A stretch of DNA of 64,000 bases from a virus (lineage: Duplodnaviria; Caudoviricetes). The stretch is from positions 67,213 to 131,212 of the IMG/VR virus record IMGVR_UViG_3300044846_003114. The stretch is one strand, 5' to 3'. Made by a program: the position numbers and the translations under genes. Positions 1 through 64,000 of this stretch are shown here, in pieces. Positions within the stretch are counted from its first letter, which is position 1, and each line of letters opens with the position of its first letter. The notes under the pieces are model-generated. The model was not told the origin of the DNA. It saw only the letters and a list, made by a program, of their open reading frames with translations, and searched no databases.

Positions 1-176
1 TTAGTGTAGTGAGTAATTGTTTCTTCGTCCACCGATTCTGTTACCAAATCAAAATTGTTTTTTTTACACAATTTTTCCAATGCGGGTAGACACGCATCGT
101 AGGTTTCTTCATCATCGAAGATTGCTACCAGTTCAGCATATTTGCCGTTATCCAATTCGAAATAAACTTTTACCAT
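1..176 (-). CDS. hypothetical early protein (runs off window edge)
   Basis: ATG at 176 downstream of TATATTTG promoter (199-206); open frame MVKVYFELDNGKYAELVAIFDDEETYDACLPALEK... Confidence 0.7.
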   Translation of the reverse strand, partial: MVKVYFELDNGKYAELVAIFDDEETYDACLPALEKLCKKNNFDLVTESVDEETITHYT

Positions 177-457
177 AGTGTTGTTTTTTTAGTGTACACA
201 AATATACAACTAATACTTTTATAATCCAAATTTATTTTTAAATATTTTTTTGAGTTAGCGCATGCGCGCAACAATGCTCATGTTTACTGGGGTAATACAA
301 CAGCAGATCACGCTGCAGATCATATCTCCAATAATTACTGGGACACCCCAGTAAACTTCAGCGCTGGTCCGGGCTGTGTTTGCGCTGAGGGTAATACATA
401 AAAAAAGGTGAACATTTCTGTCCACCTTCTTATTCACTAACCACACACTAAAAACTA

Positions 458-772
458 TTAATTCGATATTCTCTTTTCTGTTCTAATACACTCAGCTTCC
501 CACTGCTCACATAAAAGTAATACATCTCCCAACACATTCTCATTCAACTCCCAATAACTTTCTTCATAGGTGTCGATAGCGTCCGAACTACTTGAACGAG
601 GTTCGTACACATTTACTTCTACATAATCTTCGGTAAAATATTCCCCAAGTCCTACATAGTTACCCAATGTACCAACAAGAATACTATTCTCACCTTCTAA
701 TTCTCCAATACTAAAACATCCATTAACTTTTAAGATGTCCGTAATACGATTAATGATTTCTGAATTTTCCAT
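458..772 (-). CDS. hypothetical acidic early protein
   Basis: 104-aa ORF, last gene of cassette before terminator at ~400-430. Confidence 0.75.
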   Translation of the reverse strand: MENSEIINRITDILKVNGCFSIGELEGENSILVGTLGNYVGLGEYFTEDYVEVNVYEPRSSSSDAIDTYEESYWELNENVLGDVLLLCEQWEAECIRTEKRISN

Positions 773-773
773 T

Positions 774-1046
774 TTAAATTGATTTAGTGTTATCCCAAAT
801 TATATTACCATTCTCGTCATACAACTCCTCCGTAGGTTCTCCACCATTTTCTTCGGGTATTAAACCTTCAAGAGTTTCGTCAATATGTTCCCACGGCAAT
901 TCCGTGTTATCACCTCTCTCACGAAAAGCAATTGCTAACTTATGAGCCTCTTCCAATGTTTCAGCTTCAATTTCAAATTCGGTACGATACCATGTCGTTA
1001 CCTTTGTGTCTAAATGAAAGTTAAATGTCGTTTGGGTCTGTGCCAT
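774..1046 (-). CDS. DpnD/PcfM-like small protein
   Basis: TTWYRTEFEIEAETLEEAHKLA resembles the DpnD/PcfM (V/I)EA.s.EEA motif. Confidence 0.5.
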   Translation of the reverse strand: MAQTQTTFNFHLDTKVTTWYRTEFEIEAETLEEAHKLAIAFRERGDNTELPWEHIDETLEGLIPEENGGEPTEELYDENGNIIWDNTKSI

Positions 1047-1152
1047 TTTCTATTGATTTTTTAATTGATAAAATAAGTAATACAATCATTATCAGGAAGG
1101 TTACTATAACCCCAAATCCCAATGATAAATAATATAAAATATTCATTTCCAT
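1021..1152 (-). CDS. small membrane protein (43 aa, not in ORF track)
   Basis: MEMNILYYLSLGFGVIVTFLIMIVLLILSIKKSIENGTDPNDI*, fills the gap between operon genes. Confidence 0.6.
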   Translation of the reverse strand: MEMNILYYLSLGFGVIVTFLIMIVLLILSIKKSIENGTDPNDI

Positions 1153-1157
1153 AAATT

Positions 1158-1355
1158 TTAAATTTCACGAATATACATATAATCTTCCAAATCTTCCAAA
1201 GGTATTCTTCCATTATTTGAACTATAATACCCTTGAACTTTATATCGTTCCTTCCATTTGTCAAAAGCCTCAAATGCTTTTTCCTTTGAAGTGTAGTAAG
1301 GTCTATCGAATTCAATCGTAAACCCGTCGGGGGATAAAACTTCGTACCTTGTCAT
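1158..1355 (-). CDS. hypothetical early protein
   Basis: 65-aa ORF tightly packed in operon. Confidence 0.7.
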   Translation of the reverse strand: MTRYEVLSPDGFTIEFDRPYYTSKEKAFEAFDKWKERYKVQGYYSSNNGRIPLEDLEDYMYIREI

Positions 1356-1356
1356 A

Positions 1357-1554
1357 TTAATCTTGTTTAATTAAAGTTTGAGAATACTCTTGTGTAATAA
1401 GTGTGTCCATGTGTTGTGAACCACTATAACGATTTACTTCTCGTTGGGTTACAACTTGATGAGAACCGACGGGAATAAACCCTTCGTTAATGTACTTGTT
1501 TACTTTTTCGGTCAATCCTTCGGGGGATGAACTTGTTAATACTTTGTACTCCAT
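1357..1554 (-). CDS. DUF1737-like protein
   Basis: YKVL...L.EKVNKYINEGF.PVG...YSQ.LIK pattern. Confidence 0.65.
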   Translation of the reverse strand: MEYKVLTSSSPEGLTEKVNKYINEGFIPVGSHQVVTQREVNRYSGSQHMDTLITQEYSQTLIKQD

Positions 1555-1876
1555 ATCTTTTTGTTTTAGTGTATGACAAAGATATAACTTTTATTTCATT
1601 ATACAAATTTATTTTTAAGAATTTTTTACTGCGCACATTTAAGACTTTTTACTGTGCACATTTAAGAATTTTTTCCTGCACTATCATTCCTAAACATTAC
1701 TGGGTTGAATTGTTAACCAGCGCAAATTTCCTGATCAGCGCGCGCAAAACTGGCTAATGATTACTGGGGTAATACAACATAACCCAGTAAACTTATGGGA
1801 TGATCAGGGACGAGAAATCTGTGGACATAAAAAAAGGTGAGACTTTCGTCCCACCCTTTAATTCGGTGTGTGTTTT

Positions 1877-2299
1877 CTATTTAGAATAGAAATCATCCAT
1901 TCGTTGAAGTACCCTATCCAAGTTACAACCACTTTCAGTTTCCCCATTCCAATAGAAGTGATTCATTCTAATTACCTCTAACGAATTTCCAAGTTCCTTA
2001 CTATGTACGAACTCATTATAACCACCCGAGTAATGTAACCCGTCATTGTCAATTCGTAAATTGTTACGATACTCGATAGTAACATCTTTACCATTGAAGT
2101 TTTTAGTGAACTTAACTCCTTTGATTTTATCTCCTTGAAGTCCACCACTTTTACCTTTACGAACCCAACCAAAATCTTTAATGTAGTCAGTCAAACCATC
2201 TACGATTTTAGTTGATACAATTTCCGAGAAAGTTTCTCTTTCTTCTTTTTGTTTTTTCAAGAACTCCTTATAGGTTCCGATGTTTTGTAACATACTCAT
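1877..2299 (-). CDS. hypothetical early protein
   Basis: ATG at 2299 lies downstream of promoter at 2323-2330; terminator at ~1830-1860. Confidence 0.75.
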   Translation of the reverse strand: MSMLQNIGTYKEFLKKQKEERETFSEIVSTKIVDGLTDYIKDFGWVRKGKSGGLQGDKIKGVKFTKNFNGKDVTIEYRNNLRIDNDGLHYSGGYNEFVHSKELGNSLEVIRMNHFYWNGETESGCNLDRVLQRMDDFYSK

Positions 2300-2658
2300 A
2301 TCATTTATATTTTTAGTGAACACAAATATACATCATAAAACTTTATTATCCAAATATTATTTTACTTTTTTTTAAGAATTTTTTTTCACCTGTGATCACA
2401 GGGGGAACATTACTGGGGTAATACAAATAACCCAGTAAACTTATCACTCTGTCGGAACATGTGGTACTTCGGGTACTTGTGGTACATCTTTTGAGGAACT
2501 TGTGGTACTTCGGGTACAAGAGGAACATTGGCGCTGTGCGCAGGTGAACATTACTGGGACACCCCAGTAAACTTGATCACCGGTGCTGTGCAGATACAGT
2601 GCACAGGTAATACATCCCAGTAAAGTTCCGACCCGGTCCACAGTGTGACGGGGTCATC

Positions 2659-2703
2659 AAACAAAAAACCCCCGAACTAAAAGTCCGAGGGTTTAACAAA
2701 TAA
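2659..2703 (-). terminator. intrinsic terminator, near-identical copy at 6731-6774
   Basis: AAACAAAAAACCCCCGAACTAAAAGTCCGAGGGTTTAACAAATAA; hairpin plus U-tract on - strand; related terminators end the other cassettes (~3805, 4318, 4968, 5797, 7583, 8390, 9386, 10675, 11685). Confidence 0.85.
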
Positions 2704-2718
2704 TCTTTAACCTATGTC

Positions 2719-3579
2719 TTACACCAAATGTACAAGTTCCTTGAAGATTTGTCTCTCACGATTTCCGTAAGTTCCGAACATCTTATTTTCAGAATTGTCA
2801 CCCTTACCCATACTATGAGTTGTGTATTTTGTTACACCACTAAATAAACCCCAAATGTTATCACCCTTTTCTTGAATTTCACCATTAAGGTCAACATAGA
2901 ATCTACTTAATTTATTTTGTGTCACGGTAGATAATGAATCAACATCCTTAATATCAACATTCTTTTCGATATTGAATAACGATTTGATTACTCTATCCTT
3001 GATAATATCATCGAAACGAGTTTCACTCATTTTAACGATAGAACCGAACACATTCTTTTCTTCTTGTACTACACCCTCAATTTGTCGACAGATATCTTCT
3101 ATCTTTAATTCCATATTCTTTGTATGACGTACCTTTGAATCTAAATCTTTGTACACACCGAAGAATGTGTTTTGACAACTGATAGTTTTCGAACTAGGAC
3201 CGAACGATAATGAAGTCGAACCATCGAAAGAATTAATCCCAGTAACATAACCCTCGATTCTATCCGTCCCCAAAGTTAAGTCATTAGATTTTAACTGAAC
3301 GAATACTTTTCGTCCACCACCGAACAAACCACCCCTATGAACATCAAGTCCAGTTTGTTGGGACACTTTGAACAATAGTTCCATCATTTGGTCATTCTGA
3401 TATGGTACATAACCATTAGAGTGAATACCCAAGATTGTACTATCATCCTCACGAACGATACCAATTTTATCAGGGATAATAATTCCTGACGAAGTTTGAA
3501 GTCCTTCGGTACGGACTTTCCAATTTAAACCAGTTCTATCCAAGAACTGACTAACCCGATTGTTTTCTACGATTTCCAT
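2719..3579 (-). CDS. DUF932/DUF945 family phage/plasmid protein
   Basis: GLNWKV, Y.PYQN, G.FGGGRKVF, NSFDGS, I.C.N, K.RHT and WGLFSGVT.Y motifs. Confidence 0.85.
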   Translation of the reverse strand: MEIVENNRVSQFLDRTGLNWKVRTEGLQTSSGIIIPDKIGIVREDDSTILGIHSNGYVPYQNDQMMELLFKVSQQTGLDVHRGGLFGGGRKVFVQLKSNDLTLGTDRIEGYVTGINSFDGSTSLSFGPSSKTISCQNTFFGVYKDLDSKVRHTKNMELKIEDICRQIEGVVQEEKNVFGSIVKMSETRFDDIIKDRVIKSLFNIEKNVDIKDVDSLSTVTQNKLSRFYVDLNGEIQEKGDNIWGLFSGVTKYTTHSMGKGDNSENKMFGTYGNRERQIFKELVHLV

Positions 3580-3847
3580 CTGTTTAATTTTTTATGGTTT
3601 AATAAATGATTGTATGACAAAGATAAATTAATCTGGAGTATAATCCAAATTTATTTTTAAAAAAAACTAATTAATTTTTTTGGTGAGGATCCACCTGTGA
3701 TCAGAGCTCCCAATATTACTGGGGAATCGAATACGTTTACAGATATATACGGATACACCCCAGTAATTTTATGGGATGATCAGGGACGGGAAATCTGTGG
3801 ACATAAAAAACCCCCACATTTCTGTGAGGGTTAAAATCTAAAAAATT

Positions 3848-4117
3848 TTATTCTTTGGTTTCAAACTCCAAACCACTATAAAGAAATTCGGTAATATGAT
3901 TAAGGAACTTCACATACAATTCGTTATCAAATTGAATACCACTACCACTATTTTGGACAATCCTAACGAAAGACATTTTTTTATCAATCGGTAGGTTATC
4001 CATTATCCTTTCGGTAAAATCACTACCAACCCACTCATAATTAATTTCACTATCAACGTGTCCTTCAACAACTGAATAGATAGTTTTCTTTACAATTTCA
4101 ATTTCTTCTTGTGTCAT
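3848..4117 (-). CDS. hypothetical early protein
   Basis: single-gene cassette with own promoter and terminator. Confidence 0.75.
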   Translation of the reverse strand: MTQEEIEIVKKTIYSVVEGHVDSEINYEWVGSDFTERIMDNLPIDKKMSFVRIVQNSGSGIQFDNELYVKFLNHITEFLYSGLEFETKE

Positions 4118-4184
4118 ACATTTTATTTTTTAGTGTCTACAAATATACAACAATAATTGTTATACACCAAATTTATTTTTTAAA

Positions 4185-4873
4185 TCTGACCCTGGTATCC
4201 AAATACATTACTGGGTAATACAAGAACACCGGTTCAGGGACCTGCCGAGAATTAATACTGGGTAAACACCCCAGTAAACTTACCGGACGATCAGGTCGAG
4301 AAAAATTCTTGGACATAAAAAAAACCCCCGACAGAATCGGAGGTCTTATTAAAGTAGGTGGTTTTATTACACCAACAAATCTTGTACTGAATGTTCGGAA
4401 GTTTTTTCATCCCACACATCATCATTCCAATCCTCACCGACTTGGGTACAAGTCTTGTAGAAAATTTCAACAACACCATTCTCGATGGTGACAACTCCTT
4501 CGGTTCTCTCGTTGATAGGAATCAAATCCTTTTCAACAAGGAATAGAAGTACGAGTTCGTACTCCAAAAATTGGTCGGTGTTCTCCGACTCAATGTATTC
4601 AACTTGACCTTGGAAGTCCAAGGAGAACTCAAACTCCACATTGGAATTTAGAGTTTTTTCGATTTGGGAAGTGAACAAAGTGTCCATAGTGTGTAGGTCT
4701 ATTGGTTAGTAGACAATACAAATATAAAAAAGAAATTCCGTTTTACAATACATTTATGAAAAATTATTTTACTTTTTTTCTGACCCTGGTAATCCAAATA
4801 CATTACTGGGTAATACAAGAATTCCAGTTCGGGGACCTACTGGAAATTAATACTGGGTAAACACCCCAGTAAA
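4185..4873. repeat. ~94-bp imperfect direct repeats (4185-4278 and 4779-4873) flanking one gene cassette
   Basis: TCTGACCCTGGTA(A)TCCAAATACATTACTGGGTAATACAAGAA...AATTAATACTGGGTAAACACCCCAGTAAA in both copies. Confidence 0.9.
4367..4687 (-). CDS. hypothetical highly acidic protein
   Basis: 106 aa, E/D-rich; single-gene cassette. Confidence 0.75.
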   Translation of the reverse strand: MDTLFTSQIEKTLNSNVEFEFSLDFQGQVEYIESENTDQFLEYELVLLFLVEKDLIPINERTEGVVTIENGVVEIFYKTCTQVGEDWNDDVWDEKTSEHSVQDLLV

Positions 4874-5023
4874 GTAATACAACGATCAGCTCAGGACCTG
4901 ACTTACGGGTAAAGGTAAATTCCCCAGTAAAGTAATACGTCGAACCGGTCGAGGACCTGATACGAACAAAAAAAAAGGATAGTCTTTCGACTACCCTTCT
5001 TCACCTTTCCAACCTATGTATTT

Positions 5024-5587
5024 CTACACAACTACTCCTTCTAAATGTTGTAATACGGACTTCCCTTCCACCCAACAATCGTCCTCACTATAATAACTTC
5101 CACAACATTCAACTAATGTTTTGTGTTCGTGACCTTTATCACAAGTTTCAATTTCGTAAACTTTGTATTGGTAAACTTCACCCGTTAAGTATTCATCATA
5201 AATTCTAACTTCACTATTCATAATCAAACTTAAATTTTCTACACCCCTTTCAAAATCCTTACCACACATTTTGTTTAATTGTTTTTCACTAATGAAAATC
5301 CAACCAACTTGACCACTATCCCATTGACAACTGAACGGACTTGTACTAATAGTAATTCCACTATGGTCGTACATATACAAAGGTTTAATCAAAAGGACTT
5401 TATGGTCACTTACAATTTGTTCCCTCAATTCATCCCAATTATCAAAGTCACTTGACTTGTAGTCTGTTTTGTCACCAATATCATATCTTTTGTGAAAACA
5501 TACAATAGTAGTAATGTTATCCCAATCGGTTCGTGGATTCATCGGGTCGTTATCGTGTTCGACAACCAATTCAAATTTTCTTTTCAT
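5024..5587 (-). CDS. conserved phage/plasmid hypothetical protein
   Basis: NPR..WDN, PLYMYDHSGITIS, WDSGQVGW and YL.GEVY motifs typical of an early mobile-element family. Confidence 0.75.
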   Translation of the reverse strand: MKRKFELVVEHDNDPMNPRTDWDNITTIVCFHKRYDIGDKTDYKSSDFDNWDELREQIVSDHKVLLIKPLYMYDHSGITISTSPFSCQWDSGQVGWIFISEKQLNKMCGKDFERGVENLSLIMNSEVRIYDEYLTGEVYQYKVYEIETCDKGHEHKTLVECCGSYYSEDDCWVEGKSVLQHLEGVVV

Positions 5588-5848
5588 TGTGTTTATTTTT
5601 TAGTGTACACAAATATACTACTATTATTATTATACACCAAATTTATTTTTTAAATCTGATGGAAAAGTTTTTTTTATTACTGGGATGTATGACAAGGATA
5701 CCCCAGTAATTTTTTGAGTCCGTCTTCCTGATGAGGTTCATCTTGTAATACCCAGTAATTAAAACACAATTTCTCCGAACCAAAATTTCTTGGACAAAAA
5801 AAATCCACCCCTTTCGGAGTGGACTTCGGTTAGTAGGGGAACTAACCT

Positions 5849-6379
5849 TTAAATGAACTCGTAAATGTTTCCGTTGTATGACACTTCTTTAACATTATCC
5901 AAACTTACCGATAAGGTTTGTACCTTTCTTTCACTCGGTTGATTTTTGTAATTGTTTGACTTCACTAACCAACTATCAAACAAAGTTTGGTCAATAGGGT
6001 TTCCCTCAAACTCAAATTCAACTTTTGGTTTCACTTCCATAAACCACTCGTATTGAAGATAATACTTTTTTGTATTTTCGTTGTAAAGGATAACATTGTT
6101 GATATGGTTACCAACTTTATTTTCACTTACTTGAAAATTACCTTCACCACCACCCTTAATTTCATTACCCTTTACTCGTTGTTCGTACTCACCACCGATT
6201 AAAACTCTAACCGATTTTTTCTTCACAACTTTTCCATAATACTTGTTCAAACCTTCCCTACCACCTTTGTTCATTTTAGGGATAGTGTGTGTAACTAAAT
6301 TCATAAATGTAGGATTTTTAACCTCGTTCATCATTTTGATAAACTCACCTTGTAGGATTTTGAAACGATTTTTTTTCAT
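5849..6379 (-). CDS. hypothetical early protein
   Basis: 176-aa ORF with downstream terminator. Confidence 0.75.
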   Translation of the reverse strand: MKKNRFKILQGEFIKMMNEVKNPTFMNLVTHTIPKMNKGGREGLNKYYGKVVKKKSVRVLIGGEYEQRVKGNEIKGGGEGNFQVSENKVGNHINNVILYNENTKKYYLQYEWFMEVKPKVEFEFEGNPIDQTLFDSWLVKSNNYKNQPSERKVQTLSVSLDNVKEVSYNGNIYEFI

Positions 6380-6787
6380 AACATTATTTTGTTTATTTTT
6401 TCAATACTCTAAATTACGAATTTTATCCAATATAAAAAAATATATTTAATACTTTTTTATCCACATTCTTAATTTTTTTTTGTGGACAAATTGTGGATAA
6501 CTTTTTCCCCGTGATCCAGAAAATAAATTACTGGGGAAACGAAGAAAAAAAAATTACAAGGTTGTAAGAAATAAAATACTGGGGTATAAAGAAAAAATCT
6601 GTTGATCTACCTGTTCGATATTACTGGGATGTACCCCAGGAAACTTTTCCTGGACGATCAGATCCAATGGTCGTTGTAATGTAATACCCAGTAATTTTTT
6701 CCTGGAGACTCAGGTTCTACTTCTTCTTCCAAACAAAAAACCCCCGAACTAAAAGTCCGAGGGTTTAACAAATAAATCGTGTCGAGT

Positions 6788-7000
6788 CTAATACATTATT
6801 TCAAACTTATCTTCTTCGGGAATTACGGATAAACTTCTTCCGTTATCCCAATTCACACCATAATAACCCATATCATCAACGAATACAATCGTACCCATTG
6901 TGTTAGGTTGAATAGGGTTTGTCTTTGGGTCGTCATCCATTAGAATCAATCTAATTCTTTTACCAACTAATTCTTTTCTGATTTTGAATAGTTCAAACAT
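6788..7000 (-). CDS. DUF4314 protein
   Basis: MDDDP...GT..FVDDMG...VNWDNGRSLSVIP.ED.F. Confidence 0.8.
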   Translation of the reverse strand: MFELFKIRKELVGKRIRLILMDDDPKTNPIQPNTMGTIVFVDDMGYYGVNWDNGRSLSVIPEEDKFEIMY

Positions 7001-7011
7001 TGTTAAAGATT

Positions 7012-7212
7012 TTATTCGTTAGAAAATAACATTTCCATTAAACCAATAACGACGGGATGAATGTCTTTATTGTTTGAATCTCCCCATTGTTTAACTTCCC
7101 CATTTCCTTGAATGTGAAAATTTGTTTTTGAACCATCGGTCAGTTTGAACCAACCCTTGACTTCATTGTCCCCAATGAATTTCATTTTTTGTGTTGTGAT
7201 TTGTGTAGTCAT
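7012..7212 (-). CDS. hypothetical early protein
   Basis: ATG at 7212 downstream of promoter at 7234. Confidence 0.65.
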   Translation of the reverse strand: MTTQITTQKMKFIGDNEVKGWFKLTDGSKTNFHIQGNGEVKQWGDSNNKDIHPVVIGLMEMLFSNE

Positions 7213-7644
7213 TTTGTTTAGATGTTTAGTACCCAAATATACAACTATTATTTTTATATACAAACATTATTTGTTAAAATTTTGTGAAAGAATTTTTCCC
7301 GTGTTGTTACATGTAATTGATTACTGGGGGTAATACGAAGATGTGGTTTTCCCATCTCACGGTGTTCACATTTACTGGGTGTTCACGGTCCGTGAACAAG
7401 TGTCATACGTGAACATAGAATATCCCAGTAATTTATTAGCATGTGCATGTGCCGCTACGGCGCCTGGTGTTGCGCTGTCTGGCGCTTGAATTCCGTGAAA
7501 AATACTTATTTCAAATGAAAAACGCTTATTATCCATAATATATTGTGAAATACGATTATCATTGGTAATACGCACAAAAAGAAAAACCCCCACCATTTCT
7601 GATGAGGGTTCACTTACTAACCACACTATTAAACAAAACTATTA

Positions 7645-7791
7645 TCACATATCGTACGCAAAAGTAGGGATAAAAAACCAAAACATAAAATAAAATGTTA
7701 AACCAATTAGTATTGCCCCTAAAATAGCATCCCAAAATTCCCTTCGGTCGTTTTTATATGTCCACACAAAGGTTTCTATAAATTCTTTCAT
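7645..7791 (-). CDS. small membrane protein
   Basis: MKEFIETFVW...AILGAILIGLTFYFMFWFFIP, one TM helix. Confidence 0.6.
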   Translation of the reverse strand: MKEFIETFVWTYKNDRREFWDAILGAILIGLTFYFMFWFFIPTFAYDM

Positions 7792-7792
7792 C

Positions 7793-8152
7793 TTAATAAG
7801 AGTTTTGGTTATAGGTATCATACGTGTTATAATTTCTTCCACGATTATTTTCTCGATAGTCATTACGAGAAATACGTTGAGGATATCTCGGTCTTGGTAC
7901 AAAGGAGTTTTCCATTTGTTCATCAATCGGTTGAACATTCCAATCTAAATCCATTTGTTTAGAATTTGCCCAATGAATGTTATAAATTGTTTCAAGTCGT
8001 TCAGTTACAATGATATAACTATTCTCGTTGAAGTGAACTTTGGTTACAGGCTCGCCCGTATTCTTGTCAATGATTTCATACATTGAGTGCACATTTTGTG
8101 GATTCATTACCACTGGTCGTTTTGAATTTGAATTTGTCAGTTTAATTAACAT
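7793..8152 (-). CDS. FlbD-like small protein
   Basis: MLIKLT...PVVMNPQNVHSMYE...TKVHF...IIVTERLETI resembles the FlbD fold; N/R/Y-rich tail. Confidence 0.5.
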   Translation of the reverse strand: MLIKLTNSNSKRPVVMNPQNVHSMYEIIDKNTGEPVTKVHFNENSYIIVTERLETIYNIHWANSKQMDLDWNVQPIDEQMENSFVPRPRYPQRISRNDYRENNRGRNYNTYDTYNQNSY

Positions 8153-8433
8153 AACATTTACATTTAAGGTGAATAATATAATTCCTTTTTGTTGATACAA
8201 AGATATAACAATAATATTAAACCACCAAATTTATTTAAAGAAATTTATCTAATGGTTCCGACGGGAACAATGTATTACTGGGGAAATGAAGATGATGTAA
8301 AATCTGTGGTTCCTCCTGAAATCATTTACTGGGTAATACACCCCAGTAATAAATCCGAATCGACGAGGAGGACAAAAAATCTTGAGCATAAAAAAACCCT
8401 CGTAGAAACGAAGGTCTTTATTTAAAATCTTTA

Positions 8434-9102
8434 CTACTTTATCCGTCTTACAACGACCAAGACCATTGCCGCCCCTTTCTTAGCTCCGTCATTGTTGTCG
8501 AGATACTCGAAAATGTTCTCAATGTCATACTTGTAACCACCCTCACGATTAATAAAAGTTTTGATAACCCTCATAGTTTTACCATTGTCTTGCCCTTTGG
8601 GTATTTGATAAGAGTTCAGCTTATCGATAGTATTACAAAAAAGTGTCGACGGCCCTGGTGTGATTCGTTTGTTGAATGTTAAGGACAAAGTACCACCCAC
8701 CTCGATAATATCATTTCTAAATGTATGTCGAAGCTCTTCGTGGAATGTGCCAATTTGACCACAATAGTCTAGTATCAAATGGCTATACTCCCCTTTGTTA
8801 GCATTAAATATAATATCCGCAATTGAGCCAAAGTAAAGCGATGGAGTTTTCCCAACGAAATACTTCGCCTTTTGTTTCTTGATATTGCGTTTTAGCCTGT
8901 CGAAGGTTAGTTCATCTCGTTCGCACATAACATAGCGATACTTTCGAGAAACATCCTGGTAGATTGTTTTCTCAATTTCAAAATGTTCAGCGGGCAAAGA
9001 TAGAATTTTGTAGTTCTTCGTTTCCGAGTTGTGGATTGCTTCGACCATTATATTTCTGGCCGTACTCTTGTTCGTTCCTTTGTGATTGGTGAAGGTGTTC
9101 AT
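8434..9102 (-). CDS. putative class I SAM-dependent methyltransferase-fold protein
   Basis: ILSLPA (motif I-like), MCERD acidic strand end, ILDYCG (motif IV-like), GGTLSLTF. Confidence 0.45.
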   Translation of the reverse strand: MNTFTNHKGTNKSTARNIMVEAIHNSETKNYKILSLPAEHFEIEKTIYQDVSRKYRYVMCERDELTFDRLKRNIKKQKAKYFVGKTPSLYFGSIADIIFNANKGEYSHLILDYCGQIGTFHEELRHTFRNDIIEVGGTLSLTFNKRITPGPSTLFCNTIDKLNSYQIPKGQDNGKTMRVIKTFINREGGYKYDIENIFEYLDNNDGAKKGAAMVLVVVRRIK

Positions 9103-9438
9103 ATCATAACATTAAAAGATTAAAGAATACACAAATATAATACTTTTTCCATTATACACAAAATAAAAATGTTAATCTTTTCTAAAAATTTATTTATCGG
9201 TCTGACGGGAAAGTTTATTACTGGGGAAATGAAGATGAAGATTTTCTGTAAGAGTAAAAAATCATTTACTGGGACACTCCACCCAGTAATTTAATACTGA
9301 TGATCATCGGAGATTTCTTCAGACTTCACGGAGCATATCCCAGTAAAATATCCGGATGGGAAGATGATGTAGAAATTCTTGGACATAAAAAAAGGGATAT
9401 CATTTCTGATACCCCAATTTTCACTAACACCACAAATA

Positions 9439-9699
9439 CTAATCTTTATAAATGATTTTATTTGTAATGTCTTTTATAATCTCTCGTATTGTATTACCCC
9501 TAACCCCAACTTCAACCATACAACCATAAATGTTGGTTATTATTGTGTAAACGTGTTTAAAGTCACGATACACTTCACGATTACCCCAACCATTACCTTT
9601 CTTAATTGTTAATCTCGTGGATTCCCAACCTTTCTTATTGTTAACGTAAATTGTTATGTTGAAATTAGTATCGTAATACGTCTTTCTATATGTTTCCAT
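9439..9699 (-). CDS. hypothetical protein
   Basis: 86-aa ORF coupled to upstream gene. Confidence 0.65.
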   Translation of the reverse strand: METYRKTYYDTNFNITIYVNNKKGWESTRLTIKKGNGWGNREVYRDFKHVYTIITNIYGCMVEVGVRGNTIREIIKDITNKIIYKD

Positions 9700-9700
9700 A

Positions 9701-10336
9701 TTACTTAGTTAAGATACCCAACTTATGTAGGTCGTTGTAATTAAATGTGTTATTCAACTTCTTACCGAATATGTTTTCGTAAATGATTTCCATATTAACC
9801 TTATTCAACTTCGGTTTCTTAATTCCATACTTCTCACAAAGTTTAACAAAGTTTCGTGTATCACAAACGATTTCAACATTCCTACTTTCTTCGGTATTAA
9901 ACCATTGATTACCCGACTTGGTACCAACCCCACTCACACCAATAGTACAGAATTTAAATCCACCACAATCTCCCCACCAATTATCTTTCATATCCATTTC
10001 ATACACTTTGGTAATTAGAACAAAGATATTCTCATTGTTCCAATGTTTTCTAACCACGATTTGACCTTCAACGAATTTTTTAGTGTCCTTCTTAACAATC
10101 TTTTTAGTTAATCTTTCCACTTCTTCCTCGTAGATTCTTCTCCTCATCATATAATCACTATACATACTATCCTTGATTTTATCCACTCTACTAACGAAAG
10201 AGGTTTCACTTTGATAATACTTGTTCTCCAATTCTTTGATTTTTTCTTTTGTCATCAAGATTTCATTTTCGAAATTTCTTAATGTTGTCGTTTCGTCTTT
10301 ACGAGGTCGACCAACCTTTCTTTTTAATGTTTCCAT
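9701..10336 (-). CDS. hypothetical protein with N-terminal AT-hook and coiled coil
   Basis: KRKVGRPRK AT-hook motif. Confidence 0.7.
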   Translation of the reverse strand: METLKRKVGRPRKDETTTLRNFENEILMTKEKIKELENKYYQSETSFVSRVDKIKDSMYSDYMMRRRIYEEEVERLTKKIVKKDTKKFVEGQIVVRKHWNNENIFVLITKVYEMDMKDNWWGDCGGFKFCTIGVSGVGTKSGNQWFNTEESRNVEIVCDTRNFVKLCEKYGIKKPKLNKVNMEIIYENIFGKKLNNTFNYNDLHKLGILTK

Positions 10337-10729
10337 TTGTTTATGTGTTTAGTGTCCACAAATATAAAACTAATTCCATTATATACAAAATAAAAATGTT
10401 AATCTTTTCTAAAAATTTATTAACCGGTAAACGGGGGATAATGTATTACTGGGGAAATGAAGATGAAGAATTCCTCAAGAGGTGAAATGGATATTACTGG
10501 GATGTATTACCCAGTAATTGATTTCCGTTGGACGGGGTTCCAAAATGGTCTATCATACATGTAATACCCAGTAATGTAATACCGACGATCGTTATAAATT
10601 TCTTCAGAGTTCTGTGTTGAATATCCCAGTAAATTATCTTACCTGTCACGGTGTGTCGGAGATTCCTCCTCAAACAAAAATCCCCCGAAGAAAAACTCCG
10701 AGGGATTCAACAAGAATGGAAAAACAAAT

Positions 10730-11068
10730 CTAACTTTCAATCAACCTATCAATAACATCAACTAATTCATCAAACATAATGTCGTGGTCAATTGTTTCAA
10801 CAACAACCATCATATCGTTCACTAATCGGACTTCATAATAATCTAAACCATTTAATGTAATCAATACGAATTGTTTCCACTTCGCACCCGTTACTTTCAA
10901 TAGAATACCTTTAACATAACCATCCTCCGTTAAACCTATACGGATAAGTTTTGTTACACCCCAACACATAAAAGGAATACCCCCTTGTGTTTTGTACAAT
11001 ACATACATAGTGTCACTGGGGTTAAACTCTCGTACCCCCAAACTGGAAAGTTTTTGTTCCGTTGTCAT
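10730..11068 (-). CDS. hypothetical early protein
   Basis: single-gene cassette. Confidence 0.75.
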   Translation of the reverse strand: MTTEQKLSSLGVREFNPSDTMYVLYKTQGGIPFMCWGVTKLIRIGLTEDGYVKGILLKVTGAKWKQFVLITLNGLDYYEVRLVNDMMVVVETIDHDIMFDELVDVIDRLIES

Positions 11069-11738
11069 ATCATTTTGTTTTTAGTGTATACAAATATAAC
11101 GCTATTACCGGATTATTCCAAACTTTTTCTGTTAAATTTTTGTGAAGGTGAGGTTCACCAGAAATATATTCCTGGGGTACACCCCAGTAAGGTTTTTTGA
11201 AAAAACAAGAAAATTTTTTTTATATTGTTTTTTTAACCCAGTAAACTTTTTCGTAATGTTACAACCTTGTAATTTTAAAAAAAAGTGAAAAAAAATTTGG
11301 AGTGTACTAGAAATAGTAAAAAATCGGAGAAAAGTGAAATAACATTACTGGGTTGTAGGGAAGGATATTTTTTTTTTAGAATATAAAGATAAAAATTTTT
11401 TTTGTTGTTTACAAACTTTTTTTATTACTGGGTTAACTTTTTATGATCCCCGGACGATCATCCAAAATAAATTACTGGGGTGTGCAGTTGAGTCGTACAC
11501 CCGGATGTCGTGGAAAACATTCCTGGGGTAATAATTCTAAAATGTGCGCAGTAAAAAGTCTTAAATGTGCGCAGTACCCCAGTAAACAAAAACAACGATC
11601 AGGGAAAAAATCAGGTTTCCTTCCAAAATAACCCAGTAAGGTTTCTTGTAATGTTACAGTGTGAGGATGATGAGTGGGAGAAATAAAAAACCCCCACCAT
11701 TTCTGATGAGGGTTTGGGGGAGGGGGAACACTAATCTT

Positions 11739-11858
11739 TTATCTCCACAAGTTCACTTTACCAACAACACAATGAGGTGTCTTCGGTCTGTGATGACGAT
11801 TCACAACACAAGATGAGAACAATACGATGACCATAATTAAACTGAATACTTTTTTCAT
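11739..11858 (-). CDS. small putative lipoprotein (39 aa, not in ORF track)
   Basis: MKKVFSLIMVIVLFSSC lipobox. Confidence 0.6.
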   Translation of the reverse strand: MKKVFSLIMVIVLFSSCVVNRHHRPKTPHCVVGKVNLWR

Positions 11859-11863
11859 TTACT

Positions 11864-12067
11864 TTATTTTAATTCTTGTTCGGGTAAACTGATGATTAAT
11901 AACAACACACCAAATAGGAATACGATAGTCCATAGACCACCTATCCAATTTAAACTACTACCAAATTGAATACTTCCGTCTGTAAACAAACCGAGGAATA
12001 GGAGTAGGGAACATACCGATATCAATGTCATCCCGACATTGAACATTCTGTTGTAGGTTTTTTTCAT
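11864..12067 (-). CDS. small two-TM membrane protein
   Basis: two hydrophobic segments; ATG at 12067 downstream of promoter at 12087. Confidence 0.7.
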   Translation of the reverse strand: MKKTYNRMFNVGMTLISVCSLLLFLGLFTDGSIQFGSSLNWIGGLWTIVFLFGVLLLIISLPEQELK

Positions 12068-12166
12068 ATCATTTGTTTTTAGAACACAAAGATATAAAAC
12101 TATTTCCATTATACCAAATACTAATGTTAATGTTTTCCTAATAGATGTGGGACCTCAGGATACACA

Positions 12167-12270
12167 GGGGGGTTATTACTGGGTAGACCTCCCTATACCC
12201 ATAGGTGGGGGGTCCCCCCTCCCCGTATCCCCCCTTAATTAGGGGTTTTTGGGGGGGTCTAAACAGGGGG
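12167..12270. other. G/C-run palindromic element at the early/late boundary
   Basis: GGGGGG-T-CCCCCC, CCCCT-TAATT-AGGGG and several G5-G7 runs in otherwise AT-rich DNA. Confidence 0.7.
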
Positions 12271-12376
12271 TCAATGCCGTAACAGAAATTTTTCTGGAAA
12301 AAAAGTCAAAAAATGGACTTTACCTCCTAAAGTAGAAATAAAATTTTCCAGATTTTTTTTAAGATATTTATATCAT

Positions 12377-13015
12377 ATGAAACTATTAGACACTATATAC
12401 GAATCCGTTCTATTAGAATACTCACATAAACTCATTGACCAATTGGTAGATAGGTTTAGTGAGGAGGGTGTAGATCCCGAAGAAGCGAGGGAGTATATCA
12501 ATTTGTTTCATAGGTTTTCTCAAGGACTCGATCCTGACAAAAGGGATATCACCAAGTATTCGTGGGACGAACTATATAGAACCGTTAATGATAAGAAAGA
12601 CAATAGAAGAATTAAGGCGGGGAAAATCGGGGACAAGAACATAGATAAAGATGATGTTGTTTATGGTAAGGATGGTGTGATGATATACAGAGGGGACAGT
12701 AAGGAGAAATGTATTAGATATGGTAATGGTTACAATTTATGTATATCTTCAAGAGGAGATGATAACAAATATGATGAATATACTCATGTAACTAAAAATT
12801 ACTATTTTATATTCAACAATAACTTAGATAAGGATGATCCGTTACATTTAGTTGTTATACAGAGACTTTTATATCCTTTAACACGTGATTCAAGTCCGTA
12901 TGTATTATGGGATGCCGAAAACAGGTTGATGTTTCCTGTAGACAAATTACCAAGTTTCAATACAATCGAATTGATACTACCTTGGTTAGAAGGACTTGAA
13001 CATATCTTCGTATAG
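12377..13015 (+). CDS. hypothetical protein with MKLLD leader; shares a domain with 26157-27923
   Basis: IY...K.KC..YG...LCISS....Y..Y....YYFIF pattern. Confidence 0.75.
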   Translation: MKLLDTIYESVLLEYSHKLIDQLVDRFSEEGVDPEEAREYINLFHRFSQGLDPDKRDITKYSWDELYRTVNDKKDNRRIKAGKIGDKNIDKDDVVYGKDGVMIYRGDSKEKCIRYGNGYNLCISSRGDDNKYDEYTHVTKNYYFIFNNNLDKDDPLHLVVIQRLLYPLTRDSSPYVLWDAENRLMFPVDKLPSFNTIELILPWLEGLEHIFV

Positions 13016-13126
13016 TAAAATTAGAACTATATTTCTAATTCCTATACATTCGGGGGGTAAAAACCTATAATTGGAAATATATTTCTAAAAGTGAAATAAA
13101 AATTTTCCAGAAATTTTCAGGGAATT

Positions 13127-13633
13127 CTAATAATCGAACAATACCATATTGTTTTCTTCATCAATACCAAGGTTACTTAGGTGGAAATCTAATAACACCA
13201 AACCTCCCAACTTTAACATATTGAACTCTTGGATAATCCCAAGTATATTACCATATAAAACATCGTTGTCTTTAACTTCTTCTGATAAGTCATTTTTCTG
13301 ATTAACTATATGAGCCATGATGTTACTCGAATGTTTTTTAACAATATTCGCCACATCCATAAATTCAGGTACATCTGTGATAAGTTTATACTTGTGTTTT
13401 ACTATAATGTATCTATCCTCATCAAATACGTTCTTCCCCGTCTTTTTCATGGAATATATCTTGGGGAAGTGTTTCAGGTTACCCTTGAATTTTAAAATTC
13501 TCTTTGATACTAATATTTCGGTGTCATCCTCGGTTAGTTTGTATATCTTACCGTTCTTTTCATATACCGACCCCCAATTACCTTTTCCTATTTTCTCGTA
13601 GTGGGATTCCTTTATTATGTCTATTAGTTTCAT
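13127..13633 (-). CDS. minimal protein-kinase-like fold protein
   Basis: Gly loop IGKGNWGSVY, YKLT lysine, catalytic DFHLSN, metal-binding LFD. Confidence 0.75.
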   Translation of the reverse strand: MKLIDIIKESHYEKIGKGNWGSVYEKNGKIYKLTEDDTEILVSKRILKFKGNLKHFPKIYSMKKTGKNVFDEDRYIIVKHKYKLITDVPEFMDVANIVKKHSSNIMAHIVNQKNDLSEEVKDNDVLYGNILGIIQEFNMLKLGGLVLLDFHLSNLGIDEENNMVLFDY

Positions 13634-13737
13634 GATTTATAAATATTAATGGTAAATTTTTTAGAATATGAGTACACAATATTCGTAAAATAAACTACAT
13701 TTTAAAAAAACATGGACATAGATGTCCGAAATACATT

Positions 13738-15153
13738 ATGAAAATCAACGAACTTTACGAAACAGTAATTAATTATCAAACACAGAACAGGGTATTCTTT
13801 CAGAATGCCGAGAATTGGGACATTAGAAGATTGGGTGAAATGTATAAAGAAGGTGAACTAATCTTGCAGGATTGGTTTCAACGAGACTATTGTTGGAACA
13901 AACCTCAGATATGTTCATTAATGCACACCTTGCTACACACCCCAACTTTATTACCCGAGATTGTACTCATTAGAATCGGAGACAAGTACCATGTGGCTGA
14001 CGGTCACCAAAGACTTCGTAGTATTTTATTGGAAGTTTTAACCAATCCCGATTTCAAGTACTTTTCAAAAGAACTTACCGAATCAACCAAGTACTTTAAC
14101 GTGGGACCTAAGAATATGGAACTATGGAAGGAGTTTAGTAGGGAGATTGAAAGAAAAACTATTACAGTTAAAGTTATCATCAATAATAACTTGGATGAAA
14201 ATGAATTACGTAACCTCAGTTCTTATGTCTTTAAGAAATGGAATAATGGTACCGCTTTGAGCCCTGCCGAGAAGAGAGGAGCATTTCCATCCGATTTAAA
14301 CATCAATATCGTTCAAAGACTTAAGAATACCATTCCATTGGAAAAACAAATATCTCTATTGGTTTCAAGAACGTCAAGTAAGAATAAGTTTAATGAGTTG
14401 GTGGAAAAGGTTTTCTTTCACTTCATGAATCCAAACGCATTACATGACCCAAATGATGATGGGTATAGTATCATACATTCCTATTCCGAAGATGAATATA
14501 GTGGTAAATTTAAAACCTTCTATAAGTTGTTTAACGTTATGACGGATACGGTTTATAACTATACCAACTTCAATGGACATTTTGGACCAGGTGCTTGTTG
14601 TATGAGAGATGTTCTTACCTTTGTAAATGATTTATATCTTAAGAATGAAATTAAATCCTTTGATGAGTACAGTTGGTACCTTACATCTGTTCTTGATACT
14701 CTACATACAACTTATTACAATAACAAACGATTTGACGATTACCATGGAGGTAACTACGAAATAATTGATATGGAAATCAATAACACTTGGTTTAAAGGTT
14801 TCTTCTGTCATTTCGGTAAAGGTCAAGATCATAAATTCGAAAATCGTAGAACATTCCTATATGACAATAGAGAGTTGTTTGGCAAACTTATTGAGTATGA
14901 TCACCAAAGATTGTTTACACAGGTACAGAAACAAATAAAATATATTGAACAAAATAGAGTCTGTGTTGGATTCGATGGTGGCGGTTGCAGATACCACGGG
15001 ACCGAACCTTTGTCATATGGTGAAATGGAAGGTGACCATATCGTTGAACATACCAATGGAGGAAAAACGGTTATCGAAAACCTTCAAATGTTATGTATGG
15101 AATGCCATTCCGAAAAAACAAAACAATTCAATACAAAAGAAATTATTGAATAA
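13738..15153 (+). CDS. DUF262 (GmrS/ParB-like) domain + C-terminal HNH nuclease
   Basis: FQRDYCW, VADGHQRL, F..WN.G..LS..E; C-terminal GDHIVEHTNGGKT..ENLQMLC.ECH..K. Confidence 0.85.
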   Translation: MKINELYETVINYQTQNRVFFQNAENWDIRRLGEMYKEGELILQDWFQRDYCWNKPQICSLMHTLLHTPTLLPEIVLIRIGDKYHVADGHQRLRSILLEVLTNPDFKYFSKELTESTKYFNVGPKNMELWKEFSREIERKTITVKVIINNNLDENELRNLSSYVFKKWNNGTALSPAEKRGAFPSDLNINIVQRLKNTIPLEKQISLLVSRTSSKNKFNELVEKVFFHFMNPNALHDPNDDGYSIIHSYSEDEYSGKFKTFYKLFNVMTDTVYNYTNFNGHFGPGACCMRDVLTFVNDLYLKNEIKSFDEYSWYLTSVLDTLHTTYYNNKRFDDYHGGNYEIIDMEINNTWFKGFFCHFGKGQDHKFENRRTFLYDNRELFGKLIEYDHQRLFTQVQKQIKYIEQNRVCVGFDGGGCRYHGTEPLSYGEMEGDHIVEHTNGGKTVIENLQMLCMECHSEKTKQFNTKEIIE

Positions 15154-15184
15154 AATATACTTATCTTTGTAAAAACTTTATACT

Positions 15185-15307
15185 ATGTCAAAATCAAGTA
15201 CAGTACGTCCACACAACTTCCAAAGAGTTGTTAAGACCAAGAATGGTCCAGTTGTAAAGAATTGTATCCGTAAGGGTCACACCAGAACAACAAAGAAAAG
15301 AGCTTAG
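15185..15307 (+). CDS. small basic protein (40 aa, not in ORF track)
   Basis: MSKSSTVRPHNFQRVVKTKNGPVVKNCIRKGHTRTTKKRA*, preceded by TATCTTTG promoter. Confidence 0.6.
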   Translation: MSKSSTVRPHNFQRVVKTKNGPVVKNCIRKGHTRTTKKRA

Positions 15308-15334
15308 ATTTTTTCAAAATTTTAGATATTTATT

Positions 15335-15393
15335 CTAGTATACTAGCTTCTAGAGTACTAGAACTAGATAAAAGCAACTAGAATTAATACTAG
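15335..15393. repeat. cluster of seven CTAG tetramers
   Basis: CTAG at 15335, 15343, 15350, 15358, 15364, 15378, 15390. Confidence 0.85.
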
Positions 15394-15458
15394 CATATAC
15401 TGGGCACAAAATTGAAACCTTCTCAACCCGAGAGGGTTTTTTGTTGTATTTATATATT

Positions 15459-16190
15459 ATGAATAAAGACGAAGTAATCTATAACGTACAATTATGTGAC
15501 GTTGTATATAAAGACCAAAAAGACATAGACTTCAACAGTCTTGGACTAAAATCCGTTAAATGGATTGATGATAAGAAATCAGATACCCAAGCATTTGTTG
15601 CTATGAAGGGGAAGTCACTCTATGTGGTCTTCAGAGGTACTTCATCCAAGAAGGATGCTCAAAACGATGTATCCATTGACAAAGTACCATTCATCCTTGA
15701 TGGTGATAAAGTACATATTGGTTTCAAATCTTCTTGGGATGCTGTGAAGGACATTGTCCTTAAGAGTATTGATAAGATGAGTGGGTATAATAAGATTGTT
15801 GTATGTGGTCATAGTCTTGGAGCGGCAGTTGCTACCTTATGTGCTTATAACCTTTCACACGTATTTGAAGATACCGTTATTGAATGTTGTACCATAGGAA
15901 GTCCAAGAGTCGGTAATAAGACCTTTAAGAACAACTACGACGCTCGTAAGATTAAAACCCTTAGAATCGTCCATAATCACGACCTGGTGACACGTTCTCC
16001 GAACATCGGGTACTATCACGTGAATTATATGTTACGAATCGACGACGAGGGTAATATTAAGAAGTATATGATTGATTGGGAACGTGCATGGAATTATATT
16101 AAATCCGTATTCACAGGAAAGACAATTAAGGATCATATGACTGCCAGTTATATTAGTTCTTTGAATAAATGGCATGCCAAACAACCATAA
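15459..16190 (+). CDS. lipase class 3 (alpha/beta hydrolase)
   Basis: VVFRGT, VHIGF, GHSLGAAVA, GSPRVGN, DLVTRSP, catalytic DH. Confidence 0.9.
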   Translation: MNKDEVIYNVQLCDVVYKDQKDIDFNSLGLKSVKWIDDKKSDTQAFVAMKGKSLYVVFRGTSSKKDAQNDVSIDKVPFILDGDKVHIGFKSSWDAVKDIVLKSIDKMSGYNKIVVCGHSLGAAVATLCAYNLSHVFEDTVIECCTIGSPRVGNKTFKNNYDARKIKTLRIVHNHDLVTRSPNIGYYHVNYMLRIDDEGNIKKYMIDWERAWNYIKSVFTGKTIKDHMTASYISSLNKWHAKQP

Positions 16191-16191
16191 T

Positions 16192-16554
16192 ATGAAAGTT
16201 ATCATATCAGAGTCCCAATTAAGGACCATTATTGAACAACAAACCTCCAACCTTACCGTTCCCGAGCAAACCCTGTTAGGGTTCTTAAATCGGTTCCTAA
16301 GAGGGGAAGAAGGGGAGTTTCAGAATACCCCTATAGATCAGCTTAGAAAGACGATGTTGTTTAATGGTAAGACAATATACCCGATGGCACAAAAACTCCT
16401 TGAGAAGAAGAATACGGGTCGTAAAACATACGATGACAAGACCTTTAACTCCCTGTTTATGTCTATGGATAAGAACATAACAAAGGAACAACGATATGAG
16501 TTCTTTAATGAAGGTGGAACCATCACAAATATAAAGTACAGTTCACAGTTTTAA
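16192..16554 (+). CDS. hypothetical protein with MKVIISESQL leader
   Basis: ORF with shared N-terminal leader. Confidence 0.7.
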   Translation: MKVIISESQLRTIIEQQTSNLTVPEQTLLGFLNRFLRGEEGEFQNTPIDQLRKTMLFNGKTIYPMAQKLLEKKNTGRKTYDDKTFNSLFMSMDKNITKEQRYEFFNEGGTITNIKYSSQF

Positions 16555-16787
16555 TGAAACATTATCAGATATCGAGTGTAATCGAGAATAACCCCTGTGA
16601 TGATTGCAAACCTTGCTTAAGATTGAGATTAATGGATATGGGGTTTATCCCCGGACAAAAGATTGATGTGGAAAACACTAAGTTTGGTTTATACTTGGTT
16701 CATTTAAAATCCTTTAATGGTAACCACGAACAGACATTCGCTTTGAGGAAAGATGAGTTTGAACGTCTGTGTGTTATTCCCCTATAA
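16554..16787 (+). CDS. FeoA-family SH3-like protein
   Basis: LRLRLMDMGFIPGQKI...FALRKDE. Confidence 0.75.
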   Translation: MKHYQISSVIENNPCDDCKPCLRLRLMDMGFIPGQKIDVENTKFGLYLVHLKSFNGNHEQTFALRKDEFERLCVIPL

Positions 16788-16803
16788 TAATATTTATATA
16801 GAT

Positions 16804-17424
16804 ATGAAACTATCATTATACACCATTGCAGAACAAATGAATGATTTGGCCTTCGATAGAAGATACGGAACGGCGGATGCTGCAGAAAAATCTAATAAGG
16901 CGAATCGTGAATTAATTAATGCAATTGGTGGACCACATAGGGTTCTAGAAATTATGTCGATTGCAAGTATATTCATTCCAGTGGTTGGTCCATTGGTATC
17001 CATGGGATTGGGATTTATAGATTCTGCCGTTTATCTAAAAGAAGGTAAGAAGAAGGAAGCTGCGGTTGCTACAATCTTGGCCATATTACCGAAGGTTACC
17101 GAGGTGGTTGCTGCAATTCCTGCTGTAAAACAATTGGGACAAAAAGGTATGCAGGCTCTTGCAAATAAACTTGCTTCTAATATGGAACTCGGTATGCTTG
17201 AAAAACGTGCCCTTGAGGATATCGTTAGGAAAAAATCCATGGTGTATAAAGCCGTTCAGGATTATACAAAGAAAGTGGTTTATGATGGTTCACAGAAACT
17301 TGCAACTCTTCCTCCTGCTCAGCAGGTTATATTAAAGACTGTGGCCGATGCGGGTATTGGACAATTAAAGACCACGGTTAGAAGTAGTGCGGTTAGTGGT
17401 GTTGCAAATACAATGGTAAAATAA
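16804..17424 (+). CDS. hypothetical membrane-associated/virion protein
   Basis: TATTTATA upstream; SIFIPVVGP...D...Y..EG...A segment. Confidence 0.7.
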   Translation: MKLSLYTIAEQMNDLAFDRRYGTADAAEKSNKANRELINAIGGPHRVLEIMSIASIFIPVVGPLVSMGLGFIDSAVYLKEGKKKEAAVATILAILPKVTEVVAAIPAVKQLGQKGMQALANKLASNMELGMLEKRALEDIVRKKSMVYKAVQDYTKKVVYDGSQKLATLPPAQQVILKTVADAGIGQLKTTVRSSAVSGVANTMVK

Positions 17425-17533
17425 ACCTCGTATATCCCCGTTCACAGTTCTCGTACTCCGGTACCCCCGTTCGCAATTTGTGTCTCTCTATTTTTTGTGT
17501 CCCTTACTTATTTTGGGATATTTATATGTGTAT

Positions 17534-18781
17534 ATGAAATTAATTGATATTATATTTGAGAGTGTTTTAACTGAACGTATGTTATGGACTCCAGAAACTA
17601 AAAAACAAAGTCTAATAAATAACCCCGAATTAGGTAATTTGGATTTTACTAATGCTGAAGTTGTTTATAATCCCGTAATTCAAAAATGGATGGTTAGAGG
17701 TTTTTCATGTAAAAAACATCCAGAATGGACCAAGGAAGATTTTACAAAAACCATTGCGGTTGAAAAAAGGACAAGTGGATGTAGAATTTGTGGTTTGGAA
17801 TCAATTAGTAAAAAAAGATTTGAACAGAAGAAATATACTAAAGAATTATTAAGAGATATTGCGTCGAAATACGAAACAAAAAAGAAATTTGAAAAGGGGA
17901 ACCAACCCGCATATCAAGCGGCGATATCATTTGGTCCTTGTTATGATAAAACAACGGGTGAAGAGGTACCTTGTAAGTATTTTAATAAAGATAAAAATTT
18001 TACAGTATATCGACCAAATACTAAAAATACATTTGGGTTTATTGACGATATATGTTCTCATATGAAATTTGGTGGTTATTACGGGGAAAAATTTATTTAC
18101 TCATATACATTCTTTGATGATAAAAATGATATTGTTGGAATTTATGTTGGGTTAACAAATGACGAGGAAAGAAGAAAACAACAACATTTATTACCTAAAG
18201 AAAATGAGGCGGAGTCTGCCGTTGGTAAGTTCATTAAAGAAAATCCAAATTTTAGATATAAGTATAAAAAATTAACTAATATGGTTAATTTTGATTTGGC
18301 AAAAAAATTAGAATCTTACTACGAAGAAAAATATAAGAGTAAAGGATATAGAATTTTAAACATTGCTAGAACTGGTGGAGGGGGTAAAACATTTATTCCA
18401 AATGAATATTATATAGAAAAAGCACAAAAATGGGTTAAAGAAAAATTAGTTAAAGGAGAGGTTCCATATGTGGGTGACTATAATTTATACGACCATACCA
18501 ATTATAAATCAATTAGGGCTAAAAAATTAATGGACTTAGCCTTTAAAGGAATGGAATATAGAGACAGGAAAAAATATTCTGATCAAGACATTATCAATGT
18601 TGCAATGTCTTGTGGTTCGTATTCTGAATTTATAAAAAAATATAAAAGTACCTTTGCTCAACAAGCAAATAGAAGATTTATGTTAGACGATATTAAACAA
18701 ATGTTTAAAGACGGACTTAATAAAATAGAAAAAATAAACGGATCCAAACTATCGTTTAAAAATATATTAAAACAACTATAA
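17534..18781 (+). CDS. GIY-YIG homing-endonuclease-like protein
   Basis: FIYSY...IYVGLTND.ERRKQQH...E...Y.ILN plus zinc-ribbon CRIC; MKLIDIIFE leader. Confidence 0.75.
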   Translation: MKLIDIIFESVLTERMLWTPETKKQSLINNPELGNLDFTNAEVVYNPVIQKWMVRGFSCKKHPEWTKEDFTKTIAVEKRTSGCRICGLESISKKRFEQKKYTKELLRDIASKYETKKKFEKGNQPAYQAAISFGPCYDKTTGEEVPCKYFNKDKNFTVYRPNTKNTFGFIDDICSHMKFGGYYGEKFIYSYTFFDDKNDIVGIYVGLTNDEERRKQQHLLPKENEAESAVGKFIKENPNFRYKYKKLTNMVNFDLAKKLESYYEEKYKSKGYRILNIARTGGGGKTFIPNEYYIEKAQKWVKEKLVKGEVPYVGDYNLYDHTNYKSIRAKKLMDLAFKGMEYRDRKKYSDQDIINVAMSCGSYSEFIKKYKSTFAQQANRRFMLDDIKQMFKDGLNKIEKINGSKLSFKNILKQL

Positions 18782-18782
18782 T

Positions 18783-18905
18783 ATGGGAACAGCTCCAAAA
18801 AAAACACGTGCAATGAGAAGTGTACGTTCAGGAAGAAAGAAAATGGAAATCTATAAAAAGAATCAAGAAATTCTTAAGAAGTATTTGAAATTGGCTAAAG
18901 GGTAA
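18783..18905 (+). CDS. small basic protein (40 aa, not in ORF track)
   Basis: MGTAPKKTRAMRSVRSGRKKMEIYKKNQEILKKYLKLAKG*, translationally coupled on both sides. Confidence 0.65.
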   Translation: MGTAPKKTRAMRSVRSGRKKMEIYKKNQEILKKYLKLAKG

Positions 18906-19543
18906 TGAAATTTGAAAACATTATTATTGAAATGATTCAACATGATGTTGATGAGATTGCAACGAAAGAAAAAGAACTCGTTGGTAAAGGAGCATTTCAT
19001 AATGTGTACCCATCAAATAAAAATCCAAATATAGTTTATAAGATTGGGTTTGATGAAGATGTTAATGGTTGGGTGGATTTATTTAAAAGCCGTCCCGATA
19101 TTTTTCCAAAGGTATATGGTGCCGGTCACGTTGACATCAAATTGAAAAAACAAGTAACCAACTTCTCTTGGAGAACTGGTGAGTTTAAACCAATTACATA
19201 TAACCCCGGTGACACTGTTAAAGTAAAGTACGTTGCGGTTGAGAGGTTGAATACCGAGAAAGCAAAACAACATTGGAATTCATTGGCTAATGTTATCTCA
19301 ACAATGTCAGGTAAATCATTACAAACATATCTTACAAGTTTGGGGATGGATGAGGAAATGGAGGAAGAATTTTTATCTCTCGGTGAAAAACTAAAAGAAA
19401 CGGGTAATGAATTCATTTACAAAATCTTTGTTGAGTTATATAATCTTGTTCATTCTGTATACGAATTGAAACCAACTGCAGATGTTCACGTCGGTAACTA
19501 TGGGTATGATAAGGATGGTAATCTAAAATGCTTGGATATTTAA
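18905..19543 (+). CDS. minimal protein-kinase-like fold protein
   Basis: VGKGAFHNVY, VYKI, DVHVGN, CLDI. Confidence 0.75.
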   Translation: MKFENIIIEMIQHDVDEIATKEKELVGKGAFHNVYPSNKNPNIVYKIGFDEDVNGWVDLFKSRPDIFPKVYGAGHVDIKLKKQVTNFSWRTGEFKPITYNPGDTVKVKYVAVERLNTEKAKQHWNSLANVISTMSGKSLQTYLTSLGMDEEMEEEFLSLGEKLKETGNEFIYKIFVELYNLVHSVYELKPTADVHVGNYGYDKDGNLKCLDI

Positions 19544-19547
19544 TATT

Positions 19548-20705
19548 ATGAAATTACTCGATTCTTTATTTGAGGCGGTTGTTGATATTAGTGAAATAAC
19601 TAAAATGACTCGAGATGAATTTATTGAAAGGGCCAAAAAAGTTCATGGTGACAAATATAATTACACTAAAGTAAATTATATTAATACTGAGACACCTGTC
19701 GAAATTATTTGTAATAAAAAAGATAAAGACGGTAATGAACACGGGCCATGGAGAACATTACCAACAAAACATATGAAGTCTGTTGGAGGTTCAATATGCC
19801 CAAAATGCAACGCCGAACGTTTGAGAGAACTATACTCATCAACAACCGATGAATTTATTGAAAGGGCCAAAAAAGTTCACGGAAACAAATACGATTATAG
19901 TAAAGTAAACTACGTTAATGTTTATGAACCGGTAACCATTATTTGTCATAAAAAAGACGAAAATGATGTTGAGCACGGTTCTTTTAGTCAAACACCAAAA
20001 AGTCATTACGGAGGTAGTGGTTGTCCAAAATGTGGTGTGGAAAAAATGAGACAACAATATTCATTGACAACCGATGAGTTTATTGATAGGGCGAAAAAAG
20101 TTCACGGAGACAAATACGATTATAGTGAAACTAAATATGTAAATGCACTTACGCCAGTTTTAGTAATTTGTCACGAAAAAAATAAAGACGGTGATGAACA
20201 CGGCCCGTTTTTACAATTACCGAGAAATCACACTAGAGGTAGTGGTTGTCCCATATGTGCTAGTTCTAAAGGGGAGAGTGTAATAAAGGAACTTTTGGAC
20301 AAACAAGGAATAAAATATATTCAAGAATACCAAAATAAATATTGTACCTCTTTTAAAAATAGAACGAAAAAATGTACATTATTAGAATTTGACTTTTATT
20401 TATCTGAGATGAATGTCTTAATTGAATTTGATGGTGTGTACCATTTTAAAAAATATCATTCAAACACAAATGATGATTTTATGTCAAGTGTGTTAAATGA
20501 TAGAGAAAAAAATAGTTTTACAAAATTGAAAGGGATAAAATTAATTCGTATTTCTTATTTAGATAATGATAATATTGTTGATGAGGTTATTAATGGACTT
20601 AAAAGTAAAGAACAACTTTATTTAAGTACAAATTACCCGAGGGGTAAGGGGTGGGACAATGATAATTTTCAACCAACAACTAAGTTTATTAAAAAATACA
20701 CATAA
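19548..20705 (+). CDS. DUF723-like zinc-ribbon repeat + PD-(D/E)XK/Vsr-like endonuclease
   Basis: three TTDEFIERAKKVHG.KY.Y...C..HG...GCP.C repeats; C-terminal SKGE...FDFYL...IEFDG.YH...D.EK...LIRI. Confidence 0.85.
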   Translation: MKLLDSLFEAVVDISEITKMTRDEFIERAKKVHGDKYNYTKVNYINTETPVEIICNKKDKDGNEHGPWRTLPTKHMKSVGGSICPKCNAERLRELYSSTTDEFIERAKKVHGNKYDYSKVNYVNVYEPVTIICHKKDENDVEHGSFSQTPKSHYGGSGCPKCGVEKMRQQYSLTTDEFIDRAKKVHGDKYDYSETKYVNALTPVLVICHEKNKDGDEHGPFLQLPRNHTRGSGCPICASSKGESVIKELLDKQGIKYIQEYQNKYCTSFKNRTKKCTLLEFDFYLSEMNVLIEFDGVYHFKKYHSNTNDDFMSSVLNDREKNSFTKLKGIKLIRISYLDNDNIVDEVINGLKSKEQLYLSTNYPRGKGWDNDNFQPTTKFIKKYT

Positions 20706-20708
20706 AAC

Positions 20709-21020
20709 ATGAAATTAACAGACATACTAACGGAATCGAAGTCATTCGATGAGTTCGCAGAAAAAAGAATGGGTGGGGCATCTAAGATTGCAAATAATGC
20801 AAAAGAGAAGGGAGGACCATCAATGTTGACATATCACCATTTTAAGGTGAAACTTCCTTATTATAAGAAAGCATCTGAAGGTAAATTTGATATGGAAGAA
20901 TCGAAGAAAGAGTTTATTAAAACATTAAAAAGTATATCTTTAGAAATGAACCAAACCGAATTTCAAACAGAGGTTGGTCGTTTAGAGGTACTTGGTGAAC
21001 TTATAATAAAACATAAATAA
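20709..21020 (+). CDS. hypothetical protein with MKLTDILTE leader
   Basis: ORF in late operon. Confidence 0.7.
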   Translation: MKLTDILTESKSFDEFAEKRMGGASKIANNAKEKGGPSMLTYHHFKVKLPYYKKASEGKFDMEESKKEFIKTLKSISLEMNQTEFQTEVGRLEVLGELIIKHK

Positions 21021-21532
21021 TGAAATTATTAGACATTTTAAAAGAACAAGGATGGTCAAACCCTGAAAAGGCGGCATCTGGACCACAAAAGTGTGGGATT
21101 ACAAAAGGTAATGACGGGTCAAGTAATAGAGAAATGAGACAACAGGATAGAGAGCTTGCGGCAAGTAATAGAGCCGAATCCAAAGCAAATTCCGCAGAAC
21201 TTAAGAAGACTTTTGATATGAGATACAGTAGAGATAATGAACCTTTAGATAAAGCAACCAGAAATCAAATCTTTGGTGAATACAAACAGTTTAACCAAGG
21301 TTTATTAGATGGAGGTTCATATTCTCCCGAACAAAAATTTGCAGTCTTATATAAGGTTTATGATTGGGTTAAGAACGTACCGAGTATATCATACACCAAA
21401 AAATTATCAGTTAAATTTAACAATCCAAATATAAAATCAATCTCTCTTGAACAACTTGCGGGTTATGCAAATCAAATGGGATGGGACAATTTTATAAATT
21501 GGTATAATGCAGGTGGACCTGTCATTAAGTAA
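21020..21532 (+). CDS. hypothetical protein with MKLLDILKE leader
   Basis: ORF in late operon. Confidence 0.7.
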   Translation: MKLLDILKEQGWSNPEKAASGPQKCGITKGNDGSSNREMRQQDRELAASNRAESKANSAELKKTFDMRYSRDNEPLDKATRNQIFGEYKQFNQGLLDGGSYSPEQKFAVLYKVYDWVKNVPSISYTKKLSVKFNNPNIKSISLEQLAGYANQMGWDNFINWYNAGGPVIK

Positions 21533-21669
21533 GATACCTCCGGTTTGAAGACCGGACTTAGGGCCGGGACTAGTTACTAATCCCGTTGGGACAAGAATTC
21601 GCTACTCTTGTCCCTTTTTTATTTAAATTATTTAACAAATCTGTATATTTATAAGGATACAATATCAAA

Positions 21670-22026
21670 ATGGGAAAAAAAATCAAAATTACAGAAGAGC
21701 AATTAAAGAAAATAATTGCGTCTAAACAAGTTAACGAACAATTTGGGTGGGGTGGTGAAGAAAAGGATGTGGCTAGTGAAACAGAAAGAATGATTAATAG
21801 TTTTGTTAGTCAATATAAGGATTTGGTTGCAGGTTCGGACTTCGATAATGAAGAATCTTTATTAAATGCTTGTGATGTATTAAAATCTAAATTATGTGGT
21901 AATAATGAACCGGTAGATTATACAATGGGTAGTGATGATGAAAATATGTTACCGAATCCACCATCTGAAATTGAAATGAACGAATCGGTAATCAAAATAA
22001 AATCGGAATTTAATAGATTTTTATAA
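21670..22026 (+). CDS. hypothetical protein with KKIKITEEQL leader
   Basis: TATTTATA upstream, terminator downstream. Confidence 0.7.
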   Translation: MGKKIKITEEQLKKIIASKQVNEQFGWGGEEKDVASETERMINSFVSQYKDLVAGSDFDNEESLLNACDVLKSKLCGNNEPVDYTMGSDDENMLPNPPSEIEMNESVIKIKSEFNRFL

Positions 22027-22057
22027 TATTAAAAACCCTCACAATGAGGGTTTTTTT

Positions 22058-22276
22058 ATGCCCATGGAGAAACAAAAATGTAATTTTATTGGTTGTTGTA
22101 GAGACGCAGAATATAAAGAAACATATAAAGTTCTTGATAGTAATTTAGGTCTATACTCGTTCACAACCAATTTATGTACAAAACACTTTTGGGAGATTCA
22201 TAACTTCAAGGAAAAGGTTATTGGCGACTTTTCAGTGTTCTTTAAGGAGAATCCAGATAAATCCTATCACGTATAG
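22058..22276 (+). CDS. small Cys/His protein
   Basis: C....C ... LC..H zinc-binding pattern. Confidence 0.55.
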   Translation: MPMEKQKCNFIGCCRDAEYKETYKVLDSNLGLYSFTTNLCTKHFWEIHNFKEKVIGDFSVFFKENPDKSYHV

Positions 22277-22288
22277 TATTTATACTAT

Positions 22289-22897
22289 ATGAAAATAGTA
22301 TTAACTGAAAATCAATACAAATCTATTATTCTTGAAGAAACGAATGGTATTGATTCATTTATTGATGAGTTATTAACCGCTTACCCAAGATTGGAGTCTC
22401 ATATTGATTTAGTTAAGAAATTCATAGAAGAATCAAATTGTCAAAATATTGAATTTGGTACCTTTAAGTTACCGGCTGCAGGTATATCATTACACAACAA
22501 AGTTGTTATAAATAAGAAGGTATTAAAATACACATTAGAAAATACCTTATTTGTTATTTTCCACGAAGTCGCTCACCAATACCAATACAAGAAATATGGT
22601 TCAGGTATGATGCATAGATTTTATGTTGGGGAAGTTGATATGGATGAGGCGGTTAGATTTTTAAAATATACGGAAAATGTTGCGGATCAATTTGGGTTGA
22701 GAAAGTGTAGGGAATTTGTTAAATTAGGTTTACTAACCAAAGAATATGTTCCTGAAATGGGGGGATATGACAATTATAGTGATATGATGTTTGTAAACTA
22801 TCTTAATATGCTTAGAGATAAAATAAAAGAAAGTGGTGAAACGGACGATGAAAAAATAAGTGAGTCTCTTTATAACTGGGCAATTGTAAAATTATAA
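22289..22897 (+). CDS. HExxH zinc metallopeptidase-like protein
   Basis: IFHEVAHQYQ...E..AD. Confidence 0.7.
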   Translation: MKIVLTENQYKSIILEETNGIDSFIDELLTAYPRLESHIDLVKKFIEESNCQNIEFGTFKLPAAGISLHNKVVINKKVLKYTLENTLFVIFHEVAHQYQYKKYGSGMMHRFYVGEVDMDEAVRFLKYTENVADQFGLRKCREFVKLGLLTKEYVPEMGGYDNYSDMMFVNYLNMLRDKIKESGETDDEKISESLYNWAIVKL

Positions 22898-22898
22898 T

Positions 22899-23357
22899 AT
22901 GAAAATAGTATTAACAGAATCACAATTAAAGTATATTATTGAATCTGAAAAAAACGGAGTCATACATTGTGATGGTTGCGGGTGGGAGTGGAAAAAATCG
23001 GATGGTGGTAAAGACCCCTATACTTGTCACAAATGTGGTCATGTTAACAAAGAAGAAGATATTGATGAGAGGAGTAGAAGTTTTGCATTTACAAGAAAAA
23101 AAAGATTATTTAGTGAACCTGAAAGAATGTCTAATCCGTTGAGGTATAAAGAAGTGGATAGACTAAAAGAAGATGATGAAGGGGAAAGAAAAGATGTTTA
23201 TAGTTCTTTAACCGACAAACAAATAAAAAGTATTGACGACTTAAACAAGGATGCAAAATTCTTGAAGTGTAAAGCGTGTAGGAAATTATACACCCAAACC
23301 ACATATAAAAAGAAAAAATCGTTACCCATTTGTCCTTGGTGTGGGAAACATAATTAA
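22899..23357 (+). CDS. double zinc-ribbon protein
   Basis: CDGC/CHKC and CKAC/CPWC pairs; MKIVLTESQL leader. Confidence 0.7.
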   Translation: MKIVLTESQLKYIIESEKNGVIHCDGCGWEWKKSDGGKDPYTCHKCGHVNKEEDIDERSRSFAFTRKKRLFSEPERMSNPLRYKEVDRLKEDDEGERKDVYSSLTDKQIKSIDDLNKDAKFLKCKACRKLYTQTTYKKKKSLPICPWCGKHN

Positions 23358-23390
23358 TAGCGATTAGATATTTATTTAAAAACCAGATTA

Positions 23391-24617
23391 ATGAAACGAA
23401 TTATTTTTACAGAAAGCCAAATGAAAATGGTTTTGAATGACATTATAAATGAACAAGTTGGCTTTGAAAGACAAGATAATGTCAATACTATTGTATCAAC
23501 AAAAGACCCTAAACACTCCAAATTTTTTGCAACCAAGGATTTGGGTTATATGGTAAAAAGGGCTGGTTTAAGATGGAATCAAAACACCAAAAGTATTGTG
23601 CCTGATGAAGAAATGGATAGGGAATTTGCTGAAAATGTTGCAAATATGAAATCTATGATGGATGGAACATCTGCACAGGTTTTTGATAGTATGTTAACTA
23701 AAAATCCAAACTTTTATTATTATTGTGTATTTCTTTTTATTAATGGTCAGTTTGGAACTCAAACTAAAAATAAAAAAATTGTTGTTGATAATCAAACAAC
23801 AATAAAGCAAGAGATGGTTAGTCCGGGTCAAGAGGGTAAGGAGATTGAAATTCCAAACGTCGAGCAGGGATATGAAATGGTTACTCCTCCGTCGGTTGAA
23901 CAACCGATGCAATTTCAATTTAATGAGGCAATAATGACCCCTCAATTTATTCAATACATTAATGAAACTATTTTTGGTGGTATTGATCAAGCTATTAGTA
24001 ATATGACCGCTCAATTAGAAAAAGATGGTAGACAAGCTGTAGACGTTTACATAAACAAATTACAAATTACCTCATCTAGTTCAACAATACCGAACGGACA
24101 AAGTAAACAAACGTTTCCAGGAAAAGTTCCAACATTTAAAGAATTATCAGATGCCAGAGCAAAAGTAGTATACGATTATTTGGTGGATGGGTTAACCAAA
24201 AGAAAGGCACAATTCAATCAACAGGGTATCGTAATTAATAGTAATGGTACGAATGCAGGTAAAATGATAACTGTTAAGAGCGGAAATAAAATGATTGAGC
24301 TTGATGGGACAGGTACAAGTGGGGATGCGTATGTTGGTCAGGATAAACAAGAATTGGTTAAAAATCAAAGAGTTGACATGTCATTTGCATTTGCAGTTAG
24401 AGGTACTAATCCCCCAAAAACAGGAAAGGTTACAATCGATTCAATTCCACCACAATTTGCACCCGTAGAAGTTACCGATTTTATAATTAGATTTACCGCC
24501 ACCGGTAGAAATATACTTAAGTTAAGACCTAACATTAATCTTAGAATTACATTACCGAGAATATCGTTAAGGGGTTTATTTGGAAGAGGAACAAGTATGC
24601 CGTGTCCTAAACTCTAA
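23391..24617 (+). CDS. protein with OmpA-like C-terminal peptidoglycan-binding domain
   Basis: FQFNEA...SSSS...LSDARAKVVYDYL...NQRVD. Confidence 0.55.
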   Translation: MKRIIFTESQMKMVLNDIINEQVGFERQDNVNTIVSTKDPKHSKFFATKDLGYMVKRAGLRWNQNTKSIVPDEEMDREFAENVANMKSMMDGTSAQVFDSMLTKNPNFYYYCVFLFINGQFGTQTKNKKIVVDNQTTIKQEMVSPGQEGKEIEIPNVEQGYEMVTPPSVEQPMQFQFNEAIMTPQFIQYINETIFGGIDQAISNMTAQLEKDGRQAVDVYINKLQITSSSSTIPNGQSKQTFPGKVPTFKELSDARAKVVYDYLVDGLTKRKAQFNQQGIVINSNGTNAGKMITVKSGNKMIELDGTGTSGDAYVGQDKQELVKNQRVDMSFAFAVRGTNPPKTGKVTIDSIPPQFAPVEVTDFIIRFTATGRNILKLRPNINLRITLPRISLRGLFGRGTSMPCPKL

Positions 24618-25177
24618 TTTAAAGCAACAAAACAAAAATACAAGGTTTTACTTTCACTATAACGATGTGATAAGTAAAACCTTTTTATATTAGGATTAAG
24701 AAGTAATTCGTTATGACTTTTTGAATATTTCCATTTTAAAAAGCAATACTTGGCAATGTTATAATTTGACACAACCCCTGTTGCCATTTCATTTTTTACA
24801 TAATTTAATTCTTTAAGTTCTATTTCAATTGTGTCTCCTTTTTCATTTATTATTTTTTTAAAATGTTGATAGTTAGGTTTGTCTGTTTGAGTTGGGGTTT
24901 TAAATACAACAATATTTTCATAAGCCTCAGTATACTTTAATCCTCTATTAAACACCTTTTCAAAAAATCCCTTGTGACTATAATCTAAAATTATATCGTT
25001 ACAACGTTCATCGGAAAAATCTTTTATTGACTCATCTAATAAAATCCTATGAAGACCATTAGTTGTTCGATATTCATTAATAATCTCTTCAAAATGTAAT
25101 ATAATAGATTTTTCATTATATACAGGAGTTGAGAACCCAAATATTGGTAGGGATAATAGGATTAAAATTTTCTTCAT
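24614..25177 (-). CDS. secreted CAP/SCP domain protein
   Basis: signal peptide; INEYR..NGL, SH, ENI, W..S.SH..LLL.P. Confidence 0.8.
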   Translation of the reverse strand: MKKILILLSLPIFGFSTPVYNEKSIILHFEEIINEYRTTNGLHRILLDESIKDFSDERCNDIILDYSHKGFFEKVFNRGLKYTEAYENIVVFKTPTQTDKPNYQHFKKIINEKGDTIEIELKELNYVKNEMATGVVSNYNIAKYCFLKWKYSKSHNELLLNPNIKRFYLSHRYSESKTLYFCFVALN

Positions 25178-25284
25178 AAACCGAATTTTCACAAAAATAT
25201 AGAATATTTCCGAATCTACTAAATTTCTTTATATCTATTGTTTGGATATTTATTGATAAATAAACATTTAATCAAATACAAATT

Positions 25285-26127
25285 ATGTTACTAAAATTAG
25301 GATCTGAAGGAGAAGACGTAAAAAAACTCCAAATTAAATTGGGTGTAGACCCAATAGGTAAGTTTGGGCCAAAGACTGAGGCCGCAGTTAAATCTTGGCA
25401 ATCTGCTAATGGGTTAACTGCCGACGGTATTGTTGGTGATGGTACTTGGGGTAAATTATTTGCTGAGGGTACAGTATCTGCACCTACGGTAATTACTGAA
25501 CCAGCACCTGTTGCTAGTGTAGGGGGATTAAAATTAGAAAAATTAAAGGGACATATTCCCGATTCGGTTATTAAAATGATACCCGATACTGCGGCTAAAT
25601 TTCAAATTAACACACCATTAAGACTTGCACATTTCTTGGCTCAATGTGGTCACGAATCAGGAGGATTTAGAGCAACAAAAGAAAATTTAAATTATTCAGC
25701 TAAAGGATTAGTTGGTACTTTTAAAAAGTACTTCCCTACTGAGGCAGCTGCGAAACCATACGAAAGACAACCTGCTAAGATTGCAAATAAAGTTTATGGA
25801 AATAGAATGGGTAATGGTCCTGAATCATCAGGTGAAGGTGCAAAATTCTGTGGACGTGGTTATATCCAATTAACTGGTAAAGAAAACTACACCGCATTTG
25901 GTAAATCAATCAATGAAGACATTTTATCAAATCCTGATAAAGTCGCTTCGGATTATGCGTTATTATCAGCAGCTTGGTTCTTCTCAAAGAACGGTCTACA
26001 TAAAATGGCAGATGGTGGAGCAACCGATGCTGTTGTTACTTCAATCACAAAAAGAGTAAATGGTGGAACTATCGGATTAGCAGATAGGATAAAACACTTT
26101 AAAGAATATTATTCGTTATTATCATAA
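25285..26127 (+). CDS. endolysin: peptidoglycan-binding domain + GH19 lysozyme
   Basis: LK.GS.G.DVK.LQ...DGIVG..T; AHFLAQ.GHESG, ENLNYS, GRGYIQLTG..NY, TKRVNGG.IGL.DR. Confidence 0.92.
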   Translation: MLLKLGSEGEDVKKLQIKLGVDPIGKFGPKTEAAVKSWQSANGLTADGIVGDGTWGKLFAEGTVSAPTVITEPAPVASVGGLKLEKLKGHIPDSVIKMIPDTAAKFQINTPLRLAHFLAQCGHESGGFRATKENLNYSAKGLVGTFKKYFPTEAAAKPYERQPAKIANKVYGNRMGNGPESSGEGAKFCGRGYIQLTGKENYTAFGKSINEDILSNPDKVASDYALLSAAWFFSKNGLHKMADGGATDAVVTSITKRVNGGTIGLADRIKHFKEYYSLLS

Positions 26128-26156
26128 ATAAAAAAGGGACATTAAGTCCCTTTTTT

Positions 26157-27923
26157 TTATAACTCTTCTTCACCATCCTGTTGAGGTTCTTGTGGTACCT
26201 CAGGATTAGGTTGTTGTACTTTTTCTTTTTTCTTCTTAGGGGGTAAACCGTGTTGAATATCACCATATTTTCCACCCTCATAACCAACCATAGTCGGTAC
26301 TCTTTTTCCTTCGATTACAGTTAATCTATGAGACAAATCTTCTTCCCACATTTGTTTACTAATTAAATAACCTAACGCTTCACCACCGTCAGATAATGTT
26401 GGGTTATCGATTATTACGTAGAAAGCATCTCCATTATCTGCAGAATAAGATTTAACGGCATATCTTTTACCTTGCTCATCTTCAGTTCTCATCATTTTTT
26501 CTTCAGAGAATCTGTCATTATATTCTATTTTAGTTGTACCATCCATTACCCATTCAAATGAACTGATATGATAGATACCAAATAAATGAGAAGACTTGCT
26601 TTGATAAATTCTATAATTGTCGTCTTTTTGTCCTTTTCTAACAAGAATATAATCTTTTTGCATAAAATCATTAACGAGGTATTCAATACCAGGTTTTCCG
26701 ATTTGTTTTAATTTTCTATCTAGTTTTTCACGATATGGAAAATCGGGAGGACTTGTTTTTAATATTGCAGTTAATAACTTACTATTTGAAATTCTTGATG
26801 TTGCATCGTGTAATTGCATCATCGTAATGTAAGTTGTTTTTAATTCAGGAGTCATTGCATTCCAAGAATCAACTTCTTTAATTTTACCTCCGATACTAAT
26901 GTACTCTGTCATTCTTTGTGGCGTCTGTGCTGAGAATTCATTTGGATCACCAGGAGTTTCATTAATCATATCCGTAACTTTTGCGGATTCTAATTCATCT
27001 TGAGATAATGCTCTCCATTCAAATTTTTCCCTTTCTCCATCCAATTGAGGCCAAGTACTAACAATAAAATCCCAACTTTTGGTTTCGTCTCCGTCATTAA
27101 ACATTGAACTTACAGTATAAGAACCATAGTTGTTTATTTGGATTGCTGCCATATGAAATCTTGCTTCATTGACATCATCACTTAAATAATTTCTGTTATC
27201 ATCAATAAGGAAATAGAATGTTTTCTTATCACTTCTTCTATAATATCCATACTGATTGGTACCGTTACCGTAAAGATAATTTCCTTCATCGTCAGTAATT
27301 CTAACATCTCCCCTCCATGTAACACACCAAGGTGAGTTTATTCTACCGTTTCTTCTAAATTTAATATACTGGTCTCTATGTAAAGATTGATAGTAATAAC
27401 CCATTCTTTTTGCATGAGTCTCACTTAATACTTTATATACCCTTACACCACCTTTATTTATAATACAATTCTCATCACTAAACCACATTGGTTTTGATGC
27501 CTCAATTTTTGCTACGTTTGGTTGGTTACCATCAGATGCAAATATTGCATCAAGTTTAGCCTTTTCATCCTCAGCATCATTTTCCTTTTCTTCACCACCC
27601 AATTCAAATTTACCAAATTCAACTAAAAAAGAAACGAGGTCTTTAAATGTAAAAACTTGTATTTGTTTTAAGTCATTTAATTCGTATTTCTTCTTATCAG
27701 GAAACCTACCGTCGTGTCTTTTTAAAAATCTTAAGACACCTGAATTCTCAATAGAAATTTGATTTTTAATGTTGGTGTGTCTATTAAAGACTTTTTCTCC
27801 TTGCTCGTCTGTTAACTCGGGAACCTCAGTTCTCCATTTAGTCATTAGTTCGTTGAAAAAGGTTTTTTGATTTGCTTTTATCTCCTCAAAAACCATATCA
27901 AATATTAAATCATTAATCTTCAT
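26157..27923 (-). CDS. large hypothetical protein with MKINDL leader
   Basis: 588 aa; SPWCVT...Y..YR...FYFLID domain related to 12377-13015. Confidence 0.8.
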   Translation of the reverse strand: MKINDLIFDMVFEEIKANQKTFFNELMTKWRTEVPELTDEQGEKVFNRHTNIKNQISIENSGVLRFLKRHDGRFPDKKKYELNDLKQIQVFTFKDLVSFLVEFGKFELGGEEKENDAEDEKAKLDAIFASDGNQPNVAKIEASKPMWFSDENCIINKGGVRVYKVLSETHAKRMGYYYQSLHRDQYIKFRRNGRINSPWCVTWRGDVRITDDEGNYLYGNGTNQYGYYRRSDKKTFYFLIDDNRNYLSDDVNEARFHMAAIQINNYGSYTVSSMFNDGDETKSWDFIVSTWPQLDGEREKFEWRALSQDELESAKVTDMINETPGDPNEFSAQTPQRMTEYISIGGKIKEVDSWNAMTPELKTTYITMMQLHDATSRISNSKLLTAILKTSPPDFPYREKLDRKLKQIGKPGIEYLVNDFMQKDYILVRKGQKDDNYRIYQSKSSHLFGIYHISSFEWVMDGTTKIEYNDRFSEEKMMRTEDEQGKRYAVKSYSADNGDAFYVIIDNPTLSDGGEALGYLISKQMWEEDLSHRLTVIEGKRVPTMVGYEGGKYGDIQHGLPPKKKKEKVQQPNPEVPQEPQQDGEEEL

Positions 27924-27974
27924 AGTATATAAATATCCTATAAATATCTTTTTTTAGTGTTAAAATCAAGACTT

Positions 27975-28316
27975 TTATTGGGTTAATTGTGATTCCGATT
28001 TAATATATGTTTGTTTTAAGTTATCCAATTCATCTAAAATAGACTTACACATCTTTTCAATCATTAAGATTTTCATGAAATTATCCGCATTAGATTTATC
28101 AAACTCAGAATTGTAGTTATTTAAAAGAACCATTTTCATGAGATTGTCGTTCTCTGATTTTAACGTTCTTTCCTTTTTTCTTTGGAAATACTTCTTAGAA
28201 TTTTCACGGGTACACTCAATACAGTAATTGCTATGACCGTCCAAAACTAATTTGTTTTTGTAAAAATTGTCAATTGTTTTGGTTGTTTTACAACCTGAAC
28301 ATTTCTTTTCGTTCAT
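27975..28316 (-). CDS. zinc-finger protein
   Basis: KKCSGC..K...FYK....DG...YC.EC. Confidence 0.75.
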   Translation of the reverse strand: MNEKKCSGCKTTKTIDNFYKNKLVLDGHSNYCIECTRENSKKYFQRKKERTLKSENDNLMKMVLLNNYNSEFDKSNADNFMKILMIEKMCKSILDELDNLKQTYIKSESQLTQ

Positions 28317-28413
28317 CTTTTTATTGGTTTATTTATGATGCAAAAGTATGTATATTAAAAAAGATTACCAAATATTCTAAAAAAATATTTGTGTATAACT
28401 AAAATTACGTTAT

Positions 28414-28983
28414 ATGGGGGAACCAATACTTAAAATAGGTTACTATTCAATTTATCAAATAAAGACCACCAGAGGGGTGAAATATAAAGTTGATAGTGGT
28501 AAGACCATATACATCGAAAGGTTCAAAAAATACATCGTAAACCCCTATAGAGACACCAAGGAGTTTACTTCACTTGAGAAGGCTAAAGAATATGTTGGTC
28601 TTAAATTAGTAAAAAGAGGACAAGACAAAAAGAAAAAACTAGCAAAATTACCAAAATCATTATATCTCGTACTAATAAAAGAGGAATCCACAGGTAAAAC
28701 ATTTGTTAAGGTTGGGATAACCTCTAAACGTTTTATTATGAGGAGGTTTAGTAAAGCGTACGGTTATGAAGGTTATGTAGTTGAGTCGATACTAAGAAGG
28801 GTTGATACACCTAACGCTGAACATTTGGAAAGTGAGATTAAAGAAAAACTAAATAAAAAAAGGTCTGTAAAAAAATACAGACCAATTTTAGAATCTTTTT
28901 CAGGTTATTCTGAATGTTTTAATTATGATGGGTTAGACGAAATTGTTAAAATTTTCGATGAATTAGTTTCCAGAGGGTCTTAG
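28414..28983 (+). CDS. GIY-YIG/T5orf172-like nuclease domain protein
   Basis: LYLVLI...FVKVGITS...R.F...E...FSGYSECF. Confidence 0.65.
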   Translation: MGEPILKIGYYSIYQIKTTRGVKYKVDSGKTIYIERFKKYIVNPYRDTKEFTSLEKAKEYVGLKLVKRGQDKKKKLAKLPKSLYLVLIKEESTGKTFVKVGITSKRFIMRRFSKAYGYEGYVVESILRRVDTPNAEHLESEIKEKLNKKRSVKKYRPILESFSGYSECFNYDGLDEIVKIFDELVSRGS

Positions 28984-29328
28984 ACTATAAGCGATAATCA
29001 TACCCGGTTGTAATCCTTTAGGGTTACCTTTTAATAAATCATTATCGTGTAATATATTGTAATCTGAGTTAGCCCCTAATTTTTGAACTAATCCACTTAT
29101 TGTATCACCTGCTTTAACAACATATAACTTGTTAGTTTTGTCTTGGTCTAACATTTTAATCATCCCAGATGAAAATGCAAATCTACCATTTGGGTATTTT
29201 TTCATTTGTTGTGAAATTGGGGGATTACCGTACACTGCGTTAAAACTAGCATCTGGACTCATTTGTTCACTTAATTGTGAATCTATAATTTTTTTTAATT
29301 GACCTTCTGTGAATATATATTTTTTCAT
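28963..29328 (-). CDS. LysM domain protein
   Basis: YVVKAGDTISGL...N.L...P..LQPG. Confidence 0.75.
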   Translation of the reverse strand: MKKYIFTEGQLKKIIDSQLSEQMSPDASFNAVYGNPPISQQMKKYPNGRFAFSSGMIKMLDQDKTNKLYVVKAGDTISGLVQKLGANSDYNILHDNDLLKGNPKGLQPGMIIAYSLRPSGN

Positions 29329-29329
29329 A

Positions 29330-29635
29330 TTATTTTGTTCTTGGGGTTCTTGTTGTTTTATGTAATGTTTCGTTTTCTTTGGTTAGATACTCAACTTTAA
29401 CACTTAATGCCGCAACTTCTCTAGTCAACGTTAAAACCATTGTACGTAATTCGTCTTTCTCCTTCGATGCGGATTCTAATAATCCCTCTAATTTAGAAAT
29501 TCTATCTTTACAATCGTGGCGAATGAAATCTTCATCTCTTTCTTTGTGTAACGCTCGCCTTTCGTAATATCTCCAAGCTCCTGTACCACCTAAAACTGTC
29601 ACCGCAGTTATTAAAACTGAATAAATGTTTTCCAT
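29330..29635 (-). CDS. membrane-anchored coiled-coil protein (holin/chaperone-like)
   Basis: N-terminal TM helix followed by heptad repeats. Confidence 0.6.
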   Translation of the reverse strand: MENIYSVLITAVTVLGGTGAWRYYERRALHKERDEDFIRHDCKDRISKLEGLLESASKEKDELRTMVLTLTREVAALSVKVEYLTKENETLHKTTRTPRTK

Positions 29636-29869
29636 ATTGTTATAAATAGTGTAATACAAAATAAAAATTTAAACTTTTTTAATATAACTTATCTATTATC
29701 CCAAATTAATTTTTTAATGACAAATAGTCATGTGAAATTTAACCATTTTGGGTGACAAGTTCTTATTTATTTGTGTATGGAAAAAAATAATATAATCGAT
29801 TCCAAACTTTCTTATATGGTTATTTTTCCGTATATTTTACAAAACAATAAATTCTTAAACAAAAAACGA

Positions 29870-32800
29870 ATGAAAAAAACAATTCTAAGTTTACTACTTT
29901 TATTAGTAGTAGGGGTTTCTGGGTTTGCTCAAGTAACAACCTCGACGATTTCCGGTATCGTAAAAACCGAAAAGGGTGAGACATTACCAGGTGCCACCGT
30001 TCAAGTAGTACACGTACCAACAGGAACAAAGTACGGAGCAAGTACAAATTTATCTGGTAAATATGTGGTTCCTGCAGTGAGAGTAGGTGGACCGTACAAA
30101 GTAATAGTATCATTTGTTGGTTTTAATCAAAACGAACAATCAGATGTTAATACTTCTCTTGGTGTTACAACAAACGTAGATGTTGTGTTAGTTGAGACTA
30201 GCACATCATTAAAAGAAGTTGTGGTAACAGGTGGAGGTAGAAATAGTACTTTCTCAAAAGAAAGAACTGGAGCATCACAACAATTCAGTAGACGAGAATT
30301 ACAGTCAATTCCAATTACAGGTGCAAGAACAATCAATGGTATTACTAAGTACAATCCATTCGGTGATGGTTCTTCATTTGGGGCTCAGGATTCTCGATTG
30401 AACAATTTTACAATAGATGGTTCTCAATTCAACAACAATTTTGGTTTAGGTTCATCAGCACAAGCAGGTGGTAGAACAGGGGCTTCCGCCATATCGTTAG
30501 ACGCGATTGAGCAATTGCAAGTGAACGTTGCACCATTTGACATTCGTCAAAGTGGATTCGTTGGTGCAGGTATTAATGCCGTAACAAGAAGTGGTTCGAA
30601 TGAAATTGAAGGTTCGGTATACCAAACACAAAGAGATAATAGTTCTCGTTATGTTGGTGACAATGCAAGAGGTACAACTGTAACCGCATCTAAATTTGAT
30701 GAGAAGGTACAAGGGTTCCGATTAGGAGCACCAATCATTAAGAACAAATTGTTCATCTTTGGTAACTATGAATCAATTGATAGAACCGAACCAGGTACAA
30801 CTTGGATTTCAACAGGTTCTCCATTGACGGGTTCACAAGTTAGTAGACCAACTTTCCAACAATTGACCGACCTTTCTAAATTTATGAAAGACAAGTTTAA
30901 TTATGAAACAGGTCCGTTTGAGGGATATTCTAACACTAACACTTCCAATAAATTCTTGGTACGTTTAGATTGGAATATTAATGATAAAAATAAATTAACA
31001 ACTCGTTATGTGTTCCATAATTCAGAAGCCCAAATTGGAATTTCAAATTCACAATCTGCGGGTTTTGGTAATAGAACCCAAAACATCAACGCAATGTCTT
31101 TCCAAAATAGTGGATATACTATTCAGGATAACACACGTTCATTAGTAATGGAATTAAACTCAAAATTCTCAAACACTTTACATAATAACTTAATTGTTTC
31201 ATATGATAAACAAATTGAGAATAGAGGTTACATGTCTCAAATGTTCCCAACGATTGATATTAAAGAAGGTTCAACAACATTAACATCTGTTGGTTTCGAT
31301 CCTTTCACTCCTGGTAACAAATTAGATTATAATACATTTAACATTACAAACAACTTAACAAAGTATATGGATAAACATACTTTAGTGGGTGGTTTCAACT
31401 TTCAAATGTATCAATCAAATAACTTATTCTTTCCAGCTTCTAATGGTGTTTACATCTTTAATAGTTTGGCAGATTTCTACAAAGCGACAAATGAAAGTTT
31501 AGCAAATGGAGGTAAACCATCTGCGTTTGTACCTGCTCGTTTCCAATTCCGTTACTCGGCATTACCGGGAGCAATCGAACCAATGCAAACTCTTAAATCC
31601 AATAGATTGGACTTGTATTTACAAGACGAATATAACGCAACTAAAGATTTAGTTTTAACATTTGGTGTTAGAGCAAATATTATTGGATTTGACAATACCG
31701 CTTTGGAAAACCCAACAATCACCGCAATGACATTTGCAAATGGTGAGAAGTTTAATACGGGTACAATGCCAAAAACACAAGTCCTATTTGAACCTCGTTT
31801 AGGTTTCAATTGGGATGTTAAGGGTGAAAAGAAAACACAAGTACGTGGTGGAACAGGTGTATTCACAGGTCGTCCCCCATATGTATTCTTATCTAACCAA
31901 ATTGGTAACAATGGTGTATTAACAGGATTTATTGATGTTAGTGGAGCGGCTGCGGCTCAATACGGATTCACTGCTGACCCTAACAAATATTTCATTCCTT
32001 CAACTCCAACATTACCTTCAACATTTGACTTAGCATTAACAGACCCTAACTACAAATTCCCACAAGTTTGGAAAACTAATTTGGCTGTTGACCAAAAATT
32101 ACCATTCTTAGGATTAGTTGGTAGTGTTGAATATTTGTATAATAAAACAATCAATGCTGTTCATTATTATGAGGCTAATTTACAAAATCCAGTGGGAACA
32201 TTGGGTGGTGTAGATAACAGACCTCGTTTTGGTGGTACCGATGCAACCGTTAGAGTAAACAATAGTGTTTCGAGAGCTGCAGTCCTTACAACTAAAGACG
32301 GTGCATATCACGAATCATTAACATTGAAATTAGAAAAACCAGTTCAAAAAGGATTTTGGGGTTCAGTTGCTTGGACAACGGCAAACTCAAAAGATTTTAT
32401 GAGTGCAGGTTCAATTGCAAGTGGTTCTTGGCAATCAGCATTATCAGTTAATGGTAATAACGATTTAGGTTTATCATTTGCAGATGCGTTTGTTAAAAAT
32501 AGATTTGTTGGTTTATTAGGATATAGAATTGAATACGGTAAAGGTTTAGGTGGAGCAACTACATTTACTTTAGGTTATGTGGGACAACAATCTAATCCAT
32601 TCTCATACATCGCAGCGGGTGACTTAAACGGTGATAGAGTAAACAACAACGATTTAATCTTCGTACCTAACAAAGGTTCAGATATCAAATTTGCAAGTTT
32701 AACTGCTGGAGGTAAAACATTTACTGAAGCGGAACAACAATCAGCGTTCGACGCATTTATTGAACAAGATGAATACTTGTCAACTCGTAGAGGTCAATAC

Positions 32801-33154
32801 GCAGAAAGAAATGGTGGATTATTACCATATCTACATAGACTTGATTTCTCAGTTGCACAAGATGTGTTTGTTAAAATCGGAGGTAAAAGAAACTCATTCC
32901 AAATTAGAATGGATATTCTTAACTTTACAAATATGTTGAATAATAATTGGGGAGTTTCTCAAAGAGCAACTGCACCTCAATTGTTAAACTTTGTAAGCAG
33001 AGATGCTGTTACAAATGTTCCGACATATAGATTAGCAACTCAAAGATTGACAGATGGCTCTACTATTTTAGCTAGAGATTCTTATCAATACAATTCATCA
33101 GTATTTGATGTATGGAGTGCTCAATTAGGTATCCGATATATCTTCGGTAGATAA
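29870..33154 (+). CDS. TonB-dependent outer-membrane receptor (Oar-like, CarboxypepD_reg N-terminal domain)
   Basis: signal peptide, LPGATV...GGPY, LKEVVV TonB box, NNFTIDG, GAGINAVTRSG plug, C-terminal QLGIRYIF. Confidence 0.92.
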   Translation: MKKTILSLLLLLVVGVSGFAQVTTSTISGIVKTEKGETLPGATVQVVHVPTGTKYGASTNLSGKYVVPAVRVGGPYKVIVSFVGFNQNEQSDVNTSLGVTTNVDVVLVETSTSLKEVVVTGGGRNSTFSKERTGASQQFSRRELQSIPITGARTINGITKYNPFGDGSSFGAQDSRLNNFTIDGSQFNNNFGLGSSAQAGGRTGASAISLDAIEQLQVNVAPFDIRQSGFVGAGINAVTRSGSNEIEGSVYQTQRDNSSRYVGDNARGTTVTASKFDEKVQGFRLGAPIIKNKLFIFGNYESIDRTEPGTTWISTGSPLTGSQVSRPTFQQLTDLSKFMKDKFNYETGPFEGYSNTNTSNKFLVRLDWNINDKNKLTTRYVFHNSEAQIGISNSQSAGFGNRTQNINAMSFQNSGYTIQDNTRSLVMELNSKFSNTLHNNLIVSYDKQIENRGYMSQMFPTIDIKEGSTTLTSVGFDPFTPGNKLDYNTFNITNNLTKYMDKHTLVGGFNFQMYQSNNLFFPASNGVYIFNSLADFYKATNESLANGGKPSAFVPARFQFRYSALPGAIEPMQTLKSNRLDLYLQDEYNATKDLVLTFGVRANIIGFDNTALENPTITAMTFANGEKFNTGTMPKTQVLFEPRLGFNWDVKGEKKTQVRGGTGVFTGRPPYVFLSNQIGNNGVLTGFIDVSGAAAAQYGFTADPNKYFIPSTPTLPSTFDLALTDPNYKFPQVWKTNLAVDQKLPFLGLVGSVEYLYNKTINAVHYYEANLQNPVGTLGGVDNRPRFGGTDATVRVNNSVSRAAVLTTKDGAYHESLTLKLEKPVQKGFWGSVAWTTANSKDFMSAGSIASGSWQSALSVNGNNDLGLSFADAFVKNRFVGLLGYRIEYGKGLGGATTFTLGYVGQQSNPFSYIAAGDLNGDRVNNNDLIFVPNKGSDIKFASLTAGGKTFTEAEQQSAFDAFIEQDEYLSTRRGQYAERNGGLLPYLHRLDFSVAQDVFVKIGGKRNSFQIRMDILNFTNMLNNNWGVSQRATAPQLLNFVSRDAVTNVPTYRLATQRLTDGSTILARDSYQYNSSVFDVWSAQLGIRYIFGR

Positions 33155-33223
33155 TTAAAATTATGAAAAAGAACGGGGAGATGTTTTTACATTCTCCCCT
33201 TTTTTATGTATATTATGTGAGAT

Positions 33224-33775
33224 ATGAGCAAGATAATTAATTTTTTTGGTGGTCCGGGTATCGGTAAATCCACACAAGCATCTGGTTTATTTACCGAGAT
33301 GAAAAAACGCCACATGAGTGTTGAATATACATATGAGTTCCCAAAAGAGGTGGCTTGGGAAGGTAATATATCCCAATTAAGGGATCAGTTCTTTATAACT
33401 GCGAATCAACATAGAAACATTAGTCGTCTTTATGGTAAGGTTGATTATATAATTGTTGATTCACCGATTATTCTTGGTTGTTTTTATGAACAAAGATATG
33501 GTGATGGTTATCCAGCATCATTTTATGGGATGACAGGTTTAGGTGACTTTATATGGAAGTTGTTTAAACAATATGAAAATATAAACATAATCTTAAAGAG
33601 AAATAATGAAACATATGACCCTAACGGTAGGATACAAGATTTACGAGAGGCTGAAGAAATTGATAAAGATATTAAACTCACATTGGACATTAATAATATA
33701 CCTTATAGTGAATTTTCTGTTCATAATGACACTCCTTTGGAGATTTACAACTATTTAATAGAAAACAATTTATGA
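33224..33775 (+). CDS. NadR/AAA_28-like P-loop nucleoside/nucleotide kinase
   Basis: GGPGIGKST Walker A; IIVDSP; R....GR.Q. Confidence 0.8.
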   Translation: MSKIINFFGGPGIGKSTQASGLFTEMKKRHMSVEYTYEFPKEVAWEGNISQLRDQFFITANQHRNISRLYGKVDYIIVDSPIILGCFYEQRYGDGYPASFYGMTGLGDFIWKLFKQYENINIILKRNNETYDPNGRIQDLREAEEIDKDIKLTLDINNIPYSEFSVHNDTPLEIYNYLIENNL

Positions 33776-34374
33776 AAAAAGGTTTATTATTAATCGTCTT
33801 TATTTTATTCAGTGTATCATTATTCGCACAAGATACCATAAGAGTTAAAAATCAAGTATTTGAGGTACTTTACTCCCAAAAATTAGAATCACCTCTTTGG
33901 TTAAAATATCGTTCAATTAATAGACCAACAAATGTTAATAGAGGGTCTATGGACTTTTATACCGAAAAAAACATTAAAACTTCAGACGCTGAGGATTATA
34001 AGGCGAACATATATGATAAGGGTCATTTAGCTCCTGCAGCTTCTTTTTCTGATAATATGGAAAACCTTAAGCAAACATTTTCATATTTGAACTGTATGAT
34101 GCAAGACCAGTATCAAAATAGAGGTGAGTGGAGATTGTTGGAAGAACAAGAAAGAAAATGGGACGATGTTGAACCATTAACTGTAATCATTAAAGTATTT
34201 TTTGAAAATACACCCAAAAGAGTACCAACAAATGCAGCAATTCCATCACACATGCAAAAACACATATATTTTGAAAAACAAAAAAAGTGGAAATGCTTTG
34301 TTTTTTTAAATGAAAAGCCCAAATTTAAATGGGATGAACTTGAGATGGTGTGTCCACCGAGTGATCACAAGTAA
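33772..34374 (+). CDS. secreted DNA/RNA non-specific endonuclease (NucA-like)
   Basis: signal peptide; YDKGHLAPAA, TF.YLN..Q...NRG.W..LE, IP. Confidence 0.9.
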   Translation: MKKGLLLIVFILFSVSLFAQDTIRVKNQVFEVLYSQKLESPLWLKYRSINRPTNVNRGSMDFYTEKNIKTSDAEDYKANIYDKGHLAPAASFSDNMENLKQTFSYLNCMMQDQYQNRGEWRLLEEQERKWDDVEPLTVIIKVFFENTPKRVPTNAAIPSHMQKHIYFEKQKKWKCFVFLNEKPKFKWDELEMVCPPSDHK

Positions 34375-34377
34375 ATT

Positions 34378-34578
34378 ATGTTAAACAAAGAATTAGTAAA
34401 CTATCAAGATAAACTTTATTGGGTTTATAGAAGAATTAAACATTCCCAAGTAAAGGAAGGTTCCATTAATGATTTAAAGGAATTTTGGTATTGTGATATG
34501 GTAGTTAGAAATAGAAATCAACAAGACGATACTCTTTTATTTTTAAGAGAAATTGAGGAGGCTAAAATAGTTTCTTAA
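34378..34578 (+). CDS. hypothetical protein
   Basis: 66-aa ORF in operon. Confidence 0.65.
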   Translation: MLNKELVNYQDKLYWVYRRIKHSQVKEGSINDLKEFWYCDMVVRNRNQQDDTLLFLREIEEAKIVS

Positions 34579-34954
34579 TTTCTTTTAAACATATTTTGGT
34601 GTATTTGTCCTCATTACGTTTAGCTTGTCTTTCCATCGGATTGTGGGAATAATATCTTGATAATTCATATTCCCTATATTTTCTACGAACTTGCAAATAA
34701 TGCGTGTACTCATGAATTACGGTCGCAACTAAATCGTATATTGTGTTATTATTAGGTAGATAGATTATAATTTCATTTCGATAAAAACAATAGTTACCAA
34801 AAATTTCAAAATTATCCATTTTACGTTTTCTTTCACTAAATCTAAATAATAATTTACGTTTTTTTCTATCACACAGACCAAAATACCATTCACACCACTT
34901 TAAGGCGGCAGTGGCATAACGTTTTTTGGTTTCTATGTCAATAGTTCTACCCAT
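34562..34954 (-). CDS. HExxH metallopeptidase-like protein
   Basis: TVIHEYTHYLQ...NPME..A. Confidence 0.7.
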   Translation of the reverse strand: MGRTIDIETKKRYATAALKWCEWYFGLCDRKKRKLLFRFSERKRKMDNFEIFGNYCFYRNEIIIYLPNNNTIYDLVATVIHEYTHYLQVRRKYREYELSRYYSHNPMERQAKRNEDKYTKICLKEIKKLF

Positions 34955-35306
34955 TGTTAGTTTTATCTGTTTTTATAGTCCTTGTAGTCTTTTTAGGTGG
35001 TTTAACGAAATCGTTAATTGCATCGAAGTTGTTTGAGATGTCTTTCAAAACCGCAGCAAATTCGTAATTTTCATTTTCCTCATGTTTTTTTAATAAAACG
35101 GTAAGAAAACTTTTTAACTCCATGTCGGTTAGTTGGGCTCTGGATTTAACCGAACTCTTCATTAACTTAAAAACCATATAAAGTACTGACATTTTTTTCT
35201 CTTGTGGTAACGAGAAGTAATTCTCAATGGTAACATTAGATAAAATGTTAATACTTACAGTTTCCAAAAATTGTATAAAAGATGGATGATTTACGTTTAC
35301 TTTCAT
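34947..35306 (-). CDS. hypothetical protein with UVR-like motif
   Basis: EENENYEFAAVLKD. Confidence 0.65.
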   Translation of the reverse strand: MKVNVNHPSFIQFLETVSINILSNVTIENYFSLPQEKKMSVLYMVFKLMKSSVKSRAQLTDMELKSFLTVLLKKHEENENYEFAAVLKDISNNFDAINDFVKPPKKTTRTIKTDKTNNG

Positions 35307-35406
35307 TATTATTTCGTTTTAAATAAATAGTGGGTGGATTGTTATAATAAATAAAAAAAGGGATAAAATTTTAGTTTTACCCCCTTATTTGAAATAATCT
35401 AAAAAT

Positions 35407-35766
35407 CTATTTTGCCCATTTTCCTCTGATTACAATTTGAGCGATTATGTTATATACAGATAAATCTTGATATGTGTCTTCGATGGCTTCACCTACCGTA
35501 TCTGGTTTACCTAATAACACCAATTGCTTCAATCTCTGAATCTTATCGTTCATTCTGAACCAAAGACCTGTCTGAGACAATTTAATCTCTTCAGGGGTCT
35601 CTAAACGGGTTCCTACGGAGATATTATCGGGTCCGTAGTTTAATTGCTTTCTGCAAAAGATTTCATACTGTTCCTTTAGGATTTTTTTGAATTCTGCAGT
35701 AGTTTCTGGGTACTTTTCCTCACATAATTTGATGGGGGATAGTTGTGGAGTGGTATCTTCTGACAT
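35407..35766 (-). CDS. nucleotide modification associated domain 1 (DUF1599-like) protein
   Basis: F.RKQ.NYG...R.NDKI.RL...E.IEDT..DL..Y.II. Confidence 0.75.
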   Translation of the reverse strand: MSEDTTPQLSPIKLCEEKYPETTAEFKKILKEQYEIFCRKQLNYGPDNISVGTRLETPEEIKLSQTGLWFRMNDKIQRLKQLVLLGKPDTVGEAIEDTYQDLSVYNIIAQIVIRGKWAK

Positions 35767-35837
35767 ATTTTTGTGTTTTTTATTAATATAATGAATTTTA
35801 TTTGTAATACAAAATATTTATATAAAAAACACATATC

Positions 35838-36086
35838 ATGGCATCAGACGCATATAAAGAAATGCAAGCATCGAAAGATAAACCAGGTTCAAGTCAACCA
35901 AAACATAAGCAATTGATAAAAATGCTAACATTTAGGGTTGTTCCTGCATATTATAAGGAAATTGAGAAGGTTGCAAACAACCAAGAGGTAACCGTATCTA
36001 AATTAATTAGAAATTACATTAAAGAAGGTATGAAAAGAGACGGTGAATTAACAGATAGAGAAGAAAAAACCTTCGGTTTAGAATAA
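35838..36086 (+). CDS. ribbon-helix-helix DNA-binding protein
   Basis: MLTFRV....KEIEKVA....TVSKLIRNYI. Confidence 0.65.
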   Translation: MASDAYKEMQASKDKPGSSQPKHKQLIKMLTFRVVPAYYKEIEKVANNQEVTVSKLIRNYIKEGMKRDGELTDREEKTFGLE

Positions 36087-36089
36087 TTT

Positions 36090-36419
36090 ATGGAAAAGAA
36101 CATTATAACCGAAAATTTGATTAGAGAGGCTGTTGATAAGGTCTTATTTGAGCAAATGTCAAAAGTATCAAGACAGGATTTTAGTAGAGTACAGTTTAAA
36201 ATAGAGGAATTACAAAATTCTTTAGGTGAAACGGTAAAAGAACTGAGGAAATTGGAAGATTCCATACCATCAGGACTGAAAAGCACGTCAAACGCTAGAA
36301 TTTCGGGAATAACCGTGAGTTTAAATAACGCCCAAAAACTATTAACTCAACTTAAAGATAAGGTTAGACAATATAAGAAGTCCATTTACACACAATCTTT
36401 AGACGAGAAGAAAAAATAG
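36090..36419 (+). CDS. coiled-coil hypothetical protein
   Basis: IITENLIREAV leader-like N-terminus. Confidence 0.7.
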   Translation: MEKNIITENLIREAVDKVLFEQMSKVSRQDFSRVQFKIEELQNSLGETVKELRKLEDSIPSGLKSTSNARISGITVSLNNAQKLLTQLKDKVRQYKKSIYTQSLDEKKK

Positions 36420-36421
36420 AA

Positions 36422-36778
36422 CTATTTTAACTTTTCATCACTTTTTAGGACTTTTTTACCCTTTTCAGTTAGGAAAAACATTTCTTCGGTGTTATCATCT
36501 TCGTATGAATTTACCAATCCTTTTGTTTTAAGTTCATTTAGGATTGTACCCGCAACAATTTCACGTAAAAGAGTTTCGAACTCATCTTCATCAAATATTT
36601 CATCTTCAGTAAGGTCAGTATCTCCATTTATGAATTTTTCGGTTAATTTGTTAGATATGTGATTTTTAGCGAAATCGGTAACCTCAATTTCATAATCCAA
36701 AAAGAAGTCAGTTTCCACTAAGGTTTCAATTATCTCTTTTGTTCTTTCAATAACAATTGGTTGGTATATTTTTGACAT
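36422..36778 (-). CDS. hypothetical protein with winged-helix-like C-terminus
   Basis: L.EL..KGLV...FFLTEKGK. Confidence 0.65.
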   Translation of the reverse strand: MSKIYQPIVIERTKEIIETLVETDFFLDYEIEVTDFAKNHISNKLTEKFINGDTDLTEDEIFDEDEFETLLREIVAGTILNELKTKGLVNSYEDDNTEEMFFLTEKGKKVLKSDEKLK

Positions 36779-36888
36779 GATAAAAATTTTGATTTTTATT
36801 AAAATATATGCAAAAAATACCGATAAAAAAAATTATTTGGTTGAAAGTATCCACATTTTTTTATATATTATTGTATAATTAAAATATA

Positions 36889-38139
36889 ATGGGTAACAAC
36901 AAAATTTTTATTCAAATTGCATCATATCGAGATCCGCAATTAATACCAACAATAAAAGACTGTATAAAAAATGCAAAAAAGCCTGAAAATTTGGTTTTTT
37001 CAATTGCATGGCAAAGGTCAAAAGAAGATACATGGGATAACTTAGATGAATTTTTAAATGACAAGAGATTTAAAATAATCGATATTAACTACGAAGATTC
37101 TAAAGGTGCTTGTTGGGCAAGAAATCAATTACAACAACAGTATAATGGTGAGGAGTATACAATTCAATTAGATTCACATCATAGATTTGCGGAAAATTGG
37201 GATGATGATTGTATAAAAATGATTAAACAACTACAAAAGAAGGGACATAAGAAACCTTTATTAACTGGTTATGTTTCATCATTTGATCCTGATAATGATC
37301 CAGCAGGTAGAATTCAAGCGCCGTGGAAAATGAACTTTGATAGATTTATTCCTGAAGGTGCTGTGTTCTTCTTACCAGCAACAATAGACGATTATCAACA
37401 AAGAACCGAACCAGTACCCGCTAGATTTTATTCTGCACATTTTTGTTTTACTTTAGGTTCCTTTGTTACAGAAGTACCGCATGACCCTGAATATTATTTC
37501 CATGGAGAAGAAATTTCTATTGCGGTGAGAGCATATACATGGGGTTATGATTTGTTTCATCCACATAAAACAGTTGTTTGGCACGAATATACTCGTAAAG
37601 GTAGAACTAAACAATGGGATGATGATAAACAATGGGTTAGTAAAAATGTACATTGTCATAAAAGAAATAGAAAACTATTCGAAATGGATGGTGAAGTGAA
37701 AGATATTGATTTTGGAATTTATGACTTTGGTAAAGAAAGAACTTTGGAGGATTATGAAAGATATGCTGGCATCTCATTTAAAAAGAGAGCGGTACAAAAA
37801 TATACAGTTGATAATAATTTAGCACCTAACCCTCCTTTATATGGTGATGAATTTAATAGTTCATTCTTATCAATTTTTAAACATTGTATAGATGTTACAT
37901 TTGATAGAGTACCTGAAAATGATTATGATTTTTGGGTAGTTGCTTTTCATGATGAAAAAGACGAAACTCTTTTTAGAAAAGATGCTGATAGGGATGAAAT
38001 AAACAGATTAAAAAATGATCCTGATGGGTACTGTAAAATTTGGAGAGAATTTACGGTTGAAACAAAACCAAAATATTGGATTGTTTGGCCACATAGTGAA
38101 TCTAAAGGTTGGATGGAAAGAATAAAAGGAGATTTATAA
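36889..38139 (+). CDS. GlcNAc transferase (Skp1-hydroxyproline GlcNAcT-like)
   Basis: IFIQIASYRDP, SKGACWAR, QLDSH.RF..NWD, VPHDP..YF.GEE, GYDLF.P...WHEY, G..RTL.DYE. Confidence 0.85.
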   Translation: MGNNKIFIQIASYRDPQLIPTIKDCIKNAKKPENLVFSIAWQRSKEDTWDNLDEFLNDKRFKIIDINYEDSKGACWARNQLQQQYNGEEYTIQLDSHHRFAENWDDDCIKMIKQLQKKGHKKPLLTGYVSSFDPDNDPAGRIQAPWKMNFDRFIPEGAVFFLPATIDDYQQRTEPVPARFYSAHFCFTLGSFVTEVPHDPEYYFHGEEISIAVRAYTWGYDLFHPHKTVVWHEYTRKGRTKQWDDDKQWVSKNVHCHKRNRKLFEMDGEVKDIDFGIYDFGKERTLEDYERYAGISFKKRAVQKYTVDNNLAPNPPLYGDEFNSSFLSIFKHCIDVTFDRVPENDYDFWVVAFHDEKDETLFRKDADRDEINRLKNDPDGYCKIWREFTVETKPKYWIVWPHSESKGWMERIKGDL

Positions 38140-38531
38140 TGAAATTAGAACTCGTAAAAAACGAACCGAAATATTATGAATTTATACGTTTGATGAGACT
38201 ACATCCGGATAACATATTTGGATTTATAAATCAAACCGATATTAGTGAAAGTGAACAAATTAGTTATATGAACAAGTATGGTGAATTTTTCAATATTTGT
38301 TTATGTGACGATAATCCCGCTGGATTTATTGGGGTTATAGATAATGATATTAGAATTGCAACAAACCCTACTTTTAAAAATAAAGGTATTGGAAAATTTA
38401 TGGTAAATGAGATTATGAAAGTATACCCAAATGCCGTTGCAAAAATAAAAGTCGATAATCCATTAAGTAAAAAACTTTTTAAATCTTGTGGATTTGAGAC
38501 TGATTATATAATAATGAAAAAATGTCAATAA
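38139..38531 (+). CDS. GNAT N-acetyltransferase
   Basis: P.FKNKGIGK, N..S.KLF.SCGF. Confidence 0.8.
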   Translation: MKLELVKNEPKYYEFIRLMRLHPDNIFGFINQTDISESEQISYMNKYGEFFNICLCDDNPAGFIGVIDNDIRIATNPTFKNKGIGKFMVNEIMKVYPNAVAKIKVDNPLSKKLFKSCGFETDYIIMKKCQ

Positions 38532-39166
38532 GAAGACCAAAAAATAATCCGTTTAAAATTGTCCAAATGTTTGAGGAGGAGGTTGCAGATTATACTGGAT
38601 CAAAATATGCAATTTCGGTTGATAGTTGTACAAATGCAATATTTTTAGTTTGTAAATACTTGAATGTTAGTGATGTAATTATACCATCAAAAACATATTT
38701 ATCAGTTCCACAATCAATCATACATGCTGGAGGTAACGTAATATTCGACAGAACAAACGAAACCAATGATTGGAAAGGAATCTATCAATTAAAACCGTAT
38801 CCAATTTATGATTCCGCAAAAAGATTTACATCTAATATGTACATTTCAAATACATTCATGTGTCTATCTTTTCATATAAAAAAACATTTAAAAATATCAA
38901 AAGGTGGAATGATTTTAACAGATAGTGAAGAGTCGGTAAAATGGTTCAAAAAAGCAAGATACGAGGGAAGGAGTGAAAAATTATATCATCAAGATGATAT
39001 TGATATGTTAGGATGGAATATGTACATGACTCCTCAGCAAGCATCTCATGGATTATCATTGATGCAAAATATACCCACACATAATGATGACTTAGGTGAA
39101 AACGATGGTTATAGAGATTTAACCGAATTCACCGTTTTTAAAAATCATAAAACAATAGATGAATAG
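38522..39166 (+). CDS. short DegT/DnrJ/EryC1/StrS PLP aminotransferase
   Basis: FEE..A.Y.G.KYA.SVDSCT.A, DSA, SFH..KHL...GGMI. Confidence 0.85.
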   Translation: MSIRRPKNNPFKIVQMFEEEVADYTGSKYAISVDSCTNAIFLVCKYLNVSDVIIPSKTYLSVPQSIIHAGGNVIFDRTNETNDWKGIYQLKPYPIYDSAKRFTSNMYISNTFMCLSFHIKKHLKISKGGMILTDSEESVKWFKKARYEGRSEKLYHQDDIDMLGWNMYMTPQQASHGLSLMQNIPTHNDDLGENDGYRDLTEFTVFKNHKTIDE

Positions 39167-39920
39167 AATATGCTTTGTTTTGGATACCCATTACCCAAAC
39201 TACACAAAAAGATTAAAAACAACATCATTAAAAAACTATTTTGATTGTGGTCTTAATGAAAAGGGGGTTGGTTTTATTATAACCACAAACAGACCCGATG
39301 ATTTTGAAGAATACAGGGAGAAGGGAGTTCTTGTTTATGATATAAACAAAATAAGAGATGATGTGTCACTTAAATATGAGATTTTACCCGATAACCCACT
39401 TGGTATTTACCCTTCTGGGTTTCCTTGGAATTTAGAAAGGTTTGGATTAAAAATAGCGGGAGAGTTAGGATATAATATTGTTATTAATTTAGATTCCGAT
39501 GTTGTGTTTAATACATTAGAAGATGGAAAAGATTTTGTTAATTTTATAAATAAAATATATGAAAAAAATACGGTTGTTACAAACCAAGCAATTTTTAAAT
39601 ATGAAAAAAACTCATTAAATGAAATTTTTCATTTACATGAAAAATATAAAGAACATTTTAATGTTAGTTTTGAAGATAGTGAATTGGATAGTTTAGATGG
39701 TCCTGTAATTATTTATATGGGAGAGTCTTCTGATGATATAATTAGATATTCAAACACTTGGAATATGTTAACAAATTTTGGTTATAAAAAGGAATTTGGA
39801 TTTGGATATGAAGGGATTGTATGTGGTAATTGGTCTTTTTCTATCCCGATGTCTGGTTTTGAATTAAAATGGAAAAGTTTACCATTAACACCACACCATA
39901 ATTACGGAGATAGATATTAG
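39159..39920 (+). CDS. putative glycosyltransferase (GT-A fold)
   Basis: FPWNL.RF, VINLDSD motif; operon context. Confidence 0.6.
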   Translation: MNRICFVLDTHYPNYTKRLKTTSLKNYFDCGLNEKGVGFIITTNRPDDFEEYREKGVLVYDINKIRDDVSLKYEILPDNPLGIYPSGFPWNLERFGLKIAGELGYNIVINLDSDVVFNTLEDGKDFVNFINKIYEKNTVVTNQAIFKYEKNSLNEIFHLHEKYKEHFNVSFEDSELDSLDGPVIIYMGESSDDIIRYSNTWNMLTNFGYKKEFGFGYEGIVCGNWSFSIPMSGFELKWKSLPLTPHHNYGDRY

Positions 39921-39921
39921 T

Positions 39922-41442
39922 ATGATTACAATTTCAAACATAAAAATTGCAGATAGGGGATATTATATAAATTTAGATGGTTCCACAGATAGAAAGGTAA
40001 ATGTTGAATCACAAATAGAAAAATTTAACATTGTTGGTTTGGAAAGGTTTTCGGCATTAACGGACCCCGCTAGATTTTTATCATGTACAAAATCACATTT
40101 ACAAATTTTTAAAGAATCTGAAGAAGAAACATTATTAATTTTAGAAGATGATTTTCAATTATATGATAAATGTAAAATCAACAATCAAGAATATGATTTT
40201 ATCCAAACGTTATCGAACGTAATGGAAGAATTAAAAAATATAGAATGGGACGTTGTTTTATTTGGGTGTAACCCAAAAACATACTTAATTCCTGTAACAA
40301 ATCTATTATCTAAAAATTTTAAAAGTACGGGTTCTTGGGGATATATTATTAAAAAGAAAGCGTATAAACATATTTCAGAAAATTCAAATTATTTTAAAGA
40401 CTACTTAGCGATTGACGATTGGTTATGTCATATAAGTAATCTAAATTTTAATGTCTATACAACAACCCCAAAATTAATATCTCACGGAATTGGTTTTGAA
40501 TCGACTATGATGCCGTCAGGAAAAGTTAATTATGATGCGTGGATTGAGGGTAACTATGAATATTATTTATATAAAGATATTAAATCGGAAAACTTTGTGA
40601 ATGATTTTAAATTTGAAAGGGAAAACACCGTTATAATAACAGGACACTTCGTTAACAATTTTCTTTTTTATTTAAGATATCTTTTACATAGCATACCTAA
40701 AGAAATTGAAAGGTGTAAATTTTTAATTATTTATGATACAAATCACGATACAGTTGAATATTCAAACGTAAGATTATTAGAGGATTATTTTAAAAATAGA
40801 AATAAACCAATAAATTACGAAATATTATATTCAAAGGGTGGTCTTATTGATAGTGTAAGAATTATGTTAGAAAAAATTAAAACAAAATATTTTATTTTCT
40901 TAGAACATGATTGGATTTTTTTAAAGACTGAATCGATAAACTTCAAAGGTTTATTGGATACGTTTAACAAATACCCATTTGTTCATGCGGTTTGGTTTAA
41001 TAAAGATGATAACCAATTAAAGGGGTTTGAAATTGCTGGAGATGTTGACGGTAAAGAAACACCATATGGAAAGGAACACAGAATAGAAGATTTTGAATTA
41101 ACAACAACTGTTAGATGGTCAAATAATCCGTCTATGTTAAGGGTTTCGAAATATAAAGAATGGTATGAAAAATATATTTACAATACGGGTATTGGGATAA
41201 ATCATCAAGGACAATACAATGTAGAAGACTCAATGATAAGAGAATATCGAAATTTAATATCAATTAGTAAATTTAACGACATTAGAGATGAATGGGGAAC
41301 CTATCTTTACGGTGCTGTTGGTACAGGTCCTTATATGGGACATACCGACGGGTCTAGAAGATATCAAACATCGATAAGAACAATGTCTGAGGACACCGCA
41401 GATGATTACGTGTTGAATCACCCATTACCTGAAAATGATTAA
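39922..41442 (+). CDS. GT25-like + GT2-like glycosyltransferase fusion
   Basis: YYINLD...DR, C..SH, LILEDD; second domain FIFLEHDW, WSNNP. Confidence 0.8.
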   Translation: MITISNIKIADRGYYINLDGSTDRKVNVESQIEKFNIVGLERFSALTDPARFLSCTKSHLQIFKESEEETLLILEDDFQLYDKCKINNQEYDFIQTLSNVMEELKNIEWDVVLFGCNPKTYLIPVTNLLSKNFKSTGSWGYIIKKKAYKHISENSNYFKDYLAIDDWLCHISNLNFNVYTTTPKLISHGIGFESTMMPSGKVNYDAWIEGNYEYYLYKDIKSENFVNDFKFERENTVIITGHFVNNFLFYLRYLLHSIPKEIERCKFLIIYDTNHDTVEYSNVRLLEDYFKNRNKPINYEILYSKGGLIDSVRIMLEKIKTKYFIFLEHDWIFLKTESINFKGLLDTFNKYPFVHAVWFNKDDNQLKGFEIAGDVDGKETPYGKEHRIEDFELTTTVRWSNNPSMLRVSKYKEWYEKYIYNTGIGINHQGQYNVEDSMIREYRNLISISKFNDIRDEWGTYLYGAVGTGPYMGHTDGSRRYQTSIRTMSEDTADDYVLNHPLPEND

Positions 41443-42004
41443 TATGAAAACATTAGAAAAAATATATAACCACCATTGTCAAACTTATTCTGACATACAA
41501 GAACATTTACCAACAATAAAAAAATATACCGAAGAGTGTGACCATATCATAGAAATGGGAGTAAGATACGTTGTATCAACATATGCCTTTATGATGGGAA
41601 AACCTAAAAGAATGATATCTTATGATATATTACCAGTTGAGAATTTTGATATTGATAGGAATGATTTAAAAAAATTGGCATTAGATAACGATATTGATTT
41701 TGATTTTATAGTTGCTGACACCACTAAAATAGAAATAGAAGAAACAGATTTACTTTTTATTGATACTTGGCATGTTTATCAACAATTAATTGTTGAATTA
41801 ACAAAGCATGGTAATAAATCTAGAAAATACATAATAATGCACGATACAACTAAATTTGGTGAAATGGGGGAATGTGGCGAAGGTGATGGTCTAATGAGGG
41901 CAATTAATGAATTTTTAAATGACAATAATCATTGGTACGTTCATGAAAAATTTGAAAATAATAATGGATTAACCATATTAAAAAGAAAAAATGAAACAAA
42001 TTAA
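41435..42004 (+). CDS. class I SAM methyltransferase (Methyltransf_24-like)
   Basis: IIEMGVR, DLLFIDTWH.Y, YIIMHDT, NNNGLT. Confidence 0.8.
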   Translation: MINMKTLEKIYNHHCQTYSDIQEHLPTIKKYTEECDHIIEMGVRYVVSTYAFMMGKPKRMISYDILPVENFDIDRNDLKKLALDNDIDFDFIVADTTKIEIEETDLLFIDTWHVYQQLIVELTKHGNKSRKYIIMHDTTKFGEMGECGEGDGLMRAINEFLNDNNHWYVHEKFENNNGLTILKRKNETN

Positions 42005-42758
42005 TTTTATAATCACCGTTTATGATAAGGAAGAGTATTGGCCTTACTTAAAAAATATATTGGATGGGTATGAAAAAATAAAAAGTAATTACGTTGTTTG
42101 TTATAGTGGTAATAAAGATGATTTTCAATGTGATTTTAGAATGAAAAACTTAGTAAATGGTGGAAGAGGAGAAAATCATCATCCACATTCATCTCCTCAC
42201 GTTGATATGGATTATTTACTAACGTTAAAAGGATATGATTTATTAAAATCAAATAATATTCATAATTGGATAAAACTTTCGGTGGATAGTTGGTTACTTG
42301 ATGAAGATAAAATTATACAAATAATAGATTTTTTAGAAAATGAGCATTGTGTGTACGGTGGGAATATATGGTATAGTCATATAAATTACGCAACAGACAT
42401 ATTTTTTGCCAATACTAATGAAATTAACATATTTGAAGATTTAAAAACAAATGGAATTAAATTTTTGGATTGGTTATATGATAAAAAAATACCAACGGGT
42501 CTTGAGAATTTAATGAGGTATATGGTTATTCCATACAATCATGCAATAATTGTGGATAGAGAACCTTTAGATGCAGACTCAACGAGATGGATGTGTCCTA
42601 AACTTGGTTGGTGTATGTCACATTGTTTAGAGACCAATTTAAACTTTTTAAATAATCATATGACAGATGGAAAGGCTGTTAATATGAATAAAATAAACGG
42701 AAATAACACTCCATATACGTTTGAGGGTTATTTAAAAGATTCTGGACAAAAATATTAA
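41991..42758 (+). CDS. putative glycosyltransferase-like protein
   Basis: FIITVYD N-terminus, KLSVDSW; operon context. Confidence 0.5.
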   Translation: MKQINFIITVYDKEEYWPYLKNILDGYEKIKSNYVVCYSGNKDDFQCDFRMKNLVNGGRGENHHPHSSPHVDMDYLLTLKGYDLLKSNNIHNWIKLSVDSWLLDEDKIIQIIDFLENEHCVYGGNIWYSHINYATDIFFANTNEINIFEDLKTNGIKFLDWLYDKKIPTGLENLMRYMVIPYNHAIIVDREPLDADSTRWMCPKLGWCMSHCLETNLNFLNNHMTDGKAVNMNKINGNNTPYTFEGYLKDSGQKY

Positions 42759-42759
42759 T

Positions 42760-45099
42760 ATGATTAATAAAATAATATCGTTTAATAATATTAAAATTGA
42801 TTCGTCAATTATTAACGATGATCAAATAAAAAATTTAGTTTTTTATTTATTGGACTCCATTGATAATAATATTGAAGGGGACGTTGTTGAGTTTGGGTGT
42901 TATGTTGGTGAGTCAAGCAAATATCTAACAAAAACGTTATTAGAAACAAATTCAAGTAAAAAACTTTTTGTTTACGATTCTTTTGAGGGGTTACCTCCAT
43001 TATCTAAGTGGGAGGAAAATACAGGATGGAGAGCCGGAACTTTAAAAAGTACAGAAGAAATATTAATTTCAAATTTTGAACAAAACAATCTACCAACACC
43101 GATAATTCATAAGGATTGGTTTAAAGATGTTCCTGAAAATAAAATACCTGAGAAAATATCCTTTGCATTTTTAGACGGGGATTTTTACGATTCAATTTAT
43201 GATAGTTTAAATAAAGTTTTTGATAGAGTTACTGATGGTGGTTATATATGTTTTCACGATTATCAAAGAAACGATTTACCTGGTGTTCGTGCGGCAATAG
43301 AAGATGTTTTTAAAGAAAGGGGTGTTGATTATACCGTAGAAGAAGTTTGTGAACAATTGGGGGTTTATAGAAAAAATGGTATGATTAAAAATAGAATACC
43401 TAAGAGACCTAACAGTGAGGTTAATTATGGTGGGACAACGATTGTAACAGGTATCTGGGACATTAAAAGAGAAGAACTTACCGAAGGGTGGAGTAGAAAA
43501 TTTGACCATTATTTAAATCATCTTTCTAATTTAATGAAGACAGATGATAACATGATAATTTATATTGAGGAAAAGTATAGGTCATTTGTTGAGGATTGTA
43601 GAGCCAAAGAAAACACATTAATAATTGTTAGAGAGTTGGAATGGTTTAAGAAGAATGAATTTTTTGACAAAATTCAAAAAATAAGAAATGATTCTAATTG
43701 GTCCAACACTTCTGGTTGGTTACCTGAAAGTACACAAGCAAAATTGGAAATGTATAATCCAATTGTTATGTCGAAGGTATTTCTTTTAAATGACGCATCA
43801 ATAATGGATCCGTTTAATTCATCACATTTAGTTTGGGTGGATGGTGCAATTACAAATACTGTACATGAAGGATACTTTTGGAAAGATGGGGTAATTAAGA
43901 ACGTTTCTAAATTTTTTAATAAATTCTCATTTGTTTGTTTTCCTTATGACGGAAAAGTTGAAATACATGGATTTAAGTATAATGAAATGTGTACCTATTC
44001 TGAGGATGAGGTAAATAAAGTAGCTAGAGGAGGTATATTTGGTGGACCAAAACATTTAATAAGTAAAATCAACGAAATATATTATTCATTATTAAATGAT
44101 ACCCTATCTAACGGTTTAATGGGTACAGAAGAAAGTATATTCACAATCATCACATACAAATATCCAGAATTGGTTCAGTATTTTGAAATTGAACAAAATG
44201 GATTATTGGGTTTATTTTTTGAAAATTTAAAGAATGGTAATTTAACCCCAAGACAAGAAAAAAGTGAAACGATAAAAATAAATTCTCATAGTAAAGAAAA
44301 TGTTGCACTTTATGTAATGACGTATAATTCACCAAATCAATTTGAGAAATTATGTATGTCGTTTGAAATGTATGATAGAAATTTTTTAGATAGACCTAAG
44401 AAATTTTTATTAAATAATTCAATAGATTCGGATACAGATTTAACATATACAAATCTTTGTGAAAAATACGGATTCACTGAAATTAAAAAAGGTAATTTAG
44501 GTATTTGTGGTGGTAGACAATTTATATCAGAACATGCTGATGAGAATAGTTTTGATTATCATATGTTTTTTGAAGATGATATGTTTTTTTATTTGGGTGA
44601 TGATGAGTTTTGTAGAAATGGATTTAGAAGAAAAATAAAGGACTTCTATAATGTCATGTTAGATATCATATGGAATGAAAACTTTGATTTTTTAAAATGG
44701 AATTTTAGTGAGTTCTTTGGTGATAATACAAGACAATGGTCTTGGCATAATGTGCCTGGTGATACAAGAGCTCGGTTATTCCCTGAAAAACCTGTTAAAA
44801 TAAATAATGATCACAACTACGCTCCCTATTTAAATTTTAAAAACATTAAGTCATATAAATCGGTACCGTACGCATCGGGAGAGATATATTATTGTAATTG
44901 GCCACAAATAGTCTCAAAAGAAGGAAATAGAAAAATGTTTATAGATACAAAGTTTGCCAATCCATTTGAACAAACGTGGATGTCTTTTATATATCAAGAA
45001 ACATTAGAGGGTAAGATTAAACCAGGAATATTATTAGCAACACCAACAGAACACGATAGGTTCGAATTTTATCCAAGGGAGGATAGGAGAGAAAATTAA
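42760..45099 (+). CDS. TylF/MycF O-methyltransferase + HtrL/WlaTC-like + GT2-like multidomain protein
   Basis: GDVVEFGCY.G.S, YDSFEGLP, DGDFYDS, HDY; TIVTGIWDI, VWVDG, GG.FGG, MGTEE; FFEDD. Confidence 0.85.
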   Translation: MINKIISFNNIKIDSSIINDDQIKNLVFYLLDSIDNNIEGDVVEFGCYVGESSKYLTKTLLETNSSKKLFVYDSFEGLPPLSKWEENTGWRAGTLKSTEEILISNFEQNNLPTPIIHKDWFKDVPENKIPEKISFAFLDGDFYDSIYDSLNKVFDRVTDGGYICFHDYQRNDLPGVRAAIEDVFKERGVDYTVEEVCEQLGVYRKNGMIKNRIPKRPNSEVNYGGTTIVTGIWDIKREELTEGWSRKFDHYLNHLSNLMKTDDNMIIYIEEKYRSFVEDCRAKENTLIIVRELEWFKKNEFFDKIQKIRNDSNWSNTSGWLPESTQAKLEMYNPIVMSKVFLLNDASIMDPFNSSHLVWVDGAITNTVHEGYFWKDGVIKNVSKFFNKFSFVCFPYDGKVEIHGFKYNEMCTYSEDEVNKVARGGIFGGPKHLISKINEIYYSLLNDTLSNGLMGTEESIFTIITYKYPELVQYFEIEQNGLLGLFFENLKNGNLTPRQEKSETIKINSHSKENVALYVMTYNSPNQFEKLCMSFEMYDRNFLDRPKKFLLNNSIDSDTDLTYTNLCEKYGFTEIKKGNLGICGGRQFISEHADENSFDYHMFFEDDMFFYLGDDEFCRNGFRRKIKDFYNVMLDIIWNENFDFLKWNFSEFFGDNTRQWSWHNVPGDTRARLFPEKPVKINNDHNYAPYLNFKNIKSYKSVPYASGEIYYCNWPQIVSKEGNRKMFIDTKFANPFEQTWMSFIYQETLEGKIKPGILLATPTEHDRFEFYPREDRREN

Positions 45100-45108
45100 A
45101 AAAACCTC

Positions 45109-45252
45109 TTATTTGGAGGTTTTCTTCTTTTCTTCAGGTTTTTGTAAACCTTTCTTTATCTCACCTTTTTTTTCACCATCTTTCTTCATTGCGGTTTTGT
45201 GTTGTTCAGAGATTTTCTTTTTCTCCTCTTCAGACATTCCAAATACTCCCAT
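45109..45252 (-). CDS. small Lys/Glu-rich protein (47 aa, not in ORF track)
   Basis: MGVFGMSEEEKKKISEQHKTAMKKDGEKKGEIKKGLQKPEEKKKTSK*. Confidence 0.6.
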   Translation of the reverse strand: MGVFGMSEEEKKKISEQHKTAMKKDGEKKGEIKKGLQKPEEKKKTSK

Positions 45253-45253
45253 A

Positions 45254-45544
45254 TTATATTGTATTATTTTTTATTATTTCGGTCGAATCGTCTTTTTTAT
45301 TTTTAAGTTTTTCACATTTTTCATATTCTTCTCTTTCCTCAAAAACTAATATTAACGAATCTATTATTTCTATGTACAATTCCAAATCATTATCATATGA
45401 TAATATCGTACATGTATTATTATAATCATTTAATATGTCATTGTCAAGAGAAGTGATGAAATCATAAATCATGGTCAATTCCCCCTCATCATAATTCCCA
45501 ACATTTAAAACTCTCGTTGCCTGTAATAAAAAATTAAAATTCAT
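45254..45544 (-). CDS. hypothetical protein with UVR-like motif
   Basis: FEEREEYEKCEKLK. Confidence 0.65.
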   Translation of the reverse strand: MNFNFLLQATRVLNVGNYDEGELTMIYDFITSLDNDILNDYNNTCTILSYDNDLELYIEIIDSLILVFEEREEYEKCEKLKNKKDDSTEIIKNNTI

Positions 45545-45558
45545 ACTATAAATACATT

Positions 45559-45885
45559 CTACTGTTTATCTCTTATTAGTTTATCTAAGATTCTGAAACA
45601 TTCTAAAAATCCATCATATTCTACCTCACTTCTAGTTGTTTTAGAATCTTGTGTTGGACCAAAAACTATACCATTAGCCAACGATATTGAAAACACCCAT
45701 TGATGTGGGTTATACATTTCAATAGTCAAATATACACCTTCTTTATCAAAAAAATAATAAAGTTTTTTTGTGTCATAAAACTCTAAAGTTGATAAACTTA
45801 GAACCCCAACATTAGGAAACATTACATTTGTAAATTTCTTAAATGAGGAAGGATACAAATATTCAATACTATACCAATCTATCAT
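45559..45885 (-). CDS. hypothetical protein
   Basis: MIDWYSIEY... ORF. Confidence 0.65.
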   Translation of the reverse strand: MIDWYSIEYLYPSSFKKFTNVMFPNVGVLSLSTLEFYDTKKLYYFFDKEGVYLTIEMYNPHQWVFSISLANGIVFGPTQDSKTTRSEVEYDGFLECFRILDKLIRDKQ

Positions 45886-45971
45886 ATTATTAATTATAAT
45901 GCATTTATGGTACTTTGTATATTGTATTTTTTGTTTTTTCAATAAAATCAATATAATTATGATTGTTTACG

Positions 45972-46211
45972 ATGATTATACATGAATTCTATTACAACGA
46001 TGACAACAGGACGTTGTACGTTGAATTTTCAACCGATGATGACAGCGATAATTTTTATCGAGTTCTAAATCTTGGATTTGAGGATGTTGAATATTATTCT
46101 CCTGAAATAATAGTTGAGGAGGATATGGAAGATATTGATGAGGATTTTGTGAAAGAATTAATCGTTCAATATGGTAAGGAGAATGATTTACCAGAAGAAA
46201 AAACTTTGTGA
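45972..46211 (+). CDS. hypothetical acidic protein
   Basis: very D/E-rich ORF. Confidence 0.65.
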   Translation: MIIHEFYYNDDNRTLYVEFSTDDDSDNFYRVLNLGFEDVEYYSPEIIVEEDMEDIDEDFVKELIVQYGKENDLPEEKTL

Positions 46212-46223
46212 TATTTATAAGAT

Positions 46224-46592
46224 ATGGGATTTTTAAACGATGATAAGAAGGAAAAGTTAACTGCGTTCGTAAAGTTCGTAAAAGACCAATTGGAACTTAA
46301 AACAGTTCCCATTATCTCGATTAAGGGTAATAGAGACGGTTTGAAAACAACCGCGAATTATGATTATACTAAGGAAAATAAGATAATCAAAGTTTATGGT
46401 AAAAACAGAGCTTTGGTTGACATTATGAGAAGTGTTGCTCACGAAATGGTCCACCACAAACAATTTGAGGATGGTCGTTTAGAACAAAGACCACCCGATA
46501 TTGGGGGTGAGATTGAAGATGAGGCCAATGCGAAGGCCGGCCAATATATTAAATTATTTGCAAAGGAAGACCCAACCATCTACGAAGATTAA
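46224..46592 (+). CDS. HExxH metallopeptidase-like protein
   Basis: R.L.DI.RSVAHEMVHHKQ...IEDEANAKAG. Confidence 0.75.
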   Translation: MGFLNDDKKEKLTAFVKFVKDQLELKTVPIISIKGNRDGLKTTANYDYTKENKIIKVYGKNRALVDIMRSVAHEMVHHKQFEDGRLEQRPPDIGGEIEDEANAKAGQYIKLFAKEDPTIYED

Positions 46593-47186
46593 TTAATTTC
46601 GTTTAAAAATTAATGTAACAAATACCGTAACAGCCTTTTCTCTAGCCCCATTCTTTAAATAAATGTCGGTACTTATATTCGGACTGGTTAATTCCATAAC
46701 TCTAGAATAACCTGCACCAAATTTATCTGTTATAAACGTATAATTGGTGGTCAAACCGTTATTTCCATTTGAAATAACCATAGATGTGTATATGTTATTA
46801 TAATTTATGTTCGGTAAATATGGTTTTGGAAAACGGGCATCGATTCCAATATCACTTATATTATCAATCTCTAATGGAAAATAAAAAGCACCTGTGGGAC
46901 CATTAAAATCCCAAGTTGTGACATTTTTAATAAATCTCCTATCTATCGACGTTTGTTGGTAATTTTGTTTCATTAAAACATTCCCTGACACAAAAGATTG
47001 AATACCAAAATTATTAATACATATTGTATCATTTTCAATAATTTCAATAGGGCTTATAGACTGTACTCTGGTTATTTTGTAACCATGAAAGTACCATTTT
47101 CCCGCGACCGATGGGGCACTTGGTAATTCATACTTTTCACACCCAAAAAGGGTAAAAACTACTAAAAACGATATTATTTTCTTCAT
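46593..47186 (-). CDS. putative lipoprotein
   Basis: MKKIISFLVVFTLFGC lipobox. Confidence 0.7.
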   Translation of the reverse strand: MKKIISFLVVFTLFGCEKYELPSAPSVAGKWYFHGYKITRVQSISPIEIIENDTICINNFGIQSFVSGNVLMKQNYQQTSIDRRFIKNVTTWDFNGPTGAFYFPLEIDNISDIGIDARFPKPYLPNINYNNIYTSMVISNGNNGLTTNYTFITDKFGAGYSRVMELTSPNISTDIYLKNGAREKAVTVFVTLIFKRN

Positions 47187-47267
47187 GTCTTTATATTTTA
47201 AGCAAAAATAGGTATTTTTTGGTATATCACAATCAATTTCAAAGATTTTTTTAGGTATTTATAAGTT

Positions 47268-47525
47268 ATGAGAATGGTAATAAACGAAAAACAATTAAAA
47301 TTGATACTTTCTACTGAAAATCAAGAACTTGATGAACAAGGTGATGTTGCTAGTGAGCCATCTCCAGGTACGTCAGGTACTCAAGCTGGAGGTCAAGGAT
47401 ACCCTGAGGTTGGGAAATGGGAAAGTGGTATAGAGAGAGGTCCCGCCAATCAAATTGGGGTCACGAAGTGGGCGGATGTTGTTGGAGCTAATTTAAAAAG
47501 GGGTAAGGCTAATCCATTAAAATAA
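47268..47525 (+). CDS. hypothetical protein with INEKQL leader
   Basis: TATTTATA 4 nt upstream; two W....RG.AN repeats. Confidence 0.7.
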   Translation: MRMVINEKQLKLILSTENQELDEQGDVASEPSPGTSGTQAGGQGYPEVGKWESGIERGPANQIGVTKWADVVGANLKRGKANPLK

Positions 47526-47548
47526 GAAATTAGAGATATTTATATACT

Positions 47549-48640
47549 ATGAATGATTTAAAATTATCGATTGATGGTCTTTATTTGTTAGGGGAAGAAA
47601 AAATTTATTTCACAAATGAAGGTAAATCTTACGATTTGGACGAAATATCATTTAATCAATGGGTTGATATTTTTAAAGAAAACACAATTTTTGCAATTAA
47701 AAATAACCTAGTGGAAATTAAAAAACTTTATTCTTTTCAAAGAAGAATGGTTTACCAATTATCCGAAGGTCTTTCGAATGAAAATAAATCTACAATACTT
47801 TTTGAATACGAAAATAAGTTTAGTAATAACTTACTTGTTGAAGATGTTTTAATTTTAGAGGGTTTATTTGGTGATTCTTGGAATTGGATTAAGGGTAAAT
47901 TTTCAGAGTTAGGTGGTTGGGCAGTAACTTTAGGTAAGAATTTAGCAACGTGTGCTGCGGGAGGAGGATGTTCACCATTTTTTGAACAATTTAGAGAATT
48001 ATTATTTAATCCCGCTTCAGTCGGTGTTCAAGTTTTTATTACTACCGCTTTTCCTGGATTAGGTAATGTAGGAATGGGATTCTTATGGGGTATTATGACA
48101 ATGTATGATGGGTACCTATTAGCAACAGACTATCAGAATTTTAGTTGGTTGAATTTAATTGTAGATATTATGGGAGTGGCTTTTGCCGGTATGGGGGCGA
48201 GTGCTGCTAGAGCAACACTTGGCGGTTCTAAGGGGGTTGCCGCAATGGCCGGAAAATCATTAGATGACGTTATGGTATCATTAAATAAAAACCCAAAAAT
48301 GGCTTCCATTTTAAAAAGTTTAGGAAACGGTCTAAAATCATTATCAACAAAACTAAAACCAATTGGTGATTTTATGATGAATAAAATGGGATTAAAATGG
48401 ATTGGTAGAGCATTTAAAGCAATTGAAGATGCGGTAACAAAATTAGTCTCTAAGTTATTACCAAATGCAAATCCAAAATATGCAGTTGCCAGTGGTAAAG
48501 GTGTAAGAGCGGGAGCTGAGATGGGTGCAATTGATAAAGTTGCTCACAGTATTGGTTCAGGTGGGGCTGCGGAAATGGAAAAATCAGTTATAGACGCAAA
48601 TAAAAAAATAAAACCAAATTATAGTGGTGTTCAATGGTAA
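47549..48640 (+). CDS. probable virion/membrane-inserting protein
   Basis: Gly/Ala-rich hydrophobic helices; late motif upstream. Confidence 0.7.
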   Translation: MNDLKLSIDGLYLLGEEKIYFTNEGKSYDLDEISFNQWVDIFKENTIFAIKNNLVEIKKLYSFQRRMVYQLSEGLSNENKSTILFEYENKFSNNLLVEDVLILEGLFGDSWNWIKGKFSELGGWAVTLGKNLATCAAGGGCSPFFEQFRELLFNPASVGVQVFITTAFPGLGNVGMGFLWGIMTMYDGYLLATDYQNFSWLNLIVDIMGVAFAGMGASAARATLGGSKGVAAMAGKSLDDVMVSLNKNPKMASILKSLGNGLKSLSTKLKPIGDFMMNKMGLKWIGRAFKAIEDAVTKLVSKLLPNANPKYAVASGKGVRAGAEMGAIDKVAHSIGSGGAAEMEKSVIDANKKIKPNYSGVQW

Positions 48641-48654
48641 AATAAAATAAAAAC

Positions 48655-50559
48655 ATGAAAGAAGATTTAGTAAACAAAATGAAATTAATGATGTCTTATG
48701 ATATGACTAAAACATTAATTGAAAATAAAGAAATTAATAATTTACTTGAGGATGAAGATGAGGATATTAATGAACAAGGAAGTGCCGCCGCAACATTAAA
48801 GAATCTTGGTAAGGGTAGTAAAACGGCTAAAGCGGTTGCTCAAGATATTGTTGCAACAATGAATAAAGGTGGTAAAGCGGGTGAATCTATATACATAATT
48901 GATGCAACTGGTAGTGCAAAGGCTATAACAAAAGGTGATGAATTATTAGGGGCTCTTAAAGCTGGAACAATCGATGCCGCTAATTTGGCTAGAGTCAACA
49001 AAGGAATATTAAAAAGTAGTGCAGTTACAGATGTTAATTTAATAAGAAACATTGCATCTGATGTTGTTATTGAAGCTAACTTTATAAAAGCATATGGTGA
49101 TGAATTTGTGAAAAGTGAGGAGGGAGTAAGAAATTTATTATTTAAAAATGGTTACACAAAACAATCAATTGATGAAATAGTAGCAAAAATGAAATCAATT
49201 CCAAATTATGGTAAAGACGTTGCAGCATTAGAAAAAGCGGTGGTAAAGGGTAAAGGACAAATAAAAAAATTAAAAAGTAAAAATAAAGATCTTCAAAAGA
49301 TTATAGATAACCCCCCAACAACCGTAGAGGCGGCAAAAGGACAATTACAACCAACAATTAGTAATAACATAACAGTCGGTAATATTTCCCAAGGTGCTGC
49401 TGCGGGTACACATGCAGAAGCACAAGCGATTAGGGAAATTGCACCTGAAGTTAAGGTGATAGCTCAAGAGTCTAAAGCTATTGTTGAAACAATGAAACCT
49501 TCTAAATGGCAAAAATTCAAAAATATTGCGAGTAGGTTAAAAATGAAATACCTTATCGCTTTGGGAATTGCAGGTGTGGGTGGTTGGTATCTTTGGAAAT
49601 TTTTTAAAGATGGTACAACAAAACCTGGTGATATGTTATTTGGTAAATGTTTAGATGATGTTATTGATGATACCGGAACAACAATTAGAAATACAACGGG
49701 TGGAGATCCAGTAGTACAAGTTACAAAAACAGGAAATTCTGACTATGATAGTAAAGGTGGTTTATGGTTCTACAATAATGGTAGAGTATTCATAAAAGAC
49801 CAATCAAAAAGAGGTAGATGGTCTTGTAAAGGTACACAAACAGTAGTTGCAGAACAAGACGGTAATCCAAATACAGGTATTGGTAACATTAATATTGCTT
49901 GGGATGGTGAAGCTGCACCTGTCGATAATGGTGGAGGTTCTGGAAGTGGAGGTTCTGGAAGTTCAAATCCAAACTATCAAGATTGTTCAACAAAAGATTT
50001 TCCATTTGAATTTGGATGTATCGCACCAAAAATTGCGGAAATACAAAAATGTTTAGGTATAACACCACAAAAAGGTTATTTTGGTCCTAAAACTAAAAAA
50101 GGTTTAGAGGATTTACAATATAATTTATCTGGTGGTATTACCAAAGAAACATATGATAAGATTATTTCAGCTTGTAATCCAGTAACGGGATCTACAACAG
50201 GTACAACCACGGGTTCTACAACAGGTTCTACAGCTTCGGTAACAGGTACAACTACGGGTTCTACAACTGGTAACACAACAACGACAACAGCACCTATAAC
50301 ACCTCCAGCAGTACCTGATGAACCTGTGTTCGATAGAAATAGATTACAAGAATTATTAGCAAGTAAAAATTTAGTCAAGAAACGTAAAGGTGTTATTGTT
50401 AAATGGATAGGTCCTGAATTAGAAGGTAACGACTACTACATCTTAGACAAATATTTGATAGATAAGGGTTACATTCAAAAGAGACAAAGAGAAACTGGTG
50501 ACAGAGATGATGAAGATGTAACGATGAAATATAAGTGGAAATTACAAGGAGAAGAATAA
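48655..50559 (+). CDS. probable virion protein with TM segment, PG-binding-like motif and Thr/Gly linker
   Basis: IQKCLG....GYFGPKT; GSTTGTTT repeats. Confidence 0.7.
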   Translation: MKEDLVNKMKLMMSYDMTKTLIENKEINNLLEDEDEDINEQGSAAATLKNLGKGSKTAKAVAQDIVATMNKGGKAGESIYIIDATGSAKAITKGDELLGALKAGTIDAANLARVNKGILKSSAVTDVNLIRNIASDVVIEANFIKAYGDEFVKSEEGVRNLLFKNGYTKQSIDEIVAKMKSIPNYGKDVAALEKAVVKGKGQIKKLKSKNKDLQKIIDNPPTTVEAAKGQLQPTISNNITVGNISQGAAAGTHAEAQAIREIAPEVKVIAQESKAIVETMKPSKWQKFKNIASRLKMKYLIALGIAGVGGWYLWKFFKDGTTKPGDMLFGKCLDDVIDDTGTTIRNTTGGDPVVQVTKTGNSDYDSKGGLWFYNNGRVFIKDQSKRGRWSCKGTQTVVAEQDGNPNTGIGNINIAWDGEAAPVDNGGGSGSGGSGSSNPNYQDCSTKDFPFEFGCIAPKIAEIQKCLGITPQKGYFGPKTKKGLEDLQYNLSGGITKETYDKIISACNPVTGSTTGTTTGSTTGSTASVTGTTTGSTTGNTTTTTAPITPPAVPDEPVFDRNRLQELLASKNLVKKRKGVIVKWIGPELEGNDYYILDKYLIDKGYIQKRQRETGDRDDEDVTMKYKWKLQGEE

Positions 50560-50560
50560 T

Positions 50561-51205
50561 ATGAAAGACATTAAAAAAATTGTAAGAGAAAACCTCTCAA
50601 AGAAGCATTCTATAAACGAATCCTTTGAGAGGATTTTCCTTAATGAAAATGACGAGGATAAATTTGGTTTAACCATACAATATTTGGGTAAATTGATTGA
50701 TGAGGGATATGACAATGAACAAATAGAAAATGTAGTAAATGAACAATTTGATTGGTTAAAAAAATTATTTACTCCGGATAAACAAAACCCAAAAGATACT
50801 TCTACAAGAAGTGGTATTTTAGATAAAGTAGGTGGTGGAGCTATTTCACAATTTAAAGAATATGCAATAACAACATTATTAAACTTAATAGGGTTTAAAG
50901 GTCCATTAGTGAGTGCGATGGCAACCGCAATGAGTGAAATGACATTAAGTGATTTAATAGCTGTCTTTAGAGATAAACAAAGTTGTTCATATCACGGTAG
51001 TACCGTTGCTGATGCATTATCCGAATCATTAGTGGTGTATATTATTTCATCAAGTACTGAAGAAGATTCAATGGCCGCAAATTTCTTAAGAAATACTGTA
51101 TTTGAATATATAAAATCAAGTCAGTTTGGTGAGATGTTGGCTAATGCTGTTTGTAATGTTGCATACAAAACAAAATCAACAATTATATCAAACATTAACC
51201 AATAA
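50561..51205 (+). CDS. hypothetical protein
   Basis: 214-aa ORF in operon. Confidence 0.7.
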   Translation: MKDIKKIVRENLSKKHSINESFERIFLNENDEDKFGLTIQYLGKLIDEGYDNEQIENVVNEQFDWLKKLFTPDKQNPKDTSTRSGILDKVGGGAISQFKEYAITTLLNLIGFKGPLVSAMATAMSEMTLSDLIAVFRDKQSCSYHGSTVADALSESLVVYIISSSTEEDSMAANFLRNTVFEYIKSSQFGEMLANAVCNVAYKTKSTIISNINQ

Positions 51206-51220
51206 TAAGATATTTATAAG

Positions 51221-51315
51221 TAGAGTTTAATCGGTTTGGTCGCCATTAAACAATAACTTATCTAAACGAAAAGGAGGTGTTTCAAATCTCGACAAAGGGT
51301 CTTCGGACCTTTTGT
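51221..51315 (+). ncRNA. candidate ~95-nt sRNA with 15-nt complementarity to the Bacteroidota 16S rRNA 3' end
   Basis: TATTTATA at 51211, GTTTAAT/ATTAAAC stem, AAAGGAGGTGTTTCA at 51270-51284, UUCG terminator hairpin, no start codon downstream. Confidence 0.5.
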
Positions 51316-51362
51316 TCGTTTATATAGGTACCAAATAAAAAACCCATCCGAAGATGGGTTTA

Positions 51363-51772
51363 TGGTGGAGGTGACGGGACTCGAACCCGTGTCTTTCCTG
51401 TTCAACAATAAATGACTACACGTTTATTCTGTTAGTTCACAACAGACAAATATTTGGTTCCTATTTTGACATCGTTACCAACAACTGTGTCGAGTTCACT
51501 TTTGTTACGGTAGCCCTCTGAACGAGACCGTTTGTTTCTTTTTGGGTAGAAACCACACCTTGAGTACTTCTGTTCCTAGGTTATATGTACGTCGACCCGA
51601 TTGTAGTTTCGCCTTAGGCTACTGCTACGTTAGAAGTTGCAAGAATACCTGCTACTTCCATGTTGTTGTAAACGTTGCCGTCTAAAATTTTCCACCGTAG
51701 ATTTAAGTCATAGATGAAGTCTGACTACGTGCCACTTACCCCTGATACCTGAAATCAATGCCAGGCACCCCC
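51363..51772 (-). ncRNA. ssrA: tmRNA
   Basis: 5' GGGGGTG / CACCTCC-ACCA acceptor with G3:U70, T-arm GGGTTCGAGTCCC, tag frame 51679-51614 encoding GNVYNNMEVAGILATSNVAVA*. Confidence 0.92.
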
Positions 51773-51856
51773 ATATTTTAAAGAACTTATACAAATGTAG
51801 ATGAAAAAGGGTTAAAAAACAAATTTTAACCCTTAAATTCCTATATGTGTAATTAT

Positions 51857-52159
51857 TTATTTCTTAGCAGATGGTTTTCTTCCTTTACGAGCTTGGTTCC
51901 CCTTAGTCGCGGTTACAACATCCTTAGATTGTTTAACAACTTTTTTTGCTGCTTCAACAACATCTTTAGATTCCTCAACCACTCTTTTTGCTCTTTCTTT
52001 AACTACTTTAGCAACTTCCTTAACTTCCGCTAATTTTTCTTCAACTGCGTCAGGAATGTTATTACCATCCTTGTCTTCTATTTTACCTGTTTTCATTAGG
52101 AAAAATACTACAGCTCCAGCCACAACCAAAGCCAATAAAATTAAAAGTACTGTCATCAT
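51857..52159 (-). CDS. membrane-anchored basic protein
   Basis: N-terminal TM helix, DKDGNNIPD, K/V/E repeats. Confidence 0.7.
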   Translation of the reverse strand: MMTVLLILLALVVAGAVVFFLMKTGKIEDKDGNNIPDAVEEKLAEVKEVAKVVKERAKRVVEESKDVVEAAKKVVKQSKDVVTATKGNQARKGRKPSAKK

Positions 52160-52201
52160 AATTGTTTGTTTTATATATAAATATCCGTTATTGTACTAAA
52201 A

Positions 52202-52885
52202 TCAGTTAACCCTTAAAGGGAAGTGTTTCTCATATAATGCCTCAAAAAACAACTTATTTTTTTCCCATTGTTTATTGGTCATACCAATGGATTTGTGTGT
52301 TACCATTATTTTAGTAGTAACCCCAACTTTAATCCCATCTAAATGGTTGTCAACACAAAATGGTAAATCATAAAAATGAAACCCTGTAAATTCTTCATTA
52401 AACTTATGTTTAATTCTACCTTTATGAACCATAATGAACAATCCATCGACAATTACCACTTCTTTTGGTTTGTCACCAAATGATTGTTTTGAATAGTGAT
52501 TTACATGTCTTTTACCTTCATGTTCATGACCCACAACACCATACATAGATTCCCTATCTTGCCACCACATTCCACTAATTAAGTTATCAGTTCCTGCTAA
52601 TCCTAAAATTCCATATTCAGGATTTTCTTCAAATAATCTAACAACTTTTGGTGTAATGTTGGAGGTTTCTAAAATAAGATCATCATGCATAAACACAACA
52701 ATATCATGTTCAGAATCTTGTAATCCTATGTTATATATTTTGGGTAGAGAGTCCACACCATCATTCTCATAAATTAATATTTGAGTTTTAGGGTGTGAAA
52801 ACATTTTCTCAACGTGTTTTAAATACGTATCATCTATTTTTCGTGTTGAAATGACAACACTAATTGGTCCATTATATTTCGACAT
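52202..52885 (-). CDS. glycosyltransferase-like (GT2_5/StrF-like) protein
   Basis: YN.GL, VFMHDD, G.LG.AG, IVDGLF, F.GFHFYD. Confidence 0.8.
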   Translation of the reverse strand: MSKYNGPISVVISTRKIDDTYLKHVEKMFSHPKTQILIYENDGVDSLPKIYNIGLQDSEHDIVVFMHDDLILETSNITPKVVRLFEENPEYGILGLAGTDNLISGMWWQDRESMYGVVGHEHEGKRHVNHYSKQSFGDKPKEVVIVDGLFIMVHKGRIKHKFNEEFTGFHFYDLPFCVDNHLDGIKVGVTTKIMVTHKSIGMTNKQWEKNKLFFEALYEKHFPLRVN

Positions 52886-53621
52886 GAGTTGCAATTATTT
52901 CACCATAAACTTCTTGTAAGTCTATGATTATTGGTTTATTTATTGGTTCGTATTTTGAGTTACAAGTTGATGCATTTACGAATAATGTTTTATTACCGAG
53001 CTCGACACCATAACCTTCGTGAATATGACCAAATACACTTACTAATGGATTTATTTCTTCTATTCTATTTCGTAACAACTCACAACCTACGTTTGTATTT
53101 GGTTGTCGCCAATTATTAACTAAATCTCCGAATCCATTTGGTGGTCCGTGAGTAATTAATACATCTGTATCAGTTGGAATGTTATTCCATTTTTCTAACA
53201 ACTCCTCACCCATTCTTGGTAAGTTAAACGCCCAATCATAAAACCATGGTTGCCAAGGACTACCATAAAATTTAATGGGTCTTGAAAATTTATCACTTTC
53301 AATTGTTATAAAACTATCCTCTAAATAAGTTACATCAGATTGAGATAAATTTTCGGGTGACATTAGATTATGTAACCAATCATAATCACCTTTATGGTGA
53401 GGTTGATTAACTCTTTCAAAACAATGGTCATGATTACCTGATATGAATATTTTTTCATCGAATCCTTTAATGTTTTGAAACCAATGAATAAATTCGGTAA
53501 CATCCCTTTCTCCACCTCGATTAGAAATATCACCTGCATGTATTAGCACATCACCAGATGGTATTTCGTGGGACATACCTCCATGTAAACTATGTGTGTC
53601 AGATATACAAACGATTCTCAT
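52872..53621 (-). CDS. calcineurin-like metallophosphoesterase (MPPED-like)
   Basis: ISDTH, HAGD, GNHD, THGPP, FGHIHE. Confidence 0.92.
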   Translation of the reverse strand: MRIVCISDTHSLHGGMSHEIPSGDVLIHAGDISNRGGERDVTEFIHWFQNIKGFDEKIFISGNHDHCFERVNQPHHKGDYDWLHNLMSPENLSQSDVTYLEDSFITIESDKFSRPIKFYGSPWQPWFYDWAFNLPRMGEELLEKWNNIPTDTDVLITHGPPNGFGDLVNNWRQPNTNVGCELLRNRIEEINPLVSVFGHIHEGYGVELGNKTLFVNASTCNSKYEPINKPIIIDLQEVYGEIIATHVEI

Positions 53622-53756
53622 AATATCAAATATAAGTAAAATTTATTATAATGCAAAAAAAAAGTCAGAATAAATCTGACTAATCTTTTTGGGCCGAACG
53701 GTTTTAAAACGTTCCAATTCCACCACTTTGTTTTACTAAACAAAGAAAAAAAAAAC

Positions 53757-54553
53757 ACTGAGAATACATGTTTTAACAATTGACTTAGGGACATTATTTG
53801 ATTCTTCCCTTTTCCACTACCTTTTGAGTAGTACCAATCAGCGGCGGTCAATTAGATTAACCAATCCTTAAGTCGTTATATACTCTTTTAATACTCATTA
53901 CTCATCAAAGATGCCTCCCTGATTCAACCTTGCGGGTTTAGAGAACTTTTTTAAAAATCACATTGGGCTTGAGACCCTTTGTGGCCGTGAACCCCTCACG
54001 ACTATGTAGCCACCTGTCTACAACGACTGACGAACACTTTTTCTTGTTATGTTTAAGTTGTTAAACCGTAATTAACAAAATTTAGTTTCCGAATTTGGGA
54101 AAGTAGTGGTTCGTCGACCAGCCAAGCCACCTTTTGAGCGACTCGATACTAAACTACTCTCTGTAACATCCCTGCTACCATATTTTTGGACCCCTTCAAA
54201 ACTAAACTCTTGGTAGAGTTTAATAAAGGATGATAACGACACCACTCGTACTTCACCATACCTTTCGGTTTTAAGATTCCCATCATATTGAATCACGCAA
54301 TTGTAAAGTTGGATAACGATACTTCTCACAATAACTCTATGGATTATTCTTATTGGTGTTCCCACCTCAACCAAACAACTCGGATTGCTTGGTCATCAAA
54401 CCACTTTCCCTAAAGTGTTACCCTCAGTACTTAAGGTTCAACGATACTCCACTTGCCTACTCGAGTTCCATTTCTGAAACCGCAACTTACCCCAACCAAG
54501 GGTTTGTCACTTTATCCCACTTTCATGGTTTATTTTGTTGACCATAGGCGGCC
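53757..54553 (-). ncRNA. ~800-nt large structured RNA, GOLLD-like
   Basis: no convincing ORF; GC-richer than flanks; many hairpins (ACC GAAA GGT, AACC CGCAA GGTT, CTAC TCAAAAG GTAG); own promoter (54594) and boxA-like site; terminator at ~53655-53681; next to tRNA cluster. Confidence 0.6.
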
Positions 54554-54632
54554 AATATTTTTAAATCAAAGAACTATTTTTTTGTTTCTTTTACAAAGAT
54601 AAGAAAACTTTTTTAAAAAACAAAATATTTTT

Positions 54633-54866
54633 TTAATTATTTTCTACTTTATTTTTTTTCAAGGTTTTTTTAGAAGATACTTTCTCAGTTGTCTTCTTTG
54701 TCTTGTACTCAGGATTTTTATAAAGTTTATATTCGGTCTTTGGTGCGAATGACCAATAACCACCCTTAACTCTTAAATCCGCTTCGTTGTCATCTACTCT
54801 CAGTACCTCACCAATTTCATGACCCTTACTTGCTTTAATTAATTTAATACATTTCATATTTTCCAT
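54633..54866 (-). CDS. small basic hypothetical protein
   Basis: MENMKCIKLIK...; Lys-rich tail. Confidence 0.6.
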   Translation of the reverse strand: MENMKCIKLIKASKGHEIGEVLRVDDNEADLRVKGGYWSFAPKTEYKLYKNPEYKTKKTTEKVSSKKTLKKNKVENN

Positions 54867-54907
54867 GTTTATAATAAAATATAAGAAATAAAAATGACAA
54901 AACAAAA

Positions 54908-55692
54908 TCAGATTAAAGTTTTTCTAAAAAGTTTATAATCAATTTCTTTTTTATCATAACCAAAAAAACCACATTCATTTTCAGTTAAATAACAAACTTT
55001 ATTATAATCATAAAAACTAACTTTTTTAATATAATCAACATTCATATGGTGATAAGTTATTTCATATATGTTTTTAAAATATTGGTAAAATGTTGAGAAT
55101 AAAAAACTTACATCGCTTGGATAATCCTCTAAAAAATTAAATTTATTTGTAATAAAATCTATTTTGTCTAATTTATTATAAAATTTGATTTCTTTATTCT
55201 TTATAGATTATTTTGTATGGATTTATCAATATCCTCAATTTTAAATATTTTATAGTTTGGACCTAATTTTGAATCATATAATAATTTTAAATTGGTTTGA
55301 CTATTAATTATTTCTTCTTTATATATTTTATTATTACGTAATATTTGTGAGCTTTGTGGAATATAGTGGAAATCATCACACCCCTTTAAAAAAATATCAT
55401 ATTTGTTAATGTAACTTTCGATATCATATATGTTAGTTTTTTTTATGTGTTTTATAATATCATCTTCCTCGTGTTTTAATATATTTTCTATCCAAAAATA
55501 AGATGAAAAAAATCTATCAATTGGGTTTCTTACAAAAATATAAACATTATTTAAAATTTTATTGGGATCATCTTCCAATTCTATTTCAATATTCAAATGT
55601 TTAAATAAATGAATAAATGTAGTATATAATAAAGTATGCCCACTTTTAAATGGGATTATTATTGATAGGTCTTTTTCTTTTATGTTTAACAT
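54908..55692 (-). pseudogene. sulfotransferase-family gene split by a 1-nt frameshift near 55203
   Basis: PFKSGHT, FVRNPIDRFFSSY, DFHYIPQ; after TAA at 55201 the -1 frame continues ~97 codons through ...ENECGFFGY... to TGA at 54908. Confidence 0.65.
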
Positions 55693-55704
55693 TTCATATA
55701 ATTG

Positions 55705-55855
55705 CTGTAGTGGATGGGTTCGAACCACCAAGATGAGATTCGGTAAGTAACATATCGCCGGCCGGCTGGTGGTCTACCCCCTCATATTACTTACCTATTT
55801 CTTTGTCATCGCCCCCGAGACAGGAGGGTACGTTTGCCAATTTCGTCACACTACA
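55705..55855 (-). tRNA. tRNA-Asp(GTC)-like RNA with 82-nt variable arm
   Basis: acceptor TGTAGTG/CACTACA, G73, D-arm ACG-AAATTGGCAAA-CGT, anticodon arm CCCTC-CTGTCTC-GGGGG, T-arm GGTGG-TTCGAAC-CCATC. Confidence 0.7.
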
Positions 55856-56047
55856 AAATAACACCCTTTTATCAGCCGAAGCCTCACATAACCTTAGTGT
55901 GGAACCACCGGTAGGTGTCATGAATGATTACCATTGAGAATGTAGATTTTCACTAACTCGATTTAGCGGTCTCTTTGATAATTTTTTGATGGATGAAAAA
56001 CATCTATTTTTCTTGTGGATTTCCATCGGAATCCCATAACTTAAAAG

Positions 56048-56121
56048 TGGACCAGATAGGAATCGAACCTATTACCTTCACATTATGAGTGTGCCGCTCT
56101 AACCGAGTGAGCTACAAGTCC
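56048..56121 (-). tRNA. tRNA-Ile2/Met (CAT)
   Basis: cloverleaf, loop CTCATAA, A73. Confidence 0.85.
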
Positions 56122-56131
56122 AAAATTCACG

Positions 56132-56205
56132 TGATCCCGTTTGGATTCGAACCAAAGACCCACATCTTAGAAGGATGTTGCTCTATCCAACTGAGCTACG
56201 GAACC
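56132..56205 (-). tRNA. tRNA-Arg (TCT)
   Basis: ACATC-CTTCTAA-GATGT. Confidence 0.92.
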
Positions 56206-56326
56206 AAAGTAATGTAATGTCTGTACGGTTTGTATCTAATCAGCACCTTTGTACATGCTTCAAAAGTTTCCATTTCATACGTAGCGTCCGTTCCGTCACT
56301 CATTTCTGAGTCATTACACTAAAATT

Positions 56327-56761
56327 TTATTTAATGTTTTTTGCACGATATGTATCTGTTTGTGAATGACAATTTGGACATAACATTCTCAAGTTTTCTA
56401 ACTTATGATTTGTTCGATTTCCATCAATATGGTCTAATTCCATATTTATTTTTTTACCATTCCATTCTTCAATGTCACATACTGAACATTTATTTTCAAT
56501 TATTTTTTCTTTTAATAATCTGTTTTTTAATTTGAATGTTTGAAAATGAGGGTGTTTACCATCCAATATTTCCTGTAAATCAATTTTAGGTGGGACAATT
56601 TTATTTATTCCTTTCCCCGATTGATTTGTGTTGTAACAATCAAATTTAATTGCATACTTTTTAAAAGTATTAAAATGTAATTCTAATTTAACTGCGGCAT
56701 CTGCCATAGAATTAGAATTTTGACACATTTCTCTAAAATGTTTTTCATCTATTTGTTTCAT
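56327..56761 (-). CDS. HNH homing endonuclease within tRNA cluster
   Basis: CSVC...ELDHIDGNRTNHKLENLRMLCPNCHSQT. Confidence 0.9.
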   Translation of the reverse strand: MKQIDEKHFREMCQNSNSMADAAVKLELHFNTFKKYAIKFDCYNTNQSGKGINKIVPPKIDLQEILDGKHPHFQTFKLKNRLLKEKIIENKCSVCDIEEWNGKKINMELDHIDGNRTNHKLENLRMLCPNCHSQTDTYRAKNIK

Positions 56762-56814
56762 ATTAATAAATATCAGACAAATATGAAAAACACTCCGAAG
56801 TGTCTATTTTTTTG

Positions 56815-56899
56815 TACTTCCGACCAGAATCGAACTGGTACGAACTTTCAGTTCATAGCATTTTAAGTGCTACGTGTCTACCAATTCCACCACGGAAGC
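56815..56899 (-). tRNA. tRNA-Leu (TAA)
   Basis: TAGCA-CTTAAAA-TGCTA, long variable arm. Confidence 0.92.
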
Positions 56900-57017
56900 A
56901 TTTTGTTTTTCCAATACATCAAAGAACCATAATTCAAATATAATAAAAAAAAATGATATAAAAAAACCCCGAACAATTTTTTTAGTTTGTTCAGGGTTCT
57001 AACTTAACTAAAAATTT

Positions 57018-57467
57018 TTATTTTACTTTATATGATAACCCAAGTCCTAATGTAAAATCACTACCAACTAAATTACCAATTGTCCATAAATTTATAACAG
57101 TACTTGGTCTTAGTGGATTATACATTATAAGAAAATTTGGTTTGTTACCATTAAGTGTCGGTTGTAATCCAAATCCAACAATGGCCTTGTCTTCTTTTAC
57201 TTGTCTAAGAACACCGAACTTCATATTATCAGATAGATTTCCTGTGTTGGTATTGACACCAGGAGGAATTGATATACCTCCATTTGGGGTTTTCAATTCA
57301 CCGTATGGAAGACCTGCATAAAATCCCCAACCTTTTTTCATAAAACCACCCGTTATATAACCATCTGATGGACCACCTTTTCGAGTGGCGGTTATAAACC
57401 ACTCTTGTCCATTTGCTACGACTTCTACTCCCAAAAGTAACGTTAGCACTAAAAAAATTTTTTTCAT
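57018..57467 (-). CDS. secreted/outer-membrane beta-strand protein
   Basis: signal peptide; C-terminal LGLGLSYKVK. Confidence 0.65.
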   Translation of the reverse strand: MKKIFLVLTLLLGVEVVANGQEWFITATRKGGPSDGYITGGFMKKGWGFYAGLPYGELKTPNGGISIPPGVNTNTGNLSDNMKFGVLRQVKEDKAIVGFGLQPTLNGNKPNFLIMYNPLRPSTVINLWTIGNLVGSDFTLGLGLSYKVK

Positions 57468-57766
57468 TTTTTTGATTTGGACAAGGAGTCTTCCGTTGCC
57501 CATTTTTCTTTTAACTTTGCTACCTTCTCAATCTTTACAATTTTACCATTTAATTTGGTAATCTCGTCCGCGATTTCTTTGGTTTTGACGGCCCTGCTAG
57601 CGAAATTCTCATCTGTTACTTCAACCCATTCAATCTTCCTTTCAAGAGATTTAATCTCTTTTTTTATTTGATTGACTGACTTTCTTTCGTCTGAAAGACT
57701 TGGGTCGATAGATGATGTTAATGTATTAAAAAATAACATTAACGATAGTGTGATTTTATCTATCAT
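57464..57766 (-). CDS. coiled-coil hypothetical protein
   Basis: TATTTATA 4 nt upstream. Confidence 0.65.
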   Translation of the reverse strand: MIDKITLSLMLFFNTLTSSIDPSLSDERKSVNQIKKEIKSLERKIEWVEVTDENFASRAVKTKEIADEITKLNGKIVKIEKVAKLKEKWATEDSLSKSKK

Positions 57767-57844
57767 ATATTATAAATATTAATAATATGATAAATATACA
57801 GAATAAAATATTGGAAATCAATATCTTAATATAAAAAAATATTG

Positions 57845-57916
57845 TACCCCCGACGGGATTCGAACCCGTATTACATCCGTGAAAGGGATGTGACCTAACC
57901 CTTAGTCGACAGGGGC
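57845..57916 (-). tRNA. tRNA-Glu (TTC)
   Basis: CATCC-CTTTCAC-GGATG. Confidence 0.92.
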
Positions 57917-58012
57917 AAATAGGAACTAACATTGCTATCAGGGTTTAAATGGTTCACAGATAAATCTGGAATCACCACCTACTGGTTTTACAGTATCTTA
58001 GTTAATTCTTTG

Positions 58013-58098
58013 CGGAAGGAGTAGGATTCGAACCCACGGTACCTTTCAGTACTTCGGTTTTCAAGACCGACGCGATAGACCAACTCTGCCATCCTTCC
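58013..58098 (-). tRNA. tRNA-Ser (TGA)
   Basis: TCGGT-CTTGAAA-ACCGA, long variable arm. Confidence 0.92.
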
Positions 58099-58106
58099 AA
58101 TATTTG

Positions 58107-58180
58107 CGGACTGTACGGGACTCGAACCCGTGAACTCCACCGTGACAGGGTGGCATGATAACCAACTTCACCAACAATCC
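58107..58180 (-). tRNA. tRNA-Asp (GTC)
   Basis: CCACC-CTGTCAC-GGTGG. Confidence 0.92.
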
Positions 58181-58188
58181 AATATTCT

Positions 58189-58569
58189 TTAATACTTTAC
58201 GTAATCTTTTACCTCCCTAATTTCTGAATTAGTAACCATATTAATTTCATTCTTCAACCTAAACCTTTCGTCGTTTGTAAAATATACTTTTCTAGCTAAT
58301 TCAATAAAATCATCATTGAATTTTTTTTCTTTTTCCATAACTCTTAAATTATCTTCAATATCCCACAAGTTTGTGTTGACTAAAATTAGTTTATCATAAA
58401 TTAATTCTACTTCAGGGTTATTAAAATAACTCAAAGAAAAGTTATATAGTAATTCAAATTCTTTATTGATTAAAATTAACTTTTCCTCATCAAGTACTTT
58501 TGTTTTTTTAACTTGAAGAATTGAAAGTTTATCAATCATTTCTCCAATACTAACAGGAATCGATATCAT
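58189..58569 (-). CDS. DUF6165-like protein
   Basis: PVSIGE.IDKLSIL.VK...N..LWDIED..R...F.ELARKVY.TNDERF..K..IN....S.I.EVK.Y. Confidence 0.75.
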   Translation of the reverse strand: MISIPVSIGEMIDKLSILQVKKTKVLDEEKLILINKEFELLYNFSLSYFNNPEVELIYDKLILVNTNLWDIEDNLRVMEKEKKFNDDFIELARKVYFTNDERFRLKNEINMVTNSEIREVKDYVKY

Positions 58570-58613
58570 ACTTATTTTGTTATTATAAGATTTTTCTTAG
58601 TTGTCACTTGTTG

Positions 58614-58686
58614 AGCCCAAAGTCAGACTCGAACTGACGACCTGCTGATTACAAATCAGCTGCTCTACCAACTGAGCTATTCGGGC
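58614..58686 (-). tRNA. tRNA-Thr (TGT)
   Basis: GCTGA-TTTGTAA-TCAGC. Confidence 0.92.
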
Positions 58687-58751
58687 TTGTTTCTTTCACA
58701 AAGATAATAAATATATATGAATATACAAAATTATTTGTAAAAATATTTTAG

Positions 58752-58822
58752 TTGCGGGGCCGGTAGTCGAAACCGGAAAAAGACACAGCTTATGAGACTG
58801 GTCGGGTACCCTCCTCCCCGCA
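58752..58822 (-). tRNA. degenerate initiator-like tRNA-Met (CAT)
   Basis: TGCGGGG/CCCCGCA acceptor, CTCATAA loop, shrunken D-arm and atypical T-loop. Confidence 0.6.
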
Positions 58823-58883
58823 ATAATAACATTTTTTTGCTCACTAACATTTTTTTTGTTAGTGTACATTTTTTTTGTTAGTG

Positions 58884-58954
58884 TTGTCCCTCGTGGATTC
58901 GAACCACAACTAGATGGACCAAAACCACCTGTACTACCGTTATACTAAAGGACA
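58884..58954 (-). tRNA. tRNA-Gln (TTG)
   Basis: GGTGG-TTTTGGT-CCATC. Confidence 0.9.
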
Positions 58955-58959
58955 ATATG

Positions 58960-59039
58960 TACCCAAGGTCGGACTCGAACCGACACGCCTTTCGACACGG
59001 TTTCTAAGACCGCTGTGTATACCATTCCACCACTCGGGT
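58960..59039 (-). tRNA. tRNA-Leu (TAG)
   Basis: GCGGT-CTTAGAA-ACCGT. Confidence 0.92.
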
Positions 59040-59046
59040 ATTATTG

Positions 59047-59118
59047 CACGCATGTAAGGACTCGAACCTTCATCTTCGGTTTTGGAGACCGAAATTCTAC
59101 CAATTGAACTACACACGC
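59047..59118 (-). tRNA. tRNA-Trp (CCA)
   Basis: TCGGT-CTCCAAA-ACCGA. Confidence 0.9.
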
Positions 59119-59124
59119 GTTTTG

Positions 59125-59196
59125 CGTTGATGATAGGACTCGAACCTATAATCGTTCGGTTAACAGCCGAAAGCTTCACCATTAAGCTACATCAAC
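59125..59196 (-). tRNA. tRNA-Asn (GTT)
   Basis: TTCGG-CTGTTAA-CCGAA. Confidence 0.92.
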
Positions 59197-59201
59197 AACT
59201 G

Positions 59202-59276
59202 TAGGGTAAAGAGGACTCGAACCTCCATGATACCTTGCTCCCAAAGCAAGTGACTTAGCCATTAGTCCATTACCCT
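59202..59276 (-). tRNA. tRNA-Pro (TGG)
   Basis: CTTGC-TTTGGGA-GCAAG. Confidence 0.9.
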
Positions 59277-59289
59277 ATATGTATAAAAC

Positions 59290-59323
59290 AAAAAACCTCG
59301 AGATTTTTAAGTCCCGAGGTTTT
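59290..59323 (-). terminator. intrinsic terminator (candidate attenuator) directly upstream of the first tRNA
   Basis: AAAACCTCGGGAC-TTAAAAA-TCTCGAGG-TTTTTT on - strand. Confidence 0.75.
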
Positions 59324-59346
59324 CTAATATTTTAAGTTAAACTAAA

Positions 59347-59442
59347 TTAACCAACATCAGTATCATCGAGACATATGTGCATAGGTTGCTCATTCCAATT
59401 TAGTTGGTTTGAAAACGACGTCATGTTTGTTAATTGTCTCAT
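59347..59442 (-). CDS. putative 31-aa leader peptide of the tRNA operon
   Basis: MRQLTNMTSFSNQLNWNEQPMHICLDDTDVG*, downstream of TATCTTTG promoter (~59470) and upstream of the terminator. Confidence 0.55.
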   Translation of the reverse strand: MRQLTNMTSFSNQLNWNEQPMHICLDDTDVG

Positions 59443-59627
59443 TGAATTTAGTTTTATCTTTTTCTCTTACAAAGATAACAATAAATATCTATATAATCAA
59501 GAAAAGTTAATAAAGATTTTTTTTGATTAGTTGCCTGAACGTGATATTTATAAGTGACAAATAAAAAATTATCTCTCTCCTGGCCTTTTTCATATGAAAA
59601 TTGCGGGAGCATTTTAAAAAATTTCAT

Positions 59628-60281
59628 ATGGAAAGAATTAGAACATTATCTCTTAATTTGGGCAATAGATTAGCTCAAGCATTTTTTGTATTAGTTGGGG
59701 TTTGGATTGTATTTGCCCTATGTTTTCAACTATTCTTTGTTTTTTTAGAATTTTCCGGTAGACAAGAAACTGCTACCAAGGTATCAAATTGGATTATGTG
59801 GAGGATTGACGGGACATTCAAAAACTCCCCAGAAAACATTTGGTACGATGCTGATGACCATATTTGGGTTGAAAGTGTAACAAATCAGGTTAAGATTGGT
59901 AAATTGGCTGGTAACAGAAATTTAGCATTTGGAGTTAAAAACATTTTAGAGGAATTTTTACAAGAAAAGGGTTATGATTTATCAGCATCATCTCCATACA
60001 AGTTACAAGTGCAAATTGTTTATTTAGATGTTCTTACAACAAAGAAGAACATATCTGTTTTCCATTCTAATGAGGAAGAGGTGGTTATTAGATTGAAGGG
60101 AATATTGACAAAAGACGGTAAAAAGGAAAAGGAACTTATTGTTGAGGAGTCATCGTCTGAAGTATCGATGTCTACTTTAATTGTTGATGAAGGAGGTACA
60201 TTTAATCAAACTTCTTTAAGTAACGCACTCAAAAAGGCTAGTGAAAAACTAATAAATAAATTAATGGATAAAAATAAATAA
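59628..60281 (+). CDS. membrane-anchored hypothetical protein (CsgG/LptE-like fold possible)
   Basis: N-terminal TM helix; FGVKNILEE.L..KGY...F....S.ALKKA. Confidence 0.65.
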   Translation: MERIRTLSLNLGNRLAQAFFVLVGVWIVFALCFQLFFVFLEFSGRQETATKVSNWIMWRIDGTFKNSPENIWYDADDHIWVESVTNQVKIGKLAGNRNLAFGVKNILEEFLQEKGYDLSASSPYKLQVQIVYLDVLTTKKNISVFHSNEEEVVIRLKGILTKDGKKEKELIVEESSSEVSMSTLIVDEGGTFNQTSLSNALKKASEKLINKLMDKNK

Positions 60282-60282
60282 A

Positions 60283-61929
60283 ATGAAAAAACTACTCTCT
60301 CTTAGCATCTTTTTATTATTCGCCTTTACATCTTACGGTCAATTGACAATTAGTCAATCAATGACACCAGCAACCGGATTAAAGGTAGGAGATACACTTA
60401 CAGTTAGATATAATTTAACAAAAGGTACCGTAATTAAAAACCCACGTTATTTTTGGTTTAGATATCAATTTAACAATAAGGCGTTGTCATATGTTTCTAC
60501 GGTTTTTAACCAAGGAACATCCGCACAAACTTTCTACACAGGTTGGAGTAACTACAAGTTTACTCCTAACGCAACTGTAGATAATAATAGTTTAGATCTT
60601 CAATATGGTTTAACTCCTTGGGGTTATGCTGTAAATGCGGATTGGAATGTTGGTCAACTGACAGTTCAAAGAGCGGACGCATCTATTAGTGGATTAATTG
60701 CAACACAAAAATATGTGTTAAAAGATCAAAACACTTATAATAATATTTTCAAAATAGACTTAGCAACGGGTACAGACACTACCGGTGCAAATGTCGGAAC
60801 AATATTCGGTGGTGGATGGTCTTCTGTTACGAATGTTGTTGGTAATACTTCTCAATTTAAAGTAAAGGTTCTTTATCCACAAGGATATACTATTACTGAC
60901 CATAATGTTCAATTAATGAAATTGAAGACGGATGGTACAATTGATTGGGCGGTTCAACCAATTGCTCAATTACCATTGGATGCAAGTGGTGAGGCTCTTT
61001 TCACAACACAGGTTAAGGTTGGTGATTCAGTTGGTGTATTTGTTGGTCCGGCAATGAATAAAACATGGATGAATAATATTGTAACTGTATCAGATGCATA
61101 TAAAGCGTTTTTAGGACACTCACAAACTGATATTAGTGGAACCGCAAATTTCTTTACTTATCCTACATTAGAAAGAAAAGTAGGTAAAGTTACTAACAAT
61201 AATAACGCATTTGGTGAGGGTGACTCATATGCATTGTTTGCACATGTAATGGGTCAAAATATGGATTCAAATGCAATGATTCCAACTAACACTTCAACAT
61301 CGGTAAGATGGTATAGTGGTTTATTAAATCAAAGTTGGTTGGATGGAGCAGTTAAGAATAAAGTTTTAATTGATTCACCAACAAAAGAGGTGTATGCGGT
61401 ATTTGCATGGGGTGGTGATTTGAACTGGTCACATTCATCAGATCCAGCGGCGATTGCAACCAAAATAACTGCGGGTCAATTTACTAATTCTATAAATGAC
61501 AAAGCCACAAGTTCAATAAAATCTATGAGTACGGCACCAATGGCTTATCAAACTCTTGCGGTTGAAAAGGCAACATTGGGCATAACCTCAACATTAGAAG
61601 GTGGTAAAGTTGTATTAACCACTACATTAACAAAAGAAGGATTGGCAGGTTTACAAGTTGTAATGAATTATGATGAAAGTAAATTGACATTGGACAATGT
61701 AATATTCGATTCAGGAAGTACAATTACAAACTTCTCAACACATAAAGATGGTAGATTAACATTTGGTTCTATTGATCAATTGAAGAGTGCAAGAATTAAG
61801 GTTGGTACTCCGTATAAATTAATCTTTACACCAAAAACAACTTTAAGTAATACCGCTGGTTTATTCTTCTTTGTTTTATCTGATGCTGTTGACGCGAAGG
61901 GAAATAAAGTCGACTTAACCATTGAGTAA
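60283..61929 (+). CDS. secreted protein with cohesin-like and degenerate dockerin-like modules
   Basis: signal peptide; LKVGDTLTV; VTVSDAY; GLQVVMNYD..KLTL.NV. Confidence 0.65.
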   Translation: MKKLLSLSIFLLFAFTSYGQLTISQSMTPATGLKVGDTLTVRYNLTKGTVIKNPRYFWFRYQFNNKALSYVSTVFNQGTSAQTFYTGWSNYKFTPNATVDNNSLDLQYGLTPWGYAVNADWNVGQLTVQRADASISGLIATQKYVLKDQNTYNNIFKIDLATGTDTTGANVGTIFGGGWSSVTNVVGNTSQFKVKVLYPQGYTITDHNVQLMKLKTDGTIDWAVQPIAQLPLDASGEALFTTQVKVGDSVGVFVGPAMNKTWMNNIVTVSDAYKAFLGHSQTDISGTANFFTYPTLERKVGKVTNNNNAFGEGDSYALFAHVMGQNMDSNAMIPTNTSTSVRWYSGLLNQSWLDGAVKNKVLIDSPTKEVYAVFAWGGDLNWSHSSDPAAIATKITAGQFTNSINDKATSSIKSMSTAPMAYQTLAVEKATLGITSTLEGGKVVLTTTLTKEGLAGLQVVMNYDESKLTLDNVIFDSGSTITNFSTHKDGRLTFGSIDQLKSARIKVGTPYKLIFTPKTTLSNTAGLFFFVLSDAVDAKGNKVDLTIE

Positions 61930-61930
61930 T

Positions 61931-64000
61931 ATGAAGAAATTATTAGTAATATGTTTTTTACTAATCTCATTTTTAGGGTTCGGACAGAGTGTATCTGCTC
62001 CGGACTCTAAATCTTTTTTACCATCCACCACTGCACAAGATGGAAGTGGATTCGTATTAAATGGATTTAGTGCAACATCTACTTTGTTAGCATCAATCAG
62101 TTTAATAAATCCATCAACAAATACCACATTCTATCTAACTACAACAACGGGTTTAACCGCAGCAAGTGGATTTACCCTAACGGGTAATAAAACTCGTTTG
62201 GTTGTAACCGGTACGATGTCTAATATCAATACCGCATTATCATCTTTAAAAATAAACACAGGTTCAGTTGTTGGTAATGTTCAATTATCGGTAGCAGCAA
62301 CTGTAAACCCTGTTGGATTTTATTACAATGGAGTAAACGGACACTTTTACAAACCCGTAACCCCCGGTGGTTCTTATACTGCAGCAAGAGCGGCATCATT
62401 ATTAACAACATTCAAAGGACAGACGGGATATTTGGTAACAATAACTTCATCATCAGAAAATGCTTTTATATACGCTAACGTACCACAAGGTAATATATGG
62501 TTTGCAGCAACCGATGAAGTTAAAGATGGTACTTGGGTAATAGATGCGGGACCTGAAAAGGGGACGGTAATGAAGACTTCGAATGGTCAAACAGCGGGAA
62601 ATATAACGGGTGTATATAATAACTGGGCACCGGGTGAACCAAATGGTAATAATGGTAGTGAGAACTACGCGGTAACCAATTGGAATAATCAACCAACTTG
62701 GAATGATTTATCAAACAATTGGACTAATCCATATGTGATTGAATACGGAACTTGGACTAACCCTGATGATGCGACCTTTACTGAATTTTATACCAATAGT
62801 GTAACTCATTCAAATGGAGAAGTATTAAGAGCATCATTCAATGTTGATTTTGGAACTAATATAGATGAAACTAAATTTTCAGCAAAAGGATACACATACA
62901 CAAATAACAATTGGAATGTGGTAAACGGAACCGCTAGACAATTGAGTGGTTTGGGTAAAGTTGATTTGACAAGTTTGTTGGATACTGCTAAGGTTTCAAA
63001 TGGTGGAATTAGAGCAACAACGTCTGCCGGACAAGTTGAATGGGCAATAATAAATCCATATAATTCAACTTTAGGTGGTCATCAATTGTTAATAGACGAA
63101 AGAGAATTTGATGGAACTGGTGTATCTCCAAGCAATATAACATCGATTAAATTATTTGACATATATGATGGACCAGTTACTGTTAATAGTGTAAGTGGTT
63201 TTTGGAAAACCTATATAATGCCTGGTAATTTGACAACTAAAATAACTTCATCTACATTTCAATCTCAATTGAGATTACAAGATGGTTGGTATGGAACGAA
63301 AGCTGAATTTACATTCTCACCAATATTATCATACAAACCACATGGAATAGAATTAACACATTCAAATCAAACGGAACTAAACACTTTGTATAATAGTATT
63401 GTGACCGTATCGGATGTGTTTTTGGCATTTAAAGAATTGGCAGATAAAGGTATATTAGGAAATCAAAGTGGATTGGGATTAACAAACGGTATTCAGTATT
63501 TGAACGCAGATGTGGATGGTAATGGTGTGTTTGATGAAAGTGATACATACAAACTATTACAACATCTAACAGGTGTTCAATCACTTTCACAATCTACAGC
63601 ATTAACTTATTTAATGAAGTTATACAATAAATCAGATTATGACGCCATAACAACATCAAATTGGGGGACTCAATTTAATTCAACTCGTAACTTGATTCCA
63701 TTTACATTAGGTAGTTTAAATAATACATACAATATAAGTGTAAGTTGGTTAGGTGATGTAAACCTATCTCATTCCGCCCAACAAAGTACAAGTAGTGTTA
63801 GTAGTAATTCTATTAGAACTATGAGTTTGAGTACCAATTCAGTCCCTAATCAAATCAATGCATACCTAATAGGCGAAAATGTTGAAGGTAAATTAGTAGT
63901 AACGATTTCGGTAGACCCTTTACAACAAGAGGTAGTTGGTACTCAATTTAACTTAAACTATGATAACACAGCATTAAAGTTTGAAAAGGTAGAATTCACC
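61931..64000 (+). CDS. large secreted protein with C-type lectin, dockerin and cohesin-like modules (truncated by window end)
   Basis: MKKLLVICFLLISFLGFGQ signal; GYLVTITS..EN.FI...W....D...G.W...YNNWA.GEPN...E.YA...WNDL; ADVDGNGVFDESD; VVGTQFNLNYD. Confidence 0.8.
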   Translation, partial: MKKLLVICFLLISFLGFGQSVSAPDSKSFLPSTTAQDGSGFVLNGFSATSTLLASISLINPSTNTTFYLTTTTGLTAASGFTLTGNKTRLVVTGTMSNINTALSSLKINTGSVVGNVQLSVAATVNPVGFYYNGVNGHFYKPVTPGGSYTAARAASLLTTFKGQTGYLVTITSSSENAFIYANVPQGNIWFAATDEVKDGTWVIDAGPEKGTVMKTSNGQTAGNITGVYNNWAPGEPNGNNGSENYAVTNWNNQPTWNDLSNNWTNPYVIEYGTWTNPDDATFTEFYTNSVTHSNGEVLRASFNVDFGTNIDETKFSAKGYTYTNNNWNVVNGTARQLSGLGKVDLTSLLDTAKVSNGGIRATTSAGQVEWAIINPYNSTLGGHQLLIDEREFDGTGVSPSNITSIKLFDIYDGPVTVNSVSGFWKTYIMPGNLTTKITSSTFQSQLRLQDGWYGTKAEFTFSPILSYKPHGIELTHSNQTELNTLYNSIVTVSDVFLAFKELADKGILGNQSGLGLTNGIQYLNADVDGNGVFDESDTYKLLQHLTGVQSLSQSTALTYLMKLYNKSDYDAITTSNWGTQFNSTRNLIPFTLGSLNNTYNISVSWLGDVNLSHSAQQSTSSVSSNSIRTMSLSTNSVPNQINAYLIGENVEGKLVVTISVDPLQQEVVGTQFNLNYDNTALKFEKVEFT

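What the first reader, a model, noticed from the sequence alone, without database searches (positions are those of the whole stretch)
240..12190. Early region is an array of autonomous cassettes separated by phased, convergent TTACTGGG box arrays
Seen: about 14 cassettes each have their own Bacteroidota promoter and terminator, and each ~150-500 bp spacer holds 1-9 TTACTGGG boxes. Orientation is ordered: + copies on the left and CCCAGTAA copies on the right, often meeting as a hairpin (TTACTGGG-ACAC-CCCAGTAA at 335-354 and 2551-2570). Same-orientation neighbours are spaced 44-58 bp, roughly 5 helical turns (284/335, 8275/8326, 9218/9266, 10446/10494, 10510/10567/10625, 11425/11472). The motif stops at ~12.2 kb, and I saw only one copy inside a CDS (3238). 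Inference: a dedicated cis-acting system. Options are (a) Chi-like end-protection sites, since the 3' ends face the spacer centre, the polarity that would stop a RecBCD/AddAB-type nuclease entering from a break in the spacer; (b) phased binding sites for a phage DNA-organising or injection protein; (c) recombination sites for cassette shuffling.
Basis: partly seen in the sequence, partly recalled or inferred. Interest (0 to 1): 0.9.

Follow-up and report, generated by a model that had tools for sequence, protein, structure and literature searches.

The report
Oriented docking words between phage early genes
An uncultivated freshwater giant phage fills the untranscribed gaps between its self-contained early genes with oriented copies of one strict 8-letter DNA word, placed at set distances from each stop signal and each start signal; related phages keep the layout but use other words, so it is most likely the landing site of an unidentified DNA-binding protein.

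Summary
TTACTGGG occurs 48 times in the window (about 2 expected) and 64 times in the 131-kb contig; 63 copies lie in one 19-kb leftward block of small genes that starts 6.7 kb left of the window. In each spacer, sense copies follow the terminator and antisense copies precede the next host-type promoter. The first sense copy starts 37-45 nt after the T-run (13 of 13). The last copy usually ends 53-57 nt before the -33 element, and the other values differ by about 10-nt steps. Box-to-box spacing is about 50 bp but is not helically phased. Across nine close relatives the eight box positions are 97% conserved, against 85% for the rest of the spacer. More distant relatives keep the layout with other words (TTACTGGA, TTACCGGG, TGTTTGGC, TTCTGTGG). 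The octamer is not enriched in candidate host genomes, so a Chi role is unsupported. Cassettes are gained, lost and moved at these spacers, probably as a by-product. Best reading: docking sites of an unidentified, phage-specific DNA-binding protein that insulates and controls the early cassettes. The scan found this system before on related DNA (e1-5963085, e1-5411852).

The parts
1..12183 (-). Window part of the box zone. The zone is a leftward-transcribed block of small genes that continues to genome 60,090, which is 7.1 kb left of the window.
   Evidence: Strand map. 63 of 64 contig copies lie in genome 60,489-79,388. GC skew is negative up to about 12 kb.
177..457 (-). Spacer. Terminator T-run begins at 406. 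Sense box at 347-354; antisense boxes at 335-342 and 284-291. The -33 TTTG is at 230.
   Evidence: T-run to first box 45 nt; last box to -33, 53 nt.
1555..1876 (-). Spacer. T-run at 1835. Sense box at 1783; antisense boxes at 1761 and 1697. -33 at 1607.
   Evidence: Distances 38 nt and 89 nt.
2324..2718 (-). Double spacer. T-run at 2668. Sense boxes at 2616 and 2563, antisense at 2551; then sense at 2431 and antisense at 2410. -33 at 2354. The 60-aa ORF 2346-2528 that overlaps it is doubtful.
   Evidence: Distances 39 nt and 55 nt. Window 1786-2535 is absent from relatives G001 and G002.
3238..3245 (-). Sense-strand box inside the DUF932 gene (2719-3579).
   Evidence: The in-CDS boxes are 100% conserved in relatives.
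3580..3847 (-). Spacer. T-run at 3810. Sense box at 3759; antisense box at 3716. -33 at 3649.
   Evidence: Distances 38 nt and 66 nt.
4118..4366 (-). Spacer. T-run at 4324. Sense box at 4270; antisense box at 4208. -33 at 4171.
   Evidence: Distances 39 nt and 36 nt. The cassette at window 3815-4268 is absent from G001, G002 and L043.
4688..5023 (-). Spacer. T-run at 4976. Sense boxes at 4923 and 4865; antisense box at 4803. The promoter does not meet the strict pattern.
   Evidence: T-run to first box 37 nt.
5588..5848 (-). Spacer. T-run at 5803. Sense boxes at 5751 and 5702; antisense box at 5677. -33 at 5641.
   Evidence: Distances 37 nt and 35 nt.
6380..6787 (-). Spacer. T-run at 6740. Sense box at 6687; antisense boxes at 6621 and 6528. 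No strict consensus promoter. Contains a DnaA-box-like pair.
   Evidence: T-run to first box 40 nt.
7213..7626 (-). Spacer. T-run at 7580-7586. Sense box at 7424; antisense boxes at 7372 and 7321. -33 at 7264. This is the exception to the terminator lock: 144-150 nt.
   Evidence: Window 7350-7564 is replaced by 103 bp in five relatives' loci.
8153..8433 (-). Spacer. T-run at 8396. Sense box at 8342; antisense boxes at 8326 and 8275. -33 at 8229.
   Evidence: Distances 40 nt and 45 nt.
9103..9438 (-). Spacer. T-run at 9393. Sense boxes at 9339 and 9282; antisense boxes at 9266 and 9218. -33 at 9162.
   Evidence: Distances 40 nt and 55 nt. A one-unit deletion 9217->9266 is seen in a related contig.
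10337..10729 (-). Spacer. T-run at 10680. Sense boxes at 10625, 10567 and 10510; antisense boxes at 10494 and 10446. -33 at 10389.
   Evidence: Distances 43 nt and 56 nt.
11069..11863 (-). Long double spacer. T-run at 11690. Sense boxes at 11632 and 11578; antisense boxes at 11472, 11425 and 11345; then sense boxes at 11237 and 11183. -33 at 11122.
   Evidence: T-run to first box 45 nt.
12110..12376 (.). Divergent region that closes the block. It holds the last box, at 12176-12183, and the first promoter of the block (-33 at 12118).

Best explanation
The octamer is the specific docking word of an unidentified sequence-specific DNA-binding protein, most likely phage-encoded. Each bound unit recognises the 8-bp word and occupies roughly 35-45 bp on the word's 5' side. 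Units therefore stack head-to-tail from the terminator inward (sense copies) and from the promoter inward (antisense copies), and they meet 3' end to 3' end in the middle.

The arrays fill the untranscribed gap between one cassette's terminator and the next cassette's host-type promoter. The outermost sense unit abuts the terminator T-run. There it would act as a polar fail-safe block to read-through, which insulates the cassettes. The outermost antisense unit sits on a fixed helical face about 55 bp (plus or minus 10n) upstream of the -33 element, where it could switch the whole early promoter class on or off together.

Shown: strict conservation of the word, confinement to one block, orientation order, the distances, and replacement of the word in relatives. 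Inferred: that a protein binds, that the phage encodes it, its footprint, and what it does to termination and initiation.
For: (1) Selection on exactly 8 bp. Across 9 related contigs the box positions are 96.97% identical over 1648 cells. Other spacer positions are 85.2% and codon position 2 is 94.8%, while the bases directly flanking a box are only 64-79%.

(2) Strictness. The zone holds 63 exact copies and only 17 one-mismatch copies.

(3) Location. Boxes lie between terminator and promoter, so mostly in untranscribed DNA. Of consensus promoter sites, 15 of 16 intergenic ones in the zone have 1-5 boxes within 300 nt upstream; 0 of 13 outside the zone do.

(4) Anchoring to terminators. The first sense box starts 37-45 nt after the T-run in 13 of 13 terminators that are followed by a box within 120 nt. 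In four phages with four different words, 44 of 68 block terminators have a sense word within 70 nt, against 0 of 89 terminator-like sites outside the blocks.

(5) Anchoring to promoters. The last box ends 35, 36, 45, 53, 55, 55, 55, 56, 56, 57, 66 or 89 nt before the -33 TTTG. Rayleigh R = 0.79 at 10.5 bp, p about 0.0005, against R of 0.20-0.33 at 7, 8 and 13 bp. L172, with another word, gives 64, 65, 65, 75, 76.

(6) Asymmetric exclusion, pooled over the reference and 8 other-word loci. The 58 convergent gaps go down to 4 bp. The 48 tandem gaps are never below 31 bp (median 46.5). Only 8 gaps are divergent, and none is below 45 bp.

(7) Same layout, different word. TTACTGGA: 7 of 8 mixed clusters convergent. 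TTACCGGG: 7 of 7. TTCTGTGG: 5 of 5. GTTTTGGC: 6 of 6. TTAGTGGG: 4 of 4. Each word is confined to one block of its genome: 46 of 48, 35 of 39, 40 of 47 and 25 of 27 copies.

(8) Complementarity of central pairs stops at the word. Outer flanks match at 2-5 of 10 positions in the reference, and there is no inner extension. The unit is therefore a word and not a hairpin.

(9) Seven in-CDS copies use all three reading frames, are all sense-oriented, and are 100% conserved. Sense copies outnumber antisense copies 35:28 in the reference and 21:8, 31:9, 23:6 and 24:3 in relatives. This points to a polar role relative to transcription.
Against: No binding protein was found.
- The 20 zone proteins and 10 flanking proteins show no DNA-binding domain. 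The only hint is a sub-threshold Rha-like match (E = 0.0046, below the cut-off) in window 13127-13633.
- Five genomes of this group, including two that are 97-100% complete, have no HTH_3 or Rha match.
- No core protein family tracks the word class. That test lacks power, because word similarity follows overall phylogeny.
- The protein atlas gave no lead.

Other difficulties:
- An invariant 8-mer with few degenerate copies is stricter than most regulator sites.
- The sites lie about 75-250 bp upstream of the promoters, too far for simple occlusion.
- The central gap varies in the reference (4-58 bp), which argues against a rigid dimer.
- The promoter phasing test was chosen after seeing the data, and one cluster of values at 53-57 nt dominates it.
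- No expression data exist for this region.
- The 5'-side footprint is inferred from spacing alone.
Confidence: 0.55

Rival explanations
1. The words are recombination signals. Either they are targets of a dedicated site-specific recombinase or nicking enzyme, or they are conserved micro-homologies. Their function would be to let promoter-gene-terminator cassettes be gained, lost and shuffled. This would be a PeSL-like or integron-like platform.
For: Cassette-sized differences between close relatives have junctions in the spacers. Stretches of 748 bp and 452 bp are absent from G001 and G002. A 1155-bp stretch is replaced by 277 bp in L042, and a 943-bp stretch by 462 bp in L043 and L063. Several alignment ends lie 0-20 nt from a box. 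A related contig shows joints at box edges (3725, 5688->6687, 6536, 7328, 11352). It also shows one exact one-unit deletion that shares the 8 nt (9217->9266) and one relocated block (11107->5677). HNH endonuclease genes flank the block on both sides. Each cassette is flanked by inverted copies of the word.
Against: Local alignments naturally stop at the boxes, because boxes are islands of identity in diverged spacers. Junction-at-box counts are therefore biased. In the 452-bp case the crossover lies inside about 60 bp shared by the two spacers, which is ordinary homologous exchange. In the 748-bp case the two edges are not at equivalent points of a word. Recombination sites do not explain several features: the 37-45-nt lock to terminators, the helical phasing to promoters, tandem arrays at about 50 bp, or conserved sense copies inside CDSs of the syntenic core. 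No integrase or transposase domain appeared in the 30 zone and flanking proteins scanned.
Confidence: 0.15
2. The word acts in RNA. Transcripts that read through a terminator carry the sense word about 40 nt downstream. There it is cut or bound by a phage factor, or it pairs with the antisense copy to form a back-up hairpin.
For: Sense copies predominate. Sense-only copies lie inside CDSs. The distance after terminators is fixed. Ten central pairs in the reference could form an 8-bp stem.
Against: The spacers lie behind strong intrinsic terminators, so they are mostly untranscribed. Tandem arrays, the helical phasing to the -33 element, and the asymmetry of gaps are properties of duplex DNA. 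Many spacers in relatives have a lone sense word with no partner (L192, L180). Stems never extend beyond the word.
Confidence: 0.08
3. The word is a promoter element read by one of the two phage-encoded sigma factors, comparable to the single 8-bp late promoter of T4 (recalled from memory). It would re-express or antisense-silence the early block later in infection.
For: Relatives G009-G012 each encode two ORFs that carry sigma-70 region 2, and none encodes its own polymerase. The element is a strict 8-mer with no second conserved element. Most copies are sense-oriented and lie upstream of genes.
Against: The word is almost absent from the other roughly 300 kb, where middle and late genes lie: 3 of 48 copies in the 97%-complete G009. 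Pairs that overlap 3' to 3' with 4-bp gaps, and tandem arrays, are not a sensible promoter layout. Antisense copies would fire into the upstream terminator.
Confidence: 0.07
4. The word is a Chi-like or other polar signal for a DNA translocase or nuclease, as in the first reader's option (a).
For: It is an asymmetric strict 8-mer. The 3' ends face each other. The copies in the left part of the block all point one way.
Against: In 5 genomes of the best host candidates the octamer is not enriched: 30, 26, 93, 39 and 71 copies, against 56, 59, 113, 45 and 82 for the reversed control. No strand bias is visible. The host itself is only inferred from a gene of 67-70% identity. Related phages use different words, whereas a Chi word belongs to the host. 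Chi does not explain intergenic anchoring or restriction to one 19-kb block.
Confidence: 0.04

Closest known systems
PeSLs (promoter-early stem-loops) in the hyperplastic regions of T4-type phages RB49 and phi1. Sources: Arbiol et al. 2010, PMC2839356 (abstract and section 13 read); Comeau et al. 2014, PMC4122927 (abstract read).
   Same: Both are arrays of small, mostly orphan early genes. Each gene has its own host-type promoter and stem-loop terminator, concentrated in a variable region. Insertions, deletions and replacements between close relatives map to these regulatory spacers.
   Different: PeSLs are compact: the stem-loop lies within or next to the promoter, and they have no third element. 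Here terminator and promoter are 110-400 bp apart. The gap is filled with oriented arrays of a strict octamer that belongs to neither the promoter nor the terminator, is under its own selection, and changes between related phages.
Operator and stoperator sites of Cluster A mycobacteriophage repressors (L5 gp71 type). Sources: McGinnis et al. 2022, PMC9283540 (passages read); Mavrich and Hatfull 2019, PMC6550527 (passages read).
   Same: Both have many copies of a short asymmetric word in short intergenic spaces. The word is oriented relative to transcription and is proposed to act both on promoters and on elongating polymerase. Related phages have distinct words.
   Different: Stoperators are 13 bp, number about 20-30, are spread over the whole genome, and point one way. 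They belong to temperate phages with a known immunity repressor. Here the word is 8 bp and confined to one block. It occurs in both orientations in each spacer, in ordered arrays of about 50 bp, and is locked to terminators. No repressor gene or sign of lysogeny was found.
Class I activator sites (CAP-type) upstream of bacterial promoters. This comparison is recalled from textbook knowledge; no paper was read.
   Same: The promoter-proximal site lies at distances from the promoter that differ by whole helical turns.
   Different: The sites here are further upstream, are single asymmetric words and not dyads, and come with terminator-locked partner arrays.

Membership tests
PeSL regulatory cassettes | A host sigma-70-type early promoter plus a stem-loop terminator in the spacers of a variable region rich in orphan genes | tested here: met
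   12 strict -33/-7 promoters and 13 hairpin-plus-T-run terminators in the window part. Most of the 20 zone proteins have no family. The promoter consensus itself is recalled from the literature and was not read here.
PeSL regulatory cassettes | A compact composite: the stem-loop lies inside, overlaps, or sits directly beside the promoter | tested here: not met
   Terminator and promoter are separated by box arrays. The first box starts 37-45 nt after the T-run, and the last box ends 35-89 nt before the -33 element.
PeSL regulatory cassettes | Indels and replacements between close relatives occur at the elements | tested here: met
PeSL regulatory cassettes | Formation of encapsidated mini-circles by exchange between neighbouring elements | not testable with these tools
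   This needs PCR or long reads on phage DNA.
L5-type stoperators | An asymmetric word present in 20 or more copies | tested here: met
   A non-palindromic 8-mer with 63 copies in the zone.
L5-type stoperators | Sites distributed across the whole genome | tested here: not met
   63 of 64 copies lie in 19 kb of 131 kb. 45 of 48 lie in 17.7 kb of a 97%-complete 324-kb relative.
L5-type stoperators | One orientation relative to transcription | tested here: inconclusive
   Sense copies predominate (35:28; relatives 21:8, 31:9, 23:6, 24:3), and all 7 in-CDS copies are sense. However, most spacers also hold antisense copies.
L5-type stoperators | A cognate immunity repressor encoded by the phage | tested here: inconclusive
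   No DNA-binding domain in the 30 zone and flanking proteins. No HTH_3 or Rha match in 5 genomes. An unrecognised fold cannot be excluded.
L5-type stoperators | Related phages have distinct words | tested here: met
Chi sites | The word is strongly over-represented in the host chromosome | tested here: not met
   26-93 copies per 1.9-5.6 Mb in 5 candidate-host genomes, at or below the reversed-word control. The host is inferred only.
Chi sites | Strand skew that follows replication direction in the host | tested here: inconclusive
   Forward and reverse counts are similar: 14/16, 15/11, 46/47, 15/24, 32/39. Replichores were not mapped.
Chi sites | Attenuation of RecBCD or AddAB at the word | not testable with these tools
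   This needs a biochemical assay.
Integron attC cassettes | An imperfect extended inverted repeat that folds as a hairpin | tested here: not met
   Complementarity stops at the 8-bp word. Outer flanks match at 2-5 of 10 positions.
Integron attC cassettes | Promoterless cassettes read from a common promoter next to an integrase gene | tested here: not met
   Each cassette has its own promoter and terminator. No integrase domain in the flanking genes scanned.

The most novel reading that the evidence does not exclude
The word arrays are the cis sites of a dedicated cassette-exchange platform. A phage enzyme that recognises the word, such as a nickase or recombinase and possibly one of the flanking HNH proteins, would cut or pair DNA at the oriented words. 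Complete promoter-gene-terminator cassettes would then be excised, captured and reordered. This would be a phage counterpart of the integron for anti-host genes, with each phage lineage using its own private word.
Probability: 0.12. Interest if true: 0.9.

Novelty: new variant of a known kind. Interest (0 to 1): 0.62.

Why it matters
If the reading holds, a widespread group of uncultivated freshwater giant phages (the marker protein used here has 4767 database relatives) organises its first-expressed, fast-changing accessory genes with a third regulatory element besides promoter and terminator. That element is an oriented protein-docking lattice. It seals each gene off from its neighbours and could switch the whole class together.

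Because the word differs between related phages while the layout stays the same, the system offers a natural series of matched site and protein specificities. It could be mined for orthogonal insulators and switches for Bacteroidota. It also shows where new genes enter these genomes. Finally, it gives a simple sequence signature for finding early, probably anti-defence, gene blocks in metagenomic phage contigs.

Tried and rejected
**Close relatives in GenBank phages.** None by megablast. Protein searches gave only distant hits: 4 records at 47-51% and 294 records all below 60%.

**Long duplicated repeats as the cause.** Rejected. Only about 9-12 nt around each box recurs, and the flanks are not conserved.

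**A peptide motif as the cause of in-CDS boxes.** Rejected. They use three reading frames.

**A second half-site.** GATC lies 15-17 nt on the 5' side of 14 of 63 boxes, but those positions are no more conserved than background (0.72-0.85). Left open.

**GC-rich spacers.** Not supported: 0.373 against 0.351 for the zone.

**Extended hairpin or cruciform.** Rejected for the reference and L232.

**Helical phasing of box-to-box spacing.** Rejected.

**Position of the block relative to genome ends.** I first read G011 as having terminal repeats. The repeat is only 99 bp, probably an assembly overlap, so the ends are unknown and I draw no conclusion.

**Search for the binder.**
- PHROGs and Pfam on 50 proteins in all.
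- Word-class tracking of core families.
- Whole-genome comparison of 1818 ORFs. It lacks power because word class follows overall relatedness.
- Protein atlas.
- Genome scans for HTH_3 and Rha.
- No candidate emerged.
- The T7-type polymerase search had no positive control and shows nothing.

**Expression.** No RNA holder was listed. The single run laid (X1, contigs, probably DNA, share 0.06) gave no information on transcripts.

**Papers.** The octamer search returned 914 papers of primer noise. 'Jumbo phage' plus 'Sediminibacterium' returned 3 papers, seen as a listing only, none on this topic by title. A five-term search for jumbo phage intergenic inverted repeats returned 0. I therefore found no description in print, within this library.

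**Not used.** Structure prediction and complex prediction, for lack of a candidate.

Full report
**Observation.** TTACTGGG occurs 48 times in the window, all between 284 and 12183. Dinucleotide-preserving shuffles give about 2 (0 of 100 reach 48). The window is bases 67,213-131,212 of a single 131,212-bp viral contig, which CheckV rates 39% complete. The contig holds 64 copies; 63 lie in 60,489-79,388 and one at 29,307. This zone coincides with a block of small genes on the minus strand (60,090-79,321), flanked by plus-strand modules on both sides. The finding is therefore cut by the window edge: 6.7 kb of the zone lies to the left.

**Anatomy.** I read each spacer in the direction of transcription.
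- Each spacer has this order: stop codon; hairpin with T-run; 1-3 sense copies of the word; 1-3 antisense copies; an A/T-rich stretch; -33 TTTG; -7 TAnnTTTG; gene. The promoter consensus is recalled from the Bacteroidota literature and was not read here.
- Sense copies precede antisense copies in 12 of 14 mixed clusters. The other two are double spacers.
- The first sense copy starts 37-45 nt after the T-run in 13 of 13 terminators that are followed by a box within 120 nt. One terminator, at window 7580-7586, is an exception at 144-150 nt.
- The last copy ends 35, 36, 45, 53, 55, 55, 55, 56, 56, 57, 66 or 89 nt before the -33 element. These values share a helical phase: Rayleigh R = 0.79 at 10.5 bp, p about 0.0005, against R of 0.20-0.33 at 7, 8 and 13 bp. 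I chose this test after seeing the values.
- Same-orientation neighbours are 44-58 bp apart in 17 of 22 cases, but they are not helically phased (R = 0.14).
- Gaps are asymmetric, pooled over the reference and 8 loci with other words. The 58 convergent gaps go down to 4 bp. The 48 tandem gaps are never under 31 bp. Only 8 gaps are divergent, and none is under 45 bp. This is what one expects if each unit needs about 35-45 bp on the 5' side of its word and almost nothing on the 3' side.
- Complementarity of central pairs stops at the word.

**Selection.** A scan of viral contigs for the convergent pair returned 78 loci. Nine contigs among them are syntenic relatives at 80-95% nucleotide identity.
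- Over these relatives, box positions are 96.97% identical (1648 cells). Other spacer positions are 85.2%, and codon positions 1, 2 and 3 are 92.9%, 94.8% and 83.3%. The bases directly beside a box are only 64-79%. Selection therefore acts on exactly eight bases.
- The word is strict: 63 exact copies against 17 one-mismatch copies in the zone.
- Seven copies lie in credible CDSs, six of them left of the window. They use all three frames, are all sense-oriented, and are 100% conserved.

**The boxes mark the block, not the promoter type.** Consensus promoters of the same type occur outside the zone. There are 13 intergenic sites outside, and none has a box within 300 nt upstream. Inside the zone, 15 of 16 do. 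In the relatives the word is again confined: 27 of 28, 61 of 61 and 14 of 14 copies.

**The layout is older than the word.**
- Homologues of a conserved zone protein (PF17338, GP88-like; 4767 database relatives) led to 77 viral loci with 36-99% identity.
- Close relatives use TTACTGGG. Others have their own dominant 8-mer: TTACCGGG (29 copies in L195), TTACTGGA (40 in L232), TTAGTGGG (13 in L187), TGTTTGGC (up to 29, many loci), TTCTGTGG (L172) and GTTTTGGC (L189).
- With these words the layout recurs. Mixed clusters are convergent in 7 of 7, 7 of 8, 4 of 4, 5 of 5 and 6 of 6 cases (L195, L232, L187, L172, L189). In L172 the T-run to first sense word distance is 42, 44, 44, 44, 44, 44, and the last word to -33 distance is 64, 65, 65, 75, 76.
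- Not all loci fit. L169 keeps TTACTGGG but in another arrangement. L188 has mostly antisense copies. L201-L209 show no dominant word. L224, L237 and L200 carry other kinds of repeats.
- In whole contigs, each word is confined to one block: 46 of 48 (G009), 35 of 39 (G010), 40 of 47 (G011) and 25 of 27 (G012) copies fall in the block's 10-kb bins.
- In four phages with four words, 44 of 68 block terminators have a sense word within 70 nt, against 0 of 89 terminator-like sites elsewhere. G011 could not be oriented.
- In the TGTTTGGC group many spacers hold only one sense word after the terminator. The minimal unit is therefore terminator, about 40 nt, then a sense word.

**Cassette turnover.** Between the reference and its relatives, whole cassettes are present or absent (748 bp and 452 bp) or replaced (1155 by 277 bp; 943 by 462 bp), with junctions in the spacers.
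- At base level, the 452-bp case is a crossover inside about 60 bp shared by two spacers. In the 748-bp case one edge is the outer edge of a box, and no homology is seen at the junction.
- Contigs of a lake-water run (probably DNA) add more joints at box edges, a one-unit deletion, and a relocated block.
- Alignments tend to end at conserved boxes, so these counts overstate precision.
- The conserved core of the block is six genes left of the window. The window part is the variable part.

**Chi test.** The phage's TonB-dependent receptor gene is 67-70% identical to genes of Sediminibacterium MAGs. That is only a lead to the host. In five such genomes the octamer occurs 30, 26, 93, 39 and 71 times. 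The reversed control occurs 56, 59, 113, 45 and 82 times. Forward and reverse counts are similar. This does not fit a Chi word, and neither does a word that changes between related phages.

**Who reads the DNA.** Five genomes of the group have no match to the multisubunit polymerase domain. Four of them each carry two ORFs with sigma-70 region 2. The T7-type search had no working control. All transcription therefore probably uses host polymerase. A sigma-dependent promoter word would be expected across middle and late genes, where the word is almost absent.

**The binder.** I did not find it. Details are under Tried and rejected.

**Interpretation.** The data fit docking sites of a sequence-specific protein that co-evolves with its word. 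It would form oriented arrays that exactly fill the untranscribed gap, touch the terminator on one side, and face the promoter on the other. I think the most likely functions are a polar fail-safe block to read-through, which insulates the cassettes, and common control of the early promoter class. These functions are inferred, not shown. Rivals are recombination signals (0.15), an RNA-level element (0.08), a phage-sigma promoter (0.07) and a Chi-like signal (0.04).

**Comparison with known systems.** PeSLs of T4-type phages share the cassette architecture and the shuffling, but they are compact and lack a third element (PMC2839356, abstract and section 13; PMC4122927, abstract). L5-type stoperators share the asymmetric, oriented, lineage-specific word that acts on initiation and elongation. 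They differ in being 13 bp, spread genome-wide, pointing one way, and tied to a known repressor in temperate phages (PMC9283540 and PMC6550527, passages). I file the system under neither.

**Novelty.** My searches of the paper library found no description, and supplements were not seen. This scan has reported the same system twice on related genomes (e1-5963085, e1-5411852). My independent results agree with them on the terminator lock and on the changed word. I rate it a new variant of a known kind, with interest 0.62.

Noticed in passing
genome 17321, 37121, 41267, 44647, 50283, 58757 (left of the window; loci L001-L003): Host-type consensus promoters outside the box zone share an extra conserved stretch, TTTGGAATAT-CAAAA, between the -33 and -7 elements. 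This looks like a second promoter class with its own internal site, and it has no boxes.
   Followed up: no
whole contig; window 240-12190 for the spacers: GATC is strongly depleted: 113 copies against about 398 expected from base composition. However, 34 copies lie in the 19.6-kb zone, and 14 boxes have a GATC 15-17 nt on their 5' side.
   Followed up: partly
G009:C1:312364-312570 and 70736-70921; equivalent places in G010, G011 and G012: Each related giant phage encodes two ORFs with sigma-70 region 2, of about 273 aa and about 235 aa. No multisubunit polymerase domain was found. No sigma match was found in the 39%-complete contig that holds the window.
   Followed up: partly
genome 59323-59877 (L003:19323-19877) and window 13738-15153: HNH endonuclease genes flank the box zone on both sides.
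   Followed up: no
window 6380-6787: This spacer contains a DnaA-box-like pair, TTATCCACA and TGTGGATAA, about 35 nt apart.
   Followed up: no
window 29777-33154: A full-length TonB-dependent receptor gene in the phage is 67-70% identical to genes of Sediminibacterium MAGs. It is the only lead to the host.
   Followed up: partly
L224, L237, L200: More distant phages with the same marker protein carry other repeat systems. L224 has 46 copies of AGTACTGG, in divergent or palindromic arrangement. L237 has 28 copies of CGTATATG, all in one orientation, in steps of 9 nt. L200 has TGTTGATG in steps of 12-18 nt.
   Followed up: no
genome 1-282 (L001): The first 30 bases of the contig recur at position 252, which suggests a tandem repeat at the left contig end.
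   Followed up: no
G011 contig ends: The 'direct terminal repeat' of the 310,542-bp record is only 99 bp exact. It is probably an assembly overlap of a circular or permuted genome.
   Followed up: partly
window 36889-38139, 39922-41442, 42760-45099; L001:13157-15758: There are several glycosyltransferase genes and one methyltransferase-like gene. One is 47-51% identical to genes of Xanthomonas and Stenotrophomonas jumbo phages. This hints at modified DNA.
   Followed up: no

What the first reader, a model, noticed from the sequence alone, without database searches (positions are those of the whole stretch)
255..11600. Spacers are packed with restriction-site-like palindromes that seem scarce elsewhere (decoy/bait hypothesis)
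Seen: spacers contain dense, spacer-specific sets of short sites. GCGC/TGCGCA/AGCGCT/CTGCAG occur at 258-390, 1630-1746, 2531-2604, 7459-7486 and 11544-11572. GTAC occurs five times at 2464-2518. TGATCA/GATC occurs about 20 times. GGATCC+GAGCTC occur at 3687-3709. ACCGGT/CCGG/GGWCC/CCWGG occur at 4190-4300 and 4783-4960. CATG/CACG occur at 7309-7450, and GAAGA(TGA) recurs at 8289, 9232 and 10459. I noticed no GCGC in the 52 kb downstream by eye. Inference: sites otherwise avoided are concentrated in expendable non-coding DNA between self-sufficient cassettes and bracketed by the TTACTGGG boxes. This could be a restriction sponge or sacrificial-cut design, or a sensor of host methylation.
Basis: partly seen in the sequence, partly recalled or inferred. 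Interest (0 to 1): 0.8.

Follow-up and report, generated by a model that had tools for sequence, protein, structure and literature searches.

The report
GATC and GCGC kept between phage cassettes
In a giant freshwater phage that has removed the restriction-type words GATC and GCGC from nearly all its DNA, these two words survive and pile up only in the structured gaps between its small early genes, where they look like working parts of a repeated control element and not like general restriction decoys.

Summary
The general claim is wrong. Spacers do not hold more palindromes than chance: in the spacer cores, 4-mer palindromes number 225 against 266±14 in shuffles, and 6-mers 81 against 75±8. 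Two words do behave as claimed. GCGC gives 21 in 6.9 kb of spacers against 14 in the other 124 kb. GATC gives 24 against 88. Other avoided words (CTAG, ACGT, GGCC, CATG) stay scarce in spacers.

GATC lies 10-14 nt outside a TTACTGGG/CCCAGTAA box: 15 observed, 1.4 expected. GCGC occurs in small local groups, some pairing in predicted stems. Close relatives repeat the contrast. A distant relative with a different box does so for GATC. A 310-kb relative has no GATC at all, spacers included.

Best reading (confidence 0.4): the sites belong to the lineage-specific dyad modules between a terminator and the next promoter (PeSL-like cassettes). They are not a general bait. A sacrificial-cut or methylation-gate role is not excluded. 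The scan has noted the same pattern before on other DNA (e1-5405014 and others). Host, methylation state and the box-binding factor are unknown.

The parts
177..457 (-). Spacer 1: promoter of gene 3-176, core, terminator of gene 458-772. Boxes at 284(+), 335(+), 347(-). GCGC at 258, 264, 266, 361, 382. GATC at 306, 318.
   Evidence: The core folds as one long hairpin in which GCGC 258 pairs with GCGC 382 (z -3.1 on + and -3.4 on -). Promoter at 199-230. Terminator at 431-402.
1555..1876 (-). Spacer 2. Boxes at 1697(+), 1761(+), 1783(-). GCGC at 1631, 1720, 1738, 1740, 1742. GATC at 1733 and 1802; the one at 1802 is 11 nt outside the box.
   Evidence: Module CCCAGTAA-N11-GATCAGGGACGAGAAATCTGTGGACAT-A-run-terminator.
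2300..2718 (-). Spacer 3. Boxes at 2410(+), 2431(-), 2551(+), 2563(-), 2616(-). GATC at 2394 and 2575. GCGC at 2531 and 2538 (GCGC-TGT-GCGC). Five GTAC within a local direct repeat at 2464-2514.
   Evidence: Fold z -4.5 on + and -3.3 on - for 2520-2660. GCGC 2531 pairs with 2538.
3580..3847 (-). Spacer 4. Boxes at 3716(+) and 3759(-). GATC at 3688, at 3699 (13 nt outside the left box) and at 3778 (11 nt outside the right box). GGATCC at 3687 and GAGCTC at 3704.
   Evidence: GATC 3699 pairs with 3778 in the predicted fold.
4118..4366 (-). Spacer 5. Boxes at 4208(+) and 4270(-). GATC at 4289 (11 nt outside the box). ACCGGT at 4228.
4688..5023 (-). Spacer 6. Boxes at 4803(+), 4865(-), 4923(-). 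GATC at 4884 (11 nt outside the box). ACCGGT at 4944.
   Evidence: The GATC at 4884 is CGTC in relatives of groups B and C.
5588..5848 (-). Spacer 7. Boxes at 5677(+), 5702(-), 5751(-). No GATC and no GCGC.
   Evidence: A spacer can exist without either word.
6380..6787 (-). Spacer 8. Boxes at 6528(+), 6621(+), 6687(-). GATC at 6513, 6604, 6656, 6661. Three DnaA-box-like 9-mers at 6457-6500.
7213..7792 (-). Spacer 9. Its right part may hold a small gene at 7645-7938. Boxes at 7321(+), 7372(+), 7424(-). GCGC at 7460, 7472, 7482. CATG at 7310, 7440, 7446. GTGAAC/GTTCAC repeats.
8153..8433 (-). Spacer 10. Boxes at 8275(+), 8326(+), 8342(-). No GATC and no GCGC.
9103..9438 (-). Spacer 11. Boxes at 9218(+), 9266(+), 9282(-), 9339(-). 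GATC at 9302, inside the 10-bp palindrome GATGATCATC, 12 nt outside a box.
10337..10729 (-). Spacer 12. Boxes at 10446(+), 10494(+), 10510(-), 10567(-), 10625(-). GATC at 10587 (ACGATCGT, 12 nt outside a box).
11069..11863 (-). Spacer 13, the longest. Seven boxes. GATC at 11445, 11456, 11597. GCGC at 11546 and 11569, in a direct repeat that is the reverse complement of the repeat at 1626-1665.
   Evidence: GCGC family 1631/11546/11569.
12110..12376 (.). Divergent end of the array. Last box at 12176, G/C-run element, no GATC and no GCGC.
   Evidence: The element matches L131 at 87% over 99 nt and L129 at 90% over 50 nt.
2719..3579 (-). Example cassette gene (286 aa, DUF932). I used it to find relatives.
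   Evidence: Pfam DUF932 E 1.3e-21. 27 related loci in IMG/VR.

Best explanation
The window begins inside a block of about 19 kb of small minus-strand early-type gene cassettes of an uncultured lake-water jumbo phage (genome 59878-79588, window -7334 to 12376). Each cassette has its own Bacteroidota-type promoter (TTTG-N17-21-TAnnTTTG; the consensus is recalled) and an intrinsic terminator. Between the terminator of one cassette and the promoter of the next lies a core, about 80-300 nt in most spacers and up to 675 nt. It is built from TTACTGGG/CCCAGTAA boxes in inverted orientation plus short GC-rich segments, and it has imperfect dyad symmetry.

The 'restriction-like palindromes' are those GC-rich segments. 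Only GATC and GCGC are really in excess. GATC is part of a composite motif, CCCAGTAA-N10-13-(Y)GATC(AG). GCGC occurs in small local groups such as CAGCGC...GCGCTG and GCGC-N3-GCGC, some of which pair in predicted stems.

I infer that these words are working or structural parts of the inter-cassette element. That element would be a binding site for a lineage-specific box-binding factor, a DNA hairpin/cruciform, or both. The words are copied from spacer to spacer with cassette duplication and exchange, as in PeSL cassettes. They persist there, while restriction-type selection removes the same words from the rest of the genome. A relative with no GATC at all suggests the family has long faced this selection.

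Shown: the counts, the offsets, the dyad stability, the paralogy, and the repetition in relatives. Inferred: the binding factor or structure, and the selective reason.
For: (1) Specificity. Only GATC (23 against 11.2±3.2) and GCGC (19 against 2.5±1.5) exceed dinucleotide shuffles in the cores. CTAG, ACGT and GGCC are depleted there and total palindromes are below expectation. So spacers are not simply exempt from avoidance.

(2) Position. 15 of the 23 GATC within 45 nt outside a box lie at offsets 11-14. In the 10-14 window that is 15 observed against 1.4 expected from position-specific base frequencies. GATC ranks first of the 24 permutations of G, A, T, C; the next is TCAG with 6. With relatives added, 30 of 49 GATC in 160 unique contexts lie at 10-14. 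By my own comparison, 12 of the 17 paralogy-collapsed families have a member there.

(3) Structure. All 14 cores folded, of 18 (4 skipped for length), are more stable than shuffles: mean z -2.2 on + and -1.6 on -. 22 of the 29 GATC/GCGC in them are paired, 8 of them with another copy of the same word. Spacer 1 has z -3.1/-3.4 and spacer 3 has z -4.5/-3.3.

(4) Boxes are under constraint. 110 of 121 box-by-relative comparisons are conserved, against 67% for any spacer 4-mer. There are 48 boxes in the window against 2 expected.

(5) Repetition. Close relatives (86-95% nt identity) show the same contrast. In L066, GATC is 11/9.3 in spacers and 0/16.5 in CDS; GCGC is 13/2.7 and 1/3.9. In G004, 13 of 32 GCGC lie in the last 5.3 kb of 176 kb. 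The distant L131 (53% aa identity, box GTGTGGCA) has GATC 35/25 in intergenic DNA and 6/40 in CDS, while CATG is 0/25 and 0/40. L131 also shares the module CCACAGATTTyyCGTCC(C)TGATC after the terminator.

(6) Genome-wide avoidance acts on DNA and on palindromes. The most under-represented CDS 4-mers are GATC (z -13.9), CATG (-10.6), CTAG (-7.1) and CCGG (-5.7). ATC is not avoided on the mRNA strand.

(7) Cassette architecture. 14 promoters on the minus strand and 0 on the plus strand. 22 terminator-like sites against 8.3±3.5 in shuffles, 18 of them on the minus strand. Terminator modules are 100% identical over 30 nt and promoter modules about 88-93% identical over 41-59 nt, across lineages whose DUF932 proteins are 53-66% identical. 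Cassette indels between relatives break at paralogous box modules.
Against: Orthologous conservation of the sites is no better than background. GATC is kept in 41 of 61 comparisons, GCGC in 30 of 45, and any spacer 4-mer in 9954 of 14892 (all 67%). Box-proximal GATC is kept in 13 of 19 and distal GATC in 12 of 18. Individual sites are therefore dispensable and turn over.

Six loci of other lineages have no GATC in spacers or CDS (L123, L124, L125, L129, L130, L132); I read spacers only in L125/G001, which show the same terminator-core-promoter architecture. The 310,691-bp relative G001 has 0 GATC against about 975-993 expected, and its spacers show no excess of GCGC (2/6.3). GATC is therefore not needed for the element in the family.

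In L131 the GATC offsets from its box vary. Two spacers here (7 and 10) have neither word.

After collapsing paralogues the GATC excess over local expectation is marginal (17 against 11.2). Part of the fixed offset could be old paralogy. No binding protein or structure has been shown.
Confidence: 0.4

Rival explanations
1. Enzyme-recognition sites of the phage itself. On this reading the GATC and GCGC beside the boxes are targets of phage-encoded DNA methylases, or of a nickase. They act as a methylation-gated switch for box binding, which would time the shut-off of early genes, or as processing sites. The words are avoided elsewhere to prevent spurious action or attack by methyl-dependent restriction.
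For: The genome encodes a C5 cytosine methylase (genome 24988-25962; Pfam E 2.6e-39; the catalytic domain resembles M.HaeIII and M.HhaI) and an N6/N4 methylase. The close relative G004 and the relatives G001 and G002 encode a Dam-family (D12) methylase. A GmrSD-N + HNH protein lies just beyond the array at 13738-15153. GATC has a fixed offset from the box. Words that are 'avoided everywhere except at defined non-coding positions' are the usual signature of a self-used signal. Known analogues from passages of PMC3517423: the T5 major-nick consensus R/GCGCRGG, and lineage-specific nick consensus words in phages tf and phiKMV. Dam-gated sites such as P1 pac, pap and mom are recalled.
Against: The methylase specificities are unknown. 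The D12 enzyme of G004 finds no solved relative at E<=0.001. G001 and G002 carry the D12 methylase, yet G001 has no GATC in the whole record and the G002 locus examined (L129) has none. No MutH- or DpnII-like nuclease was found in G000, G004 or G005, which are 39%, 53% and 21% complete. Sites are not conserved above background. Known phage nick sites lie on one strand only (passages of PMC3517423), whereas the boxes here lie on both strands (29 and 35).
Confidence: 0.2
2. Neutral re-accumulation plus hitch-hiking. The ancestor had purged GATC, as G001 has. Selection then relaxed in this genus. Sites return fastest in the fast-evolving, often duplicated spacer cores. Module duplication explains the local excess and the common offset.
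For: Ortholog conservation equals background. Spacers diverge faster than CDS (84-89% against 89-97% identity in 8 of 9 relatives). Sites collapse into fewer families (25 to 17, and 21 to 9). The genus still carries about one GATC per 1.5 kb (112 in 131 kb; 119 in 176 kb). That many sites could not protect against a type II GATC enzyme, so present selection may be weak. Spacer GATC O/E is about 1.1 on mononucleotide expectation.
Against: Other non-coding DNA of the same genome stays depleted: GATC 3 against 20-30 expected and GCGC 0 against 3-6. Spacers remain depleted in CTAG, ACGT and GGCC, so selection on words does act there. GCGC is 3-8 times over local expectation even after collapsing (9 families against 2.5). 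The offset excess (15 against 1.4) is specific to GATC among the 24 permutations. In L131, CATG is absent from spacers while GATC is abundant.
Confidence: 0.2
3. Sites are placed between self-sufficient cassettes as bait or sacrificial cut points, so that a restricted first-entering array is cut only between intact transcription units and can still express its early (anti-defence) genes. Alternatively they sense host methylation.
For: Array CDS are the most palindrome-poor partition. 4-mer O/E is 0.66 against 0.78 in other CDS, and 6-mer O/E is 0.53 against 0.73. CCGG is 0/11.2, CGCG 0/11.2 and GATC 9/39.3. The neighbouring spacers hold GATC, GCGC and CCGG (12/6.5). So selection appears to protect units and not the whole molecule. 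Every cassette has its own promoter and terminator. One cassette encodes DUF932, a family I recall from anti-restriction or leading regions of plasmids. The contrast recurs in relatives.
Against: Only 2-3 of the avoided words are involved. CTAG, ACGT, GGCC and CATG are not concentrated. There is no excess of palindromes overall. Relatives under the strongest GATC avoidance have none in their spacers. A cut between cassettes still breaks the genome. Whether the array enters first, or lies in a terminal repeat, is unknown. The GATC offset from the box is not predicted by a bait.
Confidence: 0.12

Closest known systems
PeSL (promoter-early stem-loop) mobile regulatory cassettes of T4-type phages. 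I read the abstract of PMC4122927. PMC2839356 I saw in the search listing only.
   Same: Small, mostly orphan early genes are each flanked by a composite terminator/promoter motif. The motifs are conserved between otherwise unrelated flanks (terminators 100% identical over 30 nt across lineages). Cassette indels between close relatives break in the motifs.
   Different: The promoters are of Bacteroidota type. An extra lineage-specific core, about 80-300 nt in most spacers, with inverted 8-nt boxes and GC-rich palindromic segments sits between terminator and promoter. No sequence relation to T4-type PeSLs was tested or is expected. PeSLs are not described as holding avoided restriction words, as far as the abstract shows.
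Restriction-site (palindrome) avoidance in phage genomes. I read passages of PMC6286503.
   Same: There is genome-wide under-representation of GATC, CATG, CTAG and CCGG against Markov expectation, and complete loss of GATC in a 310-kb relative. The paper reports that GATC is under-represented in all 46 phages whose hosts encode the cognate enzyme.
   Different: Here two avoided words are locally in excess at defined non-coding positions. The words 'intergenic', 'non-coding', 'early genes' and 'cluster' have 0 occurrences in the main text of that paper. My search for 'restriction site avoidance' + bacteriophage + intergenic returned one unrelated paper.
Dam-gated GATC clusters in cis elements (P1 pac hexamers TGATCA/G, oriC, pap, mom, IS10).
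   Same: GATC, often as TGATCA or GATCAG, is clustered next to a protein-binding repeat in non-coding DNA. A Dam-family methylase is encoded in a close relative.
   Different: Methylation was not shown and the methylase specificity is unknown. The host is probably Bacteroidota and not an enterobacterium. Individual sites are not conserved above background.
First-step-transfer (pre-early) region of T5 and its localized nicks. The FST biology is recalled. The nick consensus R/GCGCRGG comes from passages of PMC3517423.
   Same: A block of small early genes with repeats, palindromes and DnaA-box-like words (6457-6500). A GCGC-containing word serves as a phage-specific DNA mark.
   Different: From memory, the T5 FST DNA lacks the sites that the rest of the genome carries. 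Here the spacers carry the sites and the rest avoids them. T5 nick sites lie on one strand, whereas GCGC and the boxes here lie on both. Order of entry and terminal repeats are unknown for this phage.

Membership tests
Restriction-site avoidance (anti-restriction by loss of sites) | Short palindromic type II words are under-represented against a maximal-order Markov expectation. | tested here: met
   GATC O/E 0.25 (z -13.9), CATG 0.47, CTAG 0.44, CCGG 0.51 on the CDS sense strand. GCGC is 10 observed against 27 (Markov) or 70.7 (mononucleotide) in other CDS.
Restriction-site avoidance (anti-restriction by loss of sites) | The host encodes the cognate restriction enzyme. | not testable with these tools
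   The host is unknown. The record is a lake-water metagenome virus contig.
   Only GATC and GCGC are in excess. CTAG is 1 against 7.3, ACGT 4 against 13.1, GGCC 0 against 5.1, CATG 10 against 14.4. All 4-mer palindromes number 225 against 265.9.
PeSL-type regulatory cassettes | A composite terminator stem-loop plus early promoter lies between small genes of one orientation. | tested here: met
   14 promoters, all on the minus strand. 18 minus-strand terminator-like sites, 12 of them at cassette 3' ends.
PeSL-type regulatory cassettes | Motifs are shared between unrelated flanks, and indel breakpoints between close relatives fall in them. | tested here: met
   Terminators are identical over 30 nt in L123, L124 and L125. 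L015 lacks window 1786-2535 and 3815-4268, with breaks at paralogous box modules. Base-level breakpoints were not resolved.
PeSL-type regulatory cassettes | Belongs to T4-type phages, with sigma-70 early promoters. | tested here: not met
   The promoters fit TTTG/TAnnTTTG. The ten large proteins scanned against PHROGs gave no T4-type structural or replication family. So this works like PeSL but is not a member.
Integron attC cassette array | An IntI-type tyrosine recombinase is present. | tested here: not met
   PF00589 has 0 matches in 4 records, including a 93%-complete relative. PF00239 has 0 of 4. The window's own genome is only 39% complete.
REP/BIME elements with RAYT | A Y1 (IS200/IS605-like) transposase is present. 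| tested here: not met
   PF01797 has no match in G000. The genome is 39% complete, so this is weak.
Localized phage nick sites (T5, tf, phiKMV) | Consensus sites lie on one DNA strand only. | tested here: not met
   TTACTGGG occurs 29 times on + and 35 times on - in the genome. GATC and GCGC are palindromes. The strand rule comes from passages of PMC3517423.
Dam-gated cis elements | A GATC-specific methylase is present, and methylation changes binding. | tested here: inconclusive
   A D12-family methylase is found in G004, G001 and G002 but not in the 39% of this genome that is held. Its specificity is unknown. Methylation is not testable here.
Known RNA families | A match to an Rfam covariance model. 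| tested here: not met
   Over 1-13000 there are only two sub-threshold matches (E 0.29 and 0.76).

The most novel reading that the evidence does not exclude
In this family of freshwater jumbo phages, selection on restriction-type words acts per early transcription unit and not per DNA molecule. GATC, GCGC and CCGG are kept out of every cassette but are kept, at a set distance from lineage-specific boxes, in the gaps between cassettes. There they serve as deliberate enzyme-recognition points. They may be sacrificial cut sites that leave each early anti-defence gene expressible after restriction. Or they may be targets of the phage's own Dam-family and C5 methylases, which gate box binding and so time early-gene shut-off.
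Probability: 0.2. Interest if true: 0.8.

Novelty: new variant of a known kind. Interest (0 to 1): 0.5.

Why it matters
Restriction-site avoidance is usually treated as a property of the whole genome. Here a phage lineage purges GATC and GCGC from 95% of its DNA and keeps them at defined positions beside a repeated box between early genes. A sister lineage has purged all of about 990 expected GATC. The contrast separates two forces, defence pressure and cis-element function, inside one genome, and it gives a concrete handle: box-N11-GATC.

If the sites prove to be methylation-gated or sacrificial, that would be a new layer of phage early-gene control or counter-defence. If they are only structural, the finding still defines a PeSL-like cassette system with a lineage-specific core in Bacteroidota-type jumbo phages. 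Earlier notes of this scan describe a similar pattern in other freshwater phages, so it may be widespread.

Tried and rejected
Near-identity search of 1-12000 and a tblastn of one large protein against the GenBank phage collection found nothing; records of the window's own genome may be left out of that search.

Rfam gave no family.

PHROGs and Pfam scans of 20 large or cassette proteins gave little: glycosyltransferases, methyltransferases, GmrSD_N+HNH, a weak GIY-YIG and DUF932.

ATC occurs 185 times on the sense strand of array CDS and 1397 times in other CDS, and the most avoided 4-mers are palindromes.

A plus-strand small RNA made by host polymerase is unlikely, because there are 0 full Bacteroidota-type promoters on the plus strand.

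I considered mini-CRISPR or anti-CRISPR repeat mimicry and dropped it. Only about 12-14 nt around the box is shared and the periods are 47-58 nt, by my reading.

An integron-like or REP-like mechanism: no tyrosine recombinase, serine recombinase or Y1 transposase was found. All records but one are incomplete.

GATC-specific nucleases (MutH, DpnII families) were not found in G000, G004 or G005, which are incomplete genomes.

Specificity of the C5 methylase: only the catalytic domain matches M.HaeIII and M.HhaI. The D12 methylase of G004 has no solved relative at E<=0.001.

Sequencing runs: all 24 listed holders are lake-water metagenome DNA runs kept as Logan contigs, and no RNA holder is listed. 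In the four runs I laid, the contigs are short and break in the spacers. The joints have sides under 30 nt and may be repeat artefacts. No table of molecule ends was possible. So I obtained no evidence on cuts, nicks, depth or expression.

Literature: a search for TTACTGGG returns only primers and the like. 'Restriction sites' + decoy + 'phage genome' + anti-restriction returns reviews only, and I saw the listing only. Supplements were not opened.

A simple re-equilibration estimate of my own (no call) suggests relaxed selection could raise spacer GATC to about 0.6-0.9 of expectation while CDS sits at 0.25. I keep this as a rival and have not rejected it.

Full report
WHAT THE REGION IS. The window is the last 64,000 bases of a 131,212-base IMG/VR virus record that CheckV rates 39% complete. 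Relatives reach 310,691 bases at 93% completeness, so this is a jumbo phage. The runs that hold it are lake-water metagenomes.

From genome 59878 to 79588 (window -7334 to 12376) all real genes lie on the minus strand. In window 1-12400 there are 14 matches to TTTG-N17-21-TAnnTTTG on the minus strand and none on the plus strand. That the motif is the Bacteroidota sigma-A promoter is recalled knowledge. There are 22 terminator-like sites against 8.3±3.5 in shuffles. 18 are on the minus strand and 12 sit at cassette 3' ends. Each small gene is therefore its own transcription unit.

The gaps between units carry TTACTGGG or its complement: 48 in the window against 1.98±1.50 expected, and all 48 lie at or before 12,183. 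One cassette gene (2719-3579) is a DUF932 protein. The other nine cassette proteins I scanned have no significant family.

CHECK OF THE OBSERVATION.

I split the genome into four parts: 19 array spacers of at least 100 nt (6,909 bp), array CDS (12,802 bp), other CDS (100,581 bp) and other intergenic DNA (10,920 bp). Ten short ORFs were dropped as spurious, because they lay on the plus strand or contained a box while being under 100 aa.

Total palindrome density in spacers is ordinary. For 4-mers, O/E is 0.77 (mononucleotide) and 0.89 (Markov), against 0.78 and 0.89 in other CDS. For 6-mers it is 0.90 and 0.97.

I then took the spacer cores, with 75 nt of promoter side and 55 nt of terminator side removed (4,357 bp, GC 0.38). 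Against 1000 dinucleotide-preserving shuffles, 4-mer palindromes number 225 against 265.9±14.0 and 6-mers 81 against 75.2±8.1. The spacers look site-rich by eye partly because the neighbouring cassette genes are the most palindrome-poor part of the genome: O/E 0.66 for 4-mers and 0.53 for 6-mers, with CCGG 0/11.2 and CGCG 0/11.2.

TWO WORDS ARE DIFFERENT.
- GCGC: 21 in spacers (6.5 expected) against 14 in the remaining 124 kb. The density ratio is 26.7 (Fisher p 1.6e-18).
- GATC: 24 in spacers (22.2 expected) against 88 elsewhere. The ratio is 5.0 (p 3.7e-9).
- In cores, GATC is 23 against 11.2±3.2 and GCGC is 19 against 2.5±1.5. No site lies in the promoter or terminator segments.
- Collapsing sites within 12 nt of each other, or with at least 64% flank identity, leaves 17 GATC and 9 GCGC families.

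Elsewhere the genome avoids GATC strongly. CDS O/E is 0.25 and this is the most under-represented 4-mer (z -13.9). It is followed by the palindromes CATG, CTAG and CCGG. Other intergenic DNA has 3 against 20-30 expected. The avoidance is not an mRNA-strand effect, because ATC is common on the sense strand.

The other avoided words are not concentrated in spacers: CTAG 1 against 7.3, ACGT 4 against 13.1, GGCC 0 against 5.1, CATG 10 against 14.4. GTAC is neither avoided elsewhere nor enriched.

ANATOMY OF THE SITES. I oriented every box as CCCAGTAA and read outwards. 15 of the 23 GATC within 45 nt lie at offsets 11-14. From position-specific base frequencies 1.4 are expected at offsets 10-14. 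GATC ranks first among the 24 permutations of its letters, and the next two, TCAG (6) and CGAT (4), overlap it.

Adding nine close relatives and keeping unique contexts gives 30 of 49 GATC at offsets 10-14. The intervening 10-13 nt differ widely between copies, while (Y)GATC(AG) is kept.

One module, reading on the sense strand, is: terminator T-run, CCACAGATTTyyCGTCCCTGATC, N11-13, box. It recurs here and in the distant locus L131.

GCGC never occurs singly in a spacer. The counts are 4, 5, 5, 2, 3 and 2 in six spacers. It occurs in forms such as CAGCGC...GCGCTG, GCGC-TGT-GCGC and GCGCATGCGC.

All 14 cores I folded, of 18 (4 skipped for length), are more stable than shuffles, with mean z -2.2 on the plus strand and -1.6 on the minus strand. 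22 of the 29 GATC/GCGC in them are paired in the minimum-energy fold. 8 of these pair with another copy of the same word: 258 with 382, 1720 with 1738, 2531 with 2538, and 3699 with 3778. The cores are thus imperfect dyads made of box arms and GC-rich clamps.

RELATIVES. A 15-nt box pattern and the DUF932 protein brought in IMG/VR loci.

Close relatives (86-95% nt identity) repeat the contrast. In L066, GATC is 11/9.3 in spacers and 0/16.5 in CDS, and GCGC is 13/2.7 and 1/3.9. In L083, GATC is 9/5.3 and 1/15.6, and GCGC is 13/1.7 and 1/4.1. L051 is an exception for GCGC (0/2.4).

The 176,430-base relative G004 has about 110-120 kb that does not overlap this record. It has GATC 119 against 519 expected and GCGC 32 against 118, and 13 of the 32 lie in its last 5.3 kb, inside the array.

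Orthologous sites are kept no better than any spacer 4-mer. GATC is kept in 41 of 61 comparisons, GCGC in 30 of 45, and all spacer 4-mers in 9954 of 14892. Boxes are kept in 110 of 121. Box-proximal GATC is kept in 13 of 19 and distal GATC in 12 of 18.

More distant lineages have DUF932 proteins 45-66% identical. Where I read the spacers (L125/G001 and L131) they show the same terminator-core-promoter layout. Several lineages have other frequent box-like words: GCCAACCA, CGCCAAAC, GATTGGCA, CCCGGTAA, CTTTGGCA, GTGTGGCA, AAACTAGAC.
- Six loci have no GATC in spacers or in CDS. The whole of G001 has 0 against about 975-993 expected. Its spacers show no excess of GCGC (2/6.3 against 63/275 elsewhere), only CCGG in a box-proximal TCCGGA.
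- L131 behaves like this phage for GATC (35/25 in intergenic DNA, 6/40 in CDS), while CATG is absent from both partitions (0/25 and 0/40).
- GCGC is rich in spacers and poor in CDS in L123 (10/4 against 1/11), L124 (10/4 against 0/12) and L129 (5/4 against 1/9).

Terminator modules are 100% identical over 30 nt and promoter modules about 88-93% identical over 41-59 nt across these lineages. Cassette indels between close relatives break at paralogous box modules: L015 lacks window 1786-2535 and 3815-4268.

INTERPRETATION. Avoided sites are not generally parked in spacers, so a general bait is not supported. Spacers are also not simply exempt from selection on words, because CTAG, ACGT and GGCC are depleted there and L131 lacks CATG in its spacers. 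The local abundance of GATC and GCGC therefore needs a specific cause.

The box-linked offset, the pairing in dyads and the sharing of a GATC-bearing module with a distant lineage point to a cis-element role. I take that as the best reading (confidence 0.4). The element would be a binding site for a lineage-specific factor, a hairpin/cruciform, or both. It spreads by PeSL-like cassette recombination (abstract of PMC4122927).

Three things count against a strong version of this reading. Individual sites turn over at the background rate. Two spacers lack both words. GATC-free relatives have the same kind of spacers.

RIVALS.
(a) Targets of the phage's own methylases or of a nickase. A C5 and an N6/N4 methylase are encoded here. 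A Dam-family methylase is encoded in G004, G001 and G002. Specificities are unknown. The T5 nick consensus R/GCGCRGG is a known analogue (passages of PMC3517423).
(b) Neutral re-accumulation after relaxed selection, with hitch-hiking on module duplication.
It fits the extra-strong purging of cassette genes but predicts neither the offset nor the restriction to two words.

No tyrosine or serine recombinase, Y1 transposase, MutH or DpnII family member was found, but most of these records are incomplete.

KNOWN OR NEW. Word avoidance in phages is well known; passages of PMC6286503 report GATC under-represented in all 46 phages whose hosts have the enzyme. Terminator/promoter cassettes are also known (PeSL). 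A local, position-specific exception to avoidance between early cassettes was not found in my searches. Those searches are limited to open-access text and I opened no supplements.

Earlier notes of this scan describe the same kind of pattern in other freshwater phages. One of them (e1-5405014) describes GATC at a preferred distance from an operator-like box in a jumbo phage. I reached the offset result before I saw that note.

I class this as a new variant of known kinds, with interest 0.5.

Noticed in passing
G001 (loci L146-L161), whole 310,691-bp relative: There is not one GATC in 310,691 bases, against about 975-993 expected. AGCT (57 against 993) and CTAG (151 against 993) are also very low. 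Yet this record and G002 encode a Dam-family (D12) methylase. A methylase with no target in its own genome suggests action on host DNA, or another specificity.
   Followed up: partly
window 6457-6500 (spacer 8); G001 spacer starting at 41606: Two perfect DnaA-box 9-mers and one with a single mismatch lie within 44 bp, next to A/T runs and four GATC. A TGTGGATAA word lies in an array spacer of G001. This could be an origin or a DnaA-titration site. The window-wide count of such words is not above chance (28 against 29.6).
   Followed up: partly
loci L123-L132: Several lineages of this phage family have a different frequent 8-nt word in their early-gene spacers: GCCAACCA, CGCCAAAC, GATTGGCA, CCCGGTAA, CTTTGGCA, GTGTGGCA, AAACTAGAC. 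A GTATTAC/GTAATAC word beside the box is seen here and in G001. This suggests co-evolution with a DNA-binding factor.
   Followed up: partly
window 3803-3832, 7582-7611, 11685-11714 and loci L123-L125, L131: Terminator hairpins, and to a lesser degree promoter regions, are 88-100% identical over 28-59 nt between phages whose DUF932 proteins are only 53-66% identical. Either the constraint is very strong or regulatory modules are exchanged between lineages.
   Followed up: partly
window 12205-12303: The G/C-run element at the divergent end of the array matches L131 at 87% over 99 nt. Parts of it match L129 at 90% over 50 nt and L125 at 87% over 47 nt. It is a conserved array boundary of unknown function.
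   Followed up: partly
window 13738-15153 (+): A 471-aa protein with a GmrSD N-terminal domain (DUF262 type) and a C-terminal HNH nuclease lies just beyond the array. This is a modification-dependent restriction-like nuclease carried by a phage.
   Followed up: no
window 1-12400, array coding sequence: The cassette genes are more palindrome-poor than the rest of the genome. 4-mer O/E is 0.66 against 0.78 and 6-mer O/E is 0.53 against 0.73. CCGG and CGCG are each 0 against 11.2 expected. This is what one would expect of DNA exposed to restriction first.
   Followed up: partly
window 1786-2535 and 3815-4268 against L015: The close relative lacks these two cassettes. The alignment breaks fall at paralogous box-GATC-terminator modules. 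Short Logan contigs of four lake runs also break in the spacers.
   Followed up: partly
genome 24988-25962, 28719-28961 and 16301-17014 (outside the window): There is a C5 cytosine DNA methylase (E 2.6e-39), a second partial C5-like match, and an N6/N4 methylase (E 9.2e-9). Several glycosyltransferases lie in the window and upstream.
   Followed up: partly

Follow-up and report, generated by a model that had tools for sequence, protein, structure and literature searches.

A candidate non-coding RNA of giant freshwater Bacteroidota phages that probably pairs with the host 16S rRNA tail

Introduction

Between two convergent genes of a phage genome lies an extended Shine-Dalgarno (SD) sequence that runs directly into a transcription terminator, and the question raised by this locus is what an SD that starts no protein could do in an infected cell. 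The ribosomes of Bacteroidia are described as burying the 3' tail of the 16S rRNA under the proteins bS21, bS18 and bS6 (PMC7797042, PMC9976891). According to the second of these papers, rpsU alone has an obvious SD in Flavobacterium johnsoniae, ribosomes that lack bS21 need an extended SD for initiation, and the exposed tail of bS21-lacking 30S subunits is used to translate rpsU, which restores bS21; its authors speculate that phages encoding bS21 must cope with this autoregulation (PMC9976891). The present analysis concerns the anatomy of the phage element, its conservation in related phages, its fit to the 16S tail, and the readings that these features support.

Sequence data and retrieval of relatives

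The window, that is the whole stretch of DNA analysed, makes up the right-hand end (64 kb) of an IMG/VR virus record of 131,212 bp, which has 33% G+C and a CheckV completeness of 39%. Relatives were fetched through the protein of the upstream neighbour gene, a procedure blind to the RNA, which gave 25 sources with the window counted; some of these loci are one contig under two collection names, and the sources comprise 14 distinct sequences. Viral contigs were also scanned with a pattern that includes the SD, which was found at at least 116 loci; the full layout together with the promoter-like motif is seen in 63 of the matches listed, and one further copy (L236) is truncated. A pattern for the 5' half that does not require the SD was found at at least 115 loci, and 50 of the matches listed have the motif. 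The family set used for alignment, pairing and counts of SD forms consists of 54 distinct sequences among the matches listed. Net binding energies, which allow for the cost of unfolding each RNA's own structure, were predicted for pairing with a 15-nt 16S tail.

Organization of the locus

The element fills a convergent gap between the 214-aa ORF on the + strand and a tmRNA gene on the - strand (Table 1). No PHROG or Pfam family was matched by the 214-aa protein, and no + strand gene lies downstream of the element. The initial annotation had described a small RNA-like element without an ORF, in which the SD is preceded by a hairpin and followed by a UUCG terminator with no start codon between, and this description proved exact.

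Table 1 Features of the RNA element and its surroundings (positions in the window)
Feature	Position	Strand	Remarks
214-aa ORF, upstream neighbour	50561..51205	+	Function unassigned; synteny anchor for relatives; 44 homologues
Promoter-like motif GATATTTATA	51209..51218	+	Begins 3 nt past the stop codon of the 214-aa ORF
5' hairpin P1	51225..51251	+	Predicted fold; 7+3 base pairs, bulged C
Invariant UUUGGUC	51235..51241	+	Covers the P1 loop and the last stem U
A/U-rich linker, single-stranded	51252..51269	+	(G)AUAA right after P1, AAACGA just 5' of the SD
Extended SD, AAAGGAGGTGTTTCA in DNA, AAAGGAGGUGUUUCA in RNA	51270..51284	+	Complement of the 16S 3' tail
Mini-hairpin GAGGU/AUCUC, weak	51274..51290	+	Predicted; masks the SD core in part
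AUC triplet	51286..51288	+	At start-codon distance from the SD
Intrinsic terminator	51291..51322	+	Stem ACAAAGGGUC / GACCUUUUGU, UUCG loop (hairpin 51292-51315), U-rich tail
Terminator of the tmRNA gene	51340..51361	-
Phage tmRNA gene, convergent	51363..51772	-

Although a triplet stands at the distance from the SD at which a start codon would be expected, that triplet is AUC, and within the window element no ATG, GTG or TTG occurs 0-20 nt past GGAGG; one GTG overlaps the SD itself and therefore has no usable start-codon spacing. The sequence AAUCUCG follows AAAGGAGGTGTTTCA directly, ahead of the UUCG-looped hairpin, which terminator prediction lists on the + strand at 51291-51316. The folding energy of the + strand RNA is -35.2 kcal/mol (z = -4.7 versus shuffles). 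The linker is predicted to be unpaired or to form an optional outer helix with 51316-51321 (AAACGA/UCGUUU), which is paired in 77.5% of cases across the family.

Several features would fit an independent small RNA gene, namely a promoter-like motif at conserved spacing, a terminator with a U-run, and G:U pairs that are valid on the + strand only. The element looks like a small RNA gene of the phage, with its own phage-type promoter and terminator and a product of about 95-100 nt, and transcription is predicted to start at about 51222-51224. In four relatives (L118, L131, L132 and L137) other DNA takes the place of the tmRNA gene and the RNA is still kept, so that the RNA is not part of a tmRNA unit. 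This persistence also counted against a minus-strand reading, in which the element would be a mimic of the 16S tail lying 3' of the tmRNA; that reading was rejected on the further grounds that the promoter motif and the U-run face the + strand and that many G:U cells of the helices would become A-C mismatches.

Database comparisons gave no family for the element. A scan of the whole window with Rfam 15 produced no match at this position, and a permissive scan of 51150-51400 returned only rli60, rli59, MicX and IS128 on the + strand, all far below threshold (11-17 bits against cut-offs of 60-100; E-values 0.6-7.3). No match was obtained when 50500-52200 was compared by blastn with a phage collection.

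Promoter-like motif

Across the A/T-rich genome the motif TATTTAT[ACT] is not over-represented (78 sites versus 85.7 simulated). Its spacing to ATG codons is distinctive: there is a sharp peak of 12 sites at which ATG follows after exactly 4 nt, and at 20 sites ATG follows after 2-6 nt, where Markov-1 simulations give 9.7. The motif was found in 53 of the family sequences listed, in most of them 3-5 nt 5' of a conserved GAG/GA, and the 54th (L134) carries it as AATATTTATA. On account of the ATG-spacing peak and the fixed position in the RNA family the motif was taken as a promoter, which would start many phage mRNAs at or near the AUG, and this RNA as well. The neighbours and another 12 proteins, roughly half of which have the motif in front of their genes, were compared with PHROGs and Pfam; this gave no structural clue and no clue to the late timing proposed in the initial annotation.

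Conservation and structure of the RNA family

The initial annotation had proposed conservation of the motif in related phages as a check, and the outcome is positive: the element is present in 22 of the 25 synteny-retrieved sources, all that hold the downstream DNA, and the three sources without it (L133, L138 and L142) end before or inside its site. In three relatives its nucleotide identity exceeds that of the neighbour gene (88% versus 55% in L126, 90% versus 66% in L137, 85% versus 63% in L139), and the neighbour gene of these three has 34-52% amino-acid identity. In the most divergent copy (L125) element and gene are about equally diverged (64% versus 65% identity).

The scan with the 5' half bears on whether the SD was imposed by the search. 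Among its 50 motif-bearing matches listed, 49 show RGGRGGT no further than 45 nt away, and the remaining one reads GGAGGGGUUC; recovery of the SD by a scan on the 5' half alone indicates that the SD is universal in the family and not search-imposed. Every one of the 54 family sequences pairs contiguously with the Bacteroidia 16S tail, by 13 pairs in 35 sequences, 14 in eight, 12 in nine (which reach only to 16S position 1532 or 1531) and 11 in the remaining two. None of the 54 has ATG, GTG or TTG 5-13 nt past the SD, and 52 have AUC(U) 6-9 nt past GGAGG. The linker sequences (G)AUAA and AAACGA form invariant columns of the alignment, and the UUUGGUC of P1 is invariant as well.

In the predicted structure, the 5' hairpin is supported by covariation. 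P1 is paired in 95.1% of cells, and eight of its ten pairs have changes on both sides; the lower terminator stem is 96% paired, its sequence varying among relatives with pairing kept. Over the whole structure the paired share of cells is 92.2% and falls to 45-60% once the partners are slid by 1-3 columns, and the many G:U cells are valid on the + strand only. The mini-hairpin is 99.3% paired, with both strands nearly invariant and no change on both sides, hence no covariation. In the free RNA, GAGGU has a predicted unpaired probability of about zero, with open flanks; since the SD core is predicted to be paired, 16S binding would need strand displacement starting from the open flanks.

These comparisons confirm the element as a conserved putative small RNA gene that did not arise by chance, and its anti-SD complement is, as far as the alignment tells, a universal and selected feature of the RNA family.

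Complementarity to the 16S rRNA tail

A Flavobacterium 16S gene ends in ...GGCTGGAACACCTCCTTTCT. With this end, the 16S tail that the initial annotation had given, and the pairing of 15 nt with one G:U counted from it, are both right. The tail sequence against which pairs were counted is that of Table S1 in PMC9976891, and Flavobacterium 16S genes agree with it. Positions 51270-51282 form 13 contiguous pairs with 16S GAACACCUCCUUU, and 51283-51284 extend the match to 15 nt. By E. coli numbering these last two pairs would invade helix 45, which makes 13 pairs the realistic figure. An rpsU-type extended SD has about 12-13 or more contiguous pairs over 16S 1530/1532-1544, and the window, with 13, belongs to this type as regards pairing; where rpsU would have a start codon at SD spacing and then a bS21 frame, the phage element has a terminator.

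On neither strand of the 131,212-bp record does any other site complement the extended anti-SD in register as well as the element (13 contiguous pairs, duplex -19.3 kcal/mol); the next-best complements have 10 pairs, and most of them lie inside genes. About 0.04 in-register 13-mers per genome are expected by chance, as estimated from base composition, and the conservation in relatives rules out a chance origin of the complement. The phage otherwise avoids SDs, an SD core (GGAG, GAGG or AGGA) being found at -22..-4 in 9 of 170 genes of at least 80 aa versus 8.9% of random 19-mers. Its initiation regions are of the Bacteroidia type, with G at 5-13% over positions -13..-1 and A enriched at -3, -5 and -11..-13. 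A scan of viral contigs for the exact 15-mer was unspecific, yielding at least 112 stretches that are mostly ordinary SDs of unrelated phages; among the matches listed, three are contigs of close relatives.

The predicted net binding of the window RNA is -14.1 kcal/mol and the family median is -15.5 kcal/mol. The corresponding values are -15.0 kcal/mol for the rpsU mRNA of a Flavobacterium metagenome-assembled genome (MAG) and -3.7 +/- 2.1 kcal/mol for shuffled RNA.

Two SD forms and their match to host 16S variants

The family SDs fall into a GGAGGUG form (18 of 54, the window among them), reading ...AAAGGAGGUGUU[C/U], and a GGAGGUA form (36 of 54), reading ...AAAGGAGGUAUUC or GAAAGGAGGUAU.. 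in the RNA. The two forms are exact 13-nt complements of GAACACCUCC.. and GAAUACCUCC.., which have C or U at 16S position 1533. The extended anti-SD of F. johnsoniae is GAACACCTCCTTTCT (McNutt et al. 2023, PMC9976891 Table S1), and the second natural 16S variant, with U at 1533 (GAAUACCUCC..), is that of the genera in Fig. S7 panel B of the same work, including Arachidicoccus, Niabella, Pedobacter and Sphingobacterium. Host rpsU sites split likewise into ..GGAGGUGU.. and ..GGAGGUAU.. and also include GGGGG variants (PMC9976891). A GGGGG variant occurs in three family sequences as well, L125 and L147 among them. The named genera with U1533 are members of Chitinophagales and Sphingobacteriales.

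The base that distinguishes the forms and the UU[C/U] that follows lie in the loop of the mini-hairpin; with the varying bases in a loop, their constraint is explained only by pairing in trans, as a fold within the molecule would not hold them fixed. Covariation with host 16S ends, another check that had been proposed at the outset, is suggested in that the two forms mirror the two 16S variants and the rpsU sites; repeated switching between forms did not emerge from a poorly resolved 14-row tree of the neighbour protein, in which the best tree needs two form changes and the well-supported branches force one.

Among 185,579 species genomes the sole family member found lies on a 7.4-kb contig binned into a MAG with the title Flavobacterium sp.; this member carries the G form. 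The rpsU site of this MAG reads CCTTAACGAGAGGAGGTGTCTATATTATG, and no 16S gene was found in it with a conserved 16S anchor. In the genus of the MAG, GAACACCTCCTTTCT is present in 21 of 41 sampled genomes, with T at the form position in 0 of the 35 matches listed, and the match lay at the 16S 3' end in two of two loci checked. This single case agrees with the prediction but is weak evidence. The suggested link between SD form and host is drawn from the published 16S variants and from this one MAG-binned 7.4-kb contig.

Association with phage-encoded bS21

Whether the phage genome encodes bS21 had also been raised in the initial annotation, and the answer is divided between the window's record and its relatives. 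PF01165 (bS21) is absent from the 131-kb record, which is 39% complete. It is present in all four of the RNA-bearing records whose completeness reaches 70% or more, namely G001 (310 kb, 100% complete), G002 (234 kb, 70%), G004 (324 kb, 97%) and G005 (336 kb, 100%); G003, an RNA-bearing relative of 42 kb and 12% completeness, has none. In these four relatives the bS21 genes lie away from the RNA, and no SD was found upstream of any of them. The bS21 genes of G004 and G005 have the arrangement TATTTAT[AT] + 4 nt + ATG, that of G001 has the motif 17 nt upstream, and that of G002 has no exact motif. In these traits the phages agree with the huge phages of freshwater Bacteroidetes that Chen et al. 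2022 describe as encoding bS21 (PMC9723584); in that paper's main text the words tmRNA, GOLLD, leaderless and noncoding do not occur.

Proposed function and alternatives

It is fairly probable that the RNA acts by pairing with the 16S tail. As to the effect of such pairing, the reading preferred here, tentatively and with slightly less than even confidence, is that the RNA imitates the initiation site of host rpsU but lacks its start codon; it would compete for those 30S subunits whose anti-SD is free and would block the resupply of host bS21. The parts of an rpsU site are present in it (an A/U-rich leader, an extended SD and a codon at P-site distance), a usable start codon is missing, and a stable hairpin stands directly 3' of the rpsU-like site. 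The RNA would pair with the exposed 16S tail of bS21-less 30S subunits and out-compete rpsU mRNA, and host bS21 would then not be replenished; phage bS21, made from an SD-less mRNA that would be leaderless in some relatives and would lie outside the control of the rpsU loop, would replace the host protein. We infer that the RNA is transcribed, binds 30S subunits and affects rpsU. The 30S subunits open to such targeting would be the bS21-free minority only. The initial annotation had proposed a ribosome-binding decoy that either captures 30S subunits with an exposed anti-SD or perturbs rpsU autoregulation, an idea that the comparisons support in part. As ordinary mRNAs of Bacteroidia are translated without use of the anti-SD, its second half, the perturbation of rpsU control, is more specific and has the better support. 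Left without explanation by the rpsU-mimic model are the conserved UUUGGUC of P1, (G)AUAA and AAUCUCG.

A bolder version, which we regard as speculative and on the unlikely side, has the RNA form a helix of 13-14 bp with the 16S tail and thereby pry the tail from the bS21/bS18/bS6 pocket, evict host bS21 and jam rpsU autoregulation while phage bS21 refits the ribosomes, the G/A switch opposite 1533 being a determinant of host range. If the RNA were a host-matched weapon of this kind, the switch would track order, with Flavobacteriales and Cytophagales on one side and Chitinophagales and Sphingobacteriales on the other.

The closest rival, though an unlikely one, retains pairing with the 16S tail and assigns it another purpose: the RNA would pull the tail from its pocket so that phage bS21 exchanges in, or would park or protect 30S subunits, for example against 3'-end exonucleases. 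All of the evidence of anti-SD complementarity fits this rival equally, the RNA and phage bS21 co-occur, and it has been proposed that freeing the tail from its pocket may require an extended SD-antiSD helix (PMC9976891). Intact 30S subunits of F. johnsoniae are reported to bind an SD oligonucleotide only slowly, which speaks against it (PMC7797042), and the present data do not separate it from competition with rpsU.

The mini-hairpin invites a different target, since its strands are nearly invariant and almost always paired. In this rival, which is distinctly unlikely, the GAGGU/AUCUC helix would imitate an SD-antiSD duplex and act as a protein decoy that binds free host or phage bS21, in the manner of P6 of OLE RNA, an SD/ASD mimic bound by bS21 (PMC12054373); that the RNA-bearing phages encode bS21 is in keeping with it. 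The helix has only five pairs, however, one of them G:U, and its 3' strand is AUCUC rather than the anti-SD CCUCC, while both the conserved AAA 5' of the SD, outside the helix, and the loop [G/A]UU[C/U] with its two 16S-matching forms are left unaccounted for.

An ordinary base-pairing small RNA would account for the layout of the molecule, a 5' hairpin, then a single strand, then a terminator, being typical of trans-acting small RNAs. Its G-rich seed would act on CCUCC-like sites of host or phage mRNAs, or the true seed would be UUUGGUC, with the likeness to an SD secondary; the invariance of UUUGGUC and (G)AUAA, otherwise without explanation, favours such a role. Against it, in all 54 sequences the complement of 11-14 nt is in register with the 16S tail, its variants match the 16S variants, and no other such target in a cell comes near the abundance of the 16S rRNA. 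This reading is judged improbable. Finally, a micro-ORF starting at the AUC, an SD left behind by a gene since lost, or a 3' UTR with the terminator of the 214-aa gene are very improbable: the AUC recurs 6-9 nt past GGAGG in nearly the whole family and the element directly follows the upstream stop codon, but the AUC frame, followed by eye in several sequences, crosses the stem of the terminator and varies in length from about 6 codons to more than 30, which leaves no conserved peptide, a remnant would not stay 85-90% identical beside a gene at 55-66%, a conserved promoter-like motif precedes the element in the family, and no + strand gene follows it.

Relation to known systems

The nearest counterpart of the phage RNA is the extended SD of host rpsU, the site of bS21 autoregulation in Flavobacteriales and other Bacteroidia (PMC9976891, PMC7797042), with which it shares a complement of 12-14 nt to the 16S tail in a lineage that is otherwise SD-less, the G/A dimorphism opposite 16S 1533, tolerance of GGGGG and A/U-rich surroundings. 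The predicted net binding of phage RNA and rpsU is similar (values above). Unlike rpsU, the phage-encoded RNA is without AUG or ORF and has AUC at start-codon distance, a conserved 5' hairpin, an immediate terminator and a mini-hairpin that partly masks the SD core.

OLE RNA of Halalkalibacterium halodurans is likewise non-coding and tied to bS21, and the SD-like strand of its P6 is paired internally, whereas it is about 600 nt long, encoded by a host in Bacillota and contains a perfect copy of the anti-SD (PMC12054373). The phage RNA has AUCUC as partner strand in a helix of five pairs, and its complementarity is conserved well beyond that helix.

STAB-SD is an ORF-less SD in the 5' leader of cryIIIA of Bacillus thuringiensis that stabilises the mRNA; like the phage RNA it has an SD without a start codon, and holding a 30S subunit is the proposed manner of action of both. 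STAB-SD works in cis, from the 5' end of a long Firmicute mRNA, in contrast to the phage RNA, which stands alone, is terminated at once and would meet a host that normally hides its anti-SD. By analogy, 6S RNA, a mimic of the open promoter for RNA polymerase, and CsrB/RsmZ, whose SD-like GGA motifs titrate CsrA, are further small RNAs that imitate the natural ligand of a cellular machine and titrate that machine; the RNA described here differs in being phage-encoded, in having one long motif and in its proposed target, an rRNA tail. Sponges of the CsrB/RsmZ type are defined by several GGA or ANGGA motifs in hairpin loops, and the phage RNA has one SD motif and none in the P1 loop.

Conclusions

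Giant freshwater Bacteroidota phages probably carry a non-coding RNA that grips the 16S tail of the host and aids the takeover of translation, a view built here on comparative sequence analysis. No published description of a phage RNA aimed at the anti-SD was found in open PMC papers and bioRxiv, and, if the proposal is true, this would be, to our knowledge, the first viral RNA decoy aimed at a ribosomal RNA tail. Two published hypotheses, the substitution by phage bS21 (PMC9723584) and phage interference with rpsU autoregulation (PMC9976891), are made testable by the RNA. The two SD forms might mark the host order of uncultured huge phages. If true, the proposal would link two puzzles, why Bacteroidia keep a hidden anti-SD and why many aquatic phages carry bS21.

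Conserved elements and genomic neighbourhood of the small RNA

UUUGGUC, at the apex of the small RNA's 5' hairpin, and (G)AUAA, immediately 3' of that hairpin, are both invariant or nearly so in the 54 aligned sequences, and none of the models proposed for this RNA accounts for their conservation. The G-run/C-run palindrome GGGGAGGGGGGACCCC, among the sites tied as second-best complement of the anti-Shine-Dalgarno (10 pairs), is probably just a terminator-like hairpin.

For the phage-encoded tmRNA, ARAGORN gives the tag GNVYNNMEVAGILATSNVAVA in the window and ATSNVAVA in close relatives. Many relatives have a tmRNA in convergent orientation to the small RNA; either the gene was found or its 3' end was recognised by eye. 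At the locus of one relative (L118) a 220-aa ORF is located between the small RNA terminator and the apparent 3' end of the tmRNA, which is no longer called there by ARAGORN. This ORF probably encodes a homing endonuclease, since its N-terminus (..FYIGMHSTS..GYLGSGK..) appears GIY-YIG-like by eye. A full-length GOLLD RNA lies approximately 2 kb from the tmRNA in the window, upstream of an array of 12 tRNA genes.

Coordinates of the features discussed (window positions unless L118 is named)
Feature	Position	Strand	Remarks
(G)ATATTTATA ahead of ATG, examples	12363, 46210, 47535	+	
(G)ATATTTATA ahead of ATG, examples	27928, 13638	-	
GGGGAGGGGGGACCCC palindrome	12208-12224	-	Intergenic
UUUGGUC	51235-51241	+	
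(G)AUAA	51252-51256	+	
tmRNA	51363-51772	-	Rfam, 82.7 bits
GOLLD RNA	53755-54161	-	RF02032, 308 bits, model positions 1-416
tRNA array	56047-59276	-	Met, Arg, Leu x2, Glu, Ser, Asp, Thr, Gln, Trp, Asn, Pro
Second GATATTTATAAG copy and leader	59543-59600	+	
226-aa ORF	59601-60281		
220-aa ORF	L118 3760-4422	-	

Promoter-like motif and possible leaderless mRNAs

GATATTTATAAG occurs a second time, and between this copy and the ATG of the 226-aa ORF stands a leader of approximately 45 nt containing UCUCUCUCCUGGCC; this leader is pyrimidine-rich and differs from the other motif-ATG junctions. Across the whole record, (G)ATATTTATA stands 2-6 nt ahead of an ATG at 20 sites, against 9.7 in simulation, and at 12 sites the distance is exactly 4 nt. 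The same 4-nt arrangement precedes the gene for ribosomal protein bS21 in two relatives (L376 and L377). The frequent occurrence of (G)ATATTTATA exactly 4 nt ahead of ATG suggests that many mRNAs of the phage are leaderless or close to it.
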